Below are positions 1-64,000 of a stretch of 64,000 bases of DNA, piece after piece. The stretch is taken from the NCBI GenBank assembly GCA_045561295.1, contig JBJKYD010000016.1, positions 1 through 64,000 on the forward strand, read 5' to 3'. Position numbers and translations under genes: made by a program. The notes beneath the pieces are model-generated. The model was not told where the DNA came from and did no database searches. It was given only the letters and a program-made list of their open reading frames with translations. The stretch's first letter is position 1, and each line of letters opens with the position of its first letter. The stretch comes from Gammaproteobacteria bacterium. GTDB lineage: Bacteria > Pseudomonadota > Gammaproteobacteria > GCA-002705445 > GCA-002716945.

Positions 1-2
1 AT

Positions 3-200
3 ATTTCAGATTTTTTTTTCCTTAATCAACAAAATAATAAACTTCTAGAAGACATTCAAAAAATTACTATTAAAAACACTATTCTTGAAAATGAAATTAA
101 AGATCTATCATCATCAACTCATGCACTAGAAAACTTTGCTAGATATAATCTAGGCTTAGTCAAAAAAGATGAAACCTTTGTACAAGTTATAAAAAAATGA
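3..200 (+). CDS. ftsB: Cell division protein FtsB, 5'-partial (not in ORF track)
   Basis: Manual translation ends ALENFARYNLGLVKKDETFVQVIKK*, the FtsB C-terminal motif; its TGA overlaps the ispD ATG; canonical ftsB-ispD-ispF order. Confidence 0.85.
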   Translation: MSDFFFLNQQNNKLLEDIQKITIKNTILENEIKDLSSSTHALENFARYNLGLVKKDETFVQVIKK

Positions 201-862
201 ACAAAAATATTTCTGTTGTATTGTTAGGCGCAGGCAGTAGTAGGCGTTTTAAATCTAGCCAGATAAAACAAAATGTGATAATTAATAAAGTGAGTATTTT
301 AAATCACTCAAGATTATTCTTTAATAAATATTTCCCTGAATCAAATATATTCATAGTTTCCAATAGAAAGGTAGTTATTAATAAACTCAAAAATAATGAA
401 AATGTAATTTATGGCTCTTCTAGCCGTTTAAAATCATTACATGTAGCACTTGAGAATATATTTCAAAATAATCTCCAAACTAAATATACATTAATCCATG
501 ATGTAGCACGTCCAATTTTAAATATTGATGATATAAATAAATTAATAGCATCTATGAAATCAGATATTGATGCTTCGACATTAGGGTATCCTTTAACCAA
601 TGCTTTGAAAGATGTTAAAAATAACAAAATACTTAATAATTTATACAAAGATAAATTATGGTCTTCATTCACACCACAAATTTTTAAAACAACGAAGCTT
701 TATGAGTCAATAGTAAAAACTATCAGTAATGGATATCATATTGATGATGATATCGAAGCAATGATGATGAATGATTTCAATTGTTCCATTGTCAGATCAA
801 GTCCTGATAATATCAAAGTAACATTTTTAGAGGATATAGAGGTTATAAAGAGACTATTATGA
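197..862 (+). CDS. ispD: 2-C-methyl-D-erythritol 4-phosphate cytidylyltransferase (divergent)
   Basis: GAGSSRRF, HDVARP, TPQIF and NIKVT motifs; between ftsB and ispF. Confidence 0.9.
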   Translation: MNKNISVVLLGAGSSRRFKSSQIKQNVIINKVSILNHSRLFFNKYFPESNIFIVSNRKVVINKLKNNENVIYGSSSRLKSLHVALENIFQNNLQTKYTLIHDVARPILNIDDINKLIASMKSDIDASTLGYPLTNALKDVKNNKILNNLYKDKLWSSFTPQIFKTTKLYESIVKTISNGYHIDDDIEAMMMNDFNCSIVRSSPDNIKVTFLEDIEVIKRLL

Positions 863-1341
863 TTACTACACGGGTTGGATTTGGCTATGATATGCACAAG
901 CTAGAAGAGGGCAGTTACATCATGTTGGGCGGCATAAGAATTGATTCTAATCATACGGTAGTAGCACATTCTGACGGTGATATTGTACTGCATTCTCTCT
1001 CAGATGCCATATACGGCTCTCTTGCAGCTGGCGATATAGGTACACATTTTCCATCAAATAAAGAGAATATAAATATTCAAAGTGTAAAAATACTTAAACA
1101 TGCGTGTGAGCTGATTACTCAGTCTAATTATATGATTAATAATATTGATATAACTATAGTCATTGAGAGTCCTTTTTTACAAGACCATATTATGGATATG
1201 AGAAAAAGCATTGCTAATATTATCAGTATTGACATTAGTCAGATAAGTATAAAATCATCCACATCACAAAAAATAGGTATGATCGGTGAGCATAAAGCTG
1301 TTGCATGTTATTCGACTATTCTAATTTCAAATGAAAGATAA
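859..1341 (+). CDS. ispF: 2-C-methyl-D-erythritol 2,4-cyclodiphosphate synthase
   Basis: RVGFGYDMH, AHSDGDIVLH, GDIGTHFP. Confidence 0.97.
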   Translation: MITTRVGFGYDMHKLEEGSYIMLGGIRIDSNHTVVAHSDGDIVLHSLSDAIYGSLAAGDIGTHFPSNKENINIQSVKILKHACELITQSNYMINNIDITIVIESPFLQDHIMDMRKSIANIISIDISQISIKSSTSQKIGMIGEHKAVACYSTILISNER

Positions 1342-2386
1342 TCAAGGTTATTTAATTATTAATTTAGATACAGAGACTCTTCTTGATGAAGAAGCAGAGA
1401 TACTGAATAATAAATTTATTGGTGGCGTCTTACTTTTTGAACATAATTTTATTAATCTCGATCAAATAAAATCACTTATTGCTAATATTAAAAGTATTAA
1501 TAGTAACTTATTAATTGCAATTGATCATGAAGGAGGAAGAGTTCAAAGATTTAAAAAAGGATTTACTTCTTTACCATCTTTTAATTCTATAGGTAATATT
1601 TATGAAGAAGATCCTAATTTGGGAGAAAAAATTGCATATTATGTAGGATATATTGCAGGATATGAGCTTAAAGAAATTGGAGTTGATGTTAATTTCTCAC
1701 CAGTAGTTGACTTATCAACAAATAGTAATGTTCTAAGTTCTAGAACATTTTCAAAATCTTCGATTGATGTTGTCCGATTATCATTATCATATATAGATGG
1801 CTTAATAGATAATGGAATCATTCCTACTTTAAAACACTATCCGGGGCATGGTTGTGTTTCAGGTGACACACATACAGATCTCATGAGTTGCAAAATGTCA
1901 TGGGAAGAGATTCATAAGCATTTGATTGTTTTTGAGAAAATTTATAACAAACAAGATATTCCAATCATGACAAGCCATATACAGTTTAATAATATATCTA
2001 AAGATCCAGTTACTACTTCATCTAAATGGCTTAATGAAATCCCTAGTAAAGTATTTGGCAAGTTTCCGTTTTTTATTAGTGATGATCTAGAAATGCTTGG
2101 CATAAAGAAACATTATCCTGAATTAAGTAAACTAAGTATACTAGAAAAAACTCTCGCAGAAGGATGCTCAATGGCAATAGTAACAACCATGCAAGATAAG
2201 AAAATTATTGAAGAAAAAAGAAGTTATCTATTTTATAAAAATGAATATCTAGATAAGTTAAACTCTCATAACTTTCATCCTAGAAATATAAATTTACCAT
2301 GTTTACATGAATTAACATATAATAAGGGAGATGTGAATACATATCGAAAAGCTACTGAAGTAGTCGGAAGGCACATAAAAGAATAA
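1331..2386 (+). CDS. nagZ: Beta-N-acetylglucosaminidase (GH3)
   Basis: IDHEGGRVQR, KHYPGHG..DTH, SDDLEM. Confidence 0.92.
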   Translation: MKDNQGYLIINLDTETLLDEEAEILNNKFIGGVLLFEHNFINLDQIKSLIANIKSINSNLLIAIDHEGGRVQRFKKGFTSLPSFNSIGNIYEEDPNLGEKIAYYVGYIAGYELKEIGVDVNFSPVVDLSTNSNVLSSRTFSKSSIDVVRLSLSYIDGLIDNGIIPTLKHYPGHGCVSGDTHTDLMSCKMSWEEIHKHLIVFEKIYNKQDIPIMTSHIQFNNISKDPVTTSSKWLNEIPSKVFGKFPFFISDDLEMLGIKKHYPELSKLSILEKTLAEGCSMAIVTTMQDKKIIEEKRSYLFYKNEYLDKLNSHNFHPRNINLPCLHELTYNKGDVNTYRKATEVVGRHIKE

Positions 2387-3441
2387 TGGATATACTATTA
2401 AATAACGCACATTCCAGTCTAATAACCATTACGCTGATCACTCTATTTCTCTTTTTCATTAAGAACAAGTTAATAAATGTTATCTTTGCCTTATCTCAAA
2501 AAACTAATACCGTTTATGATGAACTAATCTTATTTTCTATAAAAACACCTTCTACTTACTTAATTATATTTGGATATATATTTGTAATTACTGATTACTT
2601 TAATAAAAATGAAGTATTAAACCTAAGTTTTAGTCTTTCATCTGCTGTATTTTCTCTAATTGTAATCGTCATTTCATGGTCATTACTTAGAGGTTTAAAC
2701 TATTACCTACAGCTCAAGCCTTTCACTAAAAATCTATCAAGTGAAGACGACATAACTTTAATTACTGAGACTTATGAAATTGTTGTAAGAATCTTAAAAA
2801 TATTGGTCGTAGTAATCACTGCTTTAATAATTATGCAAGAGATAGGTCTAAGCATATCTGGTTTACTTGCATTTGGTGGAGTTGGAGGATTAATTGTTGG
2901 CCTTGCTGCAAAAGATTTACTATCTAATTTCTTTGGTGGCATGATGATATTTTTTGATAGACCATTTAGAGTAGGTGAATTCATAAAATCTCCTGATAGG
3001 AATATTGAAGGCATAGTTGAGAAAATTGGTTGGAGACTAACCGTGGTGAGAACATTTTCTAAAAATGTTCTTTATATTCCCAATACTGCCTTTTCAAGTA
3101 TTATAGTAGAGAATGCAACCAGAATGTCTAATCGAAGAATTAATGAAACAATAGGGATACGTTATGATGATTTGAATAAAATGACAGATATAATTCAAGA
3201 CGTTAATAATATATTAGAAAGTAATCCTGATATTGATCAAACACAAAAAGCAAAAGTCTATTTCAAAAGTTTTTCAGCCTCTTCATGTGACTTTTTCATA
3301 TACGCATTTACAAAAACTAAAGATTGGGAAGAATTTCTAAGAATTAAACAAGATGTTCTGCTAAAAGTTGCTGAAATCATAGAACAGCATAATGCAGAAA
3401 TTGCATACCCAACAACAACAGTATTTATTAATAAAGATTAA
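2386..3441 (+). CDS. MscS-family mechanosensitive channel (YnaI-like)
   Basis: Multiple TM helices, GLAAKDLLSNFFGG, DRPFRVGEFI, GIVEKIGWRLT, EIAYPT. Confidence 0.92.
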   Translation: MDILLNNAHSSLITITLITLFLFFIKNKLINVIFALSQKTNTVYDELILFSIKTPSTYLIIFGYIFVITDYFNKNEVLNLSFSLSSAVFSLIVIVISWSLLRGLNYYLQLKPFTKNLSSEDDITLITETYEIVVRILKILVVVITALIIMQEIGLSISGLLAFGGVGGLIVGLAAKDLLSNFFGGMMIFFDRPFRVGEFIKSPDRNIEGIVEKIGWRLTVVRTFSKNVLYIPNTAFSSIIVENATRMSNRRINETIGIRYDDLNKMTDIIQDVNNILESNPDIDQTQKAKVYFKSFSASSCDFFIYAFTKTKDWEEFLRIKQDVLLKVAEIIEQHNAEIAYPTTTVFINKD

Positions 3442-3442
3442 T

Positions 3443-6400
3443 TTAATTAGATATCGATTCGAAAATAGTTATAACTTCGTTACAGATATCAGAAAAGCAC
3501 TTCTCTGATGGGTATTTATACTTAAAATTAAACTCATTTAAAAGAATTATGTTTCCTTTGTTAACATATTTATTTATAAGATTATCATGATTTATAAGAC
3601 TTTTTTTATTTAAAGTAATTATCGTACTTTCCTGATTTATTTTTACTTTTTCAGCATTGATTACATTTGCTGCTATTCTAATTCTCGTAAGATCAAGAAG
3701 GTTCTCTAAATATTCGGGAAGAGGGCCATAAATATCAACCAGTTTTGCTATAATTTGATTTAACTCATATTCATTATGAACATTAGATATATCACTATAA
3801 AATTCTAATCTTAAAAAAATATCTTCTATATATTCCTGAGGTATTAGTGTCGATATATAGGCATCAACTTCTACATGTTGTTTAATTTCATCAATTTTAT
3901 TATTTTTTATTTGATTAATTGCTTTAGACAACATAGATGTGTACATACCATATCCAATTTCAAGTATTTGTCCACTTTGCTCTTCTCCAAGTATTTCGCC
4001 AGCACCCCTAATATCTAGATCATGACCAGCAATGTCTAGTCCACCTCCTAAACTATCTGTTTTAATAAATGCATCTATTCTTAAATCAGCGTCCTTCGTT
4101 ACTCTTTTTCTATCAGATAATATTATACCGGCGTATGCTTGCTTATTACTTCTTCCTACTCTTCCTCTTATTTGATGAAGTTGTGATAATCCAAAATTCT
4201 GGGCATTATTAATTATTATTGTATTTACATTTGCCATATCTAAACCACTTTCTATTATACTTGTACATATCAAGATATCTATTTTCTCATTGATGAAGTT
4301 ACTCATTATCATTTCAATTTCTTTATTTGTTAGTCTTCCATGAACTTTTTCGATTTTATATTTATTATTTATTTTTTTAATAAAATTTATTTCTTCATCC
4401 ATTGTATCTATATTATTATGTACAAATAAAACTTGCCCACCTCTATTTATTTCTCTATCAATATATTGACCAATCAGCGTATCAGACCTTTCTATAATAT
4501 TAGTTACTATGTTCTTTCTACCTACAGGAGGAGTATTAATAATACTCATATCTTTTATCTCTGATAATGCTGAATTAAGAGTTCTTGGGATTGGTGTCGC
4601 AGTAAGGGATAAAACATCGATATTTTCTTTTATACCTTTTATTATTTCTTTGTGTTTAACACCAAACTTATGCTCTTCATCTATGATAAGTAAACCCAAA
4701 TCATTGTATTTTACACTTTTATTTAAAAGTGCATGAGTTCCAATTATTATTTGAGCATTACCATGTTTAATTTCTTCTAATGATGTATTTTTTTCTGATG
4801 AAGATATTACTCTCGTCATTAAATTTATTTTAAAATTATAAGTATTAAATCTATTTTTAAAAGTTTGATAATGTTGTTTTGCCAATACTGTCGTTGGAAC
4901 AATGATAACAACCTGTTTTTTATTATTTGCTGCTATAAATGAAGCCCTAAGAATTACTTCAGTTTTCCCAAAGCCAACATCACCACAAACAATACGATCC
5001 ATTGCTTTTGTAGAGCACATATCATCAATCACTTCATTAATACAATTCAGTTGATCCTCAGTCTCAACATAAGGAAATAATTTACAAAATTTCTCATAAC
5101 CATTTATATCAAAATCATACTTATAACCTCTATGCAATTCCCTTTTTGCTTGAACTAGTAGAAGTTCTGCAGCAATATCTTGTATTTTCTTTTTAGCCCT
5201 TTGTTTTATTTTTAACCATTTATCTGAACCTAAATTAGCTAATTTTGTATTTAAACCTGAATTTCCAATATACCTTTGCATCAAGGAAATTGATGTTATC
5301 GGCATATATAGATTGTTATTATCTGCATACTCTATTTTTATTAATTCTGTAGTTTTACTTTCAATGTTCATCGTAATTAGACCCCTATATTTTCCAATGC
5401 CGTGTTCTTGATGGACGACTAATTCATTTATTTTTAGATCATTTAGATTATCTATTAAGATAGTTTTTATTGATTTATTTTTTGATATTCTGGCTTTTAT
5501 TAAACCAAATAAATCATTTGAACTTATGTATACAGCTTTACTACTATTATCAATGAAGCCTTCATTTATATCACTTCTAAATATACGTATACCACTATAT
5601 TTATCATCAAGGCGGTCAATTTCTTTATATGATATATTTTTACTTTTAAAATAATTTATTATAGTTTTAAAGTTATCGTTTCTTTGTATAAAGAATGTAT
5701 AAGTATATGTTGATTCATTATAAAGATTTTCAAGATTAGTAAATGGATTCTTATAATTATAATTAATTGAAACAGAGGGTAGAGGGCTATAAGAAGATTT
5801 AATCGTGGGAACACTAGTATGAGTATTTGCTGATAAGTAAAAATAATTATTTGCTACAATTTTATTTAATGTTTTACTACTAATTATTAGATCTTCAGGT
5901 TTTAAAATATATCTATTAATAGATTCTTCTTTATAATTACTTATTAAGTTCTCTGATTCTTCTTTATATTCATTTAAAATATCATTTTCAATGAAACAGA
6001 CAAAATCTTGTCCAATTAACGACAAGAGTGAATATGTTTCATTATAAAAACTTGGCACTAAGTTCTGTATATTAATACCACTTCTATCATTAACTATAGC
6101 CTCATACTCTAGATCATCTCTATACTCATCATTAAAGTTTTTTGACACATAATCCTTATACTTTTCAATATTATTAGAATCCAGATAATACAAACCTCTT
6201 GATCCAAGAGCAGTAGAGTCTAAATCAGCATCTGATAGCTGTGTAATTGTACTAAAATATTTTAATGTCTCAATTTCATCACCAAAGAAATTAATTCTTA
6301 CCGGCTTATCTGCTAAAGTTGAAAAGAAATCAATAATTGATCCTGATAACCTGTATTGACCACGTTCATCAACTTTGGTTACTTTTTTGTATTCATATTT

Positions 6401-6814
6401 TTTTAGTAAATTTAATATTTCTATATATTTGGAATTTTTTGAAATTGAACACCATGATTTACTAGCTTCCTCAATAGATGGTGTTTTACTAAAAATTGAT
6501 TTATAAGTCCCTATAATAATTTTGTTAGAATCACTATCATCTTTTATATGTATCAAACAGTTTAATCTTTCTTTTATTACATCTTGATCAATCGATGTTG
6601 AACTATAATTTGCTACTCCATAATTAGGAAACTTTAATATTACTTTATCATTATAAATATTCTTCAATTCATCAAATAAACTATCTACCTGGTGATTATT
6701 ATCCACAAGGACAACAACATATTTATGATGCTTTGCTAAATTTTCTATTTCTAATAGATATGATGAACCAGAAAGGTTACTTACTAAATTGATACCTTTT
6801 GACAGAATCTTCAT
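3443..6814 (-). CDS. mfd: Transcription-repair coupling factor
   Basis: VVHQEHGIGKY, CGDVGFGKTEV, DEEH, TATPIPRT, QIRGRVGR, GEEQSG; start moved to ATG 6814 because the longer track start lies inside a terminator hairpin. Confidence 0.96.
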   Translation of the reverse strand: MKILSKGINLVSNLSGSSYLLEIENLAKHHKYVVVLVDNNHQVDSLFDELKNIYNDKVILKFPNYGVANYSSTSIDQDVIKERLNCLIHIKDDSDSNKIIIGTYKSIFSKTPSIEEASKSWCSISKNSKYIEILNLLKKYEYKKVTKVDERGQYRLSGSIIDFFSTLADKPVRINFFGDEIETLKYFSTITQLSDADLDSTALGSRGLYYLDSNNIEKYKDYVSKNFNDEYRDDLEYEAIVNDRSGINIQNLVPSFYNETYSLLSLIGQDFVCFIENDILNEYKEESENLISNYKEESINRYILKPEDLIISSKTLNKIVANNYFYLSANTHTSVPTIKSSYSPLPSVSINYNYKNPFTNLENLYNESTYTYTFFIQRNDNFKTIINYFKSKNISYKEIDRLDDKYSGIRIFRSDINEGFIDNSSKAVYISSNDLFGLIKARISKNKSIKTILIDNLNDLKINELVVHQEHGIGKYRGLITMNIESKTTELIKIEYADNNNLYMPITSISLMQRYIGNSGLNTKLANLGSDKWLKIKQRAKKKIQDIAAELLLVQAKRELHRGYKYDFDINGYEKFCKLFPYVETEDQLNCINEVIDDMCSTKAMDRIVCGDVGFGKTEVILRASFIAANNKKQVVIIVPTTVLAKQHYQTFKNRFNTYNFKINLMTRVISSSEKNTSLEEIKHGNAQIIIGTHALLNKSVKYNDLGLLIIDEEHKFGVKHKEIIKGIKENIDVLSLTATPIPRTLNSALSEIKDMSIINTPPVGRKNIVTNIIERSDTLIGQYIDREINRGGQVLFVHNNIDTMDEEINFIKKINNKYKIEKVHGRLTNKEIEMIMSNFINEKIDILICTSIIESGLDMANVNTIIINNAQNFGLSQLHQIRGRVGRSNKQAYAGIILSDRKRVTKDADLRIDAFIKTDSLGGGLDIAGHDLDIRGAGEILGEEQSGQILEIGYGMYTSMLSKAINQIKNNKIDEIKQHVEVDAYISTLIPQEYIEDIFLRLEFYSDISNVHNEYELNQIIAKLVDIYGPLPEYLENLLDLTRIRIAANVINAEKVKINQESTIITLNKKSLINHDNLINKYVNKGNIILLNEFNFKYKYPSEKCFSDICNEVITIFESISN

Positions 6815-6823
6815 AAAATACTC

Positions 6824-6858
6824 AAAAAAAAGCAGCACATGTATTTATGTGCTGCTTT
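6824..6858 (-). terminator. Intrinsic terminator of the microprotein-rhodanese cassette
   Basis: AAAGCAGCACAT(6829-6840)-GTATTT-ATGTGCTGCTTT(6847-6858) perfect stem; A8 at 6824-6831 gives a U-tract on the minus strand. Confidence 0.88.
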
Positions 6859-6877
6859 GTAATAATTATAAGCTTAT

Positions 6878-7555
6878 TTATTTAACAGTATTGAATCCTA
6901 GGTTTTCCCAGTTTTGCATACCGCCACGATACCATTTAATTTTGTCAGCTGGATATCCGTATTTTAATAAACTCTTAATGTTATTTGGTGATTGACCGCA
7001 CCACATACCATTACAAAACAATACTAGCGTTTTTGCTTTATCAAAATAAAATAAGCCATTTTGTTCTTCAGCGCCAAACTTTGTTGTCATTATCTCTGCG
7101 ATTGACAATGGGTCAGCCCCTTTTCTCTCGCTCAAAAGTGTCCAAGGTAGGTTCACTGCTCCAGGAATTGTTCCTTTAGCAACCCAATCGGGTGTTCTTG
7201 AATCAATCACCATAATTTCTGAGCCATCAGGCATTTTTTCACCTTTTGACATCATTACTGCATAATGAATGATTTCTTGTTCACCGATTGTCTCTATCCC
7301 CGGTCTTAACTGCATAGGTTGAATGCAGAATGGTGGACATGGTCTAGACGTTTTAGCAAACGCTGGATTTACAGTTGCAGCATTATCTTGATTTCTCATT
7401 ATCTTATGTTCACCAACTGAAACAGATAACCCAATTTCTAAAGAATTTGGTCCATCTGCTTTAGATATAGCAACAGGTTTACCTGCAATAGCAGATAGCG
7501 ACACTAAGGCTAAAGAAAAAATAGCAACTGAAAAAAAGTTATTAATTTTTAACAT
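6878..7555 (-). CDS. Secreted single-domain rhodanese/sulfurtransferase, SoxL-like
   Basis: Signal peptide ending AIA; RPCPPFCIQP, IDSRTPDW, TIPGAVNLPW, FCNGMWCGQS, WYRGGMQNW; GGAGG SD precedes ATG 7555. Confidence 0.85.
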   Translation of the reverse strand: MLKINNFFSVAIFSLALVSLSAIAGKPVAISKADGPNSLEIGLSVSVGEHKIMRNQDNAATVNPAFAKTSRPCPPFCIQPMQLRPGIETIGEQEIIHYAVMMSKGEKMPDGSEIMVIDSRTPDWVAKGTIPGAVNLPWTLLSERKGADPLSIAEIMTTKFGAEEQNGLFYFDKAKTLVLFCNGMWCGQSPNNIKSLLKYGYPADKIKWYRGGMQNWENLGFNTVK

Positions 7556-7571
7556 ATCTCCTCCCAATTAA

Positions 7572-7727
7572 TTATTCGCAATCTGGTTCCTCATCATCAG
7601 TAGGCTTTCCTTCGCCTTCTTTGTCAGCAAAAATTATTTTAACTTCTGAAATAGTCTTACTGAAAGACGGTTGAGATACTGAAATAGCCATTAGAGCAAG
7701 CATCAGTACTATCAAATTTATCCTCAT
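7572..7727 (-). CDS. Unannotated 51-aa secreted microprotein with acidic C-terminal EEPDCE motif
   Basis: MRINLIVLMLALMAISVSQPSFSKTISEVKIIFADKEGEGKPTDDEEPDCE*; AAGGAG SD at 7734-7739; fills the gap upstream of the rhodanese, whose SD follows the stop. Confidence 0.8.
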   Translation of the reverse strand: MRINLIVLMLALMAISVSQPSFSKTISEVKIIFADKEGEGKPTDDEEPDCE

Positions 7728-7768
7728 TTTTGTCTCCTTGATTAAAAGAACTAATTGTTACAAGCAGT

Positions 7769-7798
7769 ATTATAATATCTAACTCACAGATTTGACAT
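7769..7798 (-). promoter_or_regulatory. Putative sigma70 promoter of the microprotein-rhodanese cassette
   Basis: Minus-strand TATAAT at 7769-7774 with ATGTCA (4/6 match to TTGACA) 18 nt upstream. Confidence 0.45.
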
Positions 7799-7823
7799 GT
7801 TTATTTAATATATATCGGCAGAT

Positions 7824-8678
7824 TTAGCCAATATCCTGAAAATTCCACATTTTTTTTATAGAAATTTGGTCTTTTTTATAGAATCTATATTTGATTATGC
7901 CCTGCTTTAATTTACATCTTTTGAGTGATGTACCATGTGCATCAGTGATAAAACTAGATCCCCAAAACTTAATAGAGCTATCTTTTTGCTGCTCTGTACC
8001 TATTCGATTTGCAACTACAATTGGTATATTGTTCATCAGACTATTAGCTTCAATTACATTAATCCATTTCTTTTTTTCATTAGCTATTTGTATTTTTTCG
8101 TTTTTATAAAAACAAGTTCCAATTGCTGTTGGGCAAATAATCAAATTTACATCCTTTTTCTTCAATTCAAGGTATGCACTAGAATGCCATTGATCCCAAC
8201 AGATTAAAATTCCAATTTTAAAAACACCTATCGAAAAGAACTGATATCCATTATTTGATTTATTAAAATAATAACTTTCTTCATAACATATTTCTGATGG
8301 TATATTTTTCTTATGATATTTTTTAATAATATTTCCTTCAGGATTAATAATTAGGGCAGTATTAAAGTATTTTTTTTTCAACTTTTCAAATATTGTAATG
8401 CATAAAAAAATTCTATATTTTATAGCAATATTTTTAATTAGAGAAATCTCCTCAGAATCTAAAGATATTGCATTGCTAATATTTTTTTTTGTTTTTGTGA
8501 TACACACATAACGCTGCAGTGATAACTCAGGACAGACTACAAGAGTATTTTCATTGACATTATTTTTTTTAAGTAGTAATTCAATTTTACTTATATTGTC
8601 ACTAACATTATCTAGAGGTTGATACTGAAGAAGTATTAGATTTATATATTCATGCTTAGACAATGCAGCCCTCCACAT
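7824..8678 (-). CDS. aguB: N-carbamoylputrescine amidase (carbon-nitrogen hydrolase family)
   Basis: E-K-C triad motifs PEL, YHKKNIP, LICWDQW; PTAIG, ANRIG, FWGSSF; downstream of agmatine deiminase; true start may be ATA at 8645. Confidence 0.8.
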   Translation of the reverse strand: MWRAALSKHEYINLILLQYQPLDNVSDNISKIELLLKKNNVNENTLVVCPELSLQRYVCITKTKKNISNAISLDSEEISLIKNIAIKYRIFLCITIFEKLKKKYFNTALIINPEGNIIKKYHKKNIPSEICYEESYYFNKSNNGYQFFSIGVFKIGILICWDQWHSSAYLELKKKDVNLIICPTAIGTCFYKNEKIQIANEKKKWINVIEANSLMNNIPIVVANRIGTEQQKDSSIKFWGSSFITDAHGTSLKRCKLKQGIIKYRFYKKDQISIKKMWNFQDIG

Positions 8679-9640
8679 TCGATAAGTGATGCCTCACAAT
8701 TTATATTATATTTTATTTTTCTAATTGGTAAGTCATTAAGGCTATCAATGATAGATATATCATTATTTGTTATTGATGGAAAGATTATACAATTAGATGT
8801 GATGATAAAGTTCAATTTTGAATAAGGGTAATACTTATTATCATTATACAGCGTATCTCTATCATCATGAAATATTGGATAAATATCCTTTATTATTTTA
8901 CTTTTCTTTTTAATTGATTCTAATTGATTTTTCAGTTCTTTTGCTAAATCATAATTTACATAAGATTTATCAGTAGATGCAAGGTAAACTAAATTTTCAT
9001 CATCAATAAACCTTACCATATTATCGACATGTCCATTGGTATCATCACCTTTAATAGAGTCTAGTTCTAATACAAATAATTCATTAAATGGTATTTCCTT
9101 TTTTAAGAACATAAGTTTATCTATAATATTTTTTCCTGAGTATTTATGATTATTTTTTATGAAACTATTTTTATTTGTTATTACAACACCTTTTGATGAA
9201 AACTCTAAATTTCCTCCCTCAATCACATAACCTTTTAAATCAAAGTCACTATCATACATATCTAGTGAATATTTATAATTATTGTCATTTATGTACATAT
9301 ACTTTTCACCATAACCATTAAAGTCAAAATCTATTTTCTTTAGACCTTTTCTCGTTGAATATAGTTTTGGATGATAGTCTCTAATCCAAATATCATCACA
9401 GTTGTATTGAATAAATTCTATATTTGGACTCAAATCACGAAAAAAACTATCTTCATTGTCGTATATTTCTGGAATGATAACACTTTGATGAACATTATTT
9501 TGAGATAAAATAATTGATAATTCTAAGTATATTTTTTTGATATCTTCAAAATAAAAAAACCGATCATGCATAGCTGGATAAACCATAACAATATGATTTG
9601 AATTATAGTCAGCTAATAATTTATTATGTATCTTTTCCAT
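8642..9640 (-). CDS. aguA: Agmatine deiminase family protein
   Basis: DIWIRDY, EGGNL, DDTNGHVD and the C-terminal catalytic GGLHC. Confidence 0.88.
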   Translation of the reverse strand: MEKIHNKLLADYNSNHIVMVYPAMHDRFFYFEDIKKIYLELSIILSQNNVHQSVIIPEIYDNEDSFFRDLSPNIEFIQYNCDDIWIRDYHPKLYSTRKGLKKIDFDFNGYGEKYMYINDNNYKYSLDMYDSDFDLKGYVIEGGNLEFSSKGVVITNKNSFIKNNHKYSGKNIIDKLMFLKKEIPFNELFVLELDSIKGDDTNGHVDNMVRFIDDENLVYLASTDKSYVNYDLAKELKNQLESIKKKSKIIKDIYPIFHDDRDTLYNDNKYYPYSKLNFIITSNCIIFPSITNNDISIIDSLNDLPIRKIKYNINCEASLIECGGLHCLSMNI

Positions 9641-9670
9641 ATTATCGCTTATATTTGATATAGTGTAGCT

Positions 9671-10855
9671 ATGAATTTCCTTGTTGCATATCGATTTTTA
9701 TTTTCAAAATATAATCTATCATTTATATCTGTAATATCAAAAATATCGATTATAGGTTTAATGTTAGGTGTTGGAATTCTTATCACTGTTCTTTCTGTTA
9801 TGAATGGATTTGAAAAAGAGCTTAGAGATAAAATCTTAGGCTTCACATCACACATAAACATATATCCACATGATCAGCATACTGTAGATGATCTTAAGTC
9901 AATCATTAAGACAAATAAAAATATATTAGCTTACTCATTTATAAACAGAAATGAAGAATTAGTTTCATCAGATTCTGTAAATAACTACCCGATCATTATG
10001 CATAACGTAACAAGCAAAGATGAATTATTAACTAGCAACATAGCTCAAATGATACAATTAGGAGACTTTAATTTGGAAAACCCAAACAATATTGTAATAG
10101 GTAATGTTTTAGCAAATACTTTGAACATTACTATAGGTGATCAGATTACAGTATCAAACTATAAAAAAACATATATAAGTAATAAATTTATTGTAAGTGG
10201 AATTTTTGATTCAGGTATAAATGAATATAATCAAAGATTTATTTATGGAAGCAATTTAAATCTTCATAGTACTGATCAATTTTCATATATAAAATTGAAA
10301 CTAATAGATCCGCTGAAAGCTTCTTTAATTTCGAGAGAATTGTTTAATTCATATTCATTAATAACAAGTAACTGGACAGAAACACATAATGCTCTTTTTC
10401 AAGCTATAAACAATGAAAAAAGAGTAATGTTTATAATACTCAGTCTTATAATAGCTATTGCATCATTTAATATTGTTTCATCATTAACCCTTCTTGTTAT
10501 GAATAAACAAAAAGACATTGCAATATTAACTTCTTTGGGAATCAACAAAAAAACAATCGAATCGATATTTTTAATTCAAGGTTTTATTATTGGTGTAGCT
10601 GGTATTACACTTGGTGTCTTGCTTGGTCTAGTACTATCAATTAATATTAATGCAATAGTCTTATTTATAGAATCACTGTTTAATGTTGCCTTAATTTCAC
10701 CTGACATTTACCATTTAGATAAAGTCCCATATATAATAATCGTATCAGATATATATAAAATTGTGATTATCGCTTTTTTAATGGTCTTAGTGTCATCTAT
10801 ATACCCAGCAAGAAAAGCATCAAAACTAATACCTGCCCAATCTTTAAATTCATGA
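9671..10855 (+). CDS. lolC: Lipoprotein-releasing ABC transporter permease (single LolC/E)
   Basis: ITVLSVMNGFEKELRDKILG, IASFNIVSSL, IYPARKA; followed by lolD. Confidence 0.9.
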   Translation: MNFLVAYRFLFSKYNLSFISVISKISIIGLMLGVGILITVLSVMNGFEKELRDKILGFTSHINIYPHDQHTVDDLKSIIKTNKNILAYSFINRNEELVSSDSVNNYPIIMHNVTSKDELLTSNIAQMIQLGDFNLENPNNIVIGNVLANTLNITIGDQITVSNYKKTYISNKFIVSGIFDSGINEYNQRFIYGSNLNLHSTDQFSYIKLKLIDPLKASLISRELFNSYSLITSNWTETHNALFQAINNEKRVMFIILSLIIAIASFNIVSSLTLLVMNKQKDIAILTSLGINKKTIESIFLIQGFIIGVAGITLGVLLGLVLSININAIVLFIESLFNVALISPDIYHLDKVPYIIIVSDIYKIVIIAFLMVLVSSIYPARKASKLIPAQSLNS

Positions 10856-11523
10856 AAATTACTTGTAATAATATTTGTAAATCTTTTCAGAACAACACTA
10901 CGACACTGAACAGAGATGTGCTACGAGGTATTTCATTTGATTTAGAATCTGGAGATTCGCTCTCTATATCTGGCCCTTCCGGATCTGGAAAATCTACACT
11001 ATTAAATATCATATCAGGCCTAGATGATGCTGATAGGGGAGATATATATTTTGATAATTTATGTTTTTCAAATTTAAAAACCAATGAAAAGACAAAATTT
11101 AGATTACAAAATATTTCTTTAGTATTTCAATCATTTAATTTATTAAAGGACTTTAATGTATTGGAGAATATTATGCTACCACTTAGTTATAAAGGATTGT
11201 CAAAAAAAGATTCTGAAAAACATGCACTATCAGCTTTAGATGATGTAGATTTATCTAATTGTAAATCGTCATCAGTAACTACTTTGTCAGGTGGTGAGGC
11301 ACAAAGGGTAGGAATTGCTAGAGCATTAGCAATGAATACTAAAATTATTTTAGCTGATGAGCCTACTGGAAATCTTGATAAAGACACATCTAATTCTATT
11401 GTAAATAGTCTAGTTGAAGTATGCAAAATGAATAAAGTTTCTTTAGTGGTAGTCTCACATGATGATTCTGTTCTTTCTAAACTGAATATAAATAAAAAAA
11501 TAATGGATGGAAAATTTATTTAG
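10852..11523 (+). CDS. lolD: Lipoprotein-releasing ABC transporter ATPase
   Basis: GPSGSGKST, LSGGEAQRV, LADEPTGNLD. Confidence 0.9.
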   Translation: MKITCNNICKSFQNNTTTLNRDVLRGISFDLESGDSLSISGPSGSGKSTLLNIISGLDDADRGDIYFDNLCFSNLKTNEKTKFRLQNISLVFQSFNLLKDFNVLENIMLPLSYKGLSKKDSEKHALSALDDVDLSNCKSSSVTTLSGGEAQRVGIARALAMNTKIILADEPTGNLDKDTSNSIVNSLVEVCKMNKVSLVVVSHDDSVLSKLNINKKIMDGKFI

Positions 11524-12028
11524 TATTGTTTTTAATCCTATGAAGTTTTCTATAAGCTAGTATTTTCCAGAAAAGATGTATTCCAAAAAAACCTATTACT
11601 GCAGAAGAAATTCCAATAATCATAGTACCTACCAGCAGCGGTTCCCATATCAGAGAGAAAACACCTATAATCCAACCGATACTTGCCTCAAACTTATCAA
11701 ATAGTGGATCTATACCAAGTATGACATTACCAAATTCATATCCTAGATACATCATGGGTGGCATTGTTATTGGATTACTTACCCATACTCCTGCAACTGA
11801 TAAAGGAAGATTTGCTCGAAAATATACTGCGCAAAATGCTGCAGGTATCATTTGAAAAAACATTGGCATCCACCCCCAGAAAAGCCCTATAGCAATAGCT
11901 CTTGATAGTGTATGTTTATTTATAGACCAAAGTTCCTTTTCAAATATTGAGTTCCCTAAGACACCCAAAGCCTTATATTTCTTTAGATCTTCTGGTTTTG
12001 GTAAGTTGTCTTTAAAAAACTTCTTCAT
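11516..12028 (-). CDS. DUF2062-family membrane protein
   Basis: AIAIGLFWGWMP..Q, RANLP, WVSNPITMPP; usual neighbour of lolCD/msbA. Confidence 0.8.
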   Translation of the reverse strand: MKKFFKDNLPKPEDLKKYKALGVLGNSIFEKELWSINKHTLSRAIAIGLFWGWMPMFFQMIPAAFCAVYFRANLPLSVAGVWVSNPITMPPMMYLGYEFGNVILGIDPLFDKFEASIGWIIGVFSLIWEPLLVGTMIIGISSAVIGFFGIHLFWKILAYRKLHRIKNNTK

Positions 12029-12127
12029 TATTTCGAACTATATATGAAAATAATTGTATGTATATTTCAATGGTTAAATAATATCATGTATGATAGTCAA
12101 ATATCTTCATATCTTAATAAAACAATA

Positions 12128-13873
12128 ATGAATCATTCTAACAATAGTGGATTTCTTTTATATAAAAGGCTATTAAAACGCACAAAAATCTATAAGACTG
12201 TTTTTATTCTTGCTGTAATTGGAATGATAATACACGCTATTGCTGACACCTCTTTTGCAGCTCTTATTAAACCATTATTGGATGGAAGTTTCATAGAACA
12301 GGACAAGGCAGTCATATCATTAATGCCCATATTAATAATACTTATTTTTATACTCAGAGGCATTGGATCATTTATATCTAACTATGGCATGGCTTATGTT
12401 GGAAGAAGCATAATACGTGATATAAGAAAAGATATGTTTGACAAAATTATATCAAAGTCATCACAATCTTATGATGAATCTATTACTGGAAGACTTGTAT
12501 CAAAAATTACTTTTGATGCAGAGCAAGTAGCTGAAGCTGCGACTAAAGCAATAACAGTATTAATAAAAGATGGCTTAACTATAATCGGTTTATTATCATT
12601 AATGTTTTATTATAGTTTTGAACTTTCAATTGGACTCATTTTGTTAGCACCATTCATTGGATATTTTCTAAAAATCATGAGTATAAAATTTAGAAGCATA
12701 AGTCGTGACATTCAAAAATCAATGGGTGAAATTACTAATGTTGTAGAAGAATCAATTATCGGTCATCGACTTGTAAAGATATTTGAAGGACACAAGTATG
12801 AAACAAATTTATTTGATAGTGTTAATAAAAACAATAGAGAGAGAAACTTAAAGCTAATTTTTATACAAAGTTTAAGTATTCCACTAATGCAGCTTGTCAT
12901 AGCAATTTTTGCTGCAAGCATAATTTATTTCGTTATGTCAGAGGATTATCTTGAGCAAATATCAATAGGGACTTTCATGTCTTATCTCACTGCAATGATA
13001 ATGTTATTTGCTCCTATAAAAAGATTATCTGAGGTTAACGTTACTTTACAAAGGGGCATAGCTGCTAGTGAATCAATTTTTACTTTACTTGATTCAAAAT
13101 CAGAGCCTCAAGGAAATCAAACTTATGAGCCTATTGATAATGTTACTATTGATTTCACAGATATTAACTTTAAGTATTCATCGTCCAAGAACTTTATTGT
13201 TAAAAATATAACTCTTTCAATAAAGCCTGGGGAAACTGTTGCGTTAGTAGGTAAATCAGGTAGTGGAAAAACTACTATATTGGATTTAATTCCTAGATTA
13301 TATGAGCCAACTTCTGGATCAATCAAGTTTAATGATAAAGATATAGCAAAGATGGATTTAAATTTTATACGGAAACAAATCTCATATGTAGGTCAAGATT
13401 TTACTTTATTCAATGATACTATTTACAATAATATTGCTTATGGAGAATTAAATAAATGTAGCAAAGCTGAAGTTGAAGATGCAGCAAAAAAAGCAAATGC
13501 ATATAGTTTCATTGAGCTCTTGCAAGATAAATTTAATACATTTGTAGGTCAAAATGGAGTTCTTTTATCAGGTGGGCAAAGACAGAGAATTGCTATAGCA
13601 AGGGCTGTCCTGAAAAATTCTCCTATCCTTTTGTTAGATGAGGCTACAAGCGCATTAGATTCAGAATCGGAAACTATTATTAAAGAGTCTATTAATAATC
13701 TATCTAAAAATAAAACAACTTTAATTATCGCACATAGACTTTCAACAGTTATCAATGCTGATAAGATAGTAGTAATTGATAATGGGCAAATTGTTGAACA
13801 AGGTAATCATGATGAATTACTTAAAAAAAGAGGTACATATTCTGTTCTATATCATTCACAATTTAATAACTAG
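12128..13873 (+). CDS. msbA: Lipid A export ABC transporter
   Basis: TMD plus NBD (GKSGSGKT, LSGGQRQRIAIARA, DEATSALD); upstream of lpxK; start placed at ATG 12128. Confidence 0.95.
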   Translation: MNHSNNSGFLLYKRLLKRTKIYKTVFILAVIGMIIHAIADTSFAALIKPLLDGSFIEQDKAVISLMPILIILIFILRGIGSFISNYGMAYVGRSIIRDIRKDMFDKIISKSSQSYDESITGRLVSKITFDAEQVAEAATKAITVLIKDGLTIIGLLSLMFYYSFELSIGLILLAPFIGYFLKIMSIKFRSISRDIQKSMGEITNVVEESIIGHRLVKIFEGHKYETNLFDSVNKNNRERNLKLIFIQSLSIPLMQLVIAIFAASIIYFVMSEDYLEQISIGTFMSYLTAMIMLFAPIKRLSEVNVTLQRGIAASESIFTLLDSKSEPQGNQTYEPIDNVTIDFTDINFKYSSSKNFIVKNITLSIKPGETVALVGKSGSGKTTILDLIPRLYEPTSGSIKFNDKDIAKMDLNFIRKQISYVGQDFTLFNDTIYNNIAYGELNKCSKAEVEDAAKKANAYSFIELLQDKFNTFVGQNGVLLSGGQRQRIAIARAVLKNSPILLLDEATSALDSESETIIKESINNLSKNKTTLIIAHRLSTVINADKIVVIDNGQIVEQGNHDELLKKRGTYSVLYHSQFNN

Positions 13874-14824
13874 ATGCGTTACTTAGTATTTTTTATTTGG
13901 TATAGGTTACCGAAAATATTTCTTATACCATTATTACCATTATCATTAATATATTTTATAACCATTCTTATAAGAAAATATTTCTTAACAAATATTCTAT
14001 CTCGATATACCTCTCCAATAAATTTAATTATTGTTGGTAATTTAAATATCGGTGGATCCGGAAAAACTCCTTTTACTTTATGGCTTGCTAATTATTTATA
14101 TACTAAAGAAAAAAAAATAGGGATTATTTCTTCTGGTTATAAATCAAATGTAACTATACCAAAGCAAATAAACTCTACTTCAAAAGCTAATGAGGTTGGA
14201 GATGAAGCGTTGTTGCTACATTCAAAGACCGAAGCCGTTGTAGTATCTAGCGATAATCGTGTTAATTCAACTAAATTTTTAGATAATAAAAACTTAGACT
14301 ACATAATTCATGATGATGGTTTGCAGCATTATCAATTAAACAGAAATTATGAATTTATTATTACTAAATATAAAAGCTCTAGCAACAAACTATTACTGCC
14401 TTGCGGGCCTTTACGTGAACCTAAATTTTTTCATCCTAATGCTACTTTCGTGTTTAGCAACTACCACGGTGAGATGTATCCTGGGTTTTATACAAAATTA
14501 TCTCAAATAAGATCTCCTTATGACAGTCAAGTATACCTTCCGAATGATAGTAGATTTTCAAAAAGCTACTTACTTACTGCCATAGCTGATGATACTAATC
14601 TTAAAGAAGAACTGAGAGGATATCATGCTGATATAATTTGTTCATCCTTCATTGATCACCATCAATTTATACTCTCAGATATTCCTGATACTGCAGAGCC
14701 TATATTGGTCACAGAGAAGGATTTCACTAAACTAAAAGAATTTAAAGTTAAAAATATTTATATACTTGAACAATCTCTTGTTCCAAATGATAAACTAACT
14801 AAAATTATAGAGAATTTTAGATGA
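13874..14824 (+). CDS. lpxK: Tetraacyldisaccharide 4'-kinase
   Basis: VGNLNIGGSGKTP, GDEA, DDGLQHY, LLPCGPLRE, VTEKD. Confidence 0.93.
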   Translation: MRYLVFFIWYRLPKIFLIPLLPLSLIYFITILIRKYFLTNILSRYTSPINLIIVGNLNIGGSGKTPFTLWLANYLYTKEKKIGIISSGYKSNVTIPKQINSTSKANEVGDEALLLHSKTEAVVVSSDNRVNSTKFLDNKNLDYIIHDDGLQHYQLNRNYEFIITKYKSSSNKLLLPCGPLREPKFFHPNATFVFSNYHGEMYPGFYTKLSQIRSPYDSQVYLPNDSRFSKSYLLTAIADDTNLKEELRGYHADIICSSFIDHHQFILSDIPDTAEPILVTEKDFTKLKEFKVKNIYILEQSLVPNDKLTKIIENFR

Positions 14825-15540
14825 CTACATTCATTATATTACCTGCAAGATTAGAGTCATCACGACTATCAAAAAAACTTATTCAAAATATAGGAGATAA
14901 AGCCTTAATAGAGCACATGATTTTGTGTGCAAAAAAAATAAAGGATACATCTATAATCGTATCAACAGACTCGAAGATTATCCAAAAATATGCTGATAAG
15001 CATAATGTAAAATCTCTCTTGTCGTCAAAAAAATTTAAAAATGGCTCAGAGCGCTGTTATTTTACTGCAAAAAAATTTAAAGCTTCAAATAAAGATATAA
15101 TCATCAATCTCCAGGCAGATGAATTTAACATTGATCCAAATAATATTAGAAAACTTATAAGAGTTTTAAAACTCTCTGATGATATTAATGTTTGTACATT
15201 AATTTATGAAACAGAAAATAAGAATGAATACTTAGATAGTAATTTTGTAAAGGCAGTTGTTGATAAACAACTCAGAGCCATTACATTCACAAGAAAACCT
15301 ATTACGTCAGTTGAATCGAAGTATCTCATTCATCTTGGAGTATATGGTTATAAATTTAAAACTCTCGAAAAATATTCTTCACTTAAGCAATGTCATTATG
15401 AAAAAGATGAGAGTCTTGAACAATTAAGAATGATTTGGAATAATATACCGATACATTGTGTTCAGGTTAAAGATAACAAGTCAATTGGTATCAACTCCGT
15501 TCGCGATCTGAAAAAGGCAAGAGATATTTATGAGCATTAA
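14821..15540 (+). CDS. kdsB: CMP-Kdo synthetase
   Basis: PARLESSRL, NGSER, INLQADE, HLGVYGY, ESLEQLR. Confidence 0.93.
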   Translation: MTTFIILPARLESSRLSKKLIQNIGDKALIEHMILCAKKIKDTSIIVSTDSKIIQKYADKHNVKSLLSSKKFKNGSERCYFTAKKFKASNKDIIINLQADEFNIDPNNIRKLIRVLKLSDDINVCTLIYETENKNEYLDSNFVKAVVDKQLRAITFTRKPITSVESKYLIHLGVYGYKFKTLEKYSSLKQCHYEKDESLEQLRMIWNNIPIHCVQVKDNKSIGINSVRDLKKARDIYEH

Positions 15541-16495
15541 GAAAGTGACTATAACTGGCGCAGCTGGAAATATTGCTTATTCACTTATTTTCAGAATTCT
15601 TTCTAAACTTCCATTTAAGGCTACTGATAAAATTGATTTAACATTGCTTGATATTGAGCTGTCACAGAAATCCTTAACAGGCCTTCGTTTTGAAATTGAG
15701 GATTGTGCATTTTCATCATTAAACGAAATTGCTATTACTGCTGATTCTGAAAAAGCCTTCGATGATTCTGATTATATTATTATGGTTGGCGCTAAACCAA
15801 GATCAAAAGGTATGGAGAGGTCAGATTTGATACTGGACAATGCTGGTATCTTCAAATCTCAAGCGGAAACTATCAATAACGTATGCTCATCATCGACAAA
15901 AATTATTGTGGTAGGAAATCCAGCTAACACGAATGCTTTAATCCTTAATTATAATACCCCTAAGATTCCAAATGAAAATGTAACTTCTTTGATGAAATTA
16001 GATCAAAATAGAGCAAAAAGTATTTTAGCCTCTAAGCTTGATAAGCAAGTTGAAGAAATTCATCAAATGATAATATGGGGAAATCATTCAACTACGCAAG
16101 TTCCAGATTTATATAACTGTAACGTAATGTCATCAATTGTGGATGTAGAGGAAAGCTGGATATATGGTACTTTTATTCCTAAGGTGCAGAAAAGAGGAGG
16201 AGAAATTATAGAATTTCGAGGATTATCTAGCGCTGCTTCTGCAGCATCTGCAATTTATGATCATATCAATATACTAGAAAATGGTTCCGACGAATGGGAA
16301 TCTCTAGGCATAATGACCTCTGGTGAATATGATATTACTGAAGGTTTAATGTTTTCATTGCCTTTAAGCATCAGTGAAAATTCATATAGAGTAATTCCTG
16401 ATGTAAATATTAATTCTAAGATTGCTGACTTAATTAAATTATCAGAGAAAGAGCTTCTAAAAGAAAGAGATATTGTTAAACAATATCTTCCATAG
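15530..16495 (+). CDS. mdh: Malate dehydrogenase (dimeric, cytosolic-like clade)
   Basis: TGAAGNIAYSL, PRSKGMERSDL, VVGNPANTN, WGNHSTTQ, SSAASAA. Confidence 0.95.
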   Translation: MSIKKVTITGAAGNIAYSLIFRILSKLPFKATDKIDLTLLDIELSQKSLTGLRFEIEDCAFSSLNEIAITADSEKAFDDSDYIIMVGAKPRSKGMERSDLILDNAGIFKSQAETINNVCSSSTKIIVVGNPANTNALILNYNTPKIPNENVTSLMKLDQNRAKSILASKLDKQVEEIHQMIIWGNHSTTQVPDLYNCNVMSSIVDVEESWIYGTFIPKVQKRGGEIIEFRGLSSAASAASAIYDHINILENGSDEWESLGIMTSGEYDITEGLMFSLPLSISENSYRVIPDVNINSKIADLIKLSEKELLKERDIVKQYLP

Positions 16496-17390
16496 GAATT
16501 ACTTCAACAATATCTTTTCCTACGAATAATTCATTAAAATCACAGCTATCTCTTAGTATACTGTGTGACAATGTAACGTCATTATAGAAAAAGTACTCTC
16601 CAATTAATTCGCCAACACTCTCACCATCTTTATTGATAATGTTTCTGTCATGAATTTCAGAATTATTTATATTAACCAGATAGACATGTTTTTTTACATT
16701 ACCAAGATAATGCGTTCGTGCAACAACTTCTTGTCCAGTATAGCAGCCTTTTTTATAGCTGACTGTATTGAGTCTATCGGCGTTCAATACTTGCGGAATA
16801 TATTTTTCAATACTTTCAACTTGTAATCTTGTTACTAAACCAAACAAATCAATCAAACATGTATTAGGTTTATCTTTCTCAGAACAATTTATTTCAATCT
16901 GATGCCCAGGGTTCATCAAGACGCACTTACTCTGAGGAATTAGTGGAGTTGACATATTTATTACAATATTATTATCATCAATTTTTTTATAATGTCCTGA
17001 TGAGAGTACATTATATTTTTTATTGATTGACAATGCTTCATCACCAAGTATTGACAAGACAGCTGCTCCAGAAACAATATCAAATTTTACCTTCGACATT
17101 AAGATATACTTTGAAATTTTTTCAATAAAATATTCAGATAAGTTCTTTGGCAAGATTATAATTACATCATCACCATCTGCAATCAATTGCATGTTTACTA
17201 TTACTTTTCCTTGGTGAGTACAATAAGATGCGAGTTTGTATTGTTCATTCCCCAAACTATCAATGTCATTGGTTAATTGACCTTGTAGGAATTTTTTGTT
17301 GTCAATACCGCTTACTCTTATAACTGAAACACCATTGTCACTGTAAGGACCATTGTGCTCTCTTATAATATCAGATATTAGTTTATTCAT
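16476..17390 (-). CDS. ygfZ: Folate-binding Fe-S maturation protein YgfZ
   Basis: KFLQGQLTND and the signature KGCYTGQE. Confidence 0.93.
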   Translation of the reverse strand: MNKLISDIIREHNGPYSDNGVSVIRVSGIDNKKFLQGQLTNDIDSLGNEQYKLASYCTHQGKVIVNMQLIADGDDVIIILPKNLSEYFIEKISKYILMSKVKFDIVSGAAVLSILGDEALSINKKYNVLSSGHYKKIDDNNIVINMSTPLIPQSKCVLMNPGHQIEINCSEKDKPNTCLIDLFGLVTRLQVESIEKYIPQVLNADRLNTVSYKKGCYTGQEVVARTHYLGNVKKHVYLVNINNSEIHDRNIINKDGESVGELIGEYFFYNDVTLSHSILRDSCDFNELFVGKDIVEVIPMEDIV

Positions 17391-17512
17391 ATAAAATATT
17401 GATTATCTTAGTTATTTTTTATACTAAATTCTTTGATAATCTAACATAAGTATAGCCTAATAAATAACTATTTATTTTAAAAATATTTTCATATAATAAG
17501 CATCAAAGTTGA

Positions 17513-17665
<153 letters not shown>

Positions 17666-17667
17666 TT

Positions 17668-18051
17668 ATGAATACTACTAACAGACCTCTGTCACCACAT
17701 CTGCAAATTTATAAGCCACAGCTAACATCTGTTCTGTCTATCTCTCACCGGATGACAGGTTTTGCGCTTAGTATGATTGTACTTTTATCCCCAATAATAA
17801 TTTATTTTCTCACTTACTCTGCCGAGACACATCAAATTATGATTAATATTCTTGGTAATACGTTTATTAAAATAATTTTTTCATTAGCTTTGTTTGGATT
17901 ATTATACCATTTATGTAATGGGATAAGACACCTCGCATGGGATGCGGGATATGGACTTGATCTTGAAAGTAGCTATAAATCTGGATATATAGTAATAGTT
18001 TCTTCAGTAGCTTTGACTTTCCTGATTCTTTTATTTTCGGGAGTTTTATAA
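17668..18051 (+). CDS. sdhC: Succinate dehydrogenase cytochrome b556 subunit
   Basis: RPLSPHLQIYKPQ, SISHRMTG, YHLCNGIRHLAWD; ATG at 17668. Confidence 0.95.
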   Translation: MNTTNRPLSPHLQIYKPQLTSVLSISHRMTGFALSMIVLLSPIIIYFLTYSAETHQIMINILGNTFIKIIFSLALFGLLYHLCNGIRHLAWDAGYGLDLESSYKSGYIVIVSSVALTFLILLFSGVL

Positions 18052-18053
18052 AC

Positions 18054-18365
18054 ATGGAACATTGGAAGCTCCAGCGCATAAGCGCGATTATAATGATACC
18101 TGTAGTAATATTGTCCTTGCTATATATTATAAATATTTCATCTATACCTTATGTTCAACTAATTGAAGATCTTAGCTCTATCTCAGGATTTATATTGTCA
18201 GTTGCTTTTATTGGTTTTATATTATTTCACAGTTCTATGGGCCTAGAAGTTATAATTGAAGATTATATACACACTGAGACAATACAAAAAAATGTAATTT
18301 CATTATCTAAACTTTTTCATATTATTTCTTTTTTCTTAACCATATTAATTTTAGCGAGCATATAA
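18054..18365 (+). CDS. sdhD: Succinate dehydrogenase membrane anchor
   Basis: HWKLQRISA, HSSMGLEVIIEDYIH. Confidence 0.93.
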   Translation: MEHWKLQRISAIIMIPVVILSLLYIINISSIPYVQLIEDLSSISGFILSVAFIGFILFHSSMGLEVIIEDYIHTETIQKNVISLSKLFHIISFFLTILILASI

Positions 18366-18368
18366 AAA

Positions 18369-20135
18369 ATGGACTTAGTAAAACATGAACATGACGTTCT
18401 AGTAGTTGGTGCTGGTGGATCAGGCTTAAGAGCATCTATGGGATTATCTCAATCTGATTTATCAGTTGCGTGTATCTCAAAAGTATTTCCTACAAGAAGT
18501 CATACAGTTGCTGCTCAAGGTGGAATCAGCGGAGCATTAGGCAACATGGGCGAAGATGATTGGCGATGGCATATGTATGATACTGTAAAAGGTTCAGACT
18601 GGCTTGGCGATCAAGATTCTATTGAATATATGTGTAAAAACGCTGTTGAGTCTATAATTGAACTGGAACATTACGGTGTTCCTTTTTCTCGTACAGAAGA
18701 AGGTAAAATCTATCAAAGACCGTTTGGTGGAATGACAACAGAATACGGTAAAGGTATCGCACAGAGAACTTGTGCTGCAGCAGATAGAACAGGTCATGCA
18801 ATACTTCATACGCTTTATACGCAGTCATTAAAAAATGAAGTTGATTTCTTCATTGAATATTTCGTAATAGACTTACTATTTGAAGATGGCAAATGTGTTG
18901 GGGTTTTAGCTTGGTGTCTCGAAGATGGTAAAATTCATCTTTTTCAGTCTCATATGGTAATACTTGCTACAGGGGGATACGGCAGAGCTTATTTGTCGTC
19001 AACATCAGCACATACGTGTACGGGTGATGGAAATGCAATGGTATTAAGGGCTAATTTACCATTACAAGATATGGAATTTATTCAGTTCCATCCTACTGGG
19101 ATATATGGTGCAGGTTGTCTGATTACTGAGGGAGCTAGAGGCGAAGGGGGATACCTAACAAATTCAGATGGTGAACGTTTCATGCCTAAATATGCTCCAA
19201 ATGCTAAAGATCTTGCATCAAGAGATGTCGTGAGTAGAGCAATTCAAATGGAAGTAAATGCAGGAAGAGGCGTAGGCGCAGAAAAGGATCATGCACATCT
19301 TCATCTTGAGCACCTTGGACATGAAACTATAAATGAAAGATTACCGGGTATCGCTGAAACTGCACAAATCTTTGCGGGTGTAGACGTTACAAAAGAGCCG
19401 ATACCAATTATACCTACTGTTCATTATAATATGGGTGGAACACCGACTAATTACAATACAGAAGTTTTAAATAATGAGAATTCTGTTGTAGAGGGACTTA
19501 TGGCAATTGGCGAGGGTGCATGCGTATCTGTTCATGGGGCTAATAGACTCGGTTCAAATTCTCTGTTAGATTTGATTGTGTTTGGAAGGTCAGCTGCTGA
19601 TAGAGCAATTGAAGTTCTAAAAGATAAACCAAAATCTCATCCTAATATTACAAGCTCATCTATAGATAAAATTATTTCAAGGTTCGAAACTATTAAAAAT
19701 GCTAATGGTGATATAAATCCATCTGAAATAAGAGATACTATGCAAAGAACAATGCAAAGATATGCTCCAGTCTATAGAGATCAAGAAACAATGAATAAAG
19801 GTATAGAAATTATGAAAGGTCTATTTAGAGATTTTGAAAACATAAAACTATCTGATTCATCTATGATTTGGAATACAGATTTAGCTGAAACCTTAGAACT
19901 TAACAATCTTCTTTACCAGTCATTGGCGACTTTATATTCGGCATCAGAAAGGAAGGAGACAAGAGGGGCTCATGCAAGAGATGATTTTCCGGAAAGAGAT
20001 GATGAAAACTGGCTGAAACACTCTCTCGTTTCAGTTACAGATGATGGAGAACCTACTTATAACTATAAAGATGTTGTATTAGAGACATTGACAGATGAAA
20101 TGGAAACTGTTGCGCTTAAAGCAAGGACATATTAA
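18369..20135 (+). CDS. sdhA: Succinate dehydrogenase flavoprotein
   Basis: [16 protein letters not shown] (FAD-His), [23 protein letters not shown]. Confidence 0.99.
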
Positions 20136-20902
20136 TGGCTAAATTTACACTACCAATAAATTCAATTGTCAGAAAAGGCAAAACATTTTCTGATGTTAAT
20201 AAATCTGAGAATATGCTTACTGTAGAAATATATAGATATAATCCAGATACTAAGAGTAATCCTTATACCGATACATATTTATTGAATAAAGATAACTTTG
20301 GTCCAATGGCATTGGATGTATTGATTTATATAAAAAGTAAAATTGACTCCTCTTTAACATTTAGAAGGTCATGTAGAGAGGGAATTTGTGGTTCTTGTTC
20401 TATGAATATCAACGGTACTAATAATCTTGCTTGTATCACAGATATATCAACAGAGACAAAGCTAAAATTTTATCCTTTACCACATATGCCTGTAATTAAA
20501 GATTTAGTGCCAGATTTAAATAACTTCTATGCACAATATAAATCAATTAAACCTTGGTTAATTACAGACAAGAAACCAGAACGTGAACACATTCAATCTC
20601 AAGAAGATCGAAGTAAACTTGACGGTCTCTTTGAATGTGTACTTTGTGCTTGTTGTTCGACAAGCTGCCCAAGTTATTGGTGGAATTCTGATAAATATCT
20701 TGGACCGGCTACATTAATGCATGCATATAAATGGATAATTGATAGTAGAGATACAGCAAAAGAAGAGAGACTATCTAATTTAGCTGATAAATTTAAACTA
20801 TACAGATGTCATACTATTATGAATTGTACTAAAACATGTCCCAAGAATCTTAACCCTGCTCGAGCAATATCTGAGATAAAAAAAATGCTTGTAAAAGCTT
20901 AA
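20135..20902 (+). CDS. sdhB: Succinate dehydrogenase Fe-S subunit
   Basis: [34 protein letters not shown]. Confidence 0.99.
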
Positions 20903-20903
20903 T

Positions 20904-21155
20904 ATGAGCTTAAACAAACTTCGTTGGAAATCTAGAAAAGGTATAAGAGAACTTGATATTCTCTTGCAAAACTTCCTTAATCAAGAATATGAACTGCTCA
21001 ATGATTACCATAAAAAAATCTTTGAAGAAGTGTTAGAAATAGAAACATATGATTTGCTGAATGCTATTACAGGAAAATCTAGTTACAATGAGGAGTATGA
21101 ACCAATTATTAAAAAACTTTCTAATTTATCTTCATTAAAAAATGGAAAAAAATAA
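20904..21155 (+). CDS. sdhE: FAD assembly factor SdhE (SDHAF2)
   Basis: LRWKSRKGIRELD variant of the RGxxE motif; directly after sdhB. Confidence 0.85.
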   Translation: MSLNKLRWKSRKGIRELDILLQNFLNQEYELLNDYHKKIFEEVLEIETYDLLNAITGKSSYNEEYEPIIKKLSNLSSLKNGKK

Positions 21156-21882
21156 AATTAGACTTGGCGTAAATATTGATCATATTGCTACTATCAGAAC
21201 CAACAGGAATACTGATTATCCATCACTAATCGAGGCAGTAAATATTGCAGAGCAAAATGGTGCTGATTTAATTACTGTTCATCTAAGAGAAGATAGAAGG
21301 CACATTCAAGATCAGGATTTATTTGATATACGTCCTATTGCAAAGACTTTGAATCTTGAGATGGCCTTAACAAATGAGATGATAGATATATGTATGGCAG
21401 CTAAACCTGACTATTGTTGTATTGTTCCAGAGAAGAGAGAAGAACTTACTACAGAAGGAGGGTTAGATATTATTGGTATGAGCAGCGATCAGTTTAATCT
21501 ACTATCGAACTCAATTGATAAATTTCAAAATAATAAAATAAAAGTTTCTTTGTTTATTGATCCTGATATTTCACAAATAGATTATGCAATTAAATCTGGC
21601 GCTACATGTATTGAACTGCATACAGGTTCATATGCAAATGCTATGAGTAGTGATATAGAAAATAAAGAACTTAATCGTATTAAAGTGGCAGCACAATTTG
21701 CATCAGAATCAAAGTTACAAGTTCATGCGGGACATGGTTTAAACCTATCTAATTTATCAGATATATGTAAAATACCTGAAATAGAGGAGCTAAATATAGG
21801 ACATGCAATAATTGCAGATTCTATATTTAAAGGTTTTAAACAAGCTGTAAATGATTTTAGGAGCGCTATTGATAATGGTTAA
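21142..21882 (+). CDS. pdxJ: Pyridoxine 5'-phosphate synthase
   Basis: LGVNIDHIATIR, HLREDRRH, PEKREELTTEGG, AGHGL, NIGH. Confidence 0.97.
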   Translation: MEKNKIRLGVNIDHIATIRTNRNTDYPSLIEAVNIAEQNGADLITVHLREDRRHIQDQDLFDIRPIAKTLNLEMALTNEMIDICMAAKPDYCCIVPEKREELTTEGGLDIIGMSSDQFNLLSNSIDKFQNNKIKVSLFIDPDISQIDYAIKSGATCIELHTGSYANAMSSDIENKELNRIKVAAQFASESKLQVHAGHGLNLSNLSDICKIPEIEELNIGHAIIADSIFKGFKQAVNDFRSAIDNG

Positions 21883-22249
21883 GGGTATAGGTGTAGATCT
21901 TGTAGATAATATAAGATTCGAAAGATTAATTGATAGATTTGGAAATAAGATTGCTTTGAAGATTTTATCTGAATCAGAATTACGAGAGTATCAAAAAACT
22001 TTTAATAAAAGTTCTTTTCTATCAAAAAAATTTGCTGCAAAAGAAGCTTTATCTAAAGCAATCGGATCAGGGCTTTACAGAAATGGTATTTTCCCTAAGT
22101 TAATTACAATTGTACATACAAGTTTAGGGAAGCCTTTTTTTGAGTTTTCTAATGAGATAAGAAGCTCCATAGAAGACAAATATAAAAATATACAATTATC
22201 TATTACTGATACTCAAATTCATTCAATAGCTTTTGTAACAGTAGAATAA
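21875..22249 (+). CDS. acpS: Holo-ACP synthase
   Basis: GIGVDLV, FAAKEALSKAIG, GKP; follows pdxJ. Confidence 0.93.
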   Translation: MVKGIGVDLVDNIRFERLIDRFGNKIALKILSESELREYQKTFNKSSFLSKKFAAKEALSKAIGSGLYRNGIFPKLITIVHTSLGKPFFEFSNEIRSSIEDKYKNIQLSITDTQIHSIAFVTVE

Positions 22250-23112
22250 TGAGTGATATTGAAAATTACATTGGGAATACTCCTTTGGTCCTTATTGATG
22301 AGATAGGTTCTAATAAAATTTTTGCCAAGCTAGAAGGAAATAACCCAGCTGGCTCTATTAAAGATCGTCCAGCAATTAAGATGATTAAAGATGCTGAAAA
22401 TGAGGGATTAATTAAAAAAGGTGACACACTTATTGAAGCTACTAGCGGTAATACAGGAATTGCTTTAGCCATGGCTGCCTCAATACGAGGCTTCAAAATG
22501 AAACTTATTATGCCAGAAACTGCATCTATAGAAAGAGTAAAGACCATGAAGGCATATGGAGCAGAGGTTATTCTGGTTTCAAAAGAACAAGACATGGAGG
22601 GCGCTAGAGATCTTGCTTTAAGTATGTCTCAAAATAACGAAGGTTATGTTCTTGATCAGTTTTCTAACAAATCTAATTATCTATCACACTACGAAACTAC
22701 AGGGCCTGAAATATGGAAACAAACAAATCATTCGGTTACACATTTTATATCAGCTATGGGTACGACAGGTACAATAACTGGAGTATCAAGGTTCTTAAAA
22801 GAAAGAAATAACAATATAGAAATTATAGGTGTTCAACCGGCAGATGGTTCTAGAATACCTGGTATTAGAAGATGGAAAAAGGAATATACTCCGAAGATAT
22901 TTCAAAATGCAATTGTTGATAAAATTATAGATATTGATCAACAGGATGCAGAAGATTCTATGACGTCACTATCGACTCAGACAGGATTGTTTGTAGGAAT
23001 GTCTGCAGGTGCGAACATATTCATTGCAAAAAAGGTTGCAACTAAAGTTAAAAACTCAGTGATCGTAACGATTTTGTGCGATAGAGGAGATAGATATTTA
23101 TCTAAGCTTTAA
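22249..23112 (+). CDS. cysM: Cysteine synthase B
   Basis: KLEGNNPAGSIKDR, TSGNTG, MGTTGT, IPGIRRW, CDRGDRYLS. Confidence 0.93.
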   Translation: MSDIENYIGNTPLVLIDEIGSNKIFAKLEGNNPAGSIKDRPAIKMIKDAENEGLIKKGDTLIEATSGNTGIALAMAASIRGFKMKLIMPETASIERVKTMKAYGAEVILVSKEQDMEGARDLALSMSQNNEGYVLDQFSNKSNYLSHYETTGPEIWKQTNHSVTHFISAMGTTGTITGVSRFLKERNNNIEIIGVQPADGSRIPGIRRWKKEYTPKIFQNAIVDKIIDIDQQDAEDSMTSLSTQTGLFVGMSAGANIFIAKKVATKVKNSVIVTILCDRGDRYLSKL

Positions 23113-24617
23113 TTTTGATTGATAATTAAATTATCACCTGCTGTAAGATATTTTTTGTTTTTTAGATTATTATCCTTTATGAGAGTATCCTTACTGATAC
23201 CAAAGCCTCTTATTATTTGATCATACCTTTCTCCAGAACTAACTACATATCTGAGAGGCTTCGTTTTTTCACTTACTAAAAGAATAGGACCTCGAAGTTT
23301 TATCTTTACTAACTTATTAATTTTTAATGTAGTTTTTTTATTAGCATTATTCCACTTCAATAGTTTCTTTAATGGAACGTCGTACTTACGAGCGATTTTA
23401 TACCAATTATCATATCTTTTTATAATATGATTATAAGTTACTTCCTTTTTATTTATAAAATACTTTTTATTATTTACAGTAATAAATTCTTTATTTGTTG
23501 CACTTAATTCAGAGGGAATTCTTATTTTTTGATTTATATAAATAGTATCACTATTTAGTGAATTCACTTTTTTTAAAGAATTAATTTTGACATTATAAAT
23601 TCTTGATATTTTGTATAAACTATCACCTTTCTTAACTTTATGTATTTTATTCTCGTATATAATTTTTGAAATTTTGTCATATCTTTTTTTGAATAATTTT
23701 GCTTCTTTGTTAGGCAGCAATAAAGTGTTTTGCTGAGAAGGATCAATAATCCAAGTACTATATCCAGGATTTAGATTTATTAATTCTTTTTCACTTACGC
23801 CCGTAATAACAGAGAGTGTTTGAAAATCTATGGGGTCTTGAAAGCTTACTTTTTTAGTATAATTTTGATTTTTGATATTTGCCAATTTGAAACCATATTT
23901 TGACGGATTATTTACAATTTTTGCAAGGGCTAATAATCGAGGAACATATAGTTCTGTCTCTCTCGGTAAATCAAGGTCCCAATAGGAAGGTTTTGAAAAA
24001 ATATTATTTGCCTTATTTATTGCTTTGCCCACGTTCCCAGCGCCTGTGTTATAGGATGCAATTGCTAATAACCAGTTTCCCTTAAAATGACGATACATAT
24101 CACTAAGAAAATGTGTGGCAGCTTTTGTTGATTCTAATACATCTCTTCTTCCATCATAATGCCAATTCATTTTTAAACCGTATTCTCTTGCTGTAGGAGG
24201 TATAAATTGCCATATACCTGCTGCCCTTGATGAAGAATAAGCAAAAGGCTGAAACCCACTCTCTACCATTGGCAATAGCGCTAGTTCATGCGGTAGATTC
24301 TTTTGTTCTAGATAGTTGAGTATATGAAAAAGGTACGGCTTTGATCTTTCTATTGATCTATATACAAATTCTTTGTTTTTTTTCATCCATTTTAATTCTT
24401 GGGAAATTCTTGATGAATTAATACTATTAAAACAGAAGCCTGACCGCATTCTATGCCAAAGGTTATTAAATTCTTTATTTTTTAGAGTTTGAGTATCGCA
24501 CGTGCTATATGAACTAAATGAAGGGGTATCTAAAGTATATTGACCTAGATCAATAGATGTTTGCTGACAACCTGATATAACTAATAATGCAGCTATAAAA
24601 ATATATTTTTTATACAC
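23109..24617 (-). CDS. mltD: Membrane-bound lytic murein transglycosylase D (lipoprotein with LysM repeats)
   Basis: Lipobox ISGC, LPMVES, AAGIWQF, ASYNTG, ETELYVP; three C-terminal LysM-like repeats; GTG start. Confidence 0.93.
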   Translation of the reverse strand: MYKKYIFIAALLVISGCQQTSIDLGQYTLDTPSFSSYSTCDTQTLKNKEFNNLWHRMRSGFCFNSINSSRISQELKWMKKNKEFVYRSIERSKPYLFHILNYLEQKNLPHELALLPMVESGFQPFAYSSSRAAGIWQFIPPTAREYGLKMNWHYDGRRDVLESTKAATHFLSDMYRHFKGNWLLAIASYNTGAGNVGKAINKANNIFSKPSYWDLDLPRETELYVPRLLALAKIVNNPSKYGFKLANIKNQNYTKKVSFQDPIDFQTLSVITGVSEKELINLNPGYSTWIIDPSQQNTLLLPNKEAKLFKKRYDKISKIIYENKIHKVKKGDSLYKISRIYNVKINSLKKVNSLNSDTIYINQKIRIPSELSATNKEFITVNNKKYFINKKEVTYNHIIKRYDNWYKIARKYDVPLKKLLKWNNANKKTTLKINKLVKIKLRGPILLVSEKTKPLRYVVSSGERYDQIIRGFGISKDTLIKDNNLKNKKYLTAGDNLIINQN

Positions 24618-24632
24618 CTTATCAATTTATCA

Positions 24633-24654
24633 TATGGTATTATTTAATACCATA
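24633..24654. repeat. Perfect 10-bp inverted repeat between divergent mltD and yafS-rnhA-dnaQ
   Basis: TATGGTATTA-TT-TAATACCATA. Confidence 0.75.
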
Positions 24655-24657
24655 GAG

Positions 24658-25368
24658 ATGATCCTCCAAGAGAATAATACTACAAAGACTCAACTTAAGA
24701 AATGGTATAAAAATCCTGCAGGGCAACACTATAAAAAGATTATTTTAGATGAACTAGAATCTATTAAAGATCTTTATCAGGGACGACATACACTGTTTTG
24801 TGGTTCGACTGAATATAAGAAATTATTTCAAAAAAATAAAAGCGGCACATTTTTTAGTATTGATGAAGATGTCTTAATATCAAGTGCTAATTTATCAAAG
24901 AATTTACCATTTGAAGATAACTCTCATGATGTCATAGTATTATCTCATGGCTTAGAATATACAGAAAATCCTTATCTTTTAATGCGTGAGATTGATCGCA
25001 TAGCAACAGATGATGCGACCATTATTGTAATAGGTTTTAATAAATATAGCCTATGGTCTTTAGTAAAAATATTTTCTTCAAAACCGCCATGGAATATAAG
25101 ATTTTTATCACCTTATATAATTAAAGAGTGGTTTAAGATTCTAGAATACAAAACTAATTATCAAAAAACATTTGGCCTCATGCCTTACTTAGGGAAAAAT
25201 ATAACATCATTTCTTAGTCACATATCCTTCTTCCATAAAATCATTAGAAATCAGTTTGGTGGACTCGCAATGTTTACCTATAGAAAAAGAGTAATTCCAT
25301 TAACTCCACATAAAATAGTTTTCAATAAAAATTATAAGGTCTCTAATCTTGCGAAGAATAATATATGA
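24658..25368 (+). CDS. SAM-dependent methyltransferase-like protein (YafS-like)
   Basis: LPFEDNSHDVIVLSHGLE, REIDR, GFNKYSLW; conserved position before rnhA; start 24658 or 24634. Confidence 0.8.
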   Translation: MILQENNTTKTQLKKWYKNPAGQHYKKIILDELESIKDLYQGRHTLFCGSTEYKKLFQKNKSGTFFSIDEDVLISSANLSKNLPFEDNSHDVIVLSHGLEYTENPYLLMREIDRIATDDATIIVIGFNKYSLWSLVKIFSSKPPWNIRFLSPYIIKEWFKILEYKTNYQKTFGLMPYLGKNITSFLSHISFFHKIIRNQFGGLAMFTYRKRVIPLTPHKIVFNKNYKVSNLAKNNI

Positions 25369-25802
25369 TTAAAATCTATACAGATGGCGCTTGCAGCGGA
25401 AACCCTGGACCAGGCGGCTGGGGTTTTGTGATAATAGACGGCGAAAACACTAAATCTTTCTCAGGAGGTGAAGATGCTACAACTAACAACAGAATGGAAT
25501 TAACTGCAGCAATCAAAGCTATTGAATCGGTAGATATAAATGAATCTATCATGTTGCATACTGACTCTACCTATGTTCAAAAGGGCATTACGGAATGGAT
25601 TATAAATTGGAAAAAAAAGAATTGGATTACTAGCACTAAAAAACCTGTTGCAAACAAAGATCTTTGGTTAAAGCTTGATGAATATAATGTATCAAGAGAC
25701 ATTAAATGGACATGGGTAAAAGCACATCAAAGTGGCGATTCAAATGATTCTATTTACAATAATATGGCGGATAAACTTGCAACTGGAGCGATTGCTAAAT
25801 GA
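25365..25802 (+). CDS. rnhA: Ribonuclease HI
   Basis: YTDGACSGNPGPGG, TTNNRMEL, TDSTY, WVKAH. Confidence 0.98.
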   Translation: MIKIYTDGACSGNPGPGGWGFVIIDGENTKSFSGGEDATTNNRMELTAAIKAIESVDINESIMLHTDSTYVQKGITEWIINWKKKNWITSTKKPVANKDLWLKLDEYNVSRDIKWTWVKAHQSGDSNDSIYNNMADKLATGAIAK

Positions 25803-26440
25803 GATATGTCGTACTTGATACAGAGACGACGGGGCTCGATCCAGATGATGGGCATAAAATTATTGAAATTGGTTGTATAGAAATAAATAACAGAAAAGTA
25901 ACAGACAATAGTTTTCATAAATATATTAATCCATTACGCGAGATTGATATTGAAGCATCAAAAGTCCATGGTATGACCGCAAGTAGTTTAAGAGATAAAC
26001 CTATCTTTCATGATATTTATGATGAGTTTCTTGAATACATAGCTGATTCGCCATTAATAATTCACAATGCTCCTTTTGATATTGGATTTTTAAAAAAAGA
26101 ATTTGGTTATCTTAAAAGAAAAGATAATTTTATAAACAACGAGATTATTGATAGCCTAAAACTTGCTAGAAAAATAAGTCCAGGCAAAAGAAATACTCTA
26201 GATGCTCTTTGTGAGCGTTACTCCGTTGATAACTCTGACAGAAATATTCATGGAGCATTATTAGACGCAAGACTACTGGCATATGTTTACCTTAAGCTTA
26301 CAATAGGGCAAAACAACTTTAATGACTTATCTGTAGAACAGGGTATTCAAGACGATGATGTTGACACTTCAACTAAGGACTTCAAAGTTATCAAGGCAAG
26401 TAGTGACGATGTTATTTTACATGAATCATATTTTAAATGA
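25799..26440 (+). CDS. dnaQ: DNA polymerase III epsilon subunit
   Basis: LDTETTGL, HNAPFD, HGALLDA. Confidence 0.97.
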   Translation: MRYVVLDTETTGLDPDDGHKIIEIGCIEINNRKVTDNSFHKYINPLREIDIEASKVHGMTASSLRDKPIFHDIYDEFLEYIADSPLIIHNAPFDIGFLKKEFGYLKRKDNFINNEIIDSLKLARKISPGKRNTLDALCERYSVDNSDRNIHGALLDARLLAYVYLKLTIGQNNFNDLSVEQGIQDDDVDTSTKDFKVIKASSDDVILHESYFK

Positions 26441-26441
26441 T

Positions 26442-26888
26442 TTATATTAACTTCTTTAGTCTATCTTTTTGTCTTTGCCAATCCTTATTTTTCTGATCCT
26501 CTCTTTTATCATGTAACTTTTTCCCTTTCGATAATGCAATCTCTATTTTAATGATTCCATTTTTTGAATATATTTTTAGCGGAACTATCGTTAAACCTTT
26601 TTGACTAACTTGTCCCTGAAGCATATTTATTTCTTTTCGATTTAATAAAAGTTTCCTATTTGCAGTAGGCTCCTGAAGAGTTGTTTGATTTTTAGTATTT
26701 AAAGATTTTATATGAGCATTTGATAAATAAACTTCGTCCTTTTTTATAGAAATATAACTCTCAGATAATTGTCCATTACCAGATTTAAGGCTCTTGACTT
26801 CCCATCCTGAGAGCACTAATCCCGCTTCAAGTTTTTTAATAAAAGCGTACTTAAAGCTCGCCTTCTTGTTATTACATAAGACATTCAT
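26442..26888 (-). CDS. smpB: SsrA-binding protein
   Basis: NKKA, EAGLVLSGWEVKSL, RKLLL, GKKLHDKRE; start placed at ATG 26888. Confidence 0.97.
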   Translation of the reverse strand: MNVLCNNKKASFKYAFIKKLEAGLVLSGWEVKSLKSGNGQLSESYISIKKDEVYLSNAHIKSLNTKNQTTLQEPTANRKLLLNRKEINMLQGQVSQKGLTIVPLKIYSKNGIIKIEIALSKGKKLHDKREDQKNKDWQRQKDRLKKLI

Positions 26889-26937
26889 AATTTCATCACA
26901 TAAGGTATAATGAATTATAGCATAAAGGAGATATCTC

Positions 26938-28368
26938 ATATCTAATAAGAGACTGTCAATACATGGCCAATGGTCATCAAAGATTTTATTTATATTTGCA
27001 GCAACCGGTTCTGCTGTCGGTTTAGGAAATATTTGGAAATTCCCATGGATGACAGCTGAAAATGGCGGCGGCGCGTTTGTTATAATTTATATTTTAAGCG
27101 TTATACTCCTTGCGCTACCAATCATGGCTGCAGAAATATTAATTGGTAAAAGAGGTAAACAAAATCCAATTAATAGTCTCAGAACTCTCTCTAATGAAGC
27201 AAGCTTTTATTTCAAGAATCAATCTGATGCTTTATTAAATCGTACTACCAAAGCTAAAAAAAGATTTGAAGATATAGACATATTCTCTAACTGGGAGCTT
27301 ATAGGATGGATGGGTATATTGGCAGGGATACTTATATTATCATTTTATAGTGTTATAGCTGGTTGGACTATATCCTATATTTTTAAATCTTTGTCTGGTT
27401 CATTTACACTTATTACTGCTGCTGGATCATCTGCAAAGTTCGAATCCTTTGTATCAGATCCTGAAAAATTAATTTTATGGCATACAATATTTATGATACT
27501 TACGTGTTATATAGTTTCAAGAGGTATCAAAAGTGGCATTGAAAAAGCTATCAAATTTTTAATACCAGGGCTATTTATAATTTTGATAGGATTAGCTGTA
27601 TATTCATCAACACTCCAAGGTTTCTCAGATGCAATGAGCTATTTCTTTATTGTTGATTTTGAAAAAATTAATAGTTCTGTAATATTATCCGCTATGAGCA
27701 TGGCTTTTTTTTCTCTAAGCATTGGGATGGGATCATTGATGGTTTATGGTTCATATCTTCCCGATGATACATCGGTTTTTCAAGTCAGCTCTGCTGTCGC
27801 TTTTTCTGATACTTTAGTCGCTATACTCGCAGGTATAATAATATTCCCAATAGTCTTTACATATAATTTAGATCCAAGTGCAGCAGGTCCAGGATTAATA
27901 TTTCAAACATTACCTATTGCTTTTGGTGCTATGGATTATGGATATTTTATATCCACAGCATTTTTTATATTATTATTTTTTGCCGCTATCACTTCATCAA
28001 TTTCTTTAATAGAGCCTGCAATAACATTTGTTGTTGAAAAATTCTCTGTTACACGAATATACGCCACTAATATCTTAGGATTTTTAACATGGTTTTTGGG
28101 CATCTTTACGGTTTTATCTTTTAATGAGTTATCTTCATTTACTTTTTTTGGTATGACAATATTTGATAATCTTGACTACTTAACATCAAAAATTATGCTG
28201 CCATTAGGCGGATTATTAATGGCTCTATTTGTTGGATATGTTATGAACAGGGCAATAGTCAAAAAAGAACTTCATGCTAATCAGGGCATTATAGATACAT
28301 GGTTTATGATTATAAAAGTATTTTCACCAATATTATTGATTATTATTTTTATCCAAGGAATTCTCTAA
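26938..28368 (+). CDS. NSS-family sodium-dependent transporter, probable ATA start
   Basis: In-frame conserved N-terminus HGQWSSKILFIFAATGSAVGLGNIWKFP lies upstream of the track's ATG 27049; AAGGAG at 26925-26930 is 7 nt before ATA 26938; AFFSLSIG, GPGLIF, AAITSSISL. Confidence 0.9.
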   Translation: MSNKRLSIHGQWSSKILFIFAATGSAVGLGNIWKFPWMTAENGGGAFVIIYILSVILLALPIMAAEILIGKRGKQNPINSLRTLSNEASFYFKNQSDALLNRTTKAKKRFEDIDIFSNWELIGWMGILAGILILSFYSVIAGWTISYIFKSLSGSFTLITAAGSSAKFESFVSDPEKLILWHTIFMILTCYIVSRGIKSGIEKAIKFLIPGLFIILIGLAVYSSTLQGFSDAMSYFFIVDFEKINSSVILSAMSMAFFSLSIGMGSLMVYGSYLPDDTSVFQVSSAVAFSDTLVAILAGIIIFPIVFTYNLDPSAAGPGLIFQTLPIAFGAMDYGYFISTAFFILLFFAAITSSISLIEPAITFVVEKFSVTRIYATNILGFLTWFLGIFTVLSFNELSSFTFFGMTIFDNLDYLTSKIMLPLGGLLMALFVGYVMNRAIVKKELHANQGIIDTWFMIIKVFSPILLIIIFIQGIL

Positions 28369-28372
28369 AAAA

Positions 28373-28810
28373 ATGAAAAAAATATATAAGCAAGAAGAAA
28401 TTAATGTTGATGTACAAACAATATTTAACCTTATCAATAGCGTTGAAGATTATCCAAATTTTTTACCATGGTGTACTAAGACTGAAGTAAGTAAAGAATC
28501 AGAAAATACTAATATTGGCAAAATCTTCATATCAAAAAGTTTTATTAAATGGAACTTTTCTACAAAAAATCTAATTGATGTTAATAAATCTATTACTCTT
28601 TCTTTGATAGATGGCCCCTTTGATGAACTTAATGGGAAATGGTCTTTTAAATCTATAGATAAAAATAACACACACGTTACTTTGGAGATTGATTATAAAT
28701 TCAAAAGCTCTCTAATTGAAATATCAATAGAGCCAATCTTTCATAGCATAATGAACTCAATTCTTAAATCCTTTATCGATCAGGCATTCAAAATTAAATA
28801 TAATGATTGA
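28373..28810 (+). CDS. ratA: RatA/PasT (Coq10-like START-domain protein)
   Basis: YPNFLPWC, DGPF..L.G.W.F; smpB-ratA-ratB context. Confidence 0.9.
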   Translation: MKKIYKQEEINVDVQTIFNLINSVEDYPNFLPWCTKTEVSKESENTNIGKIFISKSFIKWNFSTKNLIDVNKSITLSLIDGPFDELNGKWSFKSIDKNNTHVTLEIDYKFKSSLIEISIEPIFHSIMNSILKSFIDQAFKIKYND

Positions 28811-29054
28811 TATAGAAATAATAAATAATAATAAAGATTATAAATCTCAGTACTTGACTCTGAAAAAAGGGACTACAATTCGGGAATTAGTAAATAATAT
28901 TTTAAACCTCGATGTTAAGCATTATAAAATTGGTGTATATGGTAAAATTCAACAGTTATCTTATACACTTCGGGATAAAGATAGGGTAGAATTTTATGAA
29001 GACATAATTGCAGACCCAAAAATTAAAAGAGAAAAAAGAGCTAAAAACTTATGA
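28803..29054 (+). CDS. ratB: RatB/RnfH ubiquitin-like protein
   Basis: IGVYGK, LRDKDRVEFY, ADPK. Confidence 0.85.
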   Translation: MIDIEIINNNKDYKSQYLTLKKGTTIRELVNNILNLDVKHYKIGVYGKIQQLSYTLRDKDRVEFYEDIIADPKIKREKRAKNL

Positions 29055-29491
29055 GTAATATCAAAAAAAATGAAAATATAGAAAAGCTGAAAGAGGCTGG
29101 ATTAAAGGTTACTCATTCTCGATGTAAAATCTTAGAGTTATTCCAGAACTCTCCTGATGAGCACTATACTGCTGATAGATTAAAAGACTTATTGACTGAC
29201 AATGGCGAGACTATTGGATTGGCCACCATATATAGAGTTTTAACCCAACTTGAGATGGCAGATCTAATTCAAAAGAATAATTTTCAAGAAAATCATTCCG
29301 CGTATGAACTAAAGAAGTCGCATCATGATCATTTGATCTGTACTAAATGTGGAAGTATAATTGAATTTGTCAACGAAGATCTTGAAAAGCTACAAGAGCA
29401 CATATCGAAAAAATATAATTTTTCACTAGAGTCCCATGTAATGACGTTATTTGGCAATTGTAATAAAAAAGACTGTAAGAATCTTAAATAA
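29051..29491 (+). CDS. fur: Ferric uptake regulator
   Basis: GLKVT, IGLATIYRVLTQ, HHDHLICTKCG. Confidence 0.95.
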   Translation: MSNIKKNENIEKLKEAGLKVTHSRCKILELFQNSPDEHYTADRLKDLLTDNGETIGLATIYRVLTQLEMADLIQKNNFQENHSAYELKKSHHDHLICTKCGSIIEFVNEDLEKLQEHISKKYNFSLESHVMTLFGNCNKKDCKNLK

Positions 29492-29493
29492 TA

Positions 29494-30333
29494 CTAAGAT
29501 TTGATGTCGTACCGTAATTTTTTTGATAATACATTGAAATAATCATAATCACATGGATGAATTATTTGAAGCTGTCTACTTGCCTTTTTAATAAAAATAT
29601 CATTCGGGTTCTTTATTGTTAAGTTATTGGCCCCATCAAATGTCACTTGTGAATTTCCAATAGATTTCTTATTAACTTTTATTGTAATCGTATCAGTATT
29701 ATTTATTATTACAGATCTTTGCCCGTATGAATGTGGAGCAATGGGTACTATGCATATAACATTAGATTGTGGACTTACTATAGGACAGCCATTTGACATT
29801 GCATATGCTGTAGATCCAGTAGGAGATGCAATGATAACACCATCAGACCTTTGTTTATTTATGAGATTCTGATTTACATAAATATCCATTTCAATCATTT
29901 TTAATTTTCCAAAATTATTTACAACTATATCATTCAGCGCTATCGACTTGTGCACGGTATTTTCAGATGACACCGTACCCATAAGCATAGCTCTTTTGTC
30001 GATAGTATAATTGCCATCAAGCACTTCAAGTATTTTCGATTGAAAATGTTTTTTATCAAGGTCAGCTAAAAATCCTAATCTACCAAAATTTAAACCAAGT
30101 ACAGGTATAGATTTTTTATATGCATACTTAGATGCAGCTATAAAAACACCATCACCACCTATGGATAAAACAAGATCATATTTAATCGTATTAAGATTAT
30201 TATTTTTTAATTCGAGTGTATGTACATCTACACAAGAGCATTTTTTAGATAAATATTTAATAACATCCTTCGTCTCTTTTTTCCCTAGAAAAGAAGATGA
30301 TGTATAAATCAAAATTTTCTTAAACTTCTTCAA
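29494..30333 (-). CDS. nadK: NAD kinase
   Basis: GGDG, GRLGFL, ALND, SPTGSTAY; TTG start. Confidence 0.95.
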   Translation of the reverse strand: MKKFKKILIYTSSSFLGKKETKDVIKYLSKKCSCVDVHTLELKNNNLNTIKYDLVLSIGGDGVFIAASKYAYKKSIPVLGLNFGRLGFLADLDKKHFQSKILEVLDGNYTIDKRAMLMGTVSSENTVHKSIALNDIVVNNFGKLKMIEMDIYVNQNLINKQRSDGVIIASPTGSTAYAMSNGCPIVSPQSNVICIVPIAPHSYGQRSVIINNTDTITIKVNKKSIGNSQVTFDGANNLTIKNPNDIFIKKASRQLQIIHPCDYDYFNVLSKKLRYDIKS

Positions 30334-30378
30334 TATATTTCTCTTAATTGCATCTATGATAAACTATAACAATTATAT

Positions 30379-30873
30379 ATGAATACCTTAGAAGAAGAAC
30401 TAAAAAAACTGCATGAATTGTGTATCCAACAAAAACTTAGTATCGCTACGGCTGAATCATGTACAGGCGGTTTCATTTCAAAACTAATAACTGATCAATC
30501 TAATTCCTCCAAATATTACAGAGGCTCAGTAATTGCATATTCTAACAATGTAAAGTCAAGTATTTTAAACATATCATCAGAGCTGATACATGAACATGGC
30601 GCAGTCTCAAAAGAAGTCTCTAGCGCTATGGCCAAAGGATTATTGAAAATCATAGATACCGACATAGCTTTATCAGTTACAGGCATAATGGAGAAAAATG
30701 ATGATGCTTCTACTAAAGATTGTCAGGTCTATATAACTGTTATGTCGTTAGACAATGAGCTGACATCACACTTTCTTCTTGAAGGATCAAGACTTAATAA
30801 TCGCATGAGTACTGTATATTTTGCTTTTAACTGTTTATCCGATTTCATTCATAAAAATTACTTGCTATCATAG
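30379..30873 (+). CDS. pncC: NMN deamidase (CinA C-terminal family)
   Basis: AESCTGG, YSNNVK, HGAVS, SVTG; upstream of recA. Confidence 0.9.
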
Positions 30874-30902
30874 ATTATTCAAAAGATCACCTGAGGAGAA
30901 AA

Positions 30903-31940
30903 ATGGAAGAGAATACACAAAAAGCACTAGATTCTGCAATTAGTCAGATAGAAAAAGACCACGGAAAGGGAGCTTTAATGAAACTAGGTGCAGGTTCTGC
31001 TTATCCTGATATTGAATCAATATCAACTGGCTCTCTTACTCTTGATACTGCATTGGGCATAGGTGGCCTTCCGAAAGGGAGAGTAGTTGAAATTTACGGA
31101 CCAGAGTCCTCTGGTAAAACCACTATGGCACTTCAAGTGATTGCTCAAGCGCAAAAACAAGGTGGAACAGCAGCATTTATTGATGCCGAGCATGCTCTTG
31201 ATCCAAAATATGCTGAAAACTTAGGTGTTAATATTGACGAACTACTCTTATCACAGCCTGATTCAGGTGAACAAGCTCTTGAAATTGCAGACACACTAGT
31301 GAGGTCAGGTGCGATCTCAACTCTCGTTATCGACTCTGTAGCCGCTCTAACACCTAAAGCAGAAATCGATGGAGATATGGGTGATTCTCATATGGGGTTG
31401 CAAGCTAGACTAATGTCGCAGGCTTTAAGAAAATTAACAGCTAATATAAAAAAATCAAATACACTTTTAATATTTATTAATCAGATAAGAATGAAAATTG
31501 GAGTAATGTTTGGAAGTCCAGAAACTACTACAGGCGGTAATGCTCTAAAATTTTATTCATCAGTGAGAATGGATATAAGACGAATAGGCGCTATCAAACA
31601 AGGTGATGAAATTATCGGAAATGAAACAAGAGTTAAAGTAGTAAAAAATAAAGTCGCACCACCATTTAAAATTGCTGAATTTGATATTTACTATGGACAG
31701 GGTGTTTCTAAGGAGTCAGAGCTCATTGATCTAGGTGTAAAGCACAATATAGTTGACAAAGCTGGAGCATGGTATAGCTATGGAAGTGAAAGGATTGGAC
31801 AAGGCAAAGAAAATTCTCGAATCTTTTTAAAAGATAATGTTGATATTGCAAGTGAAATTGAAAGTAAAATTATTGCTATAACTCAAGGTAAAGAAGTTGT
31901 AAAAGACACTACCAAGGAAGATGCCGAAGAATCTGAATAG
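30903..31940 (+). CDS. recA: Recombinase A
   Basis: [34 protein letters not shown]. Confidence 0.99.
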
Positions 31941-32382
31941 TGATATAACTAAACTTATTACAAAATATCTCAGCATTAGAGAGCACTCAAAGTTAGAGCT
32001 ACAGAATAAGCTATCTCAAAAGGGATATGACTTAGATAATATAAGAGATTGTATTGATGAATTTTCTTCAAAAGATATCCAATCTGATATCCGTTTTACT
32101 GAAGAGTTTATAAGGTCTAAATTAAAAAAAAATAAAGGTCCTCGATTAATATCATCCGAACTCGTATCAAGAGGTATTACAGACAGTATAATAAATAAAA
32201 AAATTTCTGAAATATCTTACCAAGAATGGTGTACAGTAGCTTTCCTTGCTCTTAAAAAAAAACTTAATGGATCTTCAGTCTCTATAGAAGATAAAGATAA
32301 AATATATTCTTTTTTAATTAGTCGTGGGTTTGAACATAAAATGATAAAATACGCAATAGATGAACAAAAAGATGAATGTTAA
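31921..32382 (+). CDS. recX: Regulatory protein RecX
   Basis: [29 protein letters not shown]; between recA and alaS. Confidence 0.92.
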
Positions 32383-34930
32383 AAAACTATTTATTGATTA
32401 CTTTAAAAGTAAAGGTCATACAGAATATCCATCTAGTTCATTAATACCTAATAACGATAAATCATTATTATTTGTCAATTCTGGGATGGTACAGTTTAAA
32501 GATATATTTCTCGGAAACTTGAAACCTAAGCACAAAACAATTGTAAGTTGTCAAAAGTGTATGCGTGCAGGTGGCAAACATAATGATTTAGATAATATAG
32601 GCTTTACAACCAGGCATCATTCATTTTTTGAAATGTTAGGTAATTTTAGTTTCGGCGACTACTTCAAAGAGGAAGCTATTCATTATGCATGGGATTTTCT
32701 AACGAATGATTTAAAACTTGATAGAAAAAAACTTTATGTTTCTGTTCATGAATCAGATGATGTATCCAAGGATATATGGTTAAACAATATAAAAGTTGAT
32801 CCTGATAAAGTCCTAGTTTTAGGAGACGAGGATAATTTTTGGCAGATGGGAGATACAGGACCATGCGGCCCATGCACAGAAATATATTATGATTTGGGCA
32901 GTAAGTATGATGGAGTTCTTCCTACTGAGGGAGATCCTAAAGACAGATATATAGAAATATGGAACCTTGTTTTCACGCAATATAATAAAACTTCTTCAGG
33001 TAATCTTGAAGAACTTCCTCAAAAATGTGTTGATACAGGAATGGGCTTAGAGAGAGTTCAATCAATTGTTGAGGGTTTATCAGATAATTATGATTCTTCA
33101 ATTTTTCTAGATTTAAATAATTTTATAGATTCAAAACTTAATCTTAAAGTTAAAGAAAAATATGTAAAAAAGATTCTGCTGGATCATATTCGTGCATGTT
33201 GTCATCTTATCGGTGATAATGTTATCCCCGATAGAGAGGGAAGAGGATATGTTTTAAGGCGTATTCTTAGAAGATCTTCACGCTTTATATATAAACATAA
33301 TATTAAAGAGCCGTTCTTATATCAATGTGCAGAAGTTGTATGTGAAAAAAGTAAAGACTTTCCTAGCTTAAAAAAAGATATTATTAAAATTGTAGATACT
33401 ATTAAAACTGAAGAAATTAAATATCTTAAGACTTTAGGTAAAGGAATAGATATTATCGAGAGCCATCTAAAAAAACATGAATCTCTAGATGCTCAAATGA
33501 TATTCACTTTATATGATACCTATGGTTTCCCCTATGAAATAACAGAAGAGATAGCTTCAGAGAAAAATATTACACTTGATAAAAAGGGCTATGATAATCT
33601 TATGTTAGAGCAAAAAAATAAAGCAAGAAAAAGTAAATCTTTTTCTGATAAATCAATTAGTAATTTGACGACAAGCCACACAACAGAATTTTTAGGCTAC
33701 AACAAAAATAATCATGAAGGTATTTTAATAGATCTGTATCTTGATAATAAAAAAGTCACAAAAGCATCCAATGTAAATGAAGAATACTTATTGGTTCTAT
33801 CACACACTACATTTTATCCTGAGGGAGGAGGGCAAATATCTGATATAGGAACTATTTCTTCTAGTAAATGTTTATTTGAAGTTATAGATGTCCAAAAAAT
33901 CAATGACACAATTATTCATGTGTGTAATTTACTCTCAGGTGAAGCGAACATTAAAGATAAACTTATAACCAGTTTTGATGATAATCATAGGAGCAAGGTA
34001 ACCTCCAATCATTCATCTACTCATTTATTACATCATTATCTTAGGAAAACATTAGGAATACATGTTCAACAAAGAGGTTCATCTGTTACTGACAAAGGTT
34101 TTCGGTTCGATTTTACTCATAATAAACCTCTAAGTGAAAAAGAGTTAAATGATATAGAGGTCTCAGTAAATGAAGAAATTTCTCTATCTAGTGAAACCCA
34201 AAGTAAGGTATTACCATTTGATAAAGCTATAGAGTCCGGTGCATTAGCATTTTTTGATGAGAAATATGATGACAATGTTCGTGTAATAAGTATCGGTACG
34301 GACTCTGTTGAACTTTGTGGTGGAACTCATGTTAAAAGTACATCTGAAATAGGAGTATTCAAAATCATTAATCAATCTAGTGTAGCTAATGGTGTTAGAA
34401 GAGTTGAGTGTGTCACAGGCCCAACTGTACTCTCTTATTTTAATCATAATCTCTCTATACTCAATAACATCTATAAAGACCTTCAGGCTACATCTGATAA
34501 TGTTTTGAATAAACTTAACTTTCTCAGAGATGAAAATAAGAATCTTAAGAAAAAAAATAGTATTTATTCTAAAGATTATCTGACTAACTTATTAGGCTCA
34601 TATAAACCTATTACCACCAAAGATGGAATTATAATTTTTATTGAATCATTAAAGGATATTGATACTAATGAAATCAAACTTTTATCTGATATAGCAAAAT
34701 CAAAAAATGATAAATGTATTTCTTTTTTCATTGTACCGTCACCTGAAAATTTAAACTGCTATATTTCAGTTTCTAAAAATATTATTTCTAGCTATAATGC
34801 GAAAAAATTATCAAAGATGATTAATGATAAATTTTCCGGTAAAGGCGGTGGCAGTGATACTTTTGCAACAAGCATTTTGAGTAATTGTAAAAGTGAATCT
34901 GTTAAAAAATATATAAAAGAAACAGTTTAA
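32360..34930 (+). CDS. alaS: Alanine-tRNA ligase
   Basis: NSGMVQFK, RHHSFFEMLGNFSFGDYFK, DTGMGLER, editing HSSTH and ELCGGTH; start may be 32372. Confidence 0.99.
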   Translation: MNKKMNVKKLFIDYFKSKGHTEYPSSSLIPNNDKSLLFVNSGMVQFKDIFLGNLKPKHKTIVSCQKCMRAGGKHNDLDNIGFTTRHHSFFEMLGNFSFGDYFKEEAIHYAWDFLTNDLKLDRKKLYVSVHESDDVSKDIWLNNIKVDPDKVLVLGDEDNFWQMGDTGPCGPCTEIYYDLGSKYDGVLPTEGDPKDRYIEIWNLVFTQYNKTSSGNLEELPQKCVDTGMGLERVQSIVEGLSDNYDSSIFLDLNNFIDSKLNLKVKEKYVKKILLDHIRACCHLIGDNVIPDREGRGYVLRRILRRSSRFIYKHNIKEPFLYQCAEVVCEKSKDFPSLKKDIIKIVDTIKTEEIKYLKTLGKGIDIIESHLKKHESLDAQMIFTLYDTYGFPYEITEEIASEKNITLDKKGYDNLMLEQKNKARKSKSFSDKSISNLTTSHTTEFLGYNKNNHEGILIDLYLDNKKVTKASNVNEEYLLVLSHTTFYPEGGGQISDIGTISSSKCLFEVIDVQKINDTIIHVCNLLSGEANIKDKLITSFDDNHRSKVTSNHSSTHLLHHYLRKTLGIHVQQRGSSVTDKGFRFDFTHNKPLSEKELNDIEVSVNEEISLSSETQSKVLPFDKAIESGALAFFDEKYDDNVRVISIGTDSVELCGGTHVKSTSEIGVFKIINQSSVANGVRRVECVTGPTVLSYFNHNLSILNNIYKDLQATSDNVLNKLNFLRDENKNLKKKNSIYSKDYLTNLLGSYKPITTKDGIIIFIESLKDIDTNEIKLLSDIAKSKNDKCISFFIVPSPENLNCYISVSKNIISSYNAKKLSKMINDKFSGKGGGSDTFATSILSNCKSESVKKYIKETV

Positions 34931-36141
34931 TGAAATTGATTGTAAAAAAATATGGTGGGACTTCCGTTGCCACTCCAACTAAAATAAAGAATATTGCAAA
35001 AAAAATTGCAGAAGAGTCTGATAGCAATAGACTAGTAATTGTTTTGTCAGCTATGGGGAAAACAACTGACAATCTAGTTTCACTAGCTAAAAAATGTTCA
35101 AAAAATCCTAATTTAATTGATTATGATTTACTTGTTTCATCTGGTGAGCAAATAAGTATCTCGTTATTGTCCATGGCTCTCAAAGACCTAGGCAAAGATT
35201 CAGTTGCGTATACTGGTTGGCAGGCTGGTATTAAAACAAATAATGCGCATTCAACTGCAAGAATATTAGGTATAAATGCAAATAAGATAAAACAAGATCT
35301 TAAAATGAAAAAAATTGTAGTCATTGCTGGTTTCCAAGGTGTGAATAACGGCTCAATAACTACATTAGGAAGAGGTGGGTCAGACACATCAGCTGTAGCT
35401 ATTGCGGCAGCCTTGAATGCCTCTGAATGCCAAATATTTACAGATGTAGATGGTGTATATACAACTGATCCCAGGGTATGTGAGACCGCAAGAAAAATTG
35501 ACAATGTAACCTACGAGGAAATGCTTGAAATGTCTGGACTGGGTTCTAAGGTTTTACAATTAAGAGCAGTTGAGTTTGCAAGTAAATATAATGTACCATT
35601 ACGTGTCATGCATGCTCACAAAGATGGTGAAGGCACATTAATTAAAAAAGAGGAGAAAAACGTGGAAGATGCATTGATATCGGGAATAGCATTCGCAAAA
35701 GATGAGTCTGAAATCATGATTAGAGGTGTTAAGGATTCACCTGGTATAGCTGCTTCTATATTGGGTCCCATTGGCGAGGCTGATATCGAGGTAGACATGA
35801 TAGTACAAAACGTAGGGTCTGACGGACTTGCAGATTTTACATTCACTGTAAGTAGAAAAGATTTTAATAAAGCTATACAAACTATTGAAAAAAATAAGAA
35901 AAAAATGAACTATCAAGAAGTATCTGCAACTAAAAATATAGTTAAAGTATCTTTAATAGGGGTAGGAATGAGATCACATGCAGGTATTGCAGGACAAATG
36001 TTTACGTGTCTTGCTAAGAAAAAGATCAATATTCGTATGATTTCCACTTCAGAAATTAAAATTTCTGTGGTTATTGATCAAAAAAACCTAGAAAACGCTG
36101 TAAAGGCGTTACATAATGAATTTAAGCTAGAAAGGAAATAA
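34930..36141 (+). CDS. lysC: Aspartate kinase
   Basis: [27 protein letters not shown]; two ACT domains. Confidence 0.97.
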
Positions 36142-36167
36142 TCTGGCTGCATAAAGGAGGGGGTACC

Positions 36168-36353
36168 ATGCTTATATTAACTAGGCGTGTAGGAGAGGCT
36201 TTAATGGTTGGTGATGATACCAAGATTGTTGTTTTAGGGGTGAAAGGCAGTCAAATAAGATTGGGTATAAATGCACCAAAAGACGTTAAAGTTCATAGAG
36301 AAGAAATCTACGAGAAAATAAACGAAGAATCTTCTGAAACTGCTGCAAAGTAA
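36168..36353 (+). CDS. csrA: Carbon storage regulator
   Basis: [10 protein letters not shown]...VHREEIY; AAGGAGG SD. Confidence 0.98.
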
Positions 36354-36368
36354 TCATCAGATATACAC

Positions 36369-36457
36369 GGAGAAGTGGCTGAGTGGCTGAAAGCGGCACC
36401 CTGCTAAGGTGTTATAGGGTTTAATCCCTATCGAGGGTTCGAATCCCTCCTTCTCCA
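36369..36457 (+). tRNA. tRNA-Ser(GCT), CCA not encoded
   Basis: Acceptor GGAGAAG/CTTCTCC, anticodon arm GCACC-CTGCTAA-GGTGT, long variable arm, T-loop GTTCGAATC; usual position after csrA. Confidence 0.96.
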
Positions 36458-36463
36458 GATATT

Positions 36464-37867
36464 TTATTTTTCAGAAGACAGCTCTTTAAATGCACTTAAT
36501 GCTCTGTCCCTTGTTATTGATAAATCAACGATTGGAGAAGGATAATCCTCACCTAATATTAGACCGTAGTTTTTTAAAGTTTCTGCATCATAATCTGATG
36601 GCATATGTATGATATTACTAGGAATATCTTTGAGTTCACGAACATATTTTTTGATATAGTCACCGTTAGGATCAAATTTTTTACTTTGCGTTACTGGATT
36701 AAATATCCTGAAATATGGCGCAGCATCTGCTCCAGTACCGGCAACCCATTGCCAACTTGCGCTGTTGCTTGCAATATCGGCATCTACAAGTGTATCCCAA
36801 AACCATTCCTGACCGTATTTCCAATGGGTCATTAGGTTCTTAACCAAAAAAGATCCTACTATCATACGTACTCTATTATGCATATAGCCTGTTTCATATA
36901 GCTGCCTCATACCCGCATCAATTATTGGGTAACCAGTCATACCTTTTTGCCAAAGCTTAAGATGATTCTGATTATCGAGCCATTTAAAATTATTAAACTT
37001 CTTTTGAAGATTTGTGTCCACCAAATGAGGGAAGTGATAGAGCAAATGATAGGAGAATTCTCTCCAAACAAGTTCTTTATAAAAAATCTCAGCATCTTCT
37101 GTATTTATATTCTCTATAGATTTAGCAACTTCTCTAATTGAGATTTCACCAAACCGTATATGTGGTGATAACATTGATGTATGTTGCTTATCAGGCCTGT
37201 TTCTACCTTCTGAGTATCCATTTATACCATTTGATAGAAATATTTTTAATTTTTCCTGAGCGCCAGCTTCACCAGGAGACCATTTATCAAGCAGTTTTTC
37301 ATGCCATTTCTCTGTTCTTATAGCCACATCCAAAATTTTTGATATTTGCTTTTTATCATCACAATCAATATAGTCAATTTCCTCGGTATTATAATCAAAT
37401 AATTCATACGCCATGCCTTGATATTGTTGCTTATAAAATGGGGTATAAACTTTAAATGGAGTGGAATCTTTTTTGAGAGTATTCTGTGGATTTTTTAGTA
37501 AGCATGAGTGAAAGGTTATACACTCAACTCCATGATTTTTAATGATATTTATAATTTCATTGTCTTGAGTTCTATCATCTTTTGAATAACGCTCATTCCA
37601 AAGAATCTCTTTGATGCTATTCTTATTCACTAAGTCTAGGAGTATCTTGCTGGGTTCGCCTTCAATTATCATCAGGTTACCTTTTAGAGAATTATTCAGT
37701 GATATTAGGCTGTTTTTAAGCCACCACTTGCTTGCAGACCCTAATGAAGTTGAGGGGTCATAAATATAGACAGGAAGGACTTTTCTTTTATTTTCCAAAG
37801 AGTAATTTATGACTGCATTATCAGTTATCCTGAGATCATTCCTAAACCAAATGATACTGTTTACCAT
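36464..37867 (-). CDS. phr: Deoxyribodipyrimidine (CPD) photolyase, class I/III-like
   Basis: WFRNDLR, SMLSPHIRFGEIS, TGYPIIDAGMRQL, MHNRVRM, WQWVAGTGADAAPYFRIFNP. Confidence 0.93.
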   Translation of the reverse strand: MVNSIIWFRNDLRITDNAVINYSLENKRKVLPVYIYDPSTSLGSASKWWLKNSLISLNNSLKGNLMIIEGEPSKILLDLVNKNSIKEILWNERYSKDDRTQDNEIINIIKNHGVECITFHSCLLKNPQNTLKKDSTPFKVYTPFYKQQYQGMAYELFDYNTEEIDYIDCDDKKQISKILDVAIRTEKWHEKLLDKWSPGEAGAQEKLKIFLSNGINGYSEGRNRPDKQHTSMLSPHIRFGEISIREVAKSIENINTEDAEIFYKELVWREFSYHLLYHFPHLVDTNLQKKFNNFKWLDNQNHLKLWQKGMTGYPIIDAGMRQLYETGYMHNRVRMIVGSFLVKNLMTHWKYGQEWFWDTLVDADIASNSASWQWVAGTGADAAPYFRIFNPVTQSKKFDPNGDYIKKYVRELKDIPSNIIHMPSDYDAETLKNYGLILGEDYPSPIVDLSITRDRALSAFKELSSEK

Positions 37868-37972
37868 AAATATTCTCCCTGATTAAATACTCGTAAATCA
37901 TTTACTAAAAATAAAGATTATCAAAGCTACTAAGGATTATCACCTATTTTATCGTTAGGTGTATAATAAGAT

Positions 37973-38905
37973 ATGAGTATAAGTTTAGAATATTTAGCAT
38001 TAATCATTCTCGTATCTATAAATCTCTATCTGCTGTTTAAGATAATTAAAAATACTAAAGAAAATAATAATTTATCCAATAATTATGATAATTCACTTGA
38101 GAATTTGAAAGATTCAATTAAACAATTAGAGCAGACAACAAGTAAGAGCTCAGACAATATGAATGAAATGTATACTTTGCTCACAAAAGGAGGGTCTGTT
38201 GCAGGTAAATTTGGTGAAATTAATTTAAAAGTTATACTTGAGAGTGCTGGATTTAAAAAGGGTGTGAATTATGATGAGCAGAAGGGTATAGGTGGATCTA
38301 TACCAGACATAATTGTTAAATTGCCAGATGGCAAGAAAGTAGTTATTGATTCTAAAGTTTCCTTATCTGATTATAATGAGTATCTGAATGCAAATGATCA
38401 AATAAATAAAGATAACTTCTATAAAAAGCACCAAAATTCTGTTAAAAATCACATAAAGTCATTAACTTCTTCTAACTATAGAAATCTATTCAATGATGAA
38501 TCTCTTGATCTTATAGTAATGTTTATGCCCATTGAAGGAGCCTACATCCTTGCTTGCGATGAAGACATGATCAAAAAAGCTGCCAATGAAAAAATTGCCA
38601 TTGTTGGACCCACAACTTTAATTGCTATTTTGCAGATAATTTCAAGAATATGGAGTAGTAAAAGACAATCAGAAGCTACAAACCTTATTATATCAGCTGC
38701 TACTGAAATCTATGATAAAACAAGATTAGTTGGCGATGCTTTTGAGGATTTTGAAAAATCTCTAGAGCAAGCGAATAAATCTATTGCTTCAGGTAAAACA
38801 AGAACTAAAAACCTTGTTTCCAAAGTTGAGAAAATGCGTACAATAGGTGGCTTAGAACCTACTAAGGATATCTCTGATAAACTTAGAGTCATAGATAAAG
38901 AATAA
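37973..38905 (+). CDS. rmuC: DNA recombination protein RmuC (short form)
   Basis: GKFGE, PDIIVKLP, IDSKVSL, MFMPIEG, GPTTL. Confidence 0.9.
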   Translation: MSISLEYLALIILVSINLYLLFKIIKNTKENNNLSNNYDNSLENLKDSIKQLEQTTSKSSDNMNEMYTLLTKGGSVAGKFGEINLKVILESAGFKKGVNYDEQKGIGGSIPDIIVKLPDGKKVVIDSKVSLSDYNEYLNANDQINKDNFYKKHQNSVKNHIKSLTSSNYRNLFNDESLDLIVMFMPIEGAYILACDEDMIKKAANEKIAIVGPTTLIAILQIISRIWSSKRQSEATNLIISAATEIYDKTRLVGDAFEDFEKSLEQANKSIASGKTRTKNLVSKVEKMRTIGGLEPTKDISDKLRVIDKE

Positions 38906-38906
38906 T

Positions 38907-38979
38907 GCGCCTGTAGCTCAGGGGATAGAGCAATGGTTTTCTAAACCATCGGTCGGAGGTTCGAATCCTTCCAGGCGTG
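38907..38979 (+). tRNA. tRNA-Arg(TCT), CCA not encoded
   Basis: Acceptor GCGCCTG/CAGGCGT, D-arm GCTC/GAGC, anticodon arm ATGGT-TTTCTAA-ACCAT, T-loop GTTCGAATC. Confidence 0.95.
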
Positions 38980-39052
38980 TTTTCACTATCAACTTACATT
39001 TTAATTGTTTGCAACTTATGAGAATATATACAACAGACATCGGAGGTCATAT

Positions 39053-39448
39053 ATGGGTATAAATCCAATTATAATTATTATTTCTATATGGAGCGGAACT
39101 ATAATTTTCTTTTCTGCAGTAGTTGCCCCTACTGTATTCAAATCGCTAGATGAGAGAGAAGCAGGAGTCTTTTTGAGAGCATTTTTTCCTAAATATTATA
39201 TTTTTGGTATTGTTCTCGGCATCGTATCCATAATTTATTTATTATTTAATCCAGTACACAGTCATTTGTTATACTCGATCATATCGATGACTGTTTTAAC
39301 TATCCTTGGAAGAATGTCTATACCAATTATAAATAAAGCAAGAGACACAAATAATGAACAAGCGTTCAAAAGGTATCATTTAATCAGTGTAATGATGAAT
39401 GTGCTCACTCTCGTTATAGGAATTATTATCCTTGGAATGCTTCTATAA
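39053..39448 (+). CDS. DUF4149/TMEM205-like membrane protein
   Basis: FFSAVVAPTVFK, AG.FLR.FFPKYY, FKRYH..SV; GGAGGT SD before ATG 39053. Confidence 0.78.
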   Translation: MGINPIIIIISIWSGTIIFFSAVVAPTVFKSLDEREAGVFLRAFFPKYYIFGIVLGIVSIIYLLFNPVHSHLLYSIISMTVLTILGRMSIPIINKARDTNNEQAFKRYHLISVMMNVLTLVIGIIILGMLL

Positions 39449-40303
39449 ATGCCATATAAAACAATAATATCTGAAGAAGATCTAAAAAATAATATAGATA
39501 ATAAAGACTTTATTATTTTTGATTCACGCTGTGATATTAAGGATAGAGGTTATGGAATTGATTCTTATACCGAGGGTCATATTCCAAATTCTATTTTCGT
39601 AGATGTCGACACTGATTTAGCGAGTGAAAAACAGCCAGGTACTGGTCGTCATCCATTACCCAATGTTGAGACATTTTGTGACAAGTTATCACACTGGGGT
39701 ATGGATAATAATAAACAAGCTGTTATTTATGATGATGCCGGAGGAGCCTTTGCTGGACGCATGTGGTGGATGTTAAAATGGCTAGGGCATGAAAATGTCG
39801 CAGTTTTGGATGGAGGTTTAAATTCATGGGTAAAAAACGGAAATAGACTTGTTACATCTCCTACTTTATTTGAAAAATCATATTTCGAACCTAAGATAAA
39901 CAACGAAATGATTGCAACATTGAGAGATGTTGAAAATGCACAACATGTTTTAAATACAATATTACTTGATGCAAGATCGAAAGAAAGATACGAGGGTATA
40001 AGCGACCCTGTAGATCCTATTGCTGGACACGTTCCTGGAGCAATTTCTCACCCCTTGGGAACAAACCTAGATAGAACAGCTAAATTTAAAGATAAAGAAG
40101 AGCTCATACATACCTTTAATAAGATCGCTCACGATCTGAAAGAAAAAGAGATTATATCAATGTGCGGATCTGGTATTACAGCGTGTCATAATATTTTAGC
40201 ACTTGAGATTGCAGGTATAAAAAATGCGAAACTGTATGTGGGGTCTTGGAGTGAATGGATTACAGATCCAAATCGCACAGTTGTAACAATTAAGCCTAGC
40301 TAA
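39449..40303 (+). CDS. sseA: Two-domain sulfurtransferase (SseA/3-mercaptopyruvate type)
   Basis: GHIPN, GRHPLP, LDGG, GHVPGA, active-site CGSGITA, YVGSWSEW. Confidence 0.9.
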   Translation: MPYKTIISEEDLKNNIDNKDFIIFDSRCDIKDRGYGIDSYTEGHIPNSIFVDVDTDLASEKQPGTGRHPLPNVETFCDKLSHWGMDNNKQAVIYDDAGGAFAGRMWWMLKWLGHENVAVLDGGLNSWVKNGNRLVTSPTLFEKSYFEPKINNEMIATLRDVENAQHVLNTILLDARSKERYEGISDPVDPIAGHVPGAISHPLGTNLDRTAKFKDKEELIHTFNKIAHDLKEKEIISMCGSGITACHNILALEIAGIKNAKLYVGSWSEWITDPNRTVVTIKPS

Positions 40304-41504
40304 CTTTCTTGTAATTTTTAGCTATATATTCTTCGATTAAGGCTATGAATTCATCCTTGATGCTATCACCTTTTAGTGTTGTTACTTTTTCGCCATCAAC
40401 AAAAACAGGTGCGCTAGGGGATTCATTCGTTCCTGGCAGACTTATGCCTATGTTTGCATGCTTTGATTCACCTGGACCGTTTACTATGCAGCCCATAACT
40501 GCAATATTTATTTCCTCAACACCAATATATTTAGATTTCCACTCTATCATACTGTTATTTATATGATTATTTATATCTTTCGTCAAATCTATAAAATAGT
40601 TACTAGACGTTCTTCCGCAGCCTGGGCAAGAGATTACCTTAGGTTTATATTGTTGAAGCTTAAGGCTAGATAGAATATTTCTACAAACTTCAACTTCTTT
40701 AGTCCTTACGCCCATCTTATCAGGAGTAAGAGAAACCCTGATCGTATCCCCAATACCCTGATTAAGTAAAATAGATAATGCTGCAACCGATGAGACAACG
40801 GCTTCATCACCCATCCCGGCTTCAGTTAAGCCTAAATGAAGTGGATATTTACATTTTGAAGCTATCTCAGTGTAAACATCTATAAGTTGAGGCACAGATG
40901 ACACCTTACATGACAAAATAATCTTGTCAGACGATAACCCTAGTTTTTCAGCATAACTTGCAGATTTAAGAACAGAATCTATCAAACCTTTTTTAATGAT
41001 ATGTTCATAATCATCCGCTTTTTGACCTTCAATAATAGTATTCTCAAGATATTGTTTACTTAAGCTGCCCCAATTACCGCCTATACGTATAGGTTTGTCA
41101 TTTTTGATGGCAATTTCTATAATTTTTGCAAAATTGTCATCATATTTACTAGACGTTCCAATATTTCCAGGATTCAGTCTATATTTATCCAAGACATTAG
41201 CAGCTTCAGGATAATCAGATAGAAGTATGTGAGCGTTATAGTGAAAATCTCCAATGATAGGTAGATTATAATTAGATTTAATTAGTAAGTTTCTGATATT
41301 TATTATATTTTCAGCACTTTTTTCATTATTTACAGTCACTCTTACTAGTTCAGACCCAGCATCGAATAGTGACTTTATCTGATCTACTGTTGCGGAGGCA
41401 TCTTCTGTAGGCGTATTAGTCATAGATTGAATACGAATAGGATTTGAAGACCCAATAACTACACCGCCAACATCAACATTATATGTATCTCGTCTTTTAA
41501 TCAT
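40296..41504 (-). CDS. ispG: HMBPP synthase
   Basis: IQSMTNT, DFHYN, RLNPGN, HLGLTEAG, CPGCGRT, MGCIVNGPGE. Confidence 0.97.
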   Translation of the reverse strand: MIKRRDTYNVDVGGVVIGSSNPIRIQSMTNTPTEDASATVDQIKSLFDAGSELVRVTVNNEKSAENIINIRNLLIKSNYNLPIIGDFHYNAHILLSDYPEAANVLDKYRLNPGNIGTSSKYDDNFAKIIEIAIKNDKPIRIGGNWGSLSKQYLENTIIEGQKADDYEHIIKKGLIDSVLKSASYAEKLGLSSDKIILSCKVSSVPQLIDVYTEIASKCKYPLHLGLTEAGMGDEAVVSSVAALSILLNQGIGDTIRVSLTPDKMGVRTKEVEVCRNILSSLKLQQYKPKVISCPGCGRTSSNYFIDLTKDINNHINNSMIEWKSKYIGVEEINIAVMGCIVNGPGESKHANIGISLPGTNESPSAPVFVDGEKVTTLKGDSIKDEFIALIEEYIAKNYKKVS

Positions 41505-41531
41505 TAATGGTATTATAGTGAATAGTTATTC

Positions 41532-42524
41532 ATGTTGACAGAAAGAGAGAAAATATTAATAAAAAATCTTGTAGATGAGTATATATCTACAGGAGAAGCT
41601 ATTAGTTCGGAAAAAATATTAGTCAAATCTAAACTTAAATGTAGCGCAGCTACTATTAGAAAAGACCTTAATAATTTAGAAAGTAAGGGGCTTATTGAAG
41701 CTACTCATACCTCATCTGGGAGAATACCTACTGTAAAAGGATACAGACATTATATTGATAATAATCTACGAAGAAAACCATTATCTATTGAGGAACAAGC
41801 AGCTATTAAAAACCTAATCAATTCGGATGCAAGTAAAAATAATATCATTTCTTCGACCAGCGAATTTATATCTGAAATATCTGATTTTGCTGCTGTTATC
41901 GGCTCGCTAGACAATGATAAGAAGATATTTCTTAAACTTGATATTCACAAGCTTTCTTCAACCAGAGCTCTAGCCGTTGTTATAATGGATAACAATCAAA
42001 TAGATAATAAAATTATTGATATTGATAACATTAACTCTAAAAAGTTAGATTCTTGCGTAAAGTATCTAAATGAAAACTTTGCTGGCATTGAGTTGAAAAA
42101 TATCCCTCAGATTCTTACTAAGAGTCTAGAGACAATAAGAGGAGAGATAGATACCGCACTAAAGGTCCTTAATAACTTCATATACCCTGATGTAGATGAT
42201 TTTTATATCACAGGTCAAAGGAAACTCGTGGATTCACAAGATTTTTATGATATTGAAAAAGTAAAAAATCTTGTTGAACTTTTCGAGAAAAAACAAACTC
42301 TTAAAGAGATATTGACAAATTGTATCTCTAATGAAAATATTCAAATTTATATTGGAAATGAGTCTGGAAGTGAGCTTTTAGCAGATTGCAGTGTAATTTC
42401 TGCCCCGTACAAAAAAGATAATAAAACAGTAGGGGTACTGGGTGTGATTGGCCCAAAAAGAATGAATTATCAGAGAATAGTTGAGATTGTAGATTTTACT
42501 GCTAAAATATTTTCGAAAAAATAA
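41532..42524 (+). CDS. hrcA: Heat-inducible transcription repressor
   Basis: SAATIR, HTSSGRIPTVKGYR, GVIGPKRMNY. Confidence 0.96.
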   Translation: MLTEREKILIKNLVDEYISTGEAISSEKILVKSKLKCSAATIRKDLNNLESKGLIEATHTSSGRIPTVKGYRHYIDNNLRRKPLSIEEQAAIKNLINSDASKNNIISSTSEFISEISDFAAVIGSLDNDKKIFLKLDIHKLSSTRALAVVIMDNNQIDNKIIDIDNINSKKLDSCVKYLNENFAGIELKNIPQILTKSLETIRGEIDTALKVLNNFIYPDVDDFYITGQRKLVDSQDFYDIEKVKNLVELFEKKQTLKEILTNCISNENIQIYIGNESGSELLADCSVISAPYKKDNKTVGVLGVIGPKRMNYQRIVEIVDFTAKIFSKK

Positions 42525-42533
42525 GAGGATAAT

Positions 42534-43073
42534 ATGATTGATAAGGATGATAGCTTAGATAACAACAATATCGAAGAATCAAAACTTGATGATATTTCAA
42601 AAAACATTGATACAGAAGAGCAAGATCAGGAACAAACAATCGAAGAGAAATACAACGAAACCTATGACGCATTGTTAAGAGCAAAGGCTGAAGTTGAAAA
42701 TATTAAAAAAAGATCTGAAAAAGAAATCAATAATGCTTATAAGTTTAGCACTGAGGGAATTTTCCTTGATTTAATACCTATTTATGAATCCTTAGATATT
42801 GCTATATCTCAAGGACAGGAAAAGACCACAACTGACAAGCTTATGGAAGGAAATAAGCTTTTGAAAAACATGTTTGACTCACTATTAGAAAAGAATTCTC
42901 TAGAAGTAATTAATCCTATTAATGAGAAATTTGATCCTAATTTACATCAGGCTATTAAGACCATAAAAGATGATAAAAAAGAGAATAATTTCGTAGATGA
43001 AGTTCTTCAAAAAGGATACAAACTCGTAGATCGTGTTATCAAGCCCGCACTTGTAGTAGTTATAAAAAATTAA
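42534..43073 (+). CDS. grpE: Nucleotide exchange factor GrpE
   Basis: LRAKAEVEN, FDPNLHQA, QKGY...RVIKPALV. Confidence 0.96.
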   Translation: MIDKDDSLDNNNIEESKLDDISKNIDTEEQDQEQTIEEKYNETYDALLRAKAEVENIKKRSEKEINNAYKFSTEGIFLDLIPIYESLDIAISQGQEKTTTDKLMEGNKLLKNMFDSLLEKNSLEVINPINEKFDPNLHQAIKTIKDDKKENNFVDEVLQKGYKLVDRVIKPALVVVIKN

Positions 43074-43136
43074 TTACTTGAAAAATACCTTTTAGTACAT
43101 ATATTACCCTTGTAATTAATAACACGGAGATAACAA

Positions 43137-45089
43137 GTGGCGATTATTGGTATAGATTTAGGAACAACTAATTCATGCGTTTCCATCATTGATGGAGATA
43201 AAACTAAAGTAATTGAGAACAGTGAAGGTGACAGAACAACACCATCATATGTAGCTTTTACAGATGATAACGAGACTCTTGTTGGGCAATCTGCAAAGAG
43301 ACAAGCTGTTACCAATCCTTCAAATACTCTATACGCCATAAAAAGGCTCATCGGGAGAAAATTTGATGAAGATGCAGTTCAAAAAGATATTAATCTAGTC
43401 CCATACTCTATTGTTAAAAATACAAATGGCGATGCATGGGTTGAAGCAAACGGTAAAAAAATTGCACCCCCAGAAATTTCAGCAAAAATACTCATGAAAA
43501 TGAAGCAAACAGCTGAAGACTACCTTGGATCAGAAGTTAAAGAAGCAGTAATAACTGTTCCTGCATATTTCAATGATTCCCAAAGACAAGCTACTAAAGA
43601 CGCAGGTAAAATTGCTGGTCTTGATGTTAAAAGAATTATAAATGAACCCACAGCTGCAGCACTAGCTTATGGCTTGGATAAAAATACAAATGAAAAAAAG
43701 GTTGTCGTTTACGATTTAGGTGGAGGTACATTTGATGTCTCTATAATTGAAATGACGAAAATTGATGGTGAACAACAATTTGAAGTTCTTTCTACTAGTG
43801 GAGACACTTTCCTAGGTGGAGAAGATTTTGATCTTAGACTTATAGATTATTTAGTAGATGAGTTTAAAAAAGATCAAGGTATAGATCTTAAACAAGACCC
43901 TCTAGCTATTCAGAGATTGAAAGAAGCTGCAGAAAAAGCAAAGATAGAGCTTTCTTCAAGCTCACAAACAGATATTAATCTACCATACGTAACCGCAGAC
44001 GCTTCTGGACCTAAACATATGAATCTAAAACTTAGTAGAGCTAAACTCGAATCTTTAGTTGATGATTTAGTACAAAAAACTTTAGAGCCTTGCAAAATTG
44101 CACTTAAAGATGCAGGTATCTCTGTGAGTGACATCGGAGAAGTAATACTTGTTGGTGGTCAAACACGTATGCCTAAGGTTCAAGAAGTTGTAAAAGATTT
44201 CTTTAATAAAGAACCTAAAAAAGATGTTAACCCTGATGAGGCTGTTGCCATGGGCGCAGCGATACAAGCTGGTGTATTGGGCGGAGAAGTTAAAGATGTG
44301 TTGTTACTTGATGTCACCCCATTGACATTAGGAATAGAAACAATGGGTGGAGTAAGGACCCCTCTAATAGATAAAAACACAACTATACCTACAAAGAAAT
44401 CTCAGGTGTTTTCAACTGCAGAGGACAATCAACCTGCCGTTACAGTTCATGTTCTTCAAGGTGAAAGAGAGGTTGCATCTGGTAACAAATCACTTGGAAA
44501 GTTTGATCTATCAGACATTCCACCTGCACCAAGAGGTACACCTCAAATTGAAGTAACTTTTGATATTGATGCAAATGGAATATTAAATGTATCTGCAAAA
44601 GATCAAGCCACTAATAAAGAGCAATCTATTGTTATTAAAGCTTCAAGCGGTTTAAGTGAAGAAGAGATTAATAACATGGTCCAAGATGCTGAAAAACATG
44701 CTGAAGAGGATAAAAAAGTTAAGGAGTTAGTAGATGCTAAAAATCAAGCTGAAGCAATGATTAACGGTTCTGAAAAAGCAATAAAAGATCTGGGAGATAA
44801 AGCTGATAAGGCTGATGTAGAGGCTACAAATAAAGCAATTGATGCATTGAAAGAGGCGGTTAAATCTGATGATGGTGAAAAAATCAAGGATCTAACAATG
44901 AAGCTAACCGAGGTTGCAGGAAAGATTGCGCAACAAGCTTACCAAGAACAGGCTCAAGCTCAAGGAGCAGGCGGACAAGCGGATGCTGATACTAATAGTG
45001 GCGCGTCTGGAGCATCTAAAGATGCGGTGGATGCAGAATTTGAAGAGGTTGTAGATAATAAAGACGAACCAAAAGAAAATTCTAAATAA
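43137..45089 (+). CDS. dnaK: Chaperone DnaK
   Basis: [32 protein letters not shown]; GTG start with GGAGA SD. Confidence 0.99.
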
Positions 45090-46210
45090 TGGCTAAGGCC
45101 GATTACTACTCGTTGCTCGGGGTCTCTCGTAATGCCTCCGAGCAGGAACTAAAAAAAGCATATAAAAAACTAGCTATGAAATATCATCCTGATAGAAATC
45201 AGGGCGATAAAGACGCTGCTGAGAAAAAGTTTAAAGAAGTGTCAGAAGCATACGAAGTTTTATCTGATCAAAATAAAAGACAAGCTTATGATCAATTCGG
45301 TCATGATGGACTAGATCAAAGATTTGGACAAAACGGCGGTTTTCAAGGTGGCTCCTTTAATGACATTTTTGGTGATGTATTTGGAGACATATTCGGAGGT
45401 GGCTCAAGATCACAAAATCAACCTAGAAGAGGTTCTGATTTAGAATATCGTATAGAAGTGTCACTTGAAGATGCCATTAAAGGTAAAGAGGTAAAAATGA
45501 GTGTACCTCGGAGAATTAACTGTAAATCATGCAATGGCACTGGTGCTAAAAATGGTACTGCGATGAAAACTTGTAGCCATTGTAATGGCCAAGGTCAAGT
45601 TCGTGTAAGCCAAGGATTTTTCTCCGTTCAACAAACATGTCCTGTCTGCAAAGGAAGAGGCACAGTAATAGAGGAACATTGTCCAGACTGTCAAGGAACA
45701 GGCTTTAGGCAAGAAACTAAGAAACTTGCTGTTAAAATACCAGCTGGAGTGGATACTGGGGATCAAATAAGATTATCTGGAGAAGGTGAAGCAGGTCCTA
45801 ATAATGGGATTGCGGGTGATTTATATGTTTCTGTAAAAGTTAAGCCGCACAAATTTTTTCAAAGAGACGGAGATGACTTATTGTGTGAAGTGCCAATTAG
45901 TTTCACTTCTGCAACATTGGGGGATAAAATAATATTACCAACACTTGAAGGTAAAGTTGAATTAACAGTTCCAGCTGGCACTCAAAGTGGTCGAGCATTC
46001 AGGGTTAAAAATAAGGGAGTTAAATCAGTAAGGTCGTCGTATAAAGGTGATTTATACTGTAAGGTAAATATTGAGACTCCAGTTAATTTAACAAAGGAAC
46101 AAAAAGAATTATTAAATCAACTTGATAAATCTTTTTCAAAAAGTAAATCTAAGCATAGACCAAATGAAAAGTCGTGGTTAGATGGTATTAAGGAATTTTT
46201 TGATAAATGA
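45089..46210 (+). CDS. dnaJ: Chaperone DnaJ
   Basis: HPD J-domain, G/F region, four CxxCxGxG repeats. Confidence 0.99.
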
Positions 46211-46932
46211 ATGTAAGTAAAATAGCTATAAATGGATTCTTTGGAAGAATGGGACAAACTATTTATAACTTATCTATAAAAGACAAAGAAAAATTTGAAG
46301 TGACTGTCGGTTGTGATCAAAAAGACAAAATAGATCTGCAGCATGAAATTTCACTAACTGATGATTTATCCAAATTCTCAAATTCATTTGATGTGGTCAT
46401 CGACTTTTCACTTCCAGAGCCATCTATAAAAGCAGTTAAAATATGCGAAGAAATCTCAAAACCTATTACGATTGGTACAACAGGTTTTAGTAACGAACAA
46501 AAAGAATATTTAATTGCTGCTAGCAAAAAAATACCATTGCTGCTCGCTCCTAATATGAGTTTAGGTGTAAATGCATCACTTCAATCGATTTCTGACTTAT
46601 CTAAGTTATTAACAAACTATGAAGTATCTATTGAAGAGACACATCATAAAAATAAAATTGATTCACCCTCTGGTACTGCGCTAAAAATTGCAGATGTTAT
46701 AGCAAATGCTCGAGGAATTGAAGCTAGTAGTATAGATATCAAAGCTTATAGGGAAGAGGGTGAAATTGGGGTCCATAAAACTATATTTAAGTCAGATGAT
46801 GATGAAATTATAATCTTTCACAATGCATTTAATAGATCAATATTTGCAAAAGGAGCTTTAGAGACATCTCAATGGATTGCAAATCAGAAACCAGGGCTGT
46901 ACACATACAAAGACTTCATGGAAAGTGTTTAA
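46207..46932 (+). CDS. dapB: 4-hydroxy-tetrahydrodipicolinate reductase
   Basis: [34 protein letters not shown]. Confidence 0.96.
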
Positions 46933-47861
46933 TGAAAATTGCCGTTGTATTTCCAGGACAAGGTTCGCAAAATAAATCTATGCTAGATAGTTTTGAAGAA
47001 ATAGATGTATTTAAAAATATTATTAGTGAAGGCTCAGATATATTAGGCTACGATATTGCATCGATAATAGCCGATGAAGATAAGATAAACAATACCTTAT
47101 ACACACAACCCCTTGTGTTAGCTGTATCTTATGCTATCTGGAAAACTTTAATAAACAAAGTAACTTTAAATGTATCTTTGGGAGCTGGTCATAGCCTTGG
47201 TGAATATACTGCTTTAGTTGCAAATGGAGCTCTCACCTATAAAGAGGGTTTGTTGCTTGTAAAAAAACGTGCAGAACTTATGTCTAACGCAATGGAACAC
47301 ATTGATGGAGCAATGGCAGCTGTGATAGGTATTGAGGGTGACTCAGTTGATAAAGTCTGTAAACAAGAAACAAAAGAAAATAATATTATTGAAGCAGTTA
47401 ATTTTAATTGTCCAGGGCAAACGGTAATCGCAGGGCATTCATCAGCAGTTGACGCTATTATACCTGTACTGAAAAGTGCCGGAGCTAAAATAGTAAAAAA
47501 ATTACCGGTATCACTGGCTGCTCATACAAGTTTGTTAAAGCCCGTTGCTGATGAATTAAGTAATGTACTTAGTAAATTAAGTTTTAATCAAAATGATTTT
47601 GATATCGTACATAATTATGATTTATCTGTTGGCCAAGATGGTGAACATCTAAACCGAGTTCTTTCAAATCAAGTTTGTTCACCTGTAAGATGGATTGAAA
47701 CTCTTGAGAAGTTTAAAGCAAACAATATATCTAACATAATTGAAGTTGGCCCAGGTAGCGTATTGTCTGGTTTGGTTAAGCGATTTGATAAATCAATCAA
47801 TGTATATCCAACTAAGTCGATTGAAGATATCAAAATGTTAGCTGAAGCATTATACTATTAA
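46932..47861 (+). CDS. fabD: Malonyl-CoA:ACP transacylase
   Basis: FPGQGSQ, GHSLGEY, VNFNCPGQ, EVGPG; start at ATG 46932. Confidence 0.97.
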   Translation: MKIAVVFPGQGSQNKSMLDSFEEIDVFKNIISEGSDILGYDIASIIADEDKINNTLYTQPLVLAVSYAIWKTLINKVTLNVSLGAGHSLGEYTALVANGALTYKEGLLLVKKRAELMSNAMEHIDGAMAAVIGIEGDSVDKVCKQETKENNIIEAVNFNCPGQTVIAGHSSAVDAIIPVLKSAGAKIVKKLPVSLAAHTSLLKPVADELSNVLSKLSFNQNDFDIVHNYDLSVGQDGEHLNRVLSNQVCSPVRWIETLEKFKANNISNIIEVGPGSVLSGLVKRFDKSINVYPTKSIEDIKMLAEALYY

Positions 47862-47864
47862 AGT

Positions 47865-48593
47865 ATGAAAGATAAGATAATATTAATTACAGGTGCTAAT
47901 AGAGGGATAGGGCATAACATACTTAAAAAAATAGCAACATATGGGTACACAGTTATTGGGACCTCTAGAAGTAAGGATGGTGCCGATATGATTACAGAAG
48001 CTTTAAAAGATTCCAATGGTAAAGGGATCGTCATGGACGTTACGAATCAAGAGTCTATTAACTCCTCTGTAAGTAAAATTAAAGAAGATTATGGCACAAT
48101 ATACGGATTAGTTAATAATGCTGGAATTACAAATGATAACTTATTAATGCGAATGTCCGATGAGCAATGGAATACAGTAATAGAGACAAATCTAACATCA
48201 TTATATCGAGTCACAAAATCAGTAATTAAAGATATGATGAAAGAAAGAACAGGCCGAATAGTTAACATTGGATCGATAGTGGGTATTATGGGTAATGCAG
48301 GGCAATCAAATTATTCTGCTACTAAGTCAGGACTTTTAGGCTTTACAAAGTCTCTAGCAAGAGAGGTATCATCGAGAAATATAAATGTTAACGCTATTTC
48401 ACCTGGGTTTATTGATACTGACATGACTAGAGCGTTATCAGAAGAACAGATTGAAGCTTTAACAAAAAATATCCCGCTCGGAAGAATAGCATCTCCTGAT
48501 GAAGTTTCATCAGTAGTAGCCTTCTTATTATCAGATGATTCATCATATATAACGGGTGAAAATATTAATGTAAATGGCGGCTTATATATGTAA
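47865..48593 (+). CDS. fabG: 3-oxoacyl-ACP reductase
   Basis: TGANRGIG, NNAGIT, YSATK, PGFIDTDMT. Confidence 0.97.
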   Translation: MKDKIILITGANRGIGHNILKKIATYGYTVIGTSRSKDGADMITEALKDSNGKGIVMDVTNQESINSSVSKIKEDYGTIYGLVNNAGITNDNLLMRMSDEQWNTVIETNLTSLYRVTKSVIKDMMKERTGRIVNIGSIVGIMGNAGQSNYSATKSGLLGFTKSLAREVSSRNINVNAISPGFIDTDMTRALSEEQIEALTKNIPLGRIASPDEVSSVVAFLLSDDSSYITGENINVNGGLYM

Positions 48594-48647
48594 AAATACA
48601 TATAATTTTAATATAACCAATTCAATTTCGGGTAGGAGAAATCAATA

Positions 48648-48881
48648 ATGAGTAGTGTAGAAGAAAGAGTAAAAAATATAATTGTTACTCAATTAGGTGT
48701 AAAAGCAGATGAAGTCAAAAATGAATCAAAATTCATAGATGATTTAGGTGCAGATTCTCTTGACACTGTAGAATTAGTAATGGCATTAGAAGAAGAATTT
48801 GAAACTGAAATTCCTGATGAAGACGCTGAAAAAATTACCTCTGTTCAAGAAGCTATAGATTACGTTAACTCAAATCAATAA
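48648..48881 (+). CDS. acpP: Acyl carrier protein
   Basis: [20 protein letters not shown]. Confidence 0.99.
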
Positions 48882-48883
48882 TA

Positions 48884-50128
48884 ATGACTAAAAGACGCGT
48901 AGTAGTCACAGGCATCGGATGTCTCACGCCTTTAGGATGTACTAAGGATAAATTTTGGAATGCCTTGTTAGATGGTAAATCTGGAGCACAAACAATTGAT
49001 TTTCTGGATATTGAAAAACTTCCAGTAAAATTTTCAGCATCAGTTAAAGATTATGACTCAGAGAAATACTTCGATAGAAAAGAACTTAAGAAAATGGATT
49101 TATTCATGCAGTATGGGATGGCTGCAGGTATAGATGCTGTCGATGATTCTAAATTATTAGAATCACAACTAGATTATAATAGAATAGGCGTATCAATAGG
49201 TTCTGGCATAGGCGGTCTGCCTAATATTGAATCAACTAGAGATACTTTCCAAAAAAGCGGTTCAAGGAGAATATCTCCATTTTTTGTCCCCGCAAGCATA
49301 ATTAATATGATTTCAGGAAATTTATCTATCAAATATGGATTTAAAGGTCCAAATTTATCTATCGTAACTGCATGTACTACAGGTACACACAATATAGGCG
49401 AAGGCTTCAGGCAAATACAATATTCCCATGCAGATATGATGATATGTGGAGGAGCAGAAATGGCAACATCAGATCTTGGAATTGGTGGATTTGCTGCTGC
49501 TAGAGCTCTTTCAACTAGAAATGATTCCCCAGAGACTGCCAGTAGACCATGGGACACCGATAGAGATGGTTTTGTACTAGGAGATGGTGCAGGTGTACTA
49601 GTGTTAGAAGAATTGGAGCATGCAAAAAAAAGAGGAGCTACAATCTATGCTGAAATTAATGGATATGGTATGAGCGCAGATGCATATCATATGACATTAC
49701 CATCAGAAACAGGTGAAGGAGCATCTCGCTGCATGACCTTAGCCTTAAAAGATGCGGAACTAGATCCATCTAAAATTGATTATATTAATGCACACGGAAC
49801 ATCAACGCCAGCAGGCGATATTCTTGAACTTAAAGCTGTTAAAAAGACATTTAATGATCACTCAAAGAGCTTGATTATAAATTCATCAAAATCAATGATA
49901 GGCCACTTACTTGGCGCAGCAGGAGGAGTTGAAGCAATTGTTTGTATACTCTCTATATTAAATAGTAAAGTCCATCAAACTATAAACGTGTCAAATTTGG
50001 ACGCAGAGTGTGATTTAAATGTCAATCATGAATCAGCTGTAGATTGTGATATAAACTATGCTCTGTCTAACTCATTTGGGTTTGGCGGGACAAATGGATC
50101 TTTAATTTTTTCGAAATTTAAAGATTAA
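48884..50128 (+). CDS. fabF: 3-oxoacyl-ACP synthase II
   Basis: TACTTG, NAHGTST, KSMIGHLLGAAG, NSFGFGGTN. Confidence 0.98.
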   Translation: MTKRRVVVTGIGCLTPLGCTKDKFWNALLDGKSGAQTIDFLDIEKLPVKFSASVKDYDSEKYFDRKELKKMDLFMQYGMAAGIDAVDDSKLLESQLDYNRIGVSIGSGIGGLPNIESTRDTFQKSGSRRISPFFVPASIINMISGNLSIKYGFKGPNLSIVTACTTGTHNIGEGFRQIQYSHADMMICGGAEMATSDLGIGGFAAARALSTRNDSPETASRPWDTDRDGFVLGDGAGVLVLEELEHAKKRGATIYAEINGYGMSADAYHMTLPSETGEGASRCMTLALKDAELDPSKIDYINAHGTSTPAGDILELKAVKKTFNDHSKSLIINSSKSMIGHLLGAAGGVEAIVCILSILNSKVHQTINVSNLDAECDLNVNHESAVDCDINYALSNSFGFGGTNGSLIFSKFKD

Positions 50129-50136
50129 TTCCTAAC

Positions 50137-50946
50137 TTGAAAATTCAAGTACATATTAATAAAACATCTGTGTCTGTAAAAGATAGAGGTTTTAATTATG
50201 GCGATGGTATTTTTGAGACAATTCGTGTAAAAAATAATAAATGTCTTTATCAGTCAGATCATATAAATAGATTGATAAAAGGCTGTAAAGTATTAAAAAT
50301 TTCTTCTCCGAGCAAACAGCTATTAAACAGCTCTATAAAAAAATCTATAGGTAAAACCAGAGAATGTATAATAAAAATTATATATACAAGAGGTTTGTCT
50401 AATCATGGATATGGTTATGATAAAGATATCATTCCTCAGCTTTATATAATCAAAAAAATAAACGCGCTTCCAAAATGTAAAAAAGCTATTTCACTTGGTT
50501 ATTCACAATACTGCTTGAGTGATAATAGCTATCTTTCGAAAATAAAACATATGAATAGGTTAGAACAAATATTAGGTATAACTTTCAAACCCAAAAAGAT
50601 ATTTGATAATTATATTCTGGTTGATAGAAAAAATCATATTGTTGAATGTATATCTTCAAATATATTCTTTTATAAATTTAATAATAATAAATTTATTTTT
50701 CATACTCCAAATTTAAAAAATAATGGTGTAGATGGTATTCTAAAACAACAAATTATTAAAACTCTTATAAAGAAAAATATATCTGTCTTTGAGAGAAGTA
50801 TTAAAAAAAATGATATTGCAAAATATCACGGTTCTTTTATATGTAATTCAATTTCCGGTATAGAGTTTGTCAGTCAGATTGATAAACAATCATTAAATCA
50901 TATTGAATCTTTAGAAGATTTATTACATAAATATATATATGAGTAA
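50137..50946 (+). CDS. pabC: Aminodeoxychorismate lyase
   Basis: DRGFNYGDGIFET, IKHMNRLEQ, EC..SNIF; follows fabF; TTG start. Confidence 0.88.
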   Translation: MKIQVHINKTSVSVKDRGFNYGDGIFETIRVKNNKCLYQSDHINRLIKGCKVLKISSPSKQLLNSSIKKSIGKTRECIIKIIYTRGLSNHGYGYDKDIIPQLYIIKKINALPKCKKAISLGYSQYCLSDNSYLSKIKHMNRLEQILGITFKPKKIFDNYILVDRKNHIVECISSNIFFYKFNNNKFIFHTPNLKNNGVDGILKQQIIKTLIKKNISVFERSIKKNDIAKYHGSFICNSISGIEFVSQIDKQSLNHIESLEDLLHKYIYE

Positions 50947-51559
50947 TAAATTTATAGTAGTAGAGGGTAGTGAAGGAGTAGGTAAGTCATCTCAGATAAA
51001 GATAATTGAGCGTTATCTCATTAATAACAAGATAGATTATATTCTTACACGTGAACCAGGCGGCACAAGCTTTGGAGAATCAATTCGAGACATAATTTTG
51101 AATGATGATAATAATACTGAAGAACTTACAGATTCATTGCTTTTTTATGCCTCAAGGTATGAAAACTATAAGAAAATTATATTACCTGCCTTGGATGCTG
51201 GCAAAACAGTTGTTTGTGATAGATATCATTATTCAACGCTAGTATATCAGGGTATAGTTGGAAATAATTCTTATGTTAAAGCTATTCATGAAATATTTGA
51301 TGCTATATATTCTAAAATGATTGATCATATAATTTATCTATACACAACTCCTAAAGAAAGCTTTAAAAGAATTTCAAAACGATCTGTAACAGATAAATTT
51401 GAAAGTAGAGGACTTAGTTACCTGGAAGATCTATCAAACGCCTATGAATTAGTTTTTAATGGTATGAAAAATATAACAAAGATTGATACTTCTGAAGATA
51501 AAGATATAACTAAAGATAATTTAATTAAATCATTAGATAAGATATTCAAGAAAAAATGA
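50939..51559 (+). CDS. tmk: Thymidylate kinase
   Basis: EGSEGVGKSSQ, TREPGG, CDRY..ST..YQG. Confidence 0.96.
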   Translation: MSNKFIVVEGSEGVGKSSQIKIIERYLINNKIDYILTREPGGTSFGESIRDIILNDDNNTEELTDSLLFYASRYENYKKIILPALDAGKTVVCDRYHYSTLVYQGIVGNNSYVKAIHEIFDAIYSKMIDHIIYLYTTPKESFKRISKRSVTDKFESRGLSYLEDLSNAYELVFNGMKNITKIDTSEDKDITKDNLIKSLDKIFKKK

Positions 51560-52455
51560 TAGATCAATTAATATTGAGTAATAAACCAAGTAACTATTTA
51601 GTTACATCAACAGACCTAAATAATAGATATTTATTAGTAACGAAAAAAATTTGTAGCGAGATGAATATCAAAAAAGATCAATTAGAGAATAATCCAGATA
51701 TAAAATATGTATCTTTACCGATAATCGATAAAACTGGTAAAACAGTTAATTCGGTTTCAAACAAAGACTTAGTTCTTAATAATTATGGTTTAATTAACAA
51801 TATAGACTCGAATAAAATTGGAACGGAAATAACAATTAATCAAATCAGAGACGTCATATCATTCACGCAGTTATCAGCACATAAAGATAAAAAAATTGTT
51901 ATTTTAAATGACGTTTCAAAGATGAATATAGAAGCATCATCAGCTTTACTGAAAACACTTGAAGAAGTTTCTTCAAATTGTTCATTCATTCTTATTTGTA
52001 ACTCTGTTAGGGATGTACATGAAACAATTAAAAGTAGATGTTTGCATATTAATATTGATTCATATATTGATGACAACTCTAATAGCTTTGAAGAGTTTTT
52101 CTTTACAAGACATTCTTTTTTAAAAGATAATGACAATATTTATGACATATCTACATCACTTAATGAAACAGTTGATCAGATTAACGGGCTCCTAGATAAA
52201 TCATATGATCCTGTTGATGTGTCTATAATTTGGAATAAATTAGGCATTAAATTAATAATAGAGATAATTAATATGTATATTATATATATATTGAAGAAAT
52301 ATATTTCTACTGACCTCAAAACTATAGAATCTAAAGGGCACATAAAAAAGCTTTCAAACATTTATGAAATAATTCCAAATATTAAAAAGAATATCTTGAT
52401 GAATATAAACCCTAAATATCTACTCAATAACTTATCAATTGAATTAGCAAGCTAA
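51556..52455 (+). CDS. holB: DNA polymerase III delta-prime subunit, highly diverged
   Basis: NPD, ITINQIR, ASSALLKTLEE, TIKSRC; follows tmk. Confidence 0.8.
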   Translation: MIDQLILSNKPSNYLVTSTDLNNRYLLVTKKICSEMNIKKDQLENNPDIKYVSLPIIDKTGKTVNSVSNKDLVLNNYGLINNIDSNKIGTEITINQIRDVISFTQLSAHKDKKIVILNDVSKMNIEASSALLKTLEEVSSNCSFILICNSVRDVHETIKSRCLHINIDSYIDDNSNSFEEFFFTRHSFLKDNDNIYDISTSLNETVDQINGLLDKSYDPVDVSIIWNKLGIKLIIEIINMYIIYILKKYISTDLKTIESKGHIKKLSNIYEIIPNIKKNILMNINPKYLLNNLSIELAS

Positions 52456-52473
52456 TCATAATAATATCCAGTT

Positions 52474-53628
52474 ATGCAAAAATCTGATAAAAAAGTCGTT
52501 AGTTTATTTGAAAAAACTAACCCGGGTTTTCAAAAGATTACTTTAACTGATTCGTTACACCTAAAAAGAGGAGGTTATCTAAAAAATCCTGTTCTAGCTT
52601 ATGAAACATGGGGTGAGTTATCAAAAGAAAAAGATAACATTATAGTTATCTTAACGGGTCTAAGTGCCAGTTCACATGTTGCTTCAAGCGTTACTAACCC
52701 TGAAACTGGCTGGTGGGAAGGTATGGTTGGTAAAGGTAAAGCATTTGATACGAACAAATATTATGTAATATGTATAAACTCCCTAGGAAGTTGTTTTGGA
52801 TCTACAGGCCCTGCATCAATAAATGAAATAACAGGAGAGCCCTATAGATTAACTTTCCCTGAATTAACGATTGATGATATGGCTACGGCATCAAAATTAT
52901 TATTTGACAAGCTAGAAATTAAATCTATTCATACTTTAGTAGGCCCATCTATGGGTGGTATGCACAGCCTTGCATTAATAATACAAAATAATAATTTTGT
53001 TAGAAACTTTATTGCTATTTCAACTGCAAGACAGTCATTACCATATTCTATAGCAATTCGATCGTTACAAAGGGAAGTAATTAGAAAAGATCCATTATGG
53101 AACAATGGTTACTATTCATATGATAAACCACCTCTTAATGGTGTACGTATTGCGCGTAAACTTGGTATGCTTTCTTATCGATCGGCTGATGAATGGGCGC
53201 AACGCTTTGGTAGAAAAAAATCTGCTAAAACAGAAATAACACAAAATACTTTTGGCATTGAAAATACAGGTTTTGAATTTGAAATAGAATCCTACCTAGA
53301 ACATTTAGCAATAAAATTCCAAAATGTTTTCGATGCAAATTCTTACTTATATCTATCTAGATCTATTGATTGGTTTGATTTAGTTGATTATGGTTCTTCG
53401 CCAAATGAAATACTAGGGCAGACGGGATTAAGCAATGCACTTGTTCTTGGAGTAGAATCTGATACTTTATTCCCGGTAAGCCAACAAAAAGAAATTGCTG
53501 AATATCTAGCCAGTGGTACAACAAAAGTTGCTTATAAAAGTTTAGACTGTTTACAAGGGCATGATTCATTTCTTGTTGATATTGAAACATTCTCAAGAGA
53601 AATAAAATGTTTCTTAGAAAATTTATAA
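52474..53628 (+). CDS. metX: MetX-family acyltransferase, probably the serine O-succinyl/acetyltransferase subtype
   Basis: AYETWG, LTGLSASSH, GWWE, GSCFGSTGP, GPSMGG, FDANSYL, GHDSFL. Confidence 0.8.
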   Translation: MQKSDKKVVSLFEKTNPGFQKITLTDSLHLKRGGYLKNPVLAYETWGELSKEKDNIIVILTGLSASSHVASSVTNPETGWWEGMVGKGKAFDTNKYYVICINSLGSCFGSTGPASINEITGEPYRLTFPELTIDDMATASKLLFDKLEIKSIHTLVGPSMGGMHSLALIIQNNNFVRNFIAISTARQSLPYSIAIRSLQREVIRKDPLWNNGYYSYDKPPLNGVRIARKLGMLSYRSADEWAQRFGRKKSAKTEITQNTFGIENTGFEFEIESYLEHLAIKFQNVFDANSYLYLSRSIDWFDLVDYGSSPNEILGQTGLSNALVLGVESDTLFPVSQQKEIAEYLASGTTKVAYKSLDCLQGHDSFLVDIETFSREIKCFLENL

Positions 53629-54080
53629 TTCTTTTTAGTCTAATTATTACAGGCTCTGCCTTTTCTGGTCAATTTGATGCTAAGGTCATTAAAGTAATTG
53701 ACGGGGATACAATTTGGGTCAAAACTGAGAATAAACATGTAAAAATAAGACTAAGTTATATCGACGCACCCGAGTTAAGGCAGACATTTGGAGTACGAAG
53801 TAAAAATTATTTAACAAATTTAGTTCTAGATAAAAAGGTACAGATTGATACATATAGAAAAGATAGGTACAACAGAATAATCGGAGAAGTTTACATACAT
53901 GATGATAAAGGGTCCATATTTGTAAATGCAAAACTTATAAAAAGCGGAAATGCATGGGTATATAAGAGATACAGAAACAACCGATATCTTATAAATCTTG
54001 AGGATTACGCTAAAACAAATAATAATGGCCTTTGGAGTACAAAAAATCCTCTAGAACCATGGGAATATCGAAAAAAATAA
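53607..54080 (+). CDS. Secreted thermonuclease (SNase-like)
   Basis: Signal peptide; VIDGDT, IRLSYIDAPE, DRYNR, G.AW.Y, PWEYR. Confidence 0.9.
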   Translation: MFLRKFIILFSLIITGSAFSGQFDAKVIKVIDGDTIWVKTENKHVKIRLSYIDAPELRQTFGVRSKNYLTNLVLDKKVQIDTYRKDRYNRIIGEVYIHDDKGSIFVNAKLIKSGNAWVYKRYRNNRYLINLEDYAKTNNNGLWSTKNPLEPWEYRKK

Positions 54081-54100
54081 GCTACAAACCACTAGTATCG

Positions 54101-54253
54101 TCAGCTGATATTATCTCGTACCTTTTTTGCAGCTCTACGACATTTCTCTGAACAATATATTACGCTCTGCCAATCTCGCTCCCACTTTTTCCTCCACGAG
54201 AATGGTAATTTACAGATAGGACATATTTTTTTCGGAAGGCTACTTTTTTTCAT
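54101..54253 (-). CDS. DUF2256-family small Cys-rich protein, 50 aa (not in ORF track)
   Basis: [50 protein letters not shown]; C..C..PF.WRKKW...W..V.YCS..CR signature. Confidence 0.9.
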
Positions 54254-54593
54254 TTAACTGATGTCTATTTTTATAAAATAGAAGTAGTGCTATGACTTCA
54301 TAAAATATTACACTGATCTGATAGACTCCTGGCAATGCGACTAAATTACCAATCCATTTGTACTTAGGAATATTTCTCCACATAATAACGAATGCCTTTA
54401 CACCAGAGTAAACCTCATTATCTTTAACAACATGTAATCGTCTAAGAAGATCCTTATGGCTCTTTCCAGATAATTTAGTAGAAATTTCTAAATCATTGAT
54501 ATCTATCCAATTTATGTCATTATCTATCGATTTATAATGATTTATCTCCTTGGAGCATATTGAACAACTGTCATTAAACAAAACCTTGATCAT
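54240..54593 (-). CDS. DCC-family (DUF393) thiol-disulfide oxidoreductase-like protein
   Basis: N-terminal NDSCSIC (DxxCxxC variant), LHV, G..AF..MW. Confidence 0.8.
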
Positions 54594-56092
54594 CTCGTAT
54601 TATCTCTTAAAAATTGATTTGCTCTGGTTAAGATAATTTCTTTTCTTTCTTTCTTCATTTTATCAAATAAACTTACCATCATGTTCAATCTTGGGTTAGT
54701 TTTAAAAAATTTGCGGTTCTTATCTATGAACCTCCAATAAAGGCCATCAAAAATATCACACCATTCTCCTTTTTTAAAGTCCATCATTTTTAATATATAA
54801 TTCGAACCGCATATATAAGGTTTAGTGGCCATTATCCCACCGTCAGCAAAAAGACCCATACTATATACATTTGGTGTCATAACCCAATCTGAAGAGTCTA
54901 TATACAGCTCCATAAACCATTTATAAGCACTCTTTGGCTCTATTTCACATAAATTCATAAGGTTAACTTGTATCATCAACCTTTCAATATGATGCGAATA
55001 TGCATATTTTATAGTGCTTTTTATACTGTAATCCAAGGGATCTATGCCGGTTTCTCCTGTATACCAGGAATCACATAGTCTTCTTTTGTGATTAAAAAAA
55101 TTGCCTCTCTCAATATTTTTACTTTCCAAGTGATACAAACCTCTCATGAATTCGCGCCAACCTATAATTTGACGCAAAAAACCTTCATAAGAGTTTATAG
55201 GTATATCCTTTAAATCATTGATTTTATTGATTATATCAGTGGGTGTTATTAGCCCTAGATTTAAAGAAGAGCTTAGGTTTGAATGGAACCAAAGATATGA
55301 TCTTTGATCAACTGAGTCTTCGTAATCACCAAATGACTTAAATTTGTTTACTATAAAATCGTCTAAATTCTCAATAGCTTGTTTACGTGTAGTAGGGTAG
55401 TTAAATTCTTCAATATTTCCATAATGATTTTCAAAATATTTAGACACTATATCTTTTACATCTTTAGTGTGTTTTGTATGTCTAAATTTTTTAACTGGAG
55501 GTGGTAGCACCTTATGGCTTATCTTCTTTCTATTTTCGCTATCGAAAGTCCATTTACCGCCAGCAGGCTTACCATTATCCATCAATATATTTAATTTCTT
55601 TCTTTGATTGATATAAAAGTTTGTCATCTTATATGTTGGTTTTGACGTTTTAGGGCACATTGATATGAATTCATCTCTATTTGTAAGAAACATAGGACTA
55701 TCGAGTATTATTAGTTCATTTAATTCATCTGAAATTTTGTTTATTATTTTTTCAAACCATTTATCTTCAATTGTCCATACGCTCATAGTTTTAATTTTTT
55801 CTTTATTTATATAATCTTTTAATGAATCAATATAACTAATTGATTTATCTACATTTAGATATTCATAATGAACATTGTAATTATGTTTATCTAAATAATC
55901 TTTGTATGAACGCATAGATGATAAGAAGAGGGTGATCTTATGCTTATGATGCTTCTCATATGTACATAAGCCATAATCCTCTCTCATGAATATCTTCGTG
56001 GGATTGATTTTATTTATATTTGATATAGGAAATAACTGGTTTCCTAGTACTAGATGGAGATCTACATCCTTTATACGATCATTTATATCCAT
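54590..56092 (-). CDS. Bacterial (6-4) photolyase/cryptochrome (PhrB/CryB clade) lacking Fe-S cysteines
   Basis: LVLGNQLF, HKHKI...SMR, GGKWTFDSENR, FGDYED, RQIIGWREF, YSHHIERLM, DGG...TKPY. Confidence 0.88.
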   Translation of the reverse strand: MDINDRIKDVDLHLVLGNQLFPISNINKINPTKIFMREDYGLCTYEKHHKHKITLFLSSMRSYKDYLDKHNYNVHYEYLNVDKSISYIDSLKDYINKEKIKTMSVWTIEDKWFEKIINKISDELNELIILDSPMFLTNRDEFISMCPKTSKPTYKMTNFYINQRKKLNILMDNGKPAGGKWTFDSENRKKISHKVLPPPVKKFRHTKHTKDVKDIVSKYFENHYGNIEEFNYPTTRKQAIENLDDFIVNKFKSFGDYEDSVDQRSYLWFHSNLSSSLNLGLITPTDIINKINDLKDIPINSYEGFLRQIIGWREFMRGLYHLESKNIERGNFFNHKRRLCDSWYTGETGIDPLDYSIKSTIKYAYSHHIERLMIQVNLMNLCEIEPKSAYKWFMELYIDSSDWVMTPNVYSMGLFADGGIMATKPYICGSNYILKMMDFKKGEWCDIFDGLYWRFIDKNRKFFKTNPRLNMMVSLFDKMKKERKEIILTRANQFLRDNTR

Positions 56093-56166
56093 ATATAAGT
56101 AGAATAGGTTATATGGATTTTATATGCTAGATCAATATATAGGTTCGTATAATATATATTATGTAA

Positions 56167-56961
56167 TTAATTAGAGTAGAAAACTTGACTACCATCAATC
56201 ATATAAGAATTTATGTACATTTTAGCAGTATCAGATATAAGCCATTCATATAAATCATAAGCGTATGATTTATTTATATTCTTACAGCGGTTGTAGTTTA
56301 TAAGAATAATGCCATATTCATTTTTTAATTTGTCTTTATCCTCGTAAAGTATAATGTGATTTCTTTTATTCCTATATTTTAACCACGATGATCTGTCGGT
56401 AAAAATATATGCATTTTTAGCAATTGCAATATTTAGCGATGGCCCCATTCCTTGCCCAGATTCAAAATACCACTCCCCGCTATATGGAACAGGATTAATT
56501 TTAGATTTATCCCAGATTAATATTTCCGCTGAATGCGTTCCGCTTGAGTCTGAACGTGATATAAATTTTGATTTACTTTTTGCTATTAATAGAAACGCAT
56601 CAGCAGGATTAGTAGTATTGTTTATTTTTGCAGGATCTTTAGACGGACCTACAATTACAAAATCATTAAACATTAGCGAATGTCTTTGAATACCGTATCC
56701 TTTTCTCATAAATTCAAGCTCACGTTTAATATCATGCACTATTAGTAAGTCTCCATCACAATTTTTTGCATTTATAATTGCTTGTCCAGTGCCAACAGCA
56801 ATAACTTTAATATTTAATTCATTATATCCAGGATATTGAGGTAATAAATATTCGTATAATCCAGAATCACGTGTAGACGTAGTAGATTGAATAATTATGT
56901 CATTTGCTGATACATAAATGAAATTACTTAGACAAAAGGCAAAAATCAAAAGATTACGCAT
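56167..56961 (-). CDS. tupA: Tungstate ABC transporter substrate-binding protein
   Basis: Signal peptide; STTSTRDSGL, AVGTGQA, MFNDFVIVGP..DPA, SRSDSSGTH, GQGMG. Confidence 0.9.
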   Translation of the reverse strand: MRNLLIFAFCLSNFIYVSANDIIIQSTTSTRDSGLYEYLLPQYPGYNELNIKVIAVGTGQAIINAKNCDGDLLIVHDIKRELEFMRKGYGIQRHSLMFNDFVIVGPSKDPAKINNTTNPADAFLLIAKSKSKFISRSDSSGTHSAEILIWDKSKINPVPYSGEWYFESGQGMGPSLNIAIAKNAYIFTDRSSWLKYRNKRNHIILYEDKDKLKNEYGIILINYNRCKNINKSYAYDLYEWLISDTAKMYINSYMIDGSQVFYSN

Positions 56962-57577
56962 TACTTATACTCCCATTCTCCAAATAGACACTCAAGCAAC
57001 TCAGTTTATCAATAAATTTGCTGTCATGTGATACTAAAATTACTTGTTTTCGCTCAGATATATAGTTGTTTATTATATCAAAAATAAGACTAGTGTTATA
57101 TGTGTCTAGATTATTTGTAGGTTCATCATAAAATATAACATCTGGCTGTATTACTAAAGATCTTAATAATGAGACTAATTGTAACTCTCCTCCTGAGAGA
57201 AGACGAATATGCATATCAGACAAATATTCTAATGAATATTTTTTAAATAGACTTTTAATAATATTGCTTCTAGCATGTTTTGGAATATTTTTACAAAATA
57301 AAGCATGCTCTAAATTAAAGTATACTGTTCTATCTAAAAATTTTGGATTTTGAAATATCATACTAGTACAAACATTTGTATCATAGTTTCTTTTTATGTT
57401 TCCTGATGATGGTTCCAGAAGACCATACATCAATTTCAGTAATGTTGTCTTACCAGCACCATTCGGACCACGCAGTGCTATTATTCTATCTTTAAAAATA
57501 TCTAGAGAAATATTATTAATAATTATCTTATCGTTATAATAATAATCAAGATTTTTTATAGAGATTATTTTATTCAT
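56954..57577 (-). CDS. tupC: Tungstate ABC transporter ATPase
   Basis: GPNGAGKTT, LSGGE, DEPTNNLD; between tupB and tupA. Confidence 0.85.
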   Translation of the reverse strand: MNKIISIKNLDYYYNDKIIINNISLDIFKDRIIALRGPNGAGKTTLLKLMYGLLEPSSGNIKRNYDTNVCTSMIFQNPKFLDRTVYFNLEHALFCKNIPKHARSNIIKSLFKKYSLEYLSDMHIRLLSGGELQLVSLLRSLVIQPDVIFYDEPTNNLDTYNTSLIFDIINNYISERKQVILVSHDSKFIDKLSCLSVYLENGSISNA

Positions 57578-58254
57578 AAATATCTGTTTTTAATAACATA
57601 GATTGCTATATTTATTATAATTGCTAACAAGATTAGACTTATTCCTAAACTTAAAGCCAATGCAAGCTCCCCTCTTGATGTTTCAAGAACAATACTTGTA
57701 GTCATCACTCTGGTCATGTTAGCTATATTACCACCTACGATGATGACTGCACCTACTTCAGATAAAGCTCTACCAAGTCCGGTAACAATTATTATTAATA
57801 AATCAAAACGGCACTCACATATAATTGTATATTTTTTTTTGAGATCAGATGTATGTATAGAAGTTAAGTATTCATTCAGATCGATATATTTATTCTGTAA
57901 TGCTTTATAAGATAGTGAGATAATTATAGGACTGATTATAATTATCTGAGCAATAATCATAATTGTTGGCGTATATAAAATATCAAAAAATCCCATAAAT
58001 CCCGAAAAAGAGAAAACAATATAAAGTATTAAACCTACAACAACTGGAGGTAAACTCATAAGAGAGTTAACAATCAACAAGATAAAGTTCTTACCAAAAA
58101 TATTTTTTATAGTTAATAAAGAAGAAATATAGATTGAAAATACAGATGCAATTATAGTAGCTAGAAACGATATATATAATGATAAAAGCACAATATCAAT
58201 GAACTTATTATCAAGATGTGTAAATATATTTAAAGCATCTAAGAAAATATCCAT
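57574..58254 (-). CDS. tupB: Tungstate ABC transporter permease
   Basis: LPPVVVGL, GRALSEVGAVIIVGGNI, TRVMTT.IVLETSRG. Confidence 0.9.
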   Translation of the reverse strand: MDIFLDALNIFTHLDNKFIDIVLLSLYISFLATIIASVFSIYISSLLTIKNIFGKNFILLIVNSLMSLPPVVVGLILYIVFSFSGFMGFFDILYTPTIMIIAQIIIISPIIISLSYKALQNKYIDLNEYLTSIHTSDLKKKYTIICECRFDLLIIIVTGLGRALSEVGAVIIVGGNIANMTRVMTTSIVLETSRGELALALSLGISLILLAIIINIAIYVIKNRYL

Positions 58255-58267
58255 ATTAAATTATTAG

Positions 58268-58804
58268 TTATAATATATCTTTTATATATAGACCTTCTAA
58301 GTCTTTGTTTGAAACGTTTATAATTTTTATAGGCCATTCTATATTTAAATCAGGATCGTTATACAAAATTGTCCCCTCGTTTTTAGGTGAATAAAACTGT
58401 GTTGTCTTATACAAAACTATTGCATCATTACTTGTAACAACAAAACCATGAGCGAACCCTTTTGGGATCCAAAGTTGATTATTATTTTGTGACGATAAAA
58501 CCTCTCCATGCCACTGACCAAATGTATTTGATCTTTTTCTTATGTCAACAATTACATCATAAATCTCGCCAGTTAAAACTCTAACTAATTTATCCTGTTC
58601 AAATGGCTCTTTCTGGTAATGTAAACCCCTGCATACAGATTTCTTTGTGTAAGAATGATTGTCTTGGACAAATTGAATATTATCTCCAATAATATTGTTA
58701 AATTTCTTTGAATTATAAGCTTCATAAAAGAATCCCCTATCGTCTGGAAAAATATCTGGTGCCAGAAGATATGCATCATTAAATATAGTCTTCATTATTT
58801 TCAT
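58268..58804 (-). CDS. rmlC: dTDP-4-dehydrorhamnose 3,5-epimerase
   Basis: DDRGFF.E, VQDNHS, RGLHYQ, DVIVDIR, PKGFAHGF. Confidence 0.96.
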   Translation of the reverse strand: MKIMKTIFNDAYLLAPDIFPDDRGFFYEAYNSKKFNNIIGDNIQFVQDNHSYTKKSVCRGLHYQKEPFEQDKLVRVLTGEIYDVIVDIRKRSNTFGQWHGEVLSSQNNNQLWIPKGFAHGFVVTSNDAIVLYKTTQFYSPKNEGTILYNDPDLNIEWPIKIINVSNKDLEGLYIKDIL

Positions 58805-58810
58805 ATTATT

Positions 58811-59698
58811 TTAATCTATAAAGCTGTCTAAGAAGCACTCAAGATAATGTTCCCAGTTTTGAATATTAATGTCAAAACATGAACATATTTTTTGATTGGA
58901 TAATGCAGTATATCTTGGTCTTTTAGCTATTGTTTTATAATCTTCAGATTTAATTGATATAAGATCGACAGTATATATTGAATTAATATTAGAAGCATAC
59001 TCGATAATATATTCTGCAAAATTATACCAAGATGTATAGCCAGTCGAACAAAGATTAAATGTCTCCTTACATGAATCATTTTTTTTCTCAATGCAATATT
59101 GTATTAAATGATTTTTAATAATGTCAGCGATCAAGTAAGATGATGTTGGTGTCCCATATTGGTCACAAACTATCTCCAATTTATCATTAGATAAAGAACG
59201 TTGTAGTATACTTTTCACAAAATTGTTTCCAGCATGTCCATATACCCATGAAGTCCTTAATATTATGTAGTTACACCCGCTACTCTTAATATGTTCATCT
59301 GCTATATTTTTGCTTTCACCATAAACATTTATAGGTGCACCTGAATCAGATTCCGTATAAGGATCGTTTTTCATACCATCAAATATATAATCTGTAGATA
59401 GATGTATTAACTGAATATTATAGGAATTACATAGCTCAGATAAATTTTTAACTGCATAAGAGTTTACCTCATAGCAAAGGCTTTTATTATTTTCAGCTTT
59501 TTCGACCTGAGTATAGGCTGCACAATTTATTATAATATCAGGATTAAATTCTTGGACTATATTTTCAATTAGATCAAAATCTGTAATATCTAAGTCTTTA
59601 TGACCATATGATCTTACATTATAAATATTACTAATATTTTTTGAAATTTCACTTCCGACAATTCCCGTAGAGCCAAGTAGTAATATTTTTATGGCCAT
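58811..59698 (-). CDS. rmlD: dTDP-4-dehydrorhamnose reductase
   Basis: NCAAYTQVE, STDYIFDG, YGESK, RTSWVY, DQYGTPT, KRP. Confidence 0.95.
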   Translation of the reverse strand: MAIKILLLGSTGIVGSEISKNISNIYNVRSYGHKDLDITDFDLIENIVQEFNPDIIINCAAYTQVEKAENNKSLCYEVNSYAVKNLSELCNSYNIQLIHLSTDYIFDGMKNDPYTESDSGAPINVYGESKNIADEHIKSSGCNYIILRTSWVYGHAGNNFVKSILQRSLSNDKLEIVCDQYGTPTSSYLIADIIKNHLIQYCIEKKNDSCKETFNLCSTGYTSWYNFAEYIIEYASNINSIYTVDLISIKSEDYKTIAKRPRYTALSNQKICSCFDINIQNWEHYLECFLDSFID

Positions 59699-60693
59699 TA
59701 TTTTTGTAGATATTTATTTAAATAAAAGTCTATTGTGTAAGAAAGCCTTTCTTCGAAAGATTTCGATGGTTTCCAGTTTAAATTCTTAAGTATAAAAGAG
59801 TTATCAATAGCATATCTATAATCATGCCCTGGCCTGTCGTCAACAAATTCAATTAATTTTTCATGTTTAGTATTATTACTTAATCTATCAGACAAGATAG
59901 TACATATTTTTTTAACTAGATAAATATTCTCTAATTCACAATTTCCACCTATATTGAAATGAGTATAATTAAATGAGGTATTAATTATCTTTATGAGAGC
60001 TTCACAATGATCATCAACATAGATCCAATCTCTTATATTGCTACCATTACCATATATAGGAATTGGGATATTATTTATCACAGAATATATTGTTTTAGGG
60101 ATTAGTTTTTCCTTATGTTGATTTGGTCCGTAATTATTTGAACAATTGGTTACTATAAGAGGTAAATTGTATGTATTGATGTAGGAAAAAACTAAATGAT
60201 CTCCAGCTGCTTTACTTGCTGAGTAGGGATTTTTTGGAGTATATTTACTTTCTTCAGTAAACGGTGATTCATTTATAGATAAGTCTCCATATACCTCGTC
60301 TGTTGATACTTGTATAAATTTAAAATCAGTATTTTCGGAAGAATTCAAATAGTATTCTCTGAATATATCCAATAAAACTTGAACACCCAGTACGTTCGTT
60401 CTAATAAATTCATATGATGATAGTATCGAATTATCTACATGTGTTTCTGCAGCAAAATTGATAAAAATTTTTGGTTTATGTTTACTAATTATATCCCTAA
60501 TAGTATCTTTGTTATTAATATCTTCATGATAGAAAGTGTAATTACCATTGTTAGTTATAAAATCAAGATTCGATGGATCTGAAGCATATGATAATTTATC
60601 AATATTAACTATTTCTTCAGAGTTATTTTTAGACCAACACTTAATGAATCGAGAACCTATAAAGCCGGATCCTCCAAAGACAAGTATGCTCAC
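59698..60693 (-). CDS. rmlB: dTDP-glucose 4,6-dehydratase
   Basis: GGSGFIG, FAAETHVD, STDEVYG, YSASK, NCSNNYGP, DRPGHD.RYA; GTG start. Confidence 0.96.
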   Translation of the reverse strand: MSILVFGGSGFIGSRFIKCWSKNNSEEIVNIDKLSYASDPSNLDFITNNGNYTFYHEDINNKDTIRDIISKHKPKIFINFAAETHVDNSILSSYEFIRTNVLGVQVLLDIFREYYLNSSENTDFKFIQVSTDEVYGDLSINESPFTEESKYTPKNPYSASKAAGDHLVFSYINTYNLPLIVTNCSNNYGPNQHKEKLIPKTIYSVINNIPIPIYGNGSNIRDWIYVDDHCEALIKIINTSFNYTHFNIGGNCELENIYLVKKICTILSDRLSNNTKHEKLIEFVDDRPGHDYRYAIDNSFILKNLNWKPSKSFEERLSYTIDFYLNKYLQK

Positions 60694-60727
60694 CTACTTT
60701 ATATTCCAATGATATTTATTACAAATA

Positions 60728-62401
60728 TCAAAATAGGCCGATGATGTTTCCATCATCATCTATATCTATTCTCTCGGCAGCTGGAACTTTTGGTAATCCG
60801 GGCATTGTCATTATATCTCCACATACCATTACTATGAATTCAGCGCCCGCTGATAGCCTAACTTCTCTAATTGGTATCTCATGATTTGACGGTGCTCCTC
60901 TAAGTGTTGGGTCGGTAGAAAATGAGTACTGAGTTTTAGCGACACATACCGGAAAGTTACCGTATCCATTCTCTTGAAGATCCTCAATTTGTTTTCTAAC
61001 ATTCGCTGGAGCGGTTATTGAAGATGCTCCATATATTTTCTTTGCTATAGTTTCCATCTTATCCCACAGCTTCATATCATCATTATAAAGATACTTGAAA
61101 TTATTTTCTGCAGTATCAATAGTCGCAACAACTTTTCTTGCTAATTCTTCTGCTCCTTTTCCTCCATCAGCCCAGTGCGTAGATGAAACAATAGGAACGT
61201 CAAGCTCAGATGATTTCATTTTTAATAAATCTTTTTCTTTATCAGTATCAAATGTAAATCCATTTATGCCTACTACAACTGGTAATCCATAATGATTCTT
61301 AAGATTATTCACATGTCTTTCTAAGTTACTAATGCCCTTAGATAAATAATCAGTACTTTCTTTATTTAACTCATCCAGAGAACAACCACCATGATATTTC
61401 AGCGCACGTATTGTTGCCACTAAAACTACTGCAGAGGGTTTTATCCCTGCTTTACGACATTTTATATCCAGGAATTTTTCAGCACCTAAATCCGCCCCAA
61501 ACCCTGCTTCGGTAACTACGTAGTCAGCAAGCTTCAGCGATGCTTTTGTTGCTATTACTGAATTACATCCATGTGCGATATTAGCAAATGGCCCTCCGTG
61601 AATCATCGCAGGATTGTTCTCTAAAGTTTGAACGAGATTTGGCTTCAGAGCATCCTTTAAGAGAACAGTCATGGCTCCGTGTGCATTGATATCTTTTGCG
61701 AGAATCGGAGCTTTTTGTCTTGTGTAGGCTACAACAATCTTACCTAATCTTTCTTTTAGGTCTGCAATTGATGTAGCTAAACAGAAAATTGCCATGATTT
61801 CAGAAGCTACCACAATATCAAAACCATCTTGTCGTGGAAAACCATTTCCTATTGATCCAAGAGAACAAACAGTGCTTCTCAGTGCCCGATCATTCATATC
61901 TAGAACTCTTTTCCAAACTACTCTCCTTACGTCTATCCCTAATTTATTTCCATGATGTATATGATTATCTAACATTGCTGCTAAAAGGTTATTCGCAAGT
62001 TGGATAGCATTAAAATCACCTGTAAAATGAAGATTTATATCTTCCATAGGAATAACTTGTGCCATACCGCCTCCAGCAGCGCCTCCTTTCATGCCGAATA
62101 CAGGTCCGAGCGAAGGCTCTCTAATAGTTACTAAAGCTTTTTTCCCTATATGATTTAATGCATCACCTAATCCAACAGATGTGGTTGTTTTGCCTTCTCC
62201 AGCTGGGGTTGGGCTTATCGCAGTAACTAGTATAAGCTTACCGTCTGGCTTTGATTCCAATGAGTTAAGGTATTCTAAAGATATTTTTGCTTTATAGTGG
62301 CCAAAAGGTTCAAGAGATTCTTCTGGAATATCAAGCTTAGATGCGACCGTTTTTATTTTTTCTAACTTAGCAGCTTGAGCTATTTCGATATCCGATTTCA
62401 T
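60728..62401 (-). CDS. fhs: Formate-tetrahydrofolate ligase
   Basis: [46 protein letters not shown]. Confidence 0.98.
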
Positions 62402-62491
62402 AATATATCATTATACATTTTTATATAGGAAATCCACATAAAAATTGTTATTTTTTAAATAACTAATGTATCTATAAAAAAAATTTACATG

Positions 62492-63696
62492 TTATTTTTT
62501 TTTGTTTAGCTCATTAGCTATCATTGAATTACAAACATACAAACATAACAAAAAAAGTATCGTTGGCTGATGATGAGCAAACTGTGACTGAGTAAGCATA
62601 TTTGATAAATTAGAGATTATGATAATTATTCCAATACTAGAGTAAGAGGAGATATTAAAGTTTTTGATATAGTAGTTTAATTGGATAAAAACAAACATAA
62701 TAAAAAAAAATAGAGGAATTAATCCGTACTTTACTGCAATATCCAAAAACTCATTATGAGCATGTGCTCTGGCTGTTACATCTAAATTTTTACTATCAAT
62801 GTAATTTTCAAGATAAACTTGAAAATTTTGTGGCCCTATTCCTAACAAAGGGTTCTCTGTTATCTGCAAATAACTAAATTTATAGTAGAGAATTCTCTCA
62901 TTAATTGTAGCATTTGTATTAGTTGAATCTTTGTTACCAATATCCTGTTCAATTAAGGAAGAGTATAAATTATCGAATCTATCAATAAATGTATCATTAG
63001 ATAACCCTACAGACGCTAAAATAAAGATAAGAAAAAATAATATTTTTATACCTTTTTTCAATGTGAATAAAATGAATGTAAGACAGAACATTAATCCTAA
63101 TAAAGATCCTCTAGTCTCTGTCTCTGACCATAAAAATATATTAATACATATAGAAATTAATAATAAAGTATATAAATATTTATTTTTATAATTATGTTTT
63201 ATCAGTAAAAATATAGATGTAATTACTAATAGCATTAACATATTGCCGTAAGTGATTGCTACCGATGAAGCTCCTTTGTATCTTAGATCCGCATCAAATT
63301 CTGAAAATAATACATAATTTGTAACAGCTGCCATACTACAGAATATAATTATTTTTTTTATTTTTGAGATACTTAAGTTTACGTCAATAAGAGAATACAT
63401 AATTGGTATTAGTAATAATATTCTTGAAAAATTATCAAAATAAGAAATAGAGGAATTAGATATATTAATAATAGGATGATGGAAATTGGGAAAAGCAAGG
63501 CAACTATTGCGATCTTGTTCAACTGTTTTGAGTTTTGAAGGTTATTCTTTCGAATCAAAAAGATTGAAATAATAAAAGTAATCACTAGAAAAACATTTGA
63601 TAGTGATCTATCAAGAAATGAAAATATAATAGTAAATGATATTAAAGAGATGAGTACACGCGTATTAACAAAAAGATTACTAAATTGTTTTATCAT
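62492..63696 (-). pseudogene. O-antigen ligase (WaaL/Wzy_C) split by a frameshift near 63455-63480, or an assembly indel
   Basis: C-terminal ORF has TRGS, ENPLLGIG, HAHNEFL; its frame stays open upstream (SSISYFDNFSRILLLIP) and overlaps a hydrophobic 95-aa ORF in another frame. Confidence 0.7.
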
Positions 63697-63998
63697 TATA
63701 TCCCGAATTTTTTATGATATCTAAACATGCTTTTGATGTGAATTAGCGTATACCTAATATTCTTTTTACTTAGATGTGCACCTTCATGTATAACTTTTTC
63801 TGTATTAATTACTTTACATTTAAAATTATAAGACATTAATCTTCTGCATAAGTCTACATCCTCGTAATAAAGAAAATAGCCTTCATCAAATCCATCAAGT
63901 TGTCTAAACACCTTTGACTCAGTTACAATAAACATCCCAGATATCCAATCTGCTACAATCTCTTCCTCATTATATGTATTGTTATCCTTAACAAATAG
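63696..63998 (-). CDS. GT2 glycosyltransferase (WbbL/rhamnosyltransferase-like), 5'-partial
   Basis: DWISGMF, GFDEGYFLYYEDVDLCRR, VIHEG; frame is open to the window edge. Confidence 0.85.
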   Translation of the reverse strand, partial: LFVKDNNTYNEEEIVADWISGMFIVTESKVFRQLDGFDEGYFLYYEDVDLCRRLMSYNFKCKVINTEKVIHEGAHLSKKNIRYTLIHIKSMFRYHKKFGI

Positions 63999-64000
63999 GT

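Follow-up and report, generated by a model that had tools for sequence, protein, structure and literature searches.

A conserved, putatively secreted peptide with a near-terminal cysteine, encoded beside SoxL-family rhodaneses, is a candidate sulfur carrier or partner in marine sulfur oxidisers

The window, a 64,000-nucleotide stretch of bacterial DNA, carries two short genes on its minus strand that sit between aguB and mfd (Table 1). The first is an ATG-initiated open reading frame (ORF) for a 51-aa protein, MRINLIVLMLALMAISVSQPSFSKTISEVKIIFADKEGEGKPTDDEEPDCE, whose one cysteine is the penultimate residue; the second, beginning 16 nt after the stop of the first, encodes a rhodanese that matches the Pfam profile PF00581 (E 5.8e-13, 49.6 bits against a cut-off of 22.2). 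An earlier note on this DNA had described this layout, including the AAGGAG Shine-Dalgarno (SD) sequence and sole penultimate Cys of the small protein and the signal peptide and CPPFC and CNGMWC motifs of the rhodanese, and its observations on the sequence are confirmed. Its remark that the small ORF had been missed holds for the ORF track it worked from, but public gene callers predict exactly this 51-aa protein, either without a name or as a 'hypothetical protein'. As assessed by eye and with a hydrophobicity script, both products have Sec/SPase I-like features (a basic n-region, a hydrophobic h-region and small residues at -3 and -1), SFS/K in the peptide and AIA/G in the rhodanese, which are also seen in all their aligned relatives.

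Table 1. Features of the peptide-rhodanese cassette (positions in the window; a slash marks a predicted signal peptidase cleavage site)
Feature	Position	Strand	Basis or detail
Promoter-like ATGTCA-18 nt-TATAAT	7769..7798	-	-10 at 7774-7769; 10/12 consensus matches
SD sequence AAGGAG of the small ORF	7734..7739	-	6 nt 5' of ATG; read from sequence
Gene for 51-aa acidic Cys-tail protein, predicted secreted (stop included)	7572..7727	-	conservation upstream of rhodanese
Predicted Sec signal peptide of the small protein, residues 1-23 (MR, hydrophobic core, SFS/K)	7659..7727	-	inspection
C-terminal tail EEPDCE, Cys = residue 50	7575..7592	-	family-wide conservation
16-nt intercistronic spacer, from small-ORF TAA to rhodanese ATG (7555), containing GGGAGGAG (SD of rhodanese gene)	7556..7571	-	sequence
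Gene for predicted periplasmic rhodanese of the SoxL family, 225 aa (stop included)	6878..7555	-	Pfam and shared motifs
Predicted rhodanese signal peptide, residues 1-24, MLKINNFFSVAIFSLALVSLSAIA/GKP (…SAIA/GKP)	7484..7555	-	inspection and family alignment
CPPFC motif, residues 73-77, in N-terminal extension of rhodanese	7325..7339	-	invariance in alignment
Rhodanese domain PF00581, residues 107-218	6902..7237	-	Pfam profile
Active-site loop CNGMWC, residues 181-186, second Cys at +5	6998..7015	-	invariance in alignment
Intrinsic terminator: 12-bp stem (6858-6829), 6-nt loop, T run	6821..6858	-	stem search, folding, RNA contig ends

The peptide and rhodanese genes are transcribed together. The cassette stretch was found in 18 seawater metatranscriptome runs, and RNA contigs from four runs of four studies cover just the cassette, spanning 6848-6899 to 7732-7753, with three of them bridging both ORFs. 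The downstream intrinsic terminator proposed in the earlier note is well supported: it ranks strongest of 7 terminator-like sites in a scan of bases 1-20000, folds at -18 kcal/mol (z -3.3), and RNA contigs of two studies stop within its stem, at 6848 and 6852. The upstream TATAAT, which the note took for the cassette's own promoter, is indeed there, but matches of this kind are no commoner than chance in AT-rich DNA (120 observed against 133.5 expected from shuffles), so that the promoter call rests mainly on the RNA contig ends at 7732-7753, just downstream of the site. The cassette is also GC-richer than its surroundings, as had been noted (0.34-0.39 over 6850-7749 versus 0.20-0.30 in the flanks). 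Horizontal transfer was rejected as the source of this difference because the order aguB-peptide-rhodanese-mfd is kept across the host's family, and gene order is kept beyond it, with mfd lying downstream in 25 of 74 loci; the higher GC is therefore not the mark of a foreign cassette. In one run (X5), word depth was ~3600-4200 over the small ORF and 343 for the rhodanese contig, contig depth being no means of ranking genes; the mfd and aguB flanks were almost without RNA cover, and uncovered parts are equally unusable for ranking.

The small ORF stands out from chance reading frames because it is conserved, not because of its length. It lies directly upstream of the rhodanese gene, on the same strand, in 12/12 loci of the host's family, and likewise in 59 of the 80 genome loci compared, a further 3 being ambiguous and 18 lacking it. 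Run against 1.84 billion representatives, a profile of the family picked out 370 clusters at E<=0.001; a word-based search with the single peptide returned just 48 close relatives and underestimates the family. The tail EP[DE]C[DE]? closes 145 of the best 150 clusters matching the profile. Among 147 representatives analysed, 145 end in the tail Cys plus one acidic residue, and in those 145 the Glu at -5 is kept in 144 and the Pro at -4 and the Cys at -2 in every one, the near-terminal Cys being the best-conserved residue of the family. At the other end, 57/57 aligned members open on a basic residue and continue into a hydrophobic core, and the mean hydrophobicity of the signal core is 2.87 across the 147 representatives. 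These data indicate that the small ORF represents a real protein family in which a variable acidic linker joins a predicted signal peptide to an invariant C-terminal E-P-[D/E]-C-[D/E], and they bear out the earlier note's expectation that the ORF and its terminal Cys would be conserved beside homologous rhodaneses. Were the ORF instead a translated leader with no functional product, regulating or coupling translation of the rhodanese, its place 16 nt upstream of the rhodanese start and on the same RNA contigs would be explained. A leader of this kind, however, would not account for a signal peptide and C-terminal residues kept at the protein level across orders while codons change synonymously (all four Pro and both Cys codons are used among 21 genomic matches to the tail), or for a gene that is also found unlinked and before a different gene family; this reading, already disfavoured, is scarcely credible.

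After cleavage, the host peptide would be a mature chain of ~28 residues that is predicted to be Sec-exported, intrinsically disordered and strongly acidic; candidate peptides measure ~28-60 residues. The 147 representatives have a median net charge of -9 and carry two Cys in the mature part in 105 cases, one in 34, three in 2 and five in 6, with no enrichment in His or Met. With that charge and at least one Cys, the tail might conceivably chelate Cu, Zn, Fe, Cd or Hg and serve as a metal chaperone or buffer, or deliver metal to the four-cysteine rhodanese, whose CxxxC and CxxxxC motifs could themselves hold metal. We consider this very improbable: firstly, His and Met are not enriched in the mature peptides; secondly, no metal transporter, metallochaperone or metal-sensor family occurs in the 25 commonest neighbour clusters of 74 loci (a 'Cu-oxidase_4' neighbour match is presumably the yfiH gene of an rluD-yfiH-clpB block); thirdly, metal binding does not explain why the peptide is so tightly linked to Sox/Dsr genomes and DsrE-like proteins, as described below.

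We found no family entry, name or paper for the peptide family in Pfam, NCBIfam or the literature. The window peptide has no Pfam or NCBIfam match at E<=1, and 57 family members gave only scattered weak matches to these collections at E<=0.1, with SoxY not among them; compared directly with SoxY (PF13501), the small protein gave no profile match, and its tail is EEPDCE, not GGCGG. Literature searches with the motif strings EEPDCE, EEPDCD, EEPECD, EEEPDC and EEEPEC yielded no relevant paper, the three text matches being unrelated, and the titles and available passages of the SoxL literature mention no peptide partner. Among structural resources, the ESM Atlas holds unnamed 'hypothetical protein' clusters with no structure, and a search of PDB chain sequences gave nothing better than E 0.11. 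A search of 7998 candidates with lengths of 148-2000 aa turned up no fused or longer form of the peptide at E<=0.001, which is weak evidence that such forms are absent.

The rhodanese itself is of a known kind. In 63 rhodanese sequences, C73, P75, F76 and C77 of CPPFC and C181, N182, G183, W185 and C186 of the CNGMWC loop are invariant. In a structural model the segment LFCNGMWCGQS follows strand 176-181, so that the Cys opens the active-site loop, and given where this loop normally lies in rhodaneses we take the first Cys (C181) to be catalytic; the N-terminal part holding CPPFC is of low confidence in the AF2 model (pLDDT 39-65). Foldseek returned generic rhodanese folds only (best E 6.7e-3, none at E<=0.001), and the PQQ-associated CXXCW rhodanese-like family TIGR03865 scored 28.8 bits against a cut-off of 128.05, over residues 171-223 only. 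The profile of the rhodanese family, by contrast, matches Chromatiaceae proteins in the SoxL position at E about 1e-73 to 1e-76. Identity to the rhodaneses that follow soxX-soxA-(soxK) in Chromatiaceae is 40-46% (40-44% by tblastn at three loci, L103, L108 and L112), and CPPFC, DSRTPDW, FCNGxWC and K[IL]KWYRGGMQ are common to the window rhodanese and these sox-operon proteins. The Chromatiaceae gene orders, soxB<->soxX-soxA-gap-rhodanese in 3 loci and soxX-soxA-rhodanese-soxY-soxZ-soxB in 2, agree with passages of PMC3368242 and PMC5573963 on the layout soxB / soxXAKL and on the role of SoxL. Together, these results make the window rhodanese a member of the SoxL family, a group of periplasmic rhodaneses already described in truncated Sox systems and therefore not new, although its gene lies outside any sox cluster (soxXYZA is on contig C14 and soxB on C5); elsewhere, family members lie inside sox clusters in 4/80 loci and in 5/16 Chromatiaceae regions. 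The impression, in the earlier note, of a module not described before thus stands for the peptide and falls for its partner.

To trace the peptide independently of the rhodanese we used the DNA pattern EEP[DE]C[DE]-stop, which gave 21 matches in 17/401 genomes of the class, against 2 with a reversed control. Fifteen of the 21 lie directly upstream of a rhodanese gene, 2 upstream of a DsrE-family gene, 1 at a contig end and 3 unlinked. Among 15 genomes with no peptide at the rhodanese locus, 8 encode it elsewhere, 4 unlinked and 4 before a second rhodanese paralogue, so that the peptide often persists in a genome where the adjacency is gone. In three genomes with the rhodanese in a sox operon the DNA pattern found the motif nowhere in the genome, and in four further genomes it likewise found none. 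A first count of five genomes in which the peptide seemed 'absent elsewhere' came from a blank profile search and was rejected, as the DNA pattern found peptide genes in 4/5, one pattern match (L121), which is not a signal-peptide ORF, being counted as chance; the profile search gives false negatives and also missed G013 and G018, both peptide carriers. Conversely, three to seven peptide genes have no sulfurtransferase gene alongside. All of these counts overstate the number of independent observations because related genomes are not independent. The pairing of peptide and rhodanese is thus not obligate, with the canonical sox-operon SoxL and some other lineages lacking the peptide, and since SoxL-family rhodaneses occur with no peptide adjacent, the peptide is an accessory rather than a requirement. 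Of the rhodanese columns at least 85% conserved in the 59 peptide-linked sequences, only P85 and M102 differ in two of the four groups that lack the peptide; as neither is basic, we see no interface signal.

The genomes that carry the peptide are metabolically alike. The streamlined 1-Mb host genome (G000) encodes soxX, soxY, soxZ, soxA, soxB and dsrAB, with a YeeE/YedE-type sulfur transporter and TusA beside the sox genes; soxC was not found in this assembly, which is 92% complete. Across 19 peptide-bearing genomes the rhodanese is present in 19, SoxB in 18, DsrA in 17 and SoxC in 2, against a baseline for DsrA of 124/401 genomes in the class. These data point to a single metabolic type, sulfur oxidisers with a truncated Sox system and reverse Dsr, as the host of the peptide.

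The neighbours of the peptide gene tell a similar story. The two DsrE-family proteins encoded directly after a peptide gene, each in a different genome, have signal peptides and match PF02635 (29.9 and 24.8 bits; cut-off 22.7), so that the peptide sits beside members of two unrelated sulfurtransferase families. A periplasmic DsrE-like gene also lies 1-3 genes downstream of the rhodanese in 11 loci, the order peptide-rhodanese-thioredoxin-like-DsrE-like recurs in four further loci, and one Cys is kept in 13/13 aligned DsrE-like partners. Thioredoxin-like periplasmic proteins are frequent neighbours, TlpA-like ones in 13 loci. The earlier note's two-gene module therefore survives as a conserved unit, covered by RNA contigs, in sulfur oxidisers, but not as an exclusive one, the peptide gene also occurring unlinked or before a DsrE-like gene. 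Small size, a secretory leader and a conserved C-terminal core behind a variable middle would also fit the precursor of an exported signalling or antimicrobial peptide, cleaved or modified perhaps with the help of the rhodanese. Its signal is of the Sec type, however, not a RiPP leader, the conserved neighbours include no radical-SAM, YcaO, lanthipeptide, peptidase-transporter or receptor-kinase genes, and a place among housekeeping genes (aguB ... mfd), kept in synteny in a streamlined genome of 1 Mb, argues against such a product, to which we give very little credence.

In Sox systems without SoxCD, each thiosulfate leaves one sulfur atom behind on SoxY, which has to be taken off and then either stored or brought into the cytoplasm for oxidation by reverse Dsr. 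SoxL has been proposed, in passages of PMC3368242 and PMC5573963, to remove the sulfur from SoxY. We propose that the peptide serves SoxL as a carrier of persulfide or polysulfide, or as a partner, a reading to which we assign a probability of about 0.5. The host would oxidise thiosulfate through SoxXAYZB without SoxCD, completing sulfur oxidation in the cytoplasm by reverse Dsr. Once SoxB has acted, SoxL would take the remaining sulfane sulfur from the SoxY cysteine, in keeping with the role proposed for it, and load it, in persulfide or short polysulfide form, onto the peptide's tail Cys; the acidic tail would be attracted to the region around the rhodanese active site, which is basic. The loaded peptide would hold zero-valent sulfur soluble and mobile in the periplasm and deliver it to a further acceptor. 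An inner-membrane importer could take this part, as could, in some genomes, the periplasmic DsrE-like protein. The gene pair, its conservation, its confinement to one metabolic type and the RNA contigs over it are observed, while export, cleavage, binding and sulfur transfer are inferred, and the interpretation offered in the earlier note is partly supported.

The cysteines could also serve plain thiol-disulfide chemistry. The peptide would then be a periplasmic redox buffer or cap that passes on no sulfane sulfur. Joined in a mixed disulfide to SoxL, at its active-site Cys, or to SoxY, it would protect its partner against over-oxidation, or against DsbA, in oxic seawater; in a variant, it would resolve disulfides or trisulfides between the paired cysteines of SoxL. 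The second mature Cys of most members (105/147 have two) fits this role as well as it fits a polysulfide bridge, and the two invariant Cys pairs of the rhodanese, CPPFC and CNGxWC, and the thioredoxin-fold neighbours (TlpA-like in 13 loci, CxxC Trx-like in the peptide-rhodanese-Trx-DsrE operons) are consistent with it. Yet the host peptide and 34/147 representatives have a single Cys, and the window cassette encodes no partner that would regenerate reductant. Moreover, the pairing with the DsrE family, a persulfide-relay fold, and the restriction to genomes with Sox plus reverse Dsr favour sulfur transfer over plain redox chemistry, and we regard a purely redox role as rather unlikely.

A stronger form of the carrier reading would make the peptide the soluble vehicle of zero-valent sulfur in globule-free marine sulfur oxidisers, along a route from SoxY to SoxL to the peptide, on to the YeeE/YedE-type transporter and TusA, and finally to reverse Dsr. 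The sulfur would travel on the peptide either in persulfide form or in a polysulfide that bridges its cysteines or links two peptides. The full route is distinctly unlikely as it stands. If it were true, a genetically encoded unfolded peptide would be a new class of sulfur carrier, and the link between periplasmic Sox and cytoplasmic Dsr would be closed; passages of PMC10892978 call this gap unstudied and suggest only low-molecular-weight persulfides as vehicles. In either form of the carrier reading, the peptide is a concrete, synthesizable candidate for the sulfur receiver, widespread (370 clusters), unnamed and found on RNA contigs with SoxL, and its gene could serve as a marker for this type of marine sulfur oxidation. 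Even as a redox cap or metal binder it would represent a large undescribed family of secreted small proteins.

Four known systems invite comparison. For SoxL of Allochromatium vinosum (Alvin_2171, D3RVS9), PMC3368242 and PMC5573963 cite work by Welte and colleagues from 2009. The protein reportedly speeds SoxYZ recycling or thiosulfate consumption in vitro. The window rhodanese resembles it in its predicted signal peptide, length class and the motifs shared with SoxL-position proteins, the likeness resting on those proteins and not on the Alvin_2171 sequence, and the window host resembles truncated Sox organisms in having SoxXAYZB without SoxCD, plus reverse Dsr. The window copy differs in lying between aguB and mfd and in being preceded by a Cys-tail peptide gene, which canonical sox-operon copies lack. 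SoxY of the SoxYZ complex, the presumed substrate of SoxL, is periplasmic and bears its sulfur on a Cys near the C-terminus of a mobile arm, much like the near-terminal Cys of the peptide. SoxY, however, folds into a domain of ~110 residues (PF13501) and depends on SoxZ, whereas the peptide is low-complexity, acidic and without a Pfam or NCBIfam match, and the tails differ, GGCGG versus EP[DE]C[DE]; the host encodes its own SoxY, ending ...GGCGG, and SoxZ elsewhere. The resemblance is an analogy of design, not membership. Sud of Wolinella succinogenes is a periplasmic polysulfide-sulfur transferase, a single-domain rhodanese-type protein that passes bound polysulfide sulfur to a membrane enzyme; it binds sulfur itself, with no known peptide partner, and serves sulfur respiration, not Sox-type oxidation. 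DsrC, for its part, uses a Cys on a flexible C-terminal arm. The cytoplasmic persulfide relay Rhd-TusA-DsrE2 / DsrEFH-DsrC, as outlined in passages of PMC5573963 and PMC10892978, likewise combines a rhodanese, a DsrE-family protein and a small Cys carrier. Its carriers are cytoplasmic and folded, whereas here all the parts have predicted signal peptides and the candidate carrier would be an unfolded peptide, unrelated to them in sequence.

The cassette is encoded on the minus strand of the window, and each element of it that an earlier note had picked out by eye, namely the two open reading frames, their spacer, the cysteine motifs, the hairpin and the raised GC content (0.34–0.39 over the pair as compared to 0.20–0.30 in the surroundings), was borne out. 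The GTG listed as the start of mfd (6838) falls within the terminator hairpin, and the ATG at 6814–6812 (MKILSKG...) is the likelier start; because this ATG lies ~10 nt past the T run of the terminator, mfd may need read-through or a promoter inside the cassette. The window also contains a second rhodanese at 39473–40261 (plus strand), a single 284-amino acid ORF with two PF00581 matches.

Elements of the peptide-rhodanese cassette, from upstream to downstream
Feature	Position	Strand	Detail
Promoter-like sequence	7798-7769	minus	ATGTCA-18-TATAAT
AAGGAG	7739-7734	minus	
Cys-tail peptide ORF	7727-7572	minus	51 codons, ends EEPDCE
Spacer between peptide ORF and rhodanese ORF		minus	16 nt, with GGGAGGAG
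Rhodanese ORF	7555-6878	minus	225 codons
12-bp hairpin and T run	6858-6821	minus	terminator scan covered bases 1-20000

Most of the cassette stretch is contained in 18 seawater metatranscriptome runs. Comparison of RNA contigs from four runs and four studies revealed that they start at 6848–6899 and end at 7732–7753, a span from the hairpin of the terminator to a point just downstream of the TATAAT; that three of them bridge both ORFs; and that in two runs adapter sequence directly follows 7739 and 7744. These contigs are supportive, not decisive, for transcription of the pair, since contigs can neither establish one shared transcript nor serve to rank expression. In one run (X5), short contigs over the small ORF (7567–7753) reach a word depth of ~3600–4200 as compared to 343 over the rhodanese gene (~tenfold); attenuation, a stable 5' fragment or a mixture of strains might account for this gap, the cause of which contig depth cannot settle.

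The small ORF is a gene. In the host's genus and family, each of the 12 loci has it ahead of the rhodanese. In a scan of one genome per species, 575 stretches encode a rhodanese relative; among the best 80 of these, 51 carry, in every case on the strand of the rhodanese and just upstream of it, an ORF ending in E[PST][DE]C[DE]?-stop, and a looser rule finds the peptide in 59 (locus L031 counted). Three of the 80 loci (L054, L073 and L091) have ambiguous variants, and 18 have no peptide, one of them (L074) at a contig end. All complete copies have a basic residue at the start, then a hydrophobic core, and a variable middle rich in E, D, K and G. We built a profile from 57 members chosen for a cysteine at one of the three C-terminal positions, which makes that cysteine's invariance in their alignment partly circular. 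Searched against 1.84 billion representatives, the profile matched 370 clusters (E ≤ 0.001), and the 150 best matches include 145 with EP[DE]C[DE]? as their C-terminal end. Likewise, 145 of the 147 representatives analysed end in the cysteine and one acidic residue; in those 145 the proline at −4 and the cysteine at −2 are invariant and the glutamate at −5 is kept in 144, neither the proline nor the glutamate having played any part in choosing the members. At the DNA level, all four proline codons and both cysteine codons are in use in the tail, a mark of selection on the peptide; that the ORF is purely a regulatory leader is a less likely reading. No Pfam or NCBIfam model matches the peptide, public records leave it nameless or call it 'hypothetical protein', and its motif strings appear in no relevant paper of the open literature searched. 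Within the databases and open literature searched, the peptide is undescribed.

Reciprocally, a 21-nt DNA pattern for EEP[DE]C[DE]-stop was searched in 401 genomes of the class, and gave 21 matches in 17 genomes as compared to 2 for the reversed control. Of the 21 matches, 15 stand immediately before the rhodanese gene, the arrangement for which the earlier note suggested a search across genomes; two immediately precede the gene of a signal-peptide DsrE-family protein and have no rhodanese alongside, three have no obvious partner downstream, and one match is truncated by a contig end. In 11 loci a periplasmic DsrE-like gene follows the rhodanese at a distance of one to three genes, one cysteine is kept in all 13 aligned DsrE-like partners, and several genomes have the order peptide, rhodanese, thioredoxin-like, DsrE-like. 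All genes of this four-gene periplasmic operon variant, which combines the Cys-tail peptide and SoxL-type rhodanese with a CxxC thioredoxin-like protein and a DsrE-like protein, were read in comparison loci L124–L127; L020 has the same order by cluster labels, and L027 showed no DsrE-like gene among its neighbours. A secreted family of ~97 amino acids without a Pfam match (...GEPPI[ST]EW.Y..FRVYFE...VLHS..., for example L070:3172–3465) occurs in 10 loci, and in 8 of them its gene immediately precedes that of the peptide or rhodanese, the typical position being between lolC and the rhodanese; these loci include L044, L065, L070, L076, L082, L088, L089 and L092.

The rhodanese matches the Pfam Rhodanese model (E 5.8e-13, residues 107–218) and has an N-terminal hydrophobic signal, an N-terminal extension that carries CPPFC, and an active-site loop with CNGMWC. 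Its family is large and highly conserved: 7942 of 8000 candidates scored match at E ≤ 0.001, and identity across gammaproteobacterial orders is 57–70%. Four of the best 80 loci read soxY-soxZ-soxA-(~125-aa lipoprotein)-rhodanese-soxB, without the peptide. Family members occur in 26 of 41 Chromatiaceae genomes; among 16 Chromatiaceae regions, two have soxX-soxA-rhodanese-soxY-soxZ-soxB and three have soxB<->soxX-soxA-gap-rhodanese. The latter is the arrangement of A. vinosum, for which two accounts give the order soxB, then soxX, soxA, soxK and soxL, and propose that SoxL stands in for SoxCD, taking sulfane sulfur off SoxY (PMC3368242, PMC5573963). Common to the window rhodanese and the Chromatiaceae sox-position proteins (40–46% identity) are CPPFC, DSRTPDW, FCNGxWC and K[IL]KWYRGGMQ. 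Given these motifs and the sox-cluster position of its relatives, we file the window enzyme, as a sequence-based assignment, under the known SoxL family as a probable new member, the comparison being with sox-position relatives rather than with A. vinosum SoxL (Alvin_2171); unlike soxL of A. vinosum, its gene lies outside any sox cluster. In the two-gene module that the earlier note did not recognise as described, the rhodanese is thus SoxL-like. A structure model is confident in the rhodanese core and uncertain in the N-terminal part (mean pLDDT 70), and solved structures gave only generic rhodanese matches. Lipoprotein-like genes without a Pfam match follow soxA (L062:3585–3947; in the host, G000 C14:35445–35945, or L102:3946–4446) in the position of A. 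vinosum soxK, their products being ~120–137 amino acids in sox-cluster loci and 166 in the host.

Peptide-linked members are scattered across the rhodanese tree, and loci without the peptide group into a few clades; the sox-cluster clade nests within peptide-linked ones (support 100/99). Full absence of the peptide from genomes without an adjacent copy, as given by the profile search, was rejected because that search is insensitive: an 18-nt pattern (control, 1 match) found the peptide in 8 of 15 such genomes. In four of the eight, all Arenicellales, the copy is unlinked; the other four carry it next to a second rhodanese paralogue. The same pattern found none in the remaining seven of the 15, which include all three sox-cluster genomes tested. 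The peptide is therefore frequent but dispensable, and the SoxL of canonical sox operons seems to do without it. No rhodanese residue tracks peptide loss, which counts against a tight partnership of the two. The unlinked Arenicellales subfamily (L119, L120, L122 and L123) has an extra conserved ...DP[ESD]IAA...EEEPDCE and no second cysteine; in two of these genomes ~28–33 kb separate it from the rhodanese, and it is not directly followed by a gene on its own strand.

The host genome (~1.03 Mb, 92% complete) carries soxX, soxY (ending GGCGG), soxZ and soxA on one contig, where TusA and a YeeE/YedE-type sulfur transporter are their flanking neighbours, with soxB on a separate contig and dsrAB present; soxC was not found in this 92% complete assembly. 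Host soxB (G000 C5:2814–4540, L095; outside the window) is split into ORFs of 508 and 67 amino acids, with stops near profile position 493–497, and is a single 575-amino acid ORF in the relatives G013 and G018; the split may stem from a frameshift or an assembly error, or the gene may be broken. Across 401 evenly sampled genomes of the class (400 scored for the rhodanese family, threshold E ≤ 1e-30), the family occurs in 80 of the 400 and DsrA in 124 genomes: 57 have both, 23 the rhodanese only, 67 DsrA only and 254 neither. Among 19 peptide-bearing genomes, which cover 15 families and include relatives that are not independent, the rhodanese is found in 19, SoxB in 18, DsrA in 17 and SoxC in 2; peptide carriers are bacteria that leave sulfane sulfur on SoxY. 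Typical gammaproteobacterial cassettes also occur in MAG contigs labelled 'Halobacteria archaeon' (L022, L023 and L057) and 'Parasphingorhabdus' (L047), where the neighbours are gammaproteobacterial (aguA, aguB, DAHP synthase and mfd), probably through mis-binning or mislabelling rather than transfer.

By its predicted features, the peptide is a secretory-type small protein in which a thiol near the end of an acidic tail is the sole invariant chemistry, and it is co-encoded with a predicted periplasmic sulfurtransferase: a SoxL-type rhodanese, a DsrE-like protein, or both. We propose, with a probability of about one half, that it would take SoxY-derived sulfane sulfur from SoxL as a persulfide or polysulfide and hand it on. 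The second cysteine in 105 of 147 representatives and the thioredoxin-like neighbours point instead to a thiol-disulfide role, the main rival, which we consider rather unlikely; metal binding, or processing of the peptide as a signalling-peptide precursor, is less likely. Membership tests place the peptide outside both SoxY and DsrC, and its likeness to these proteins, as a candidate sulfur carrier, is one of design only: a reactive cysteine on a flexible C-terminal arm.
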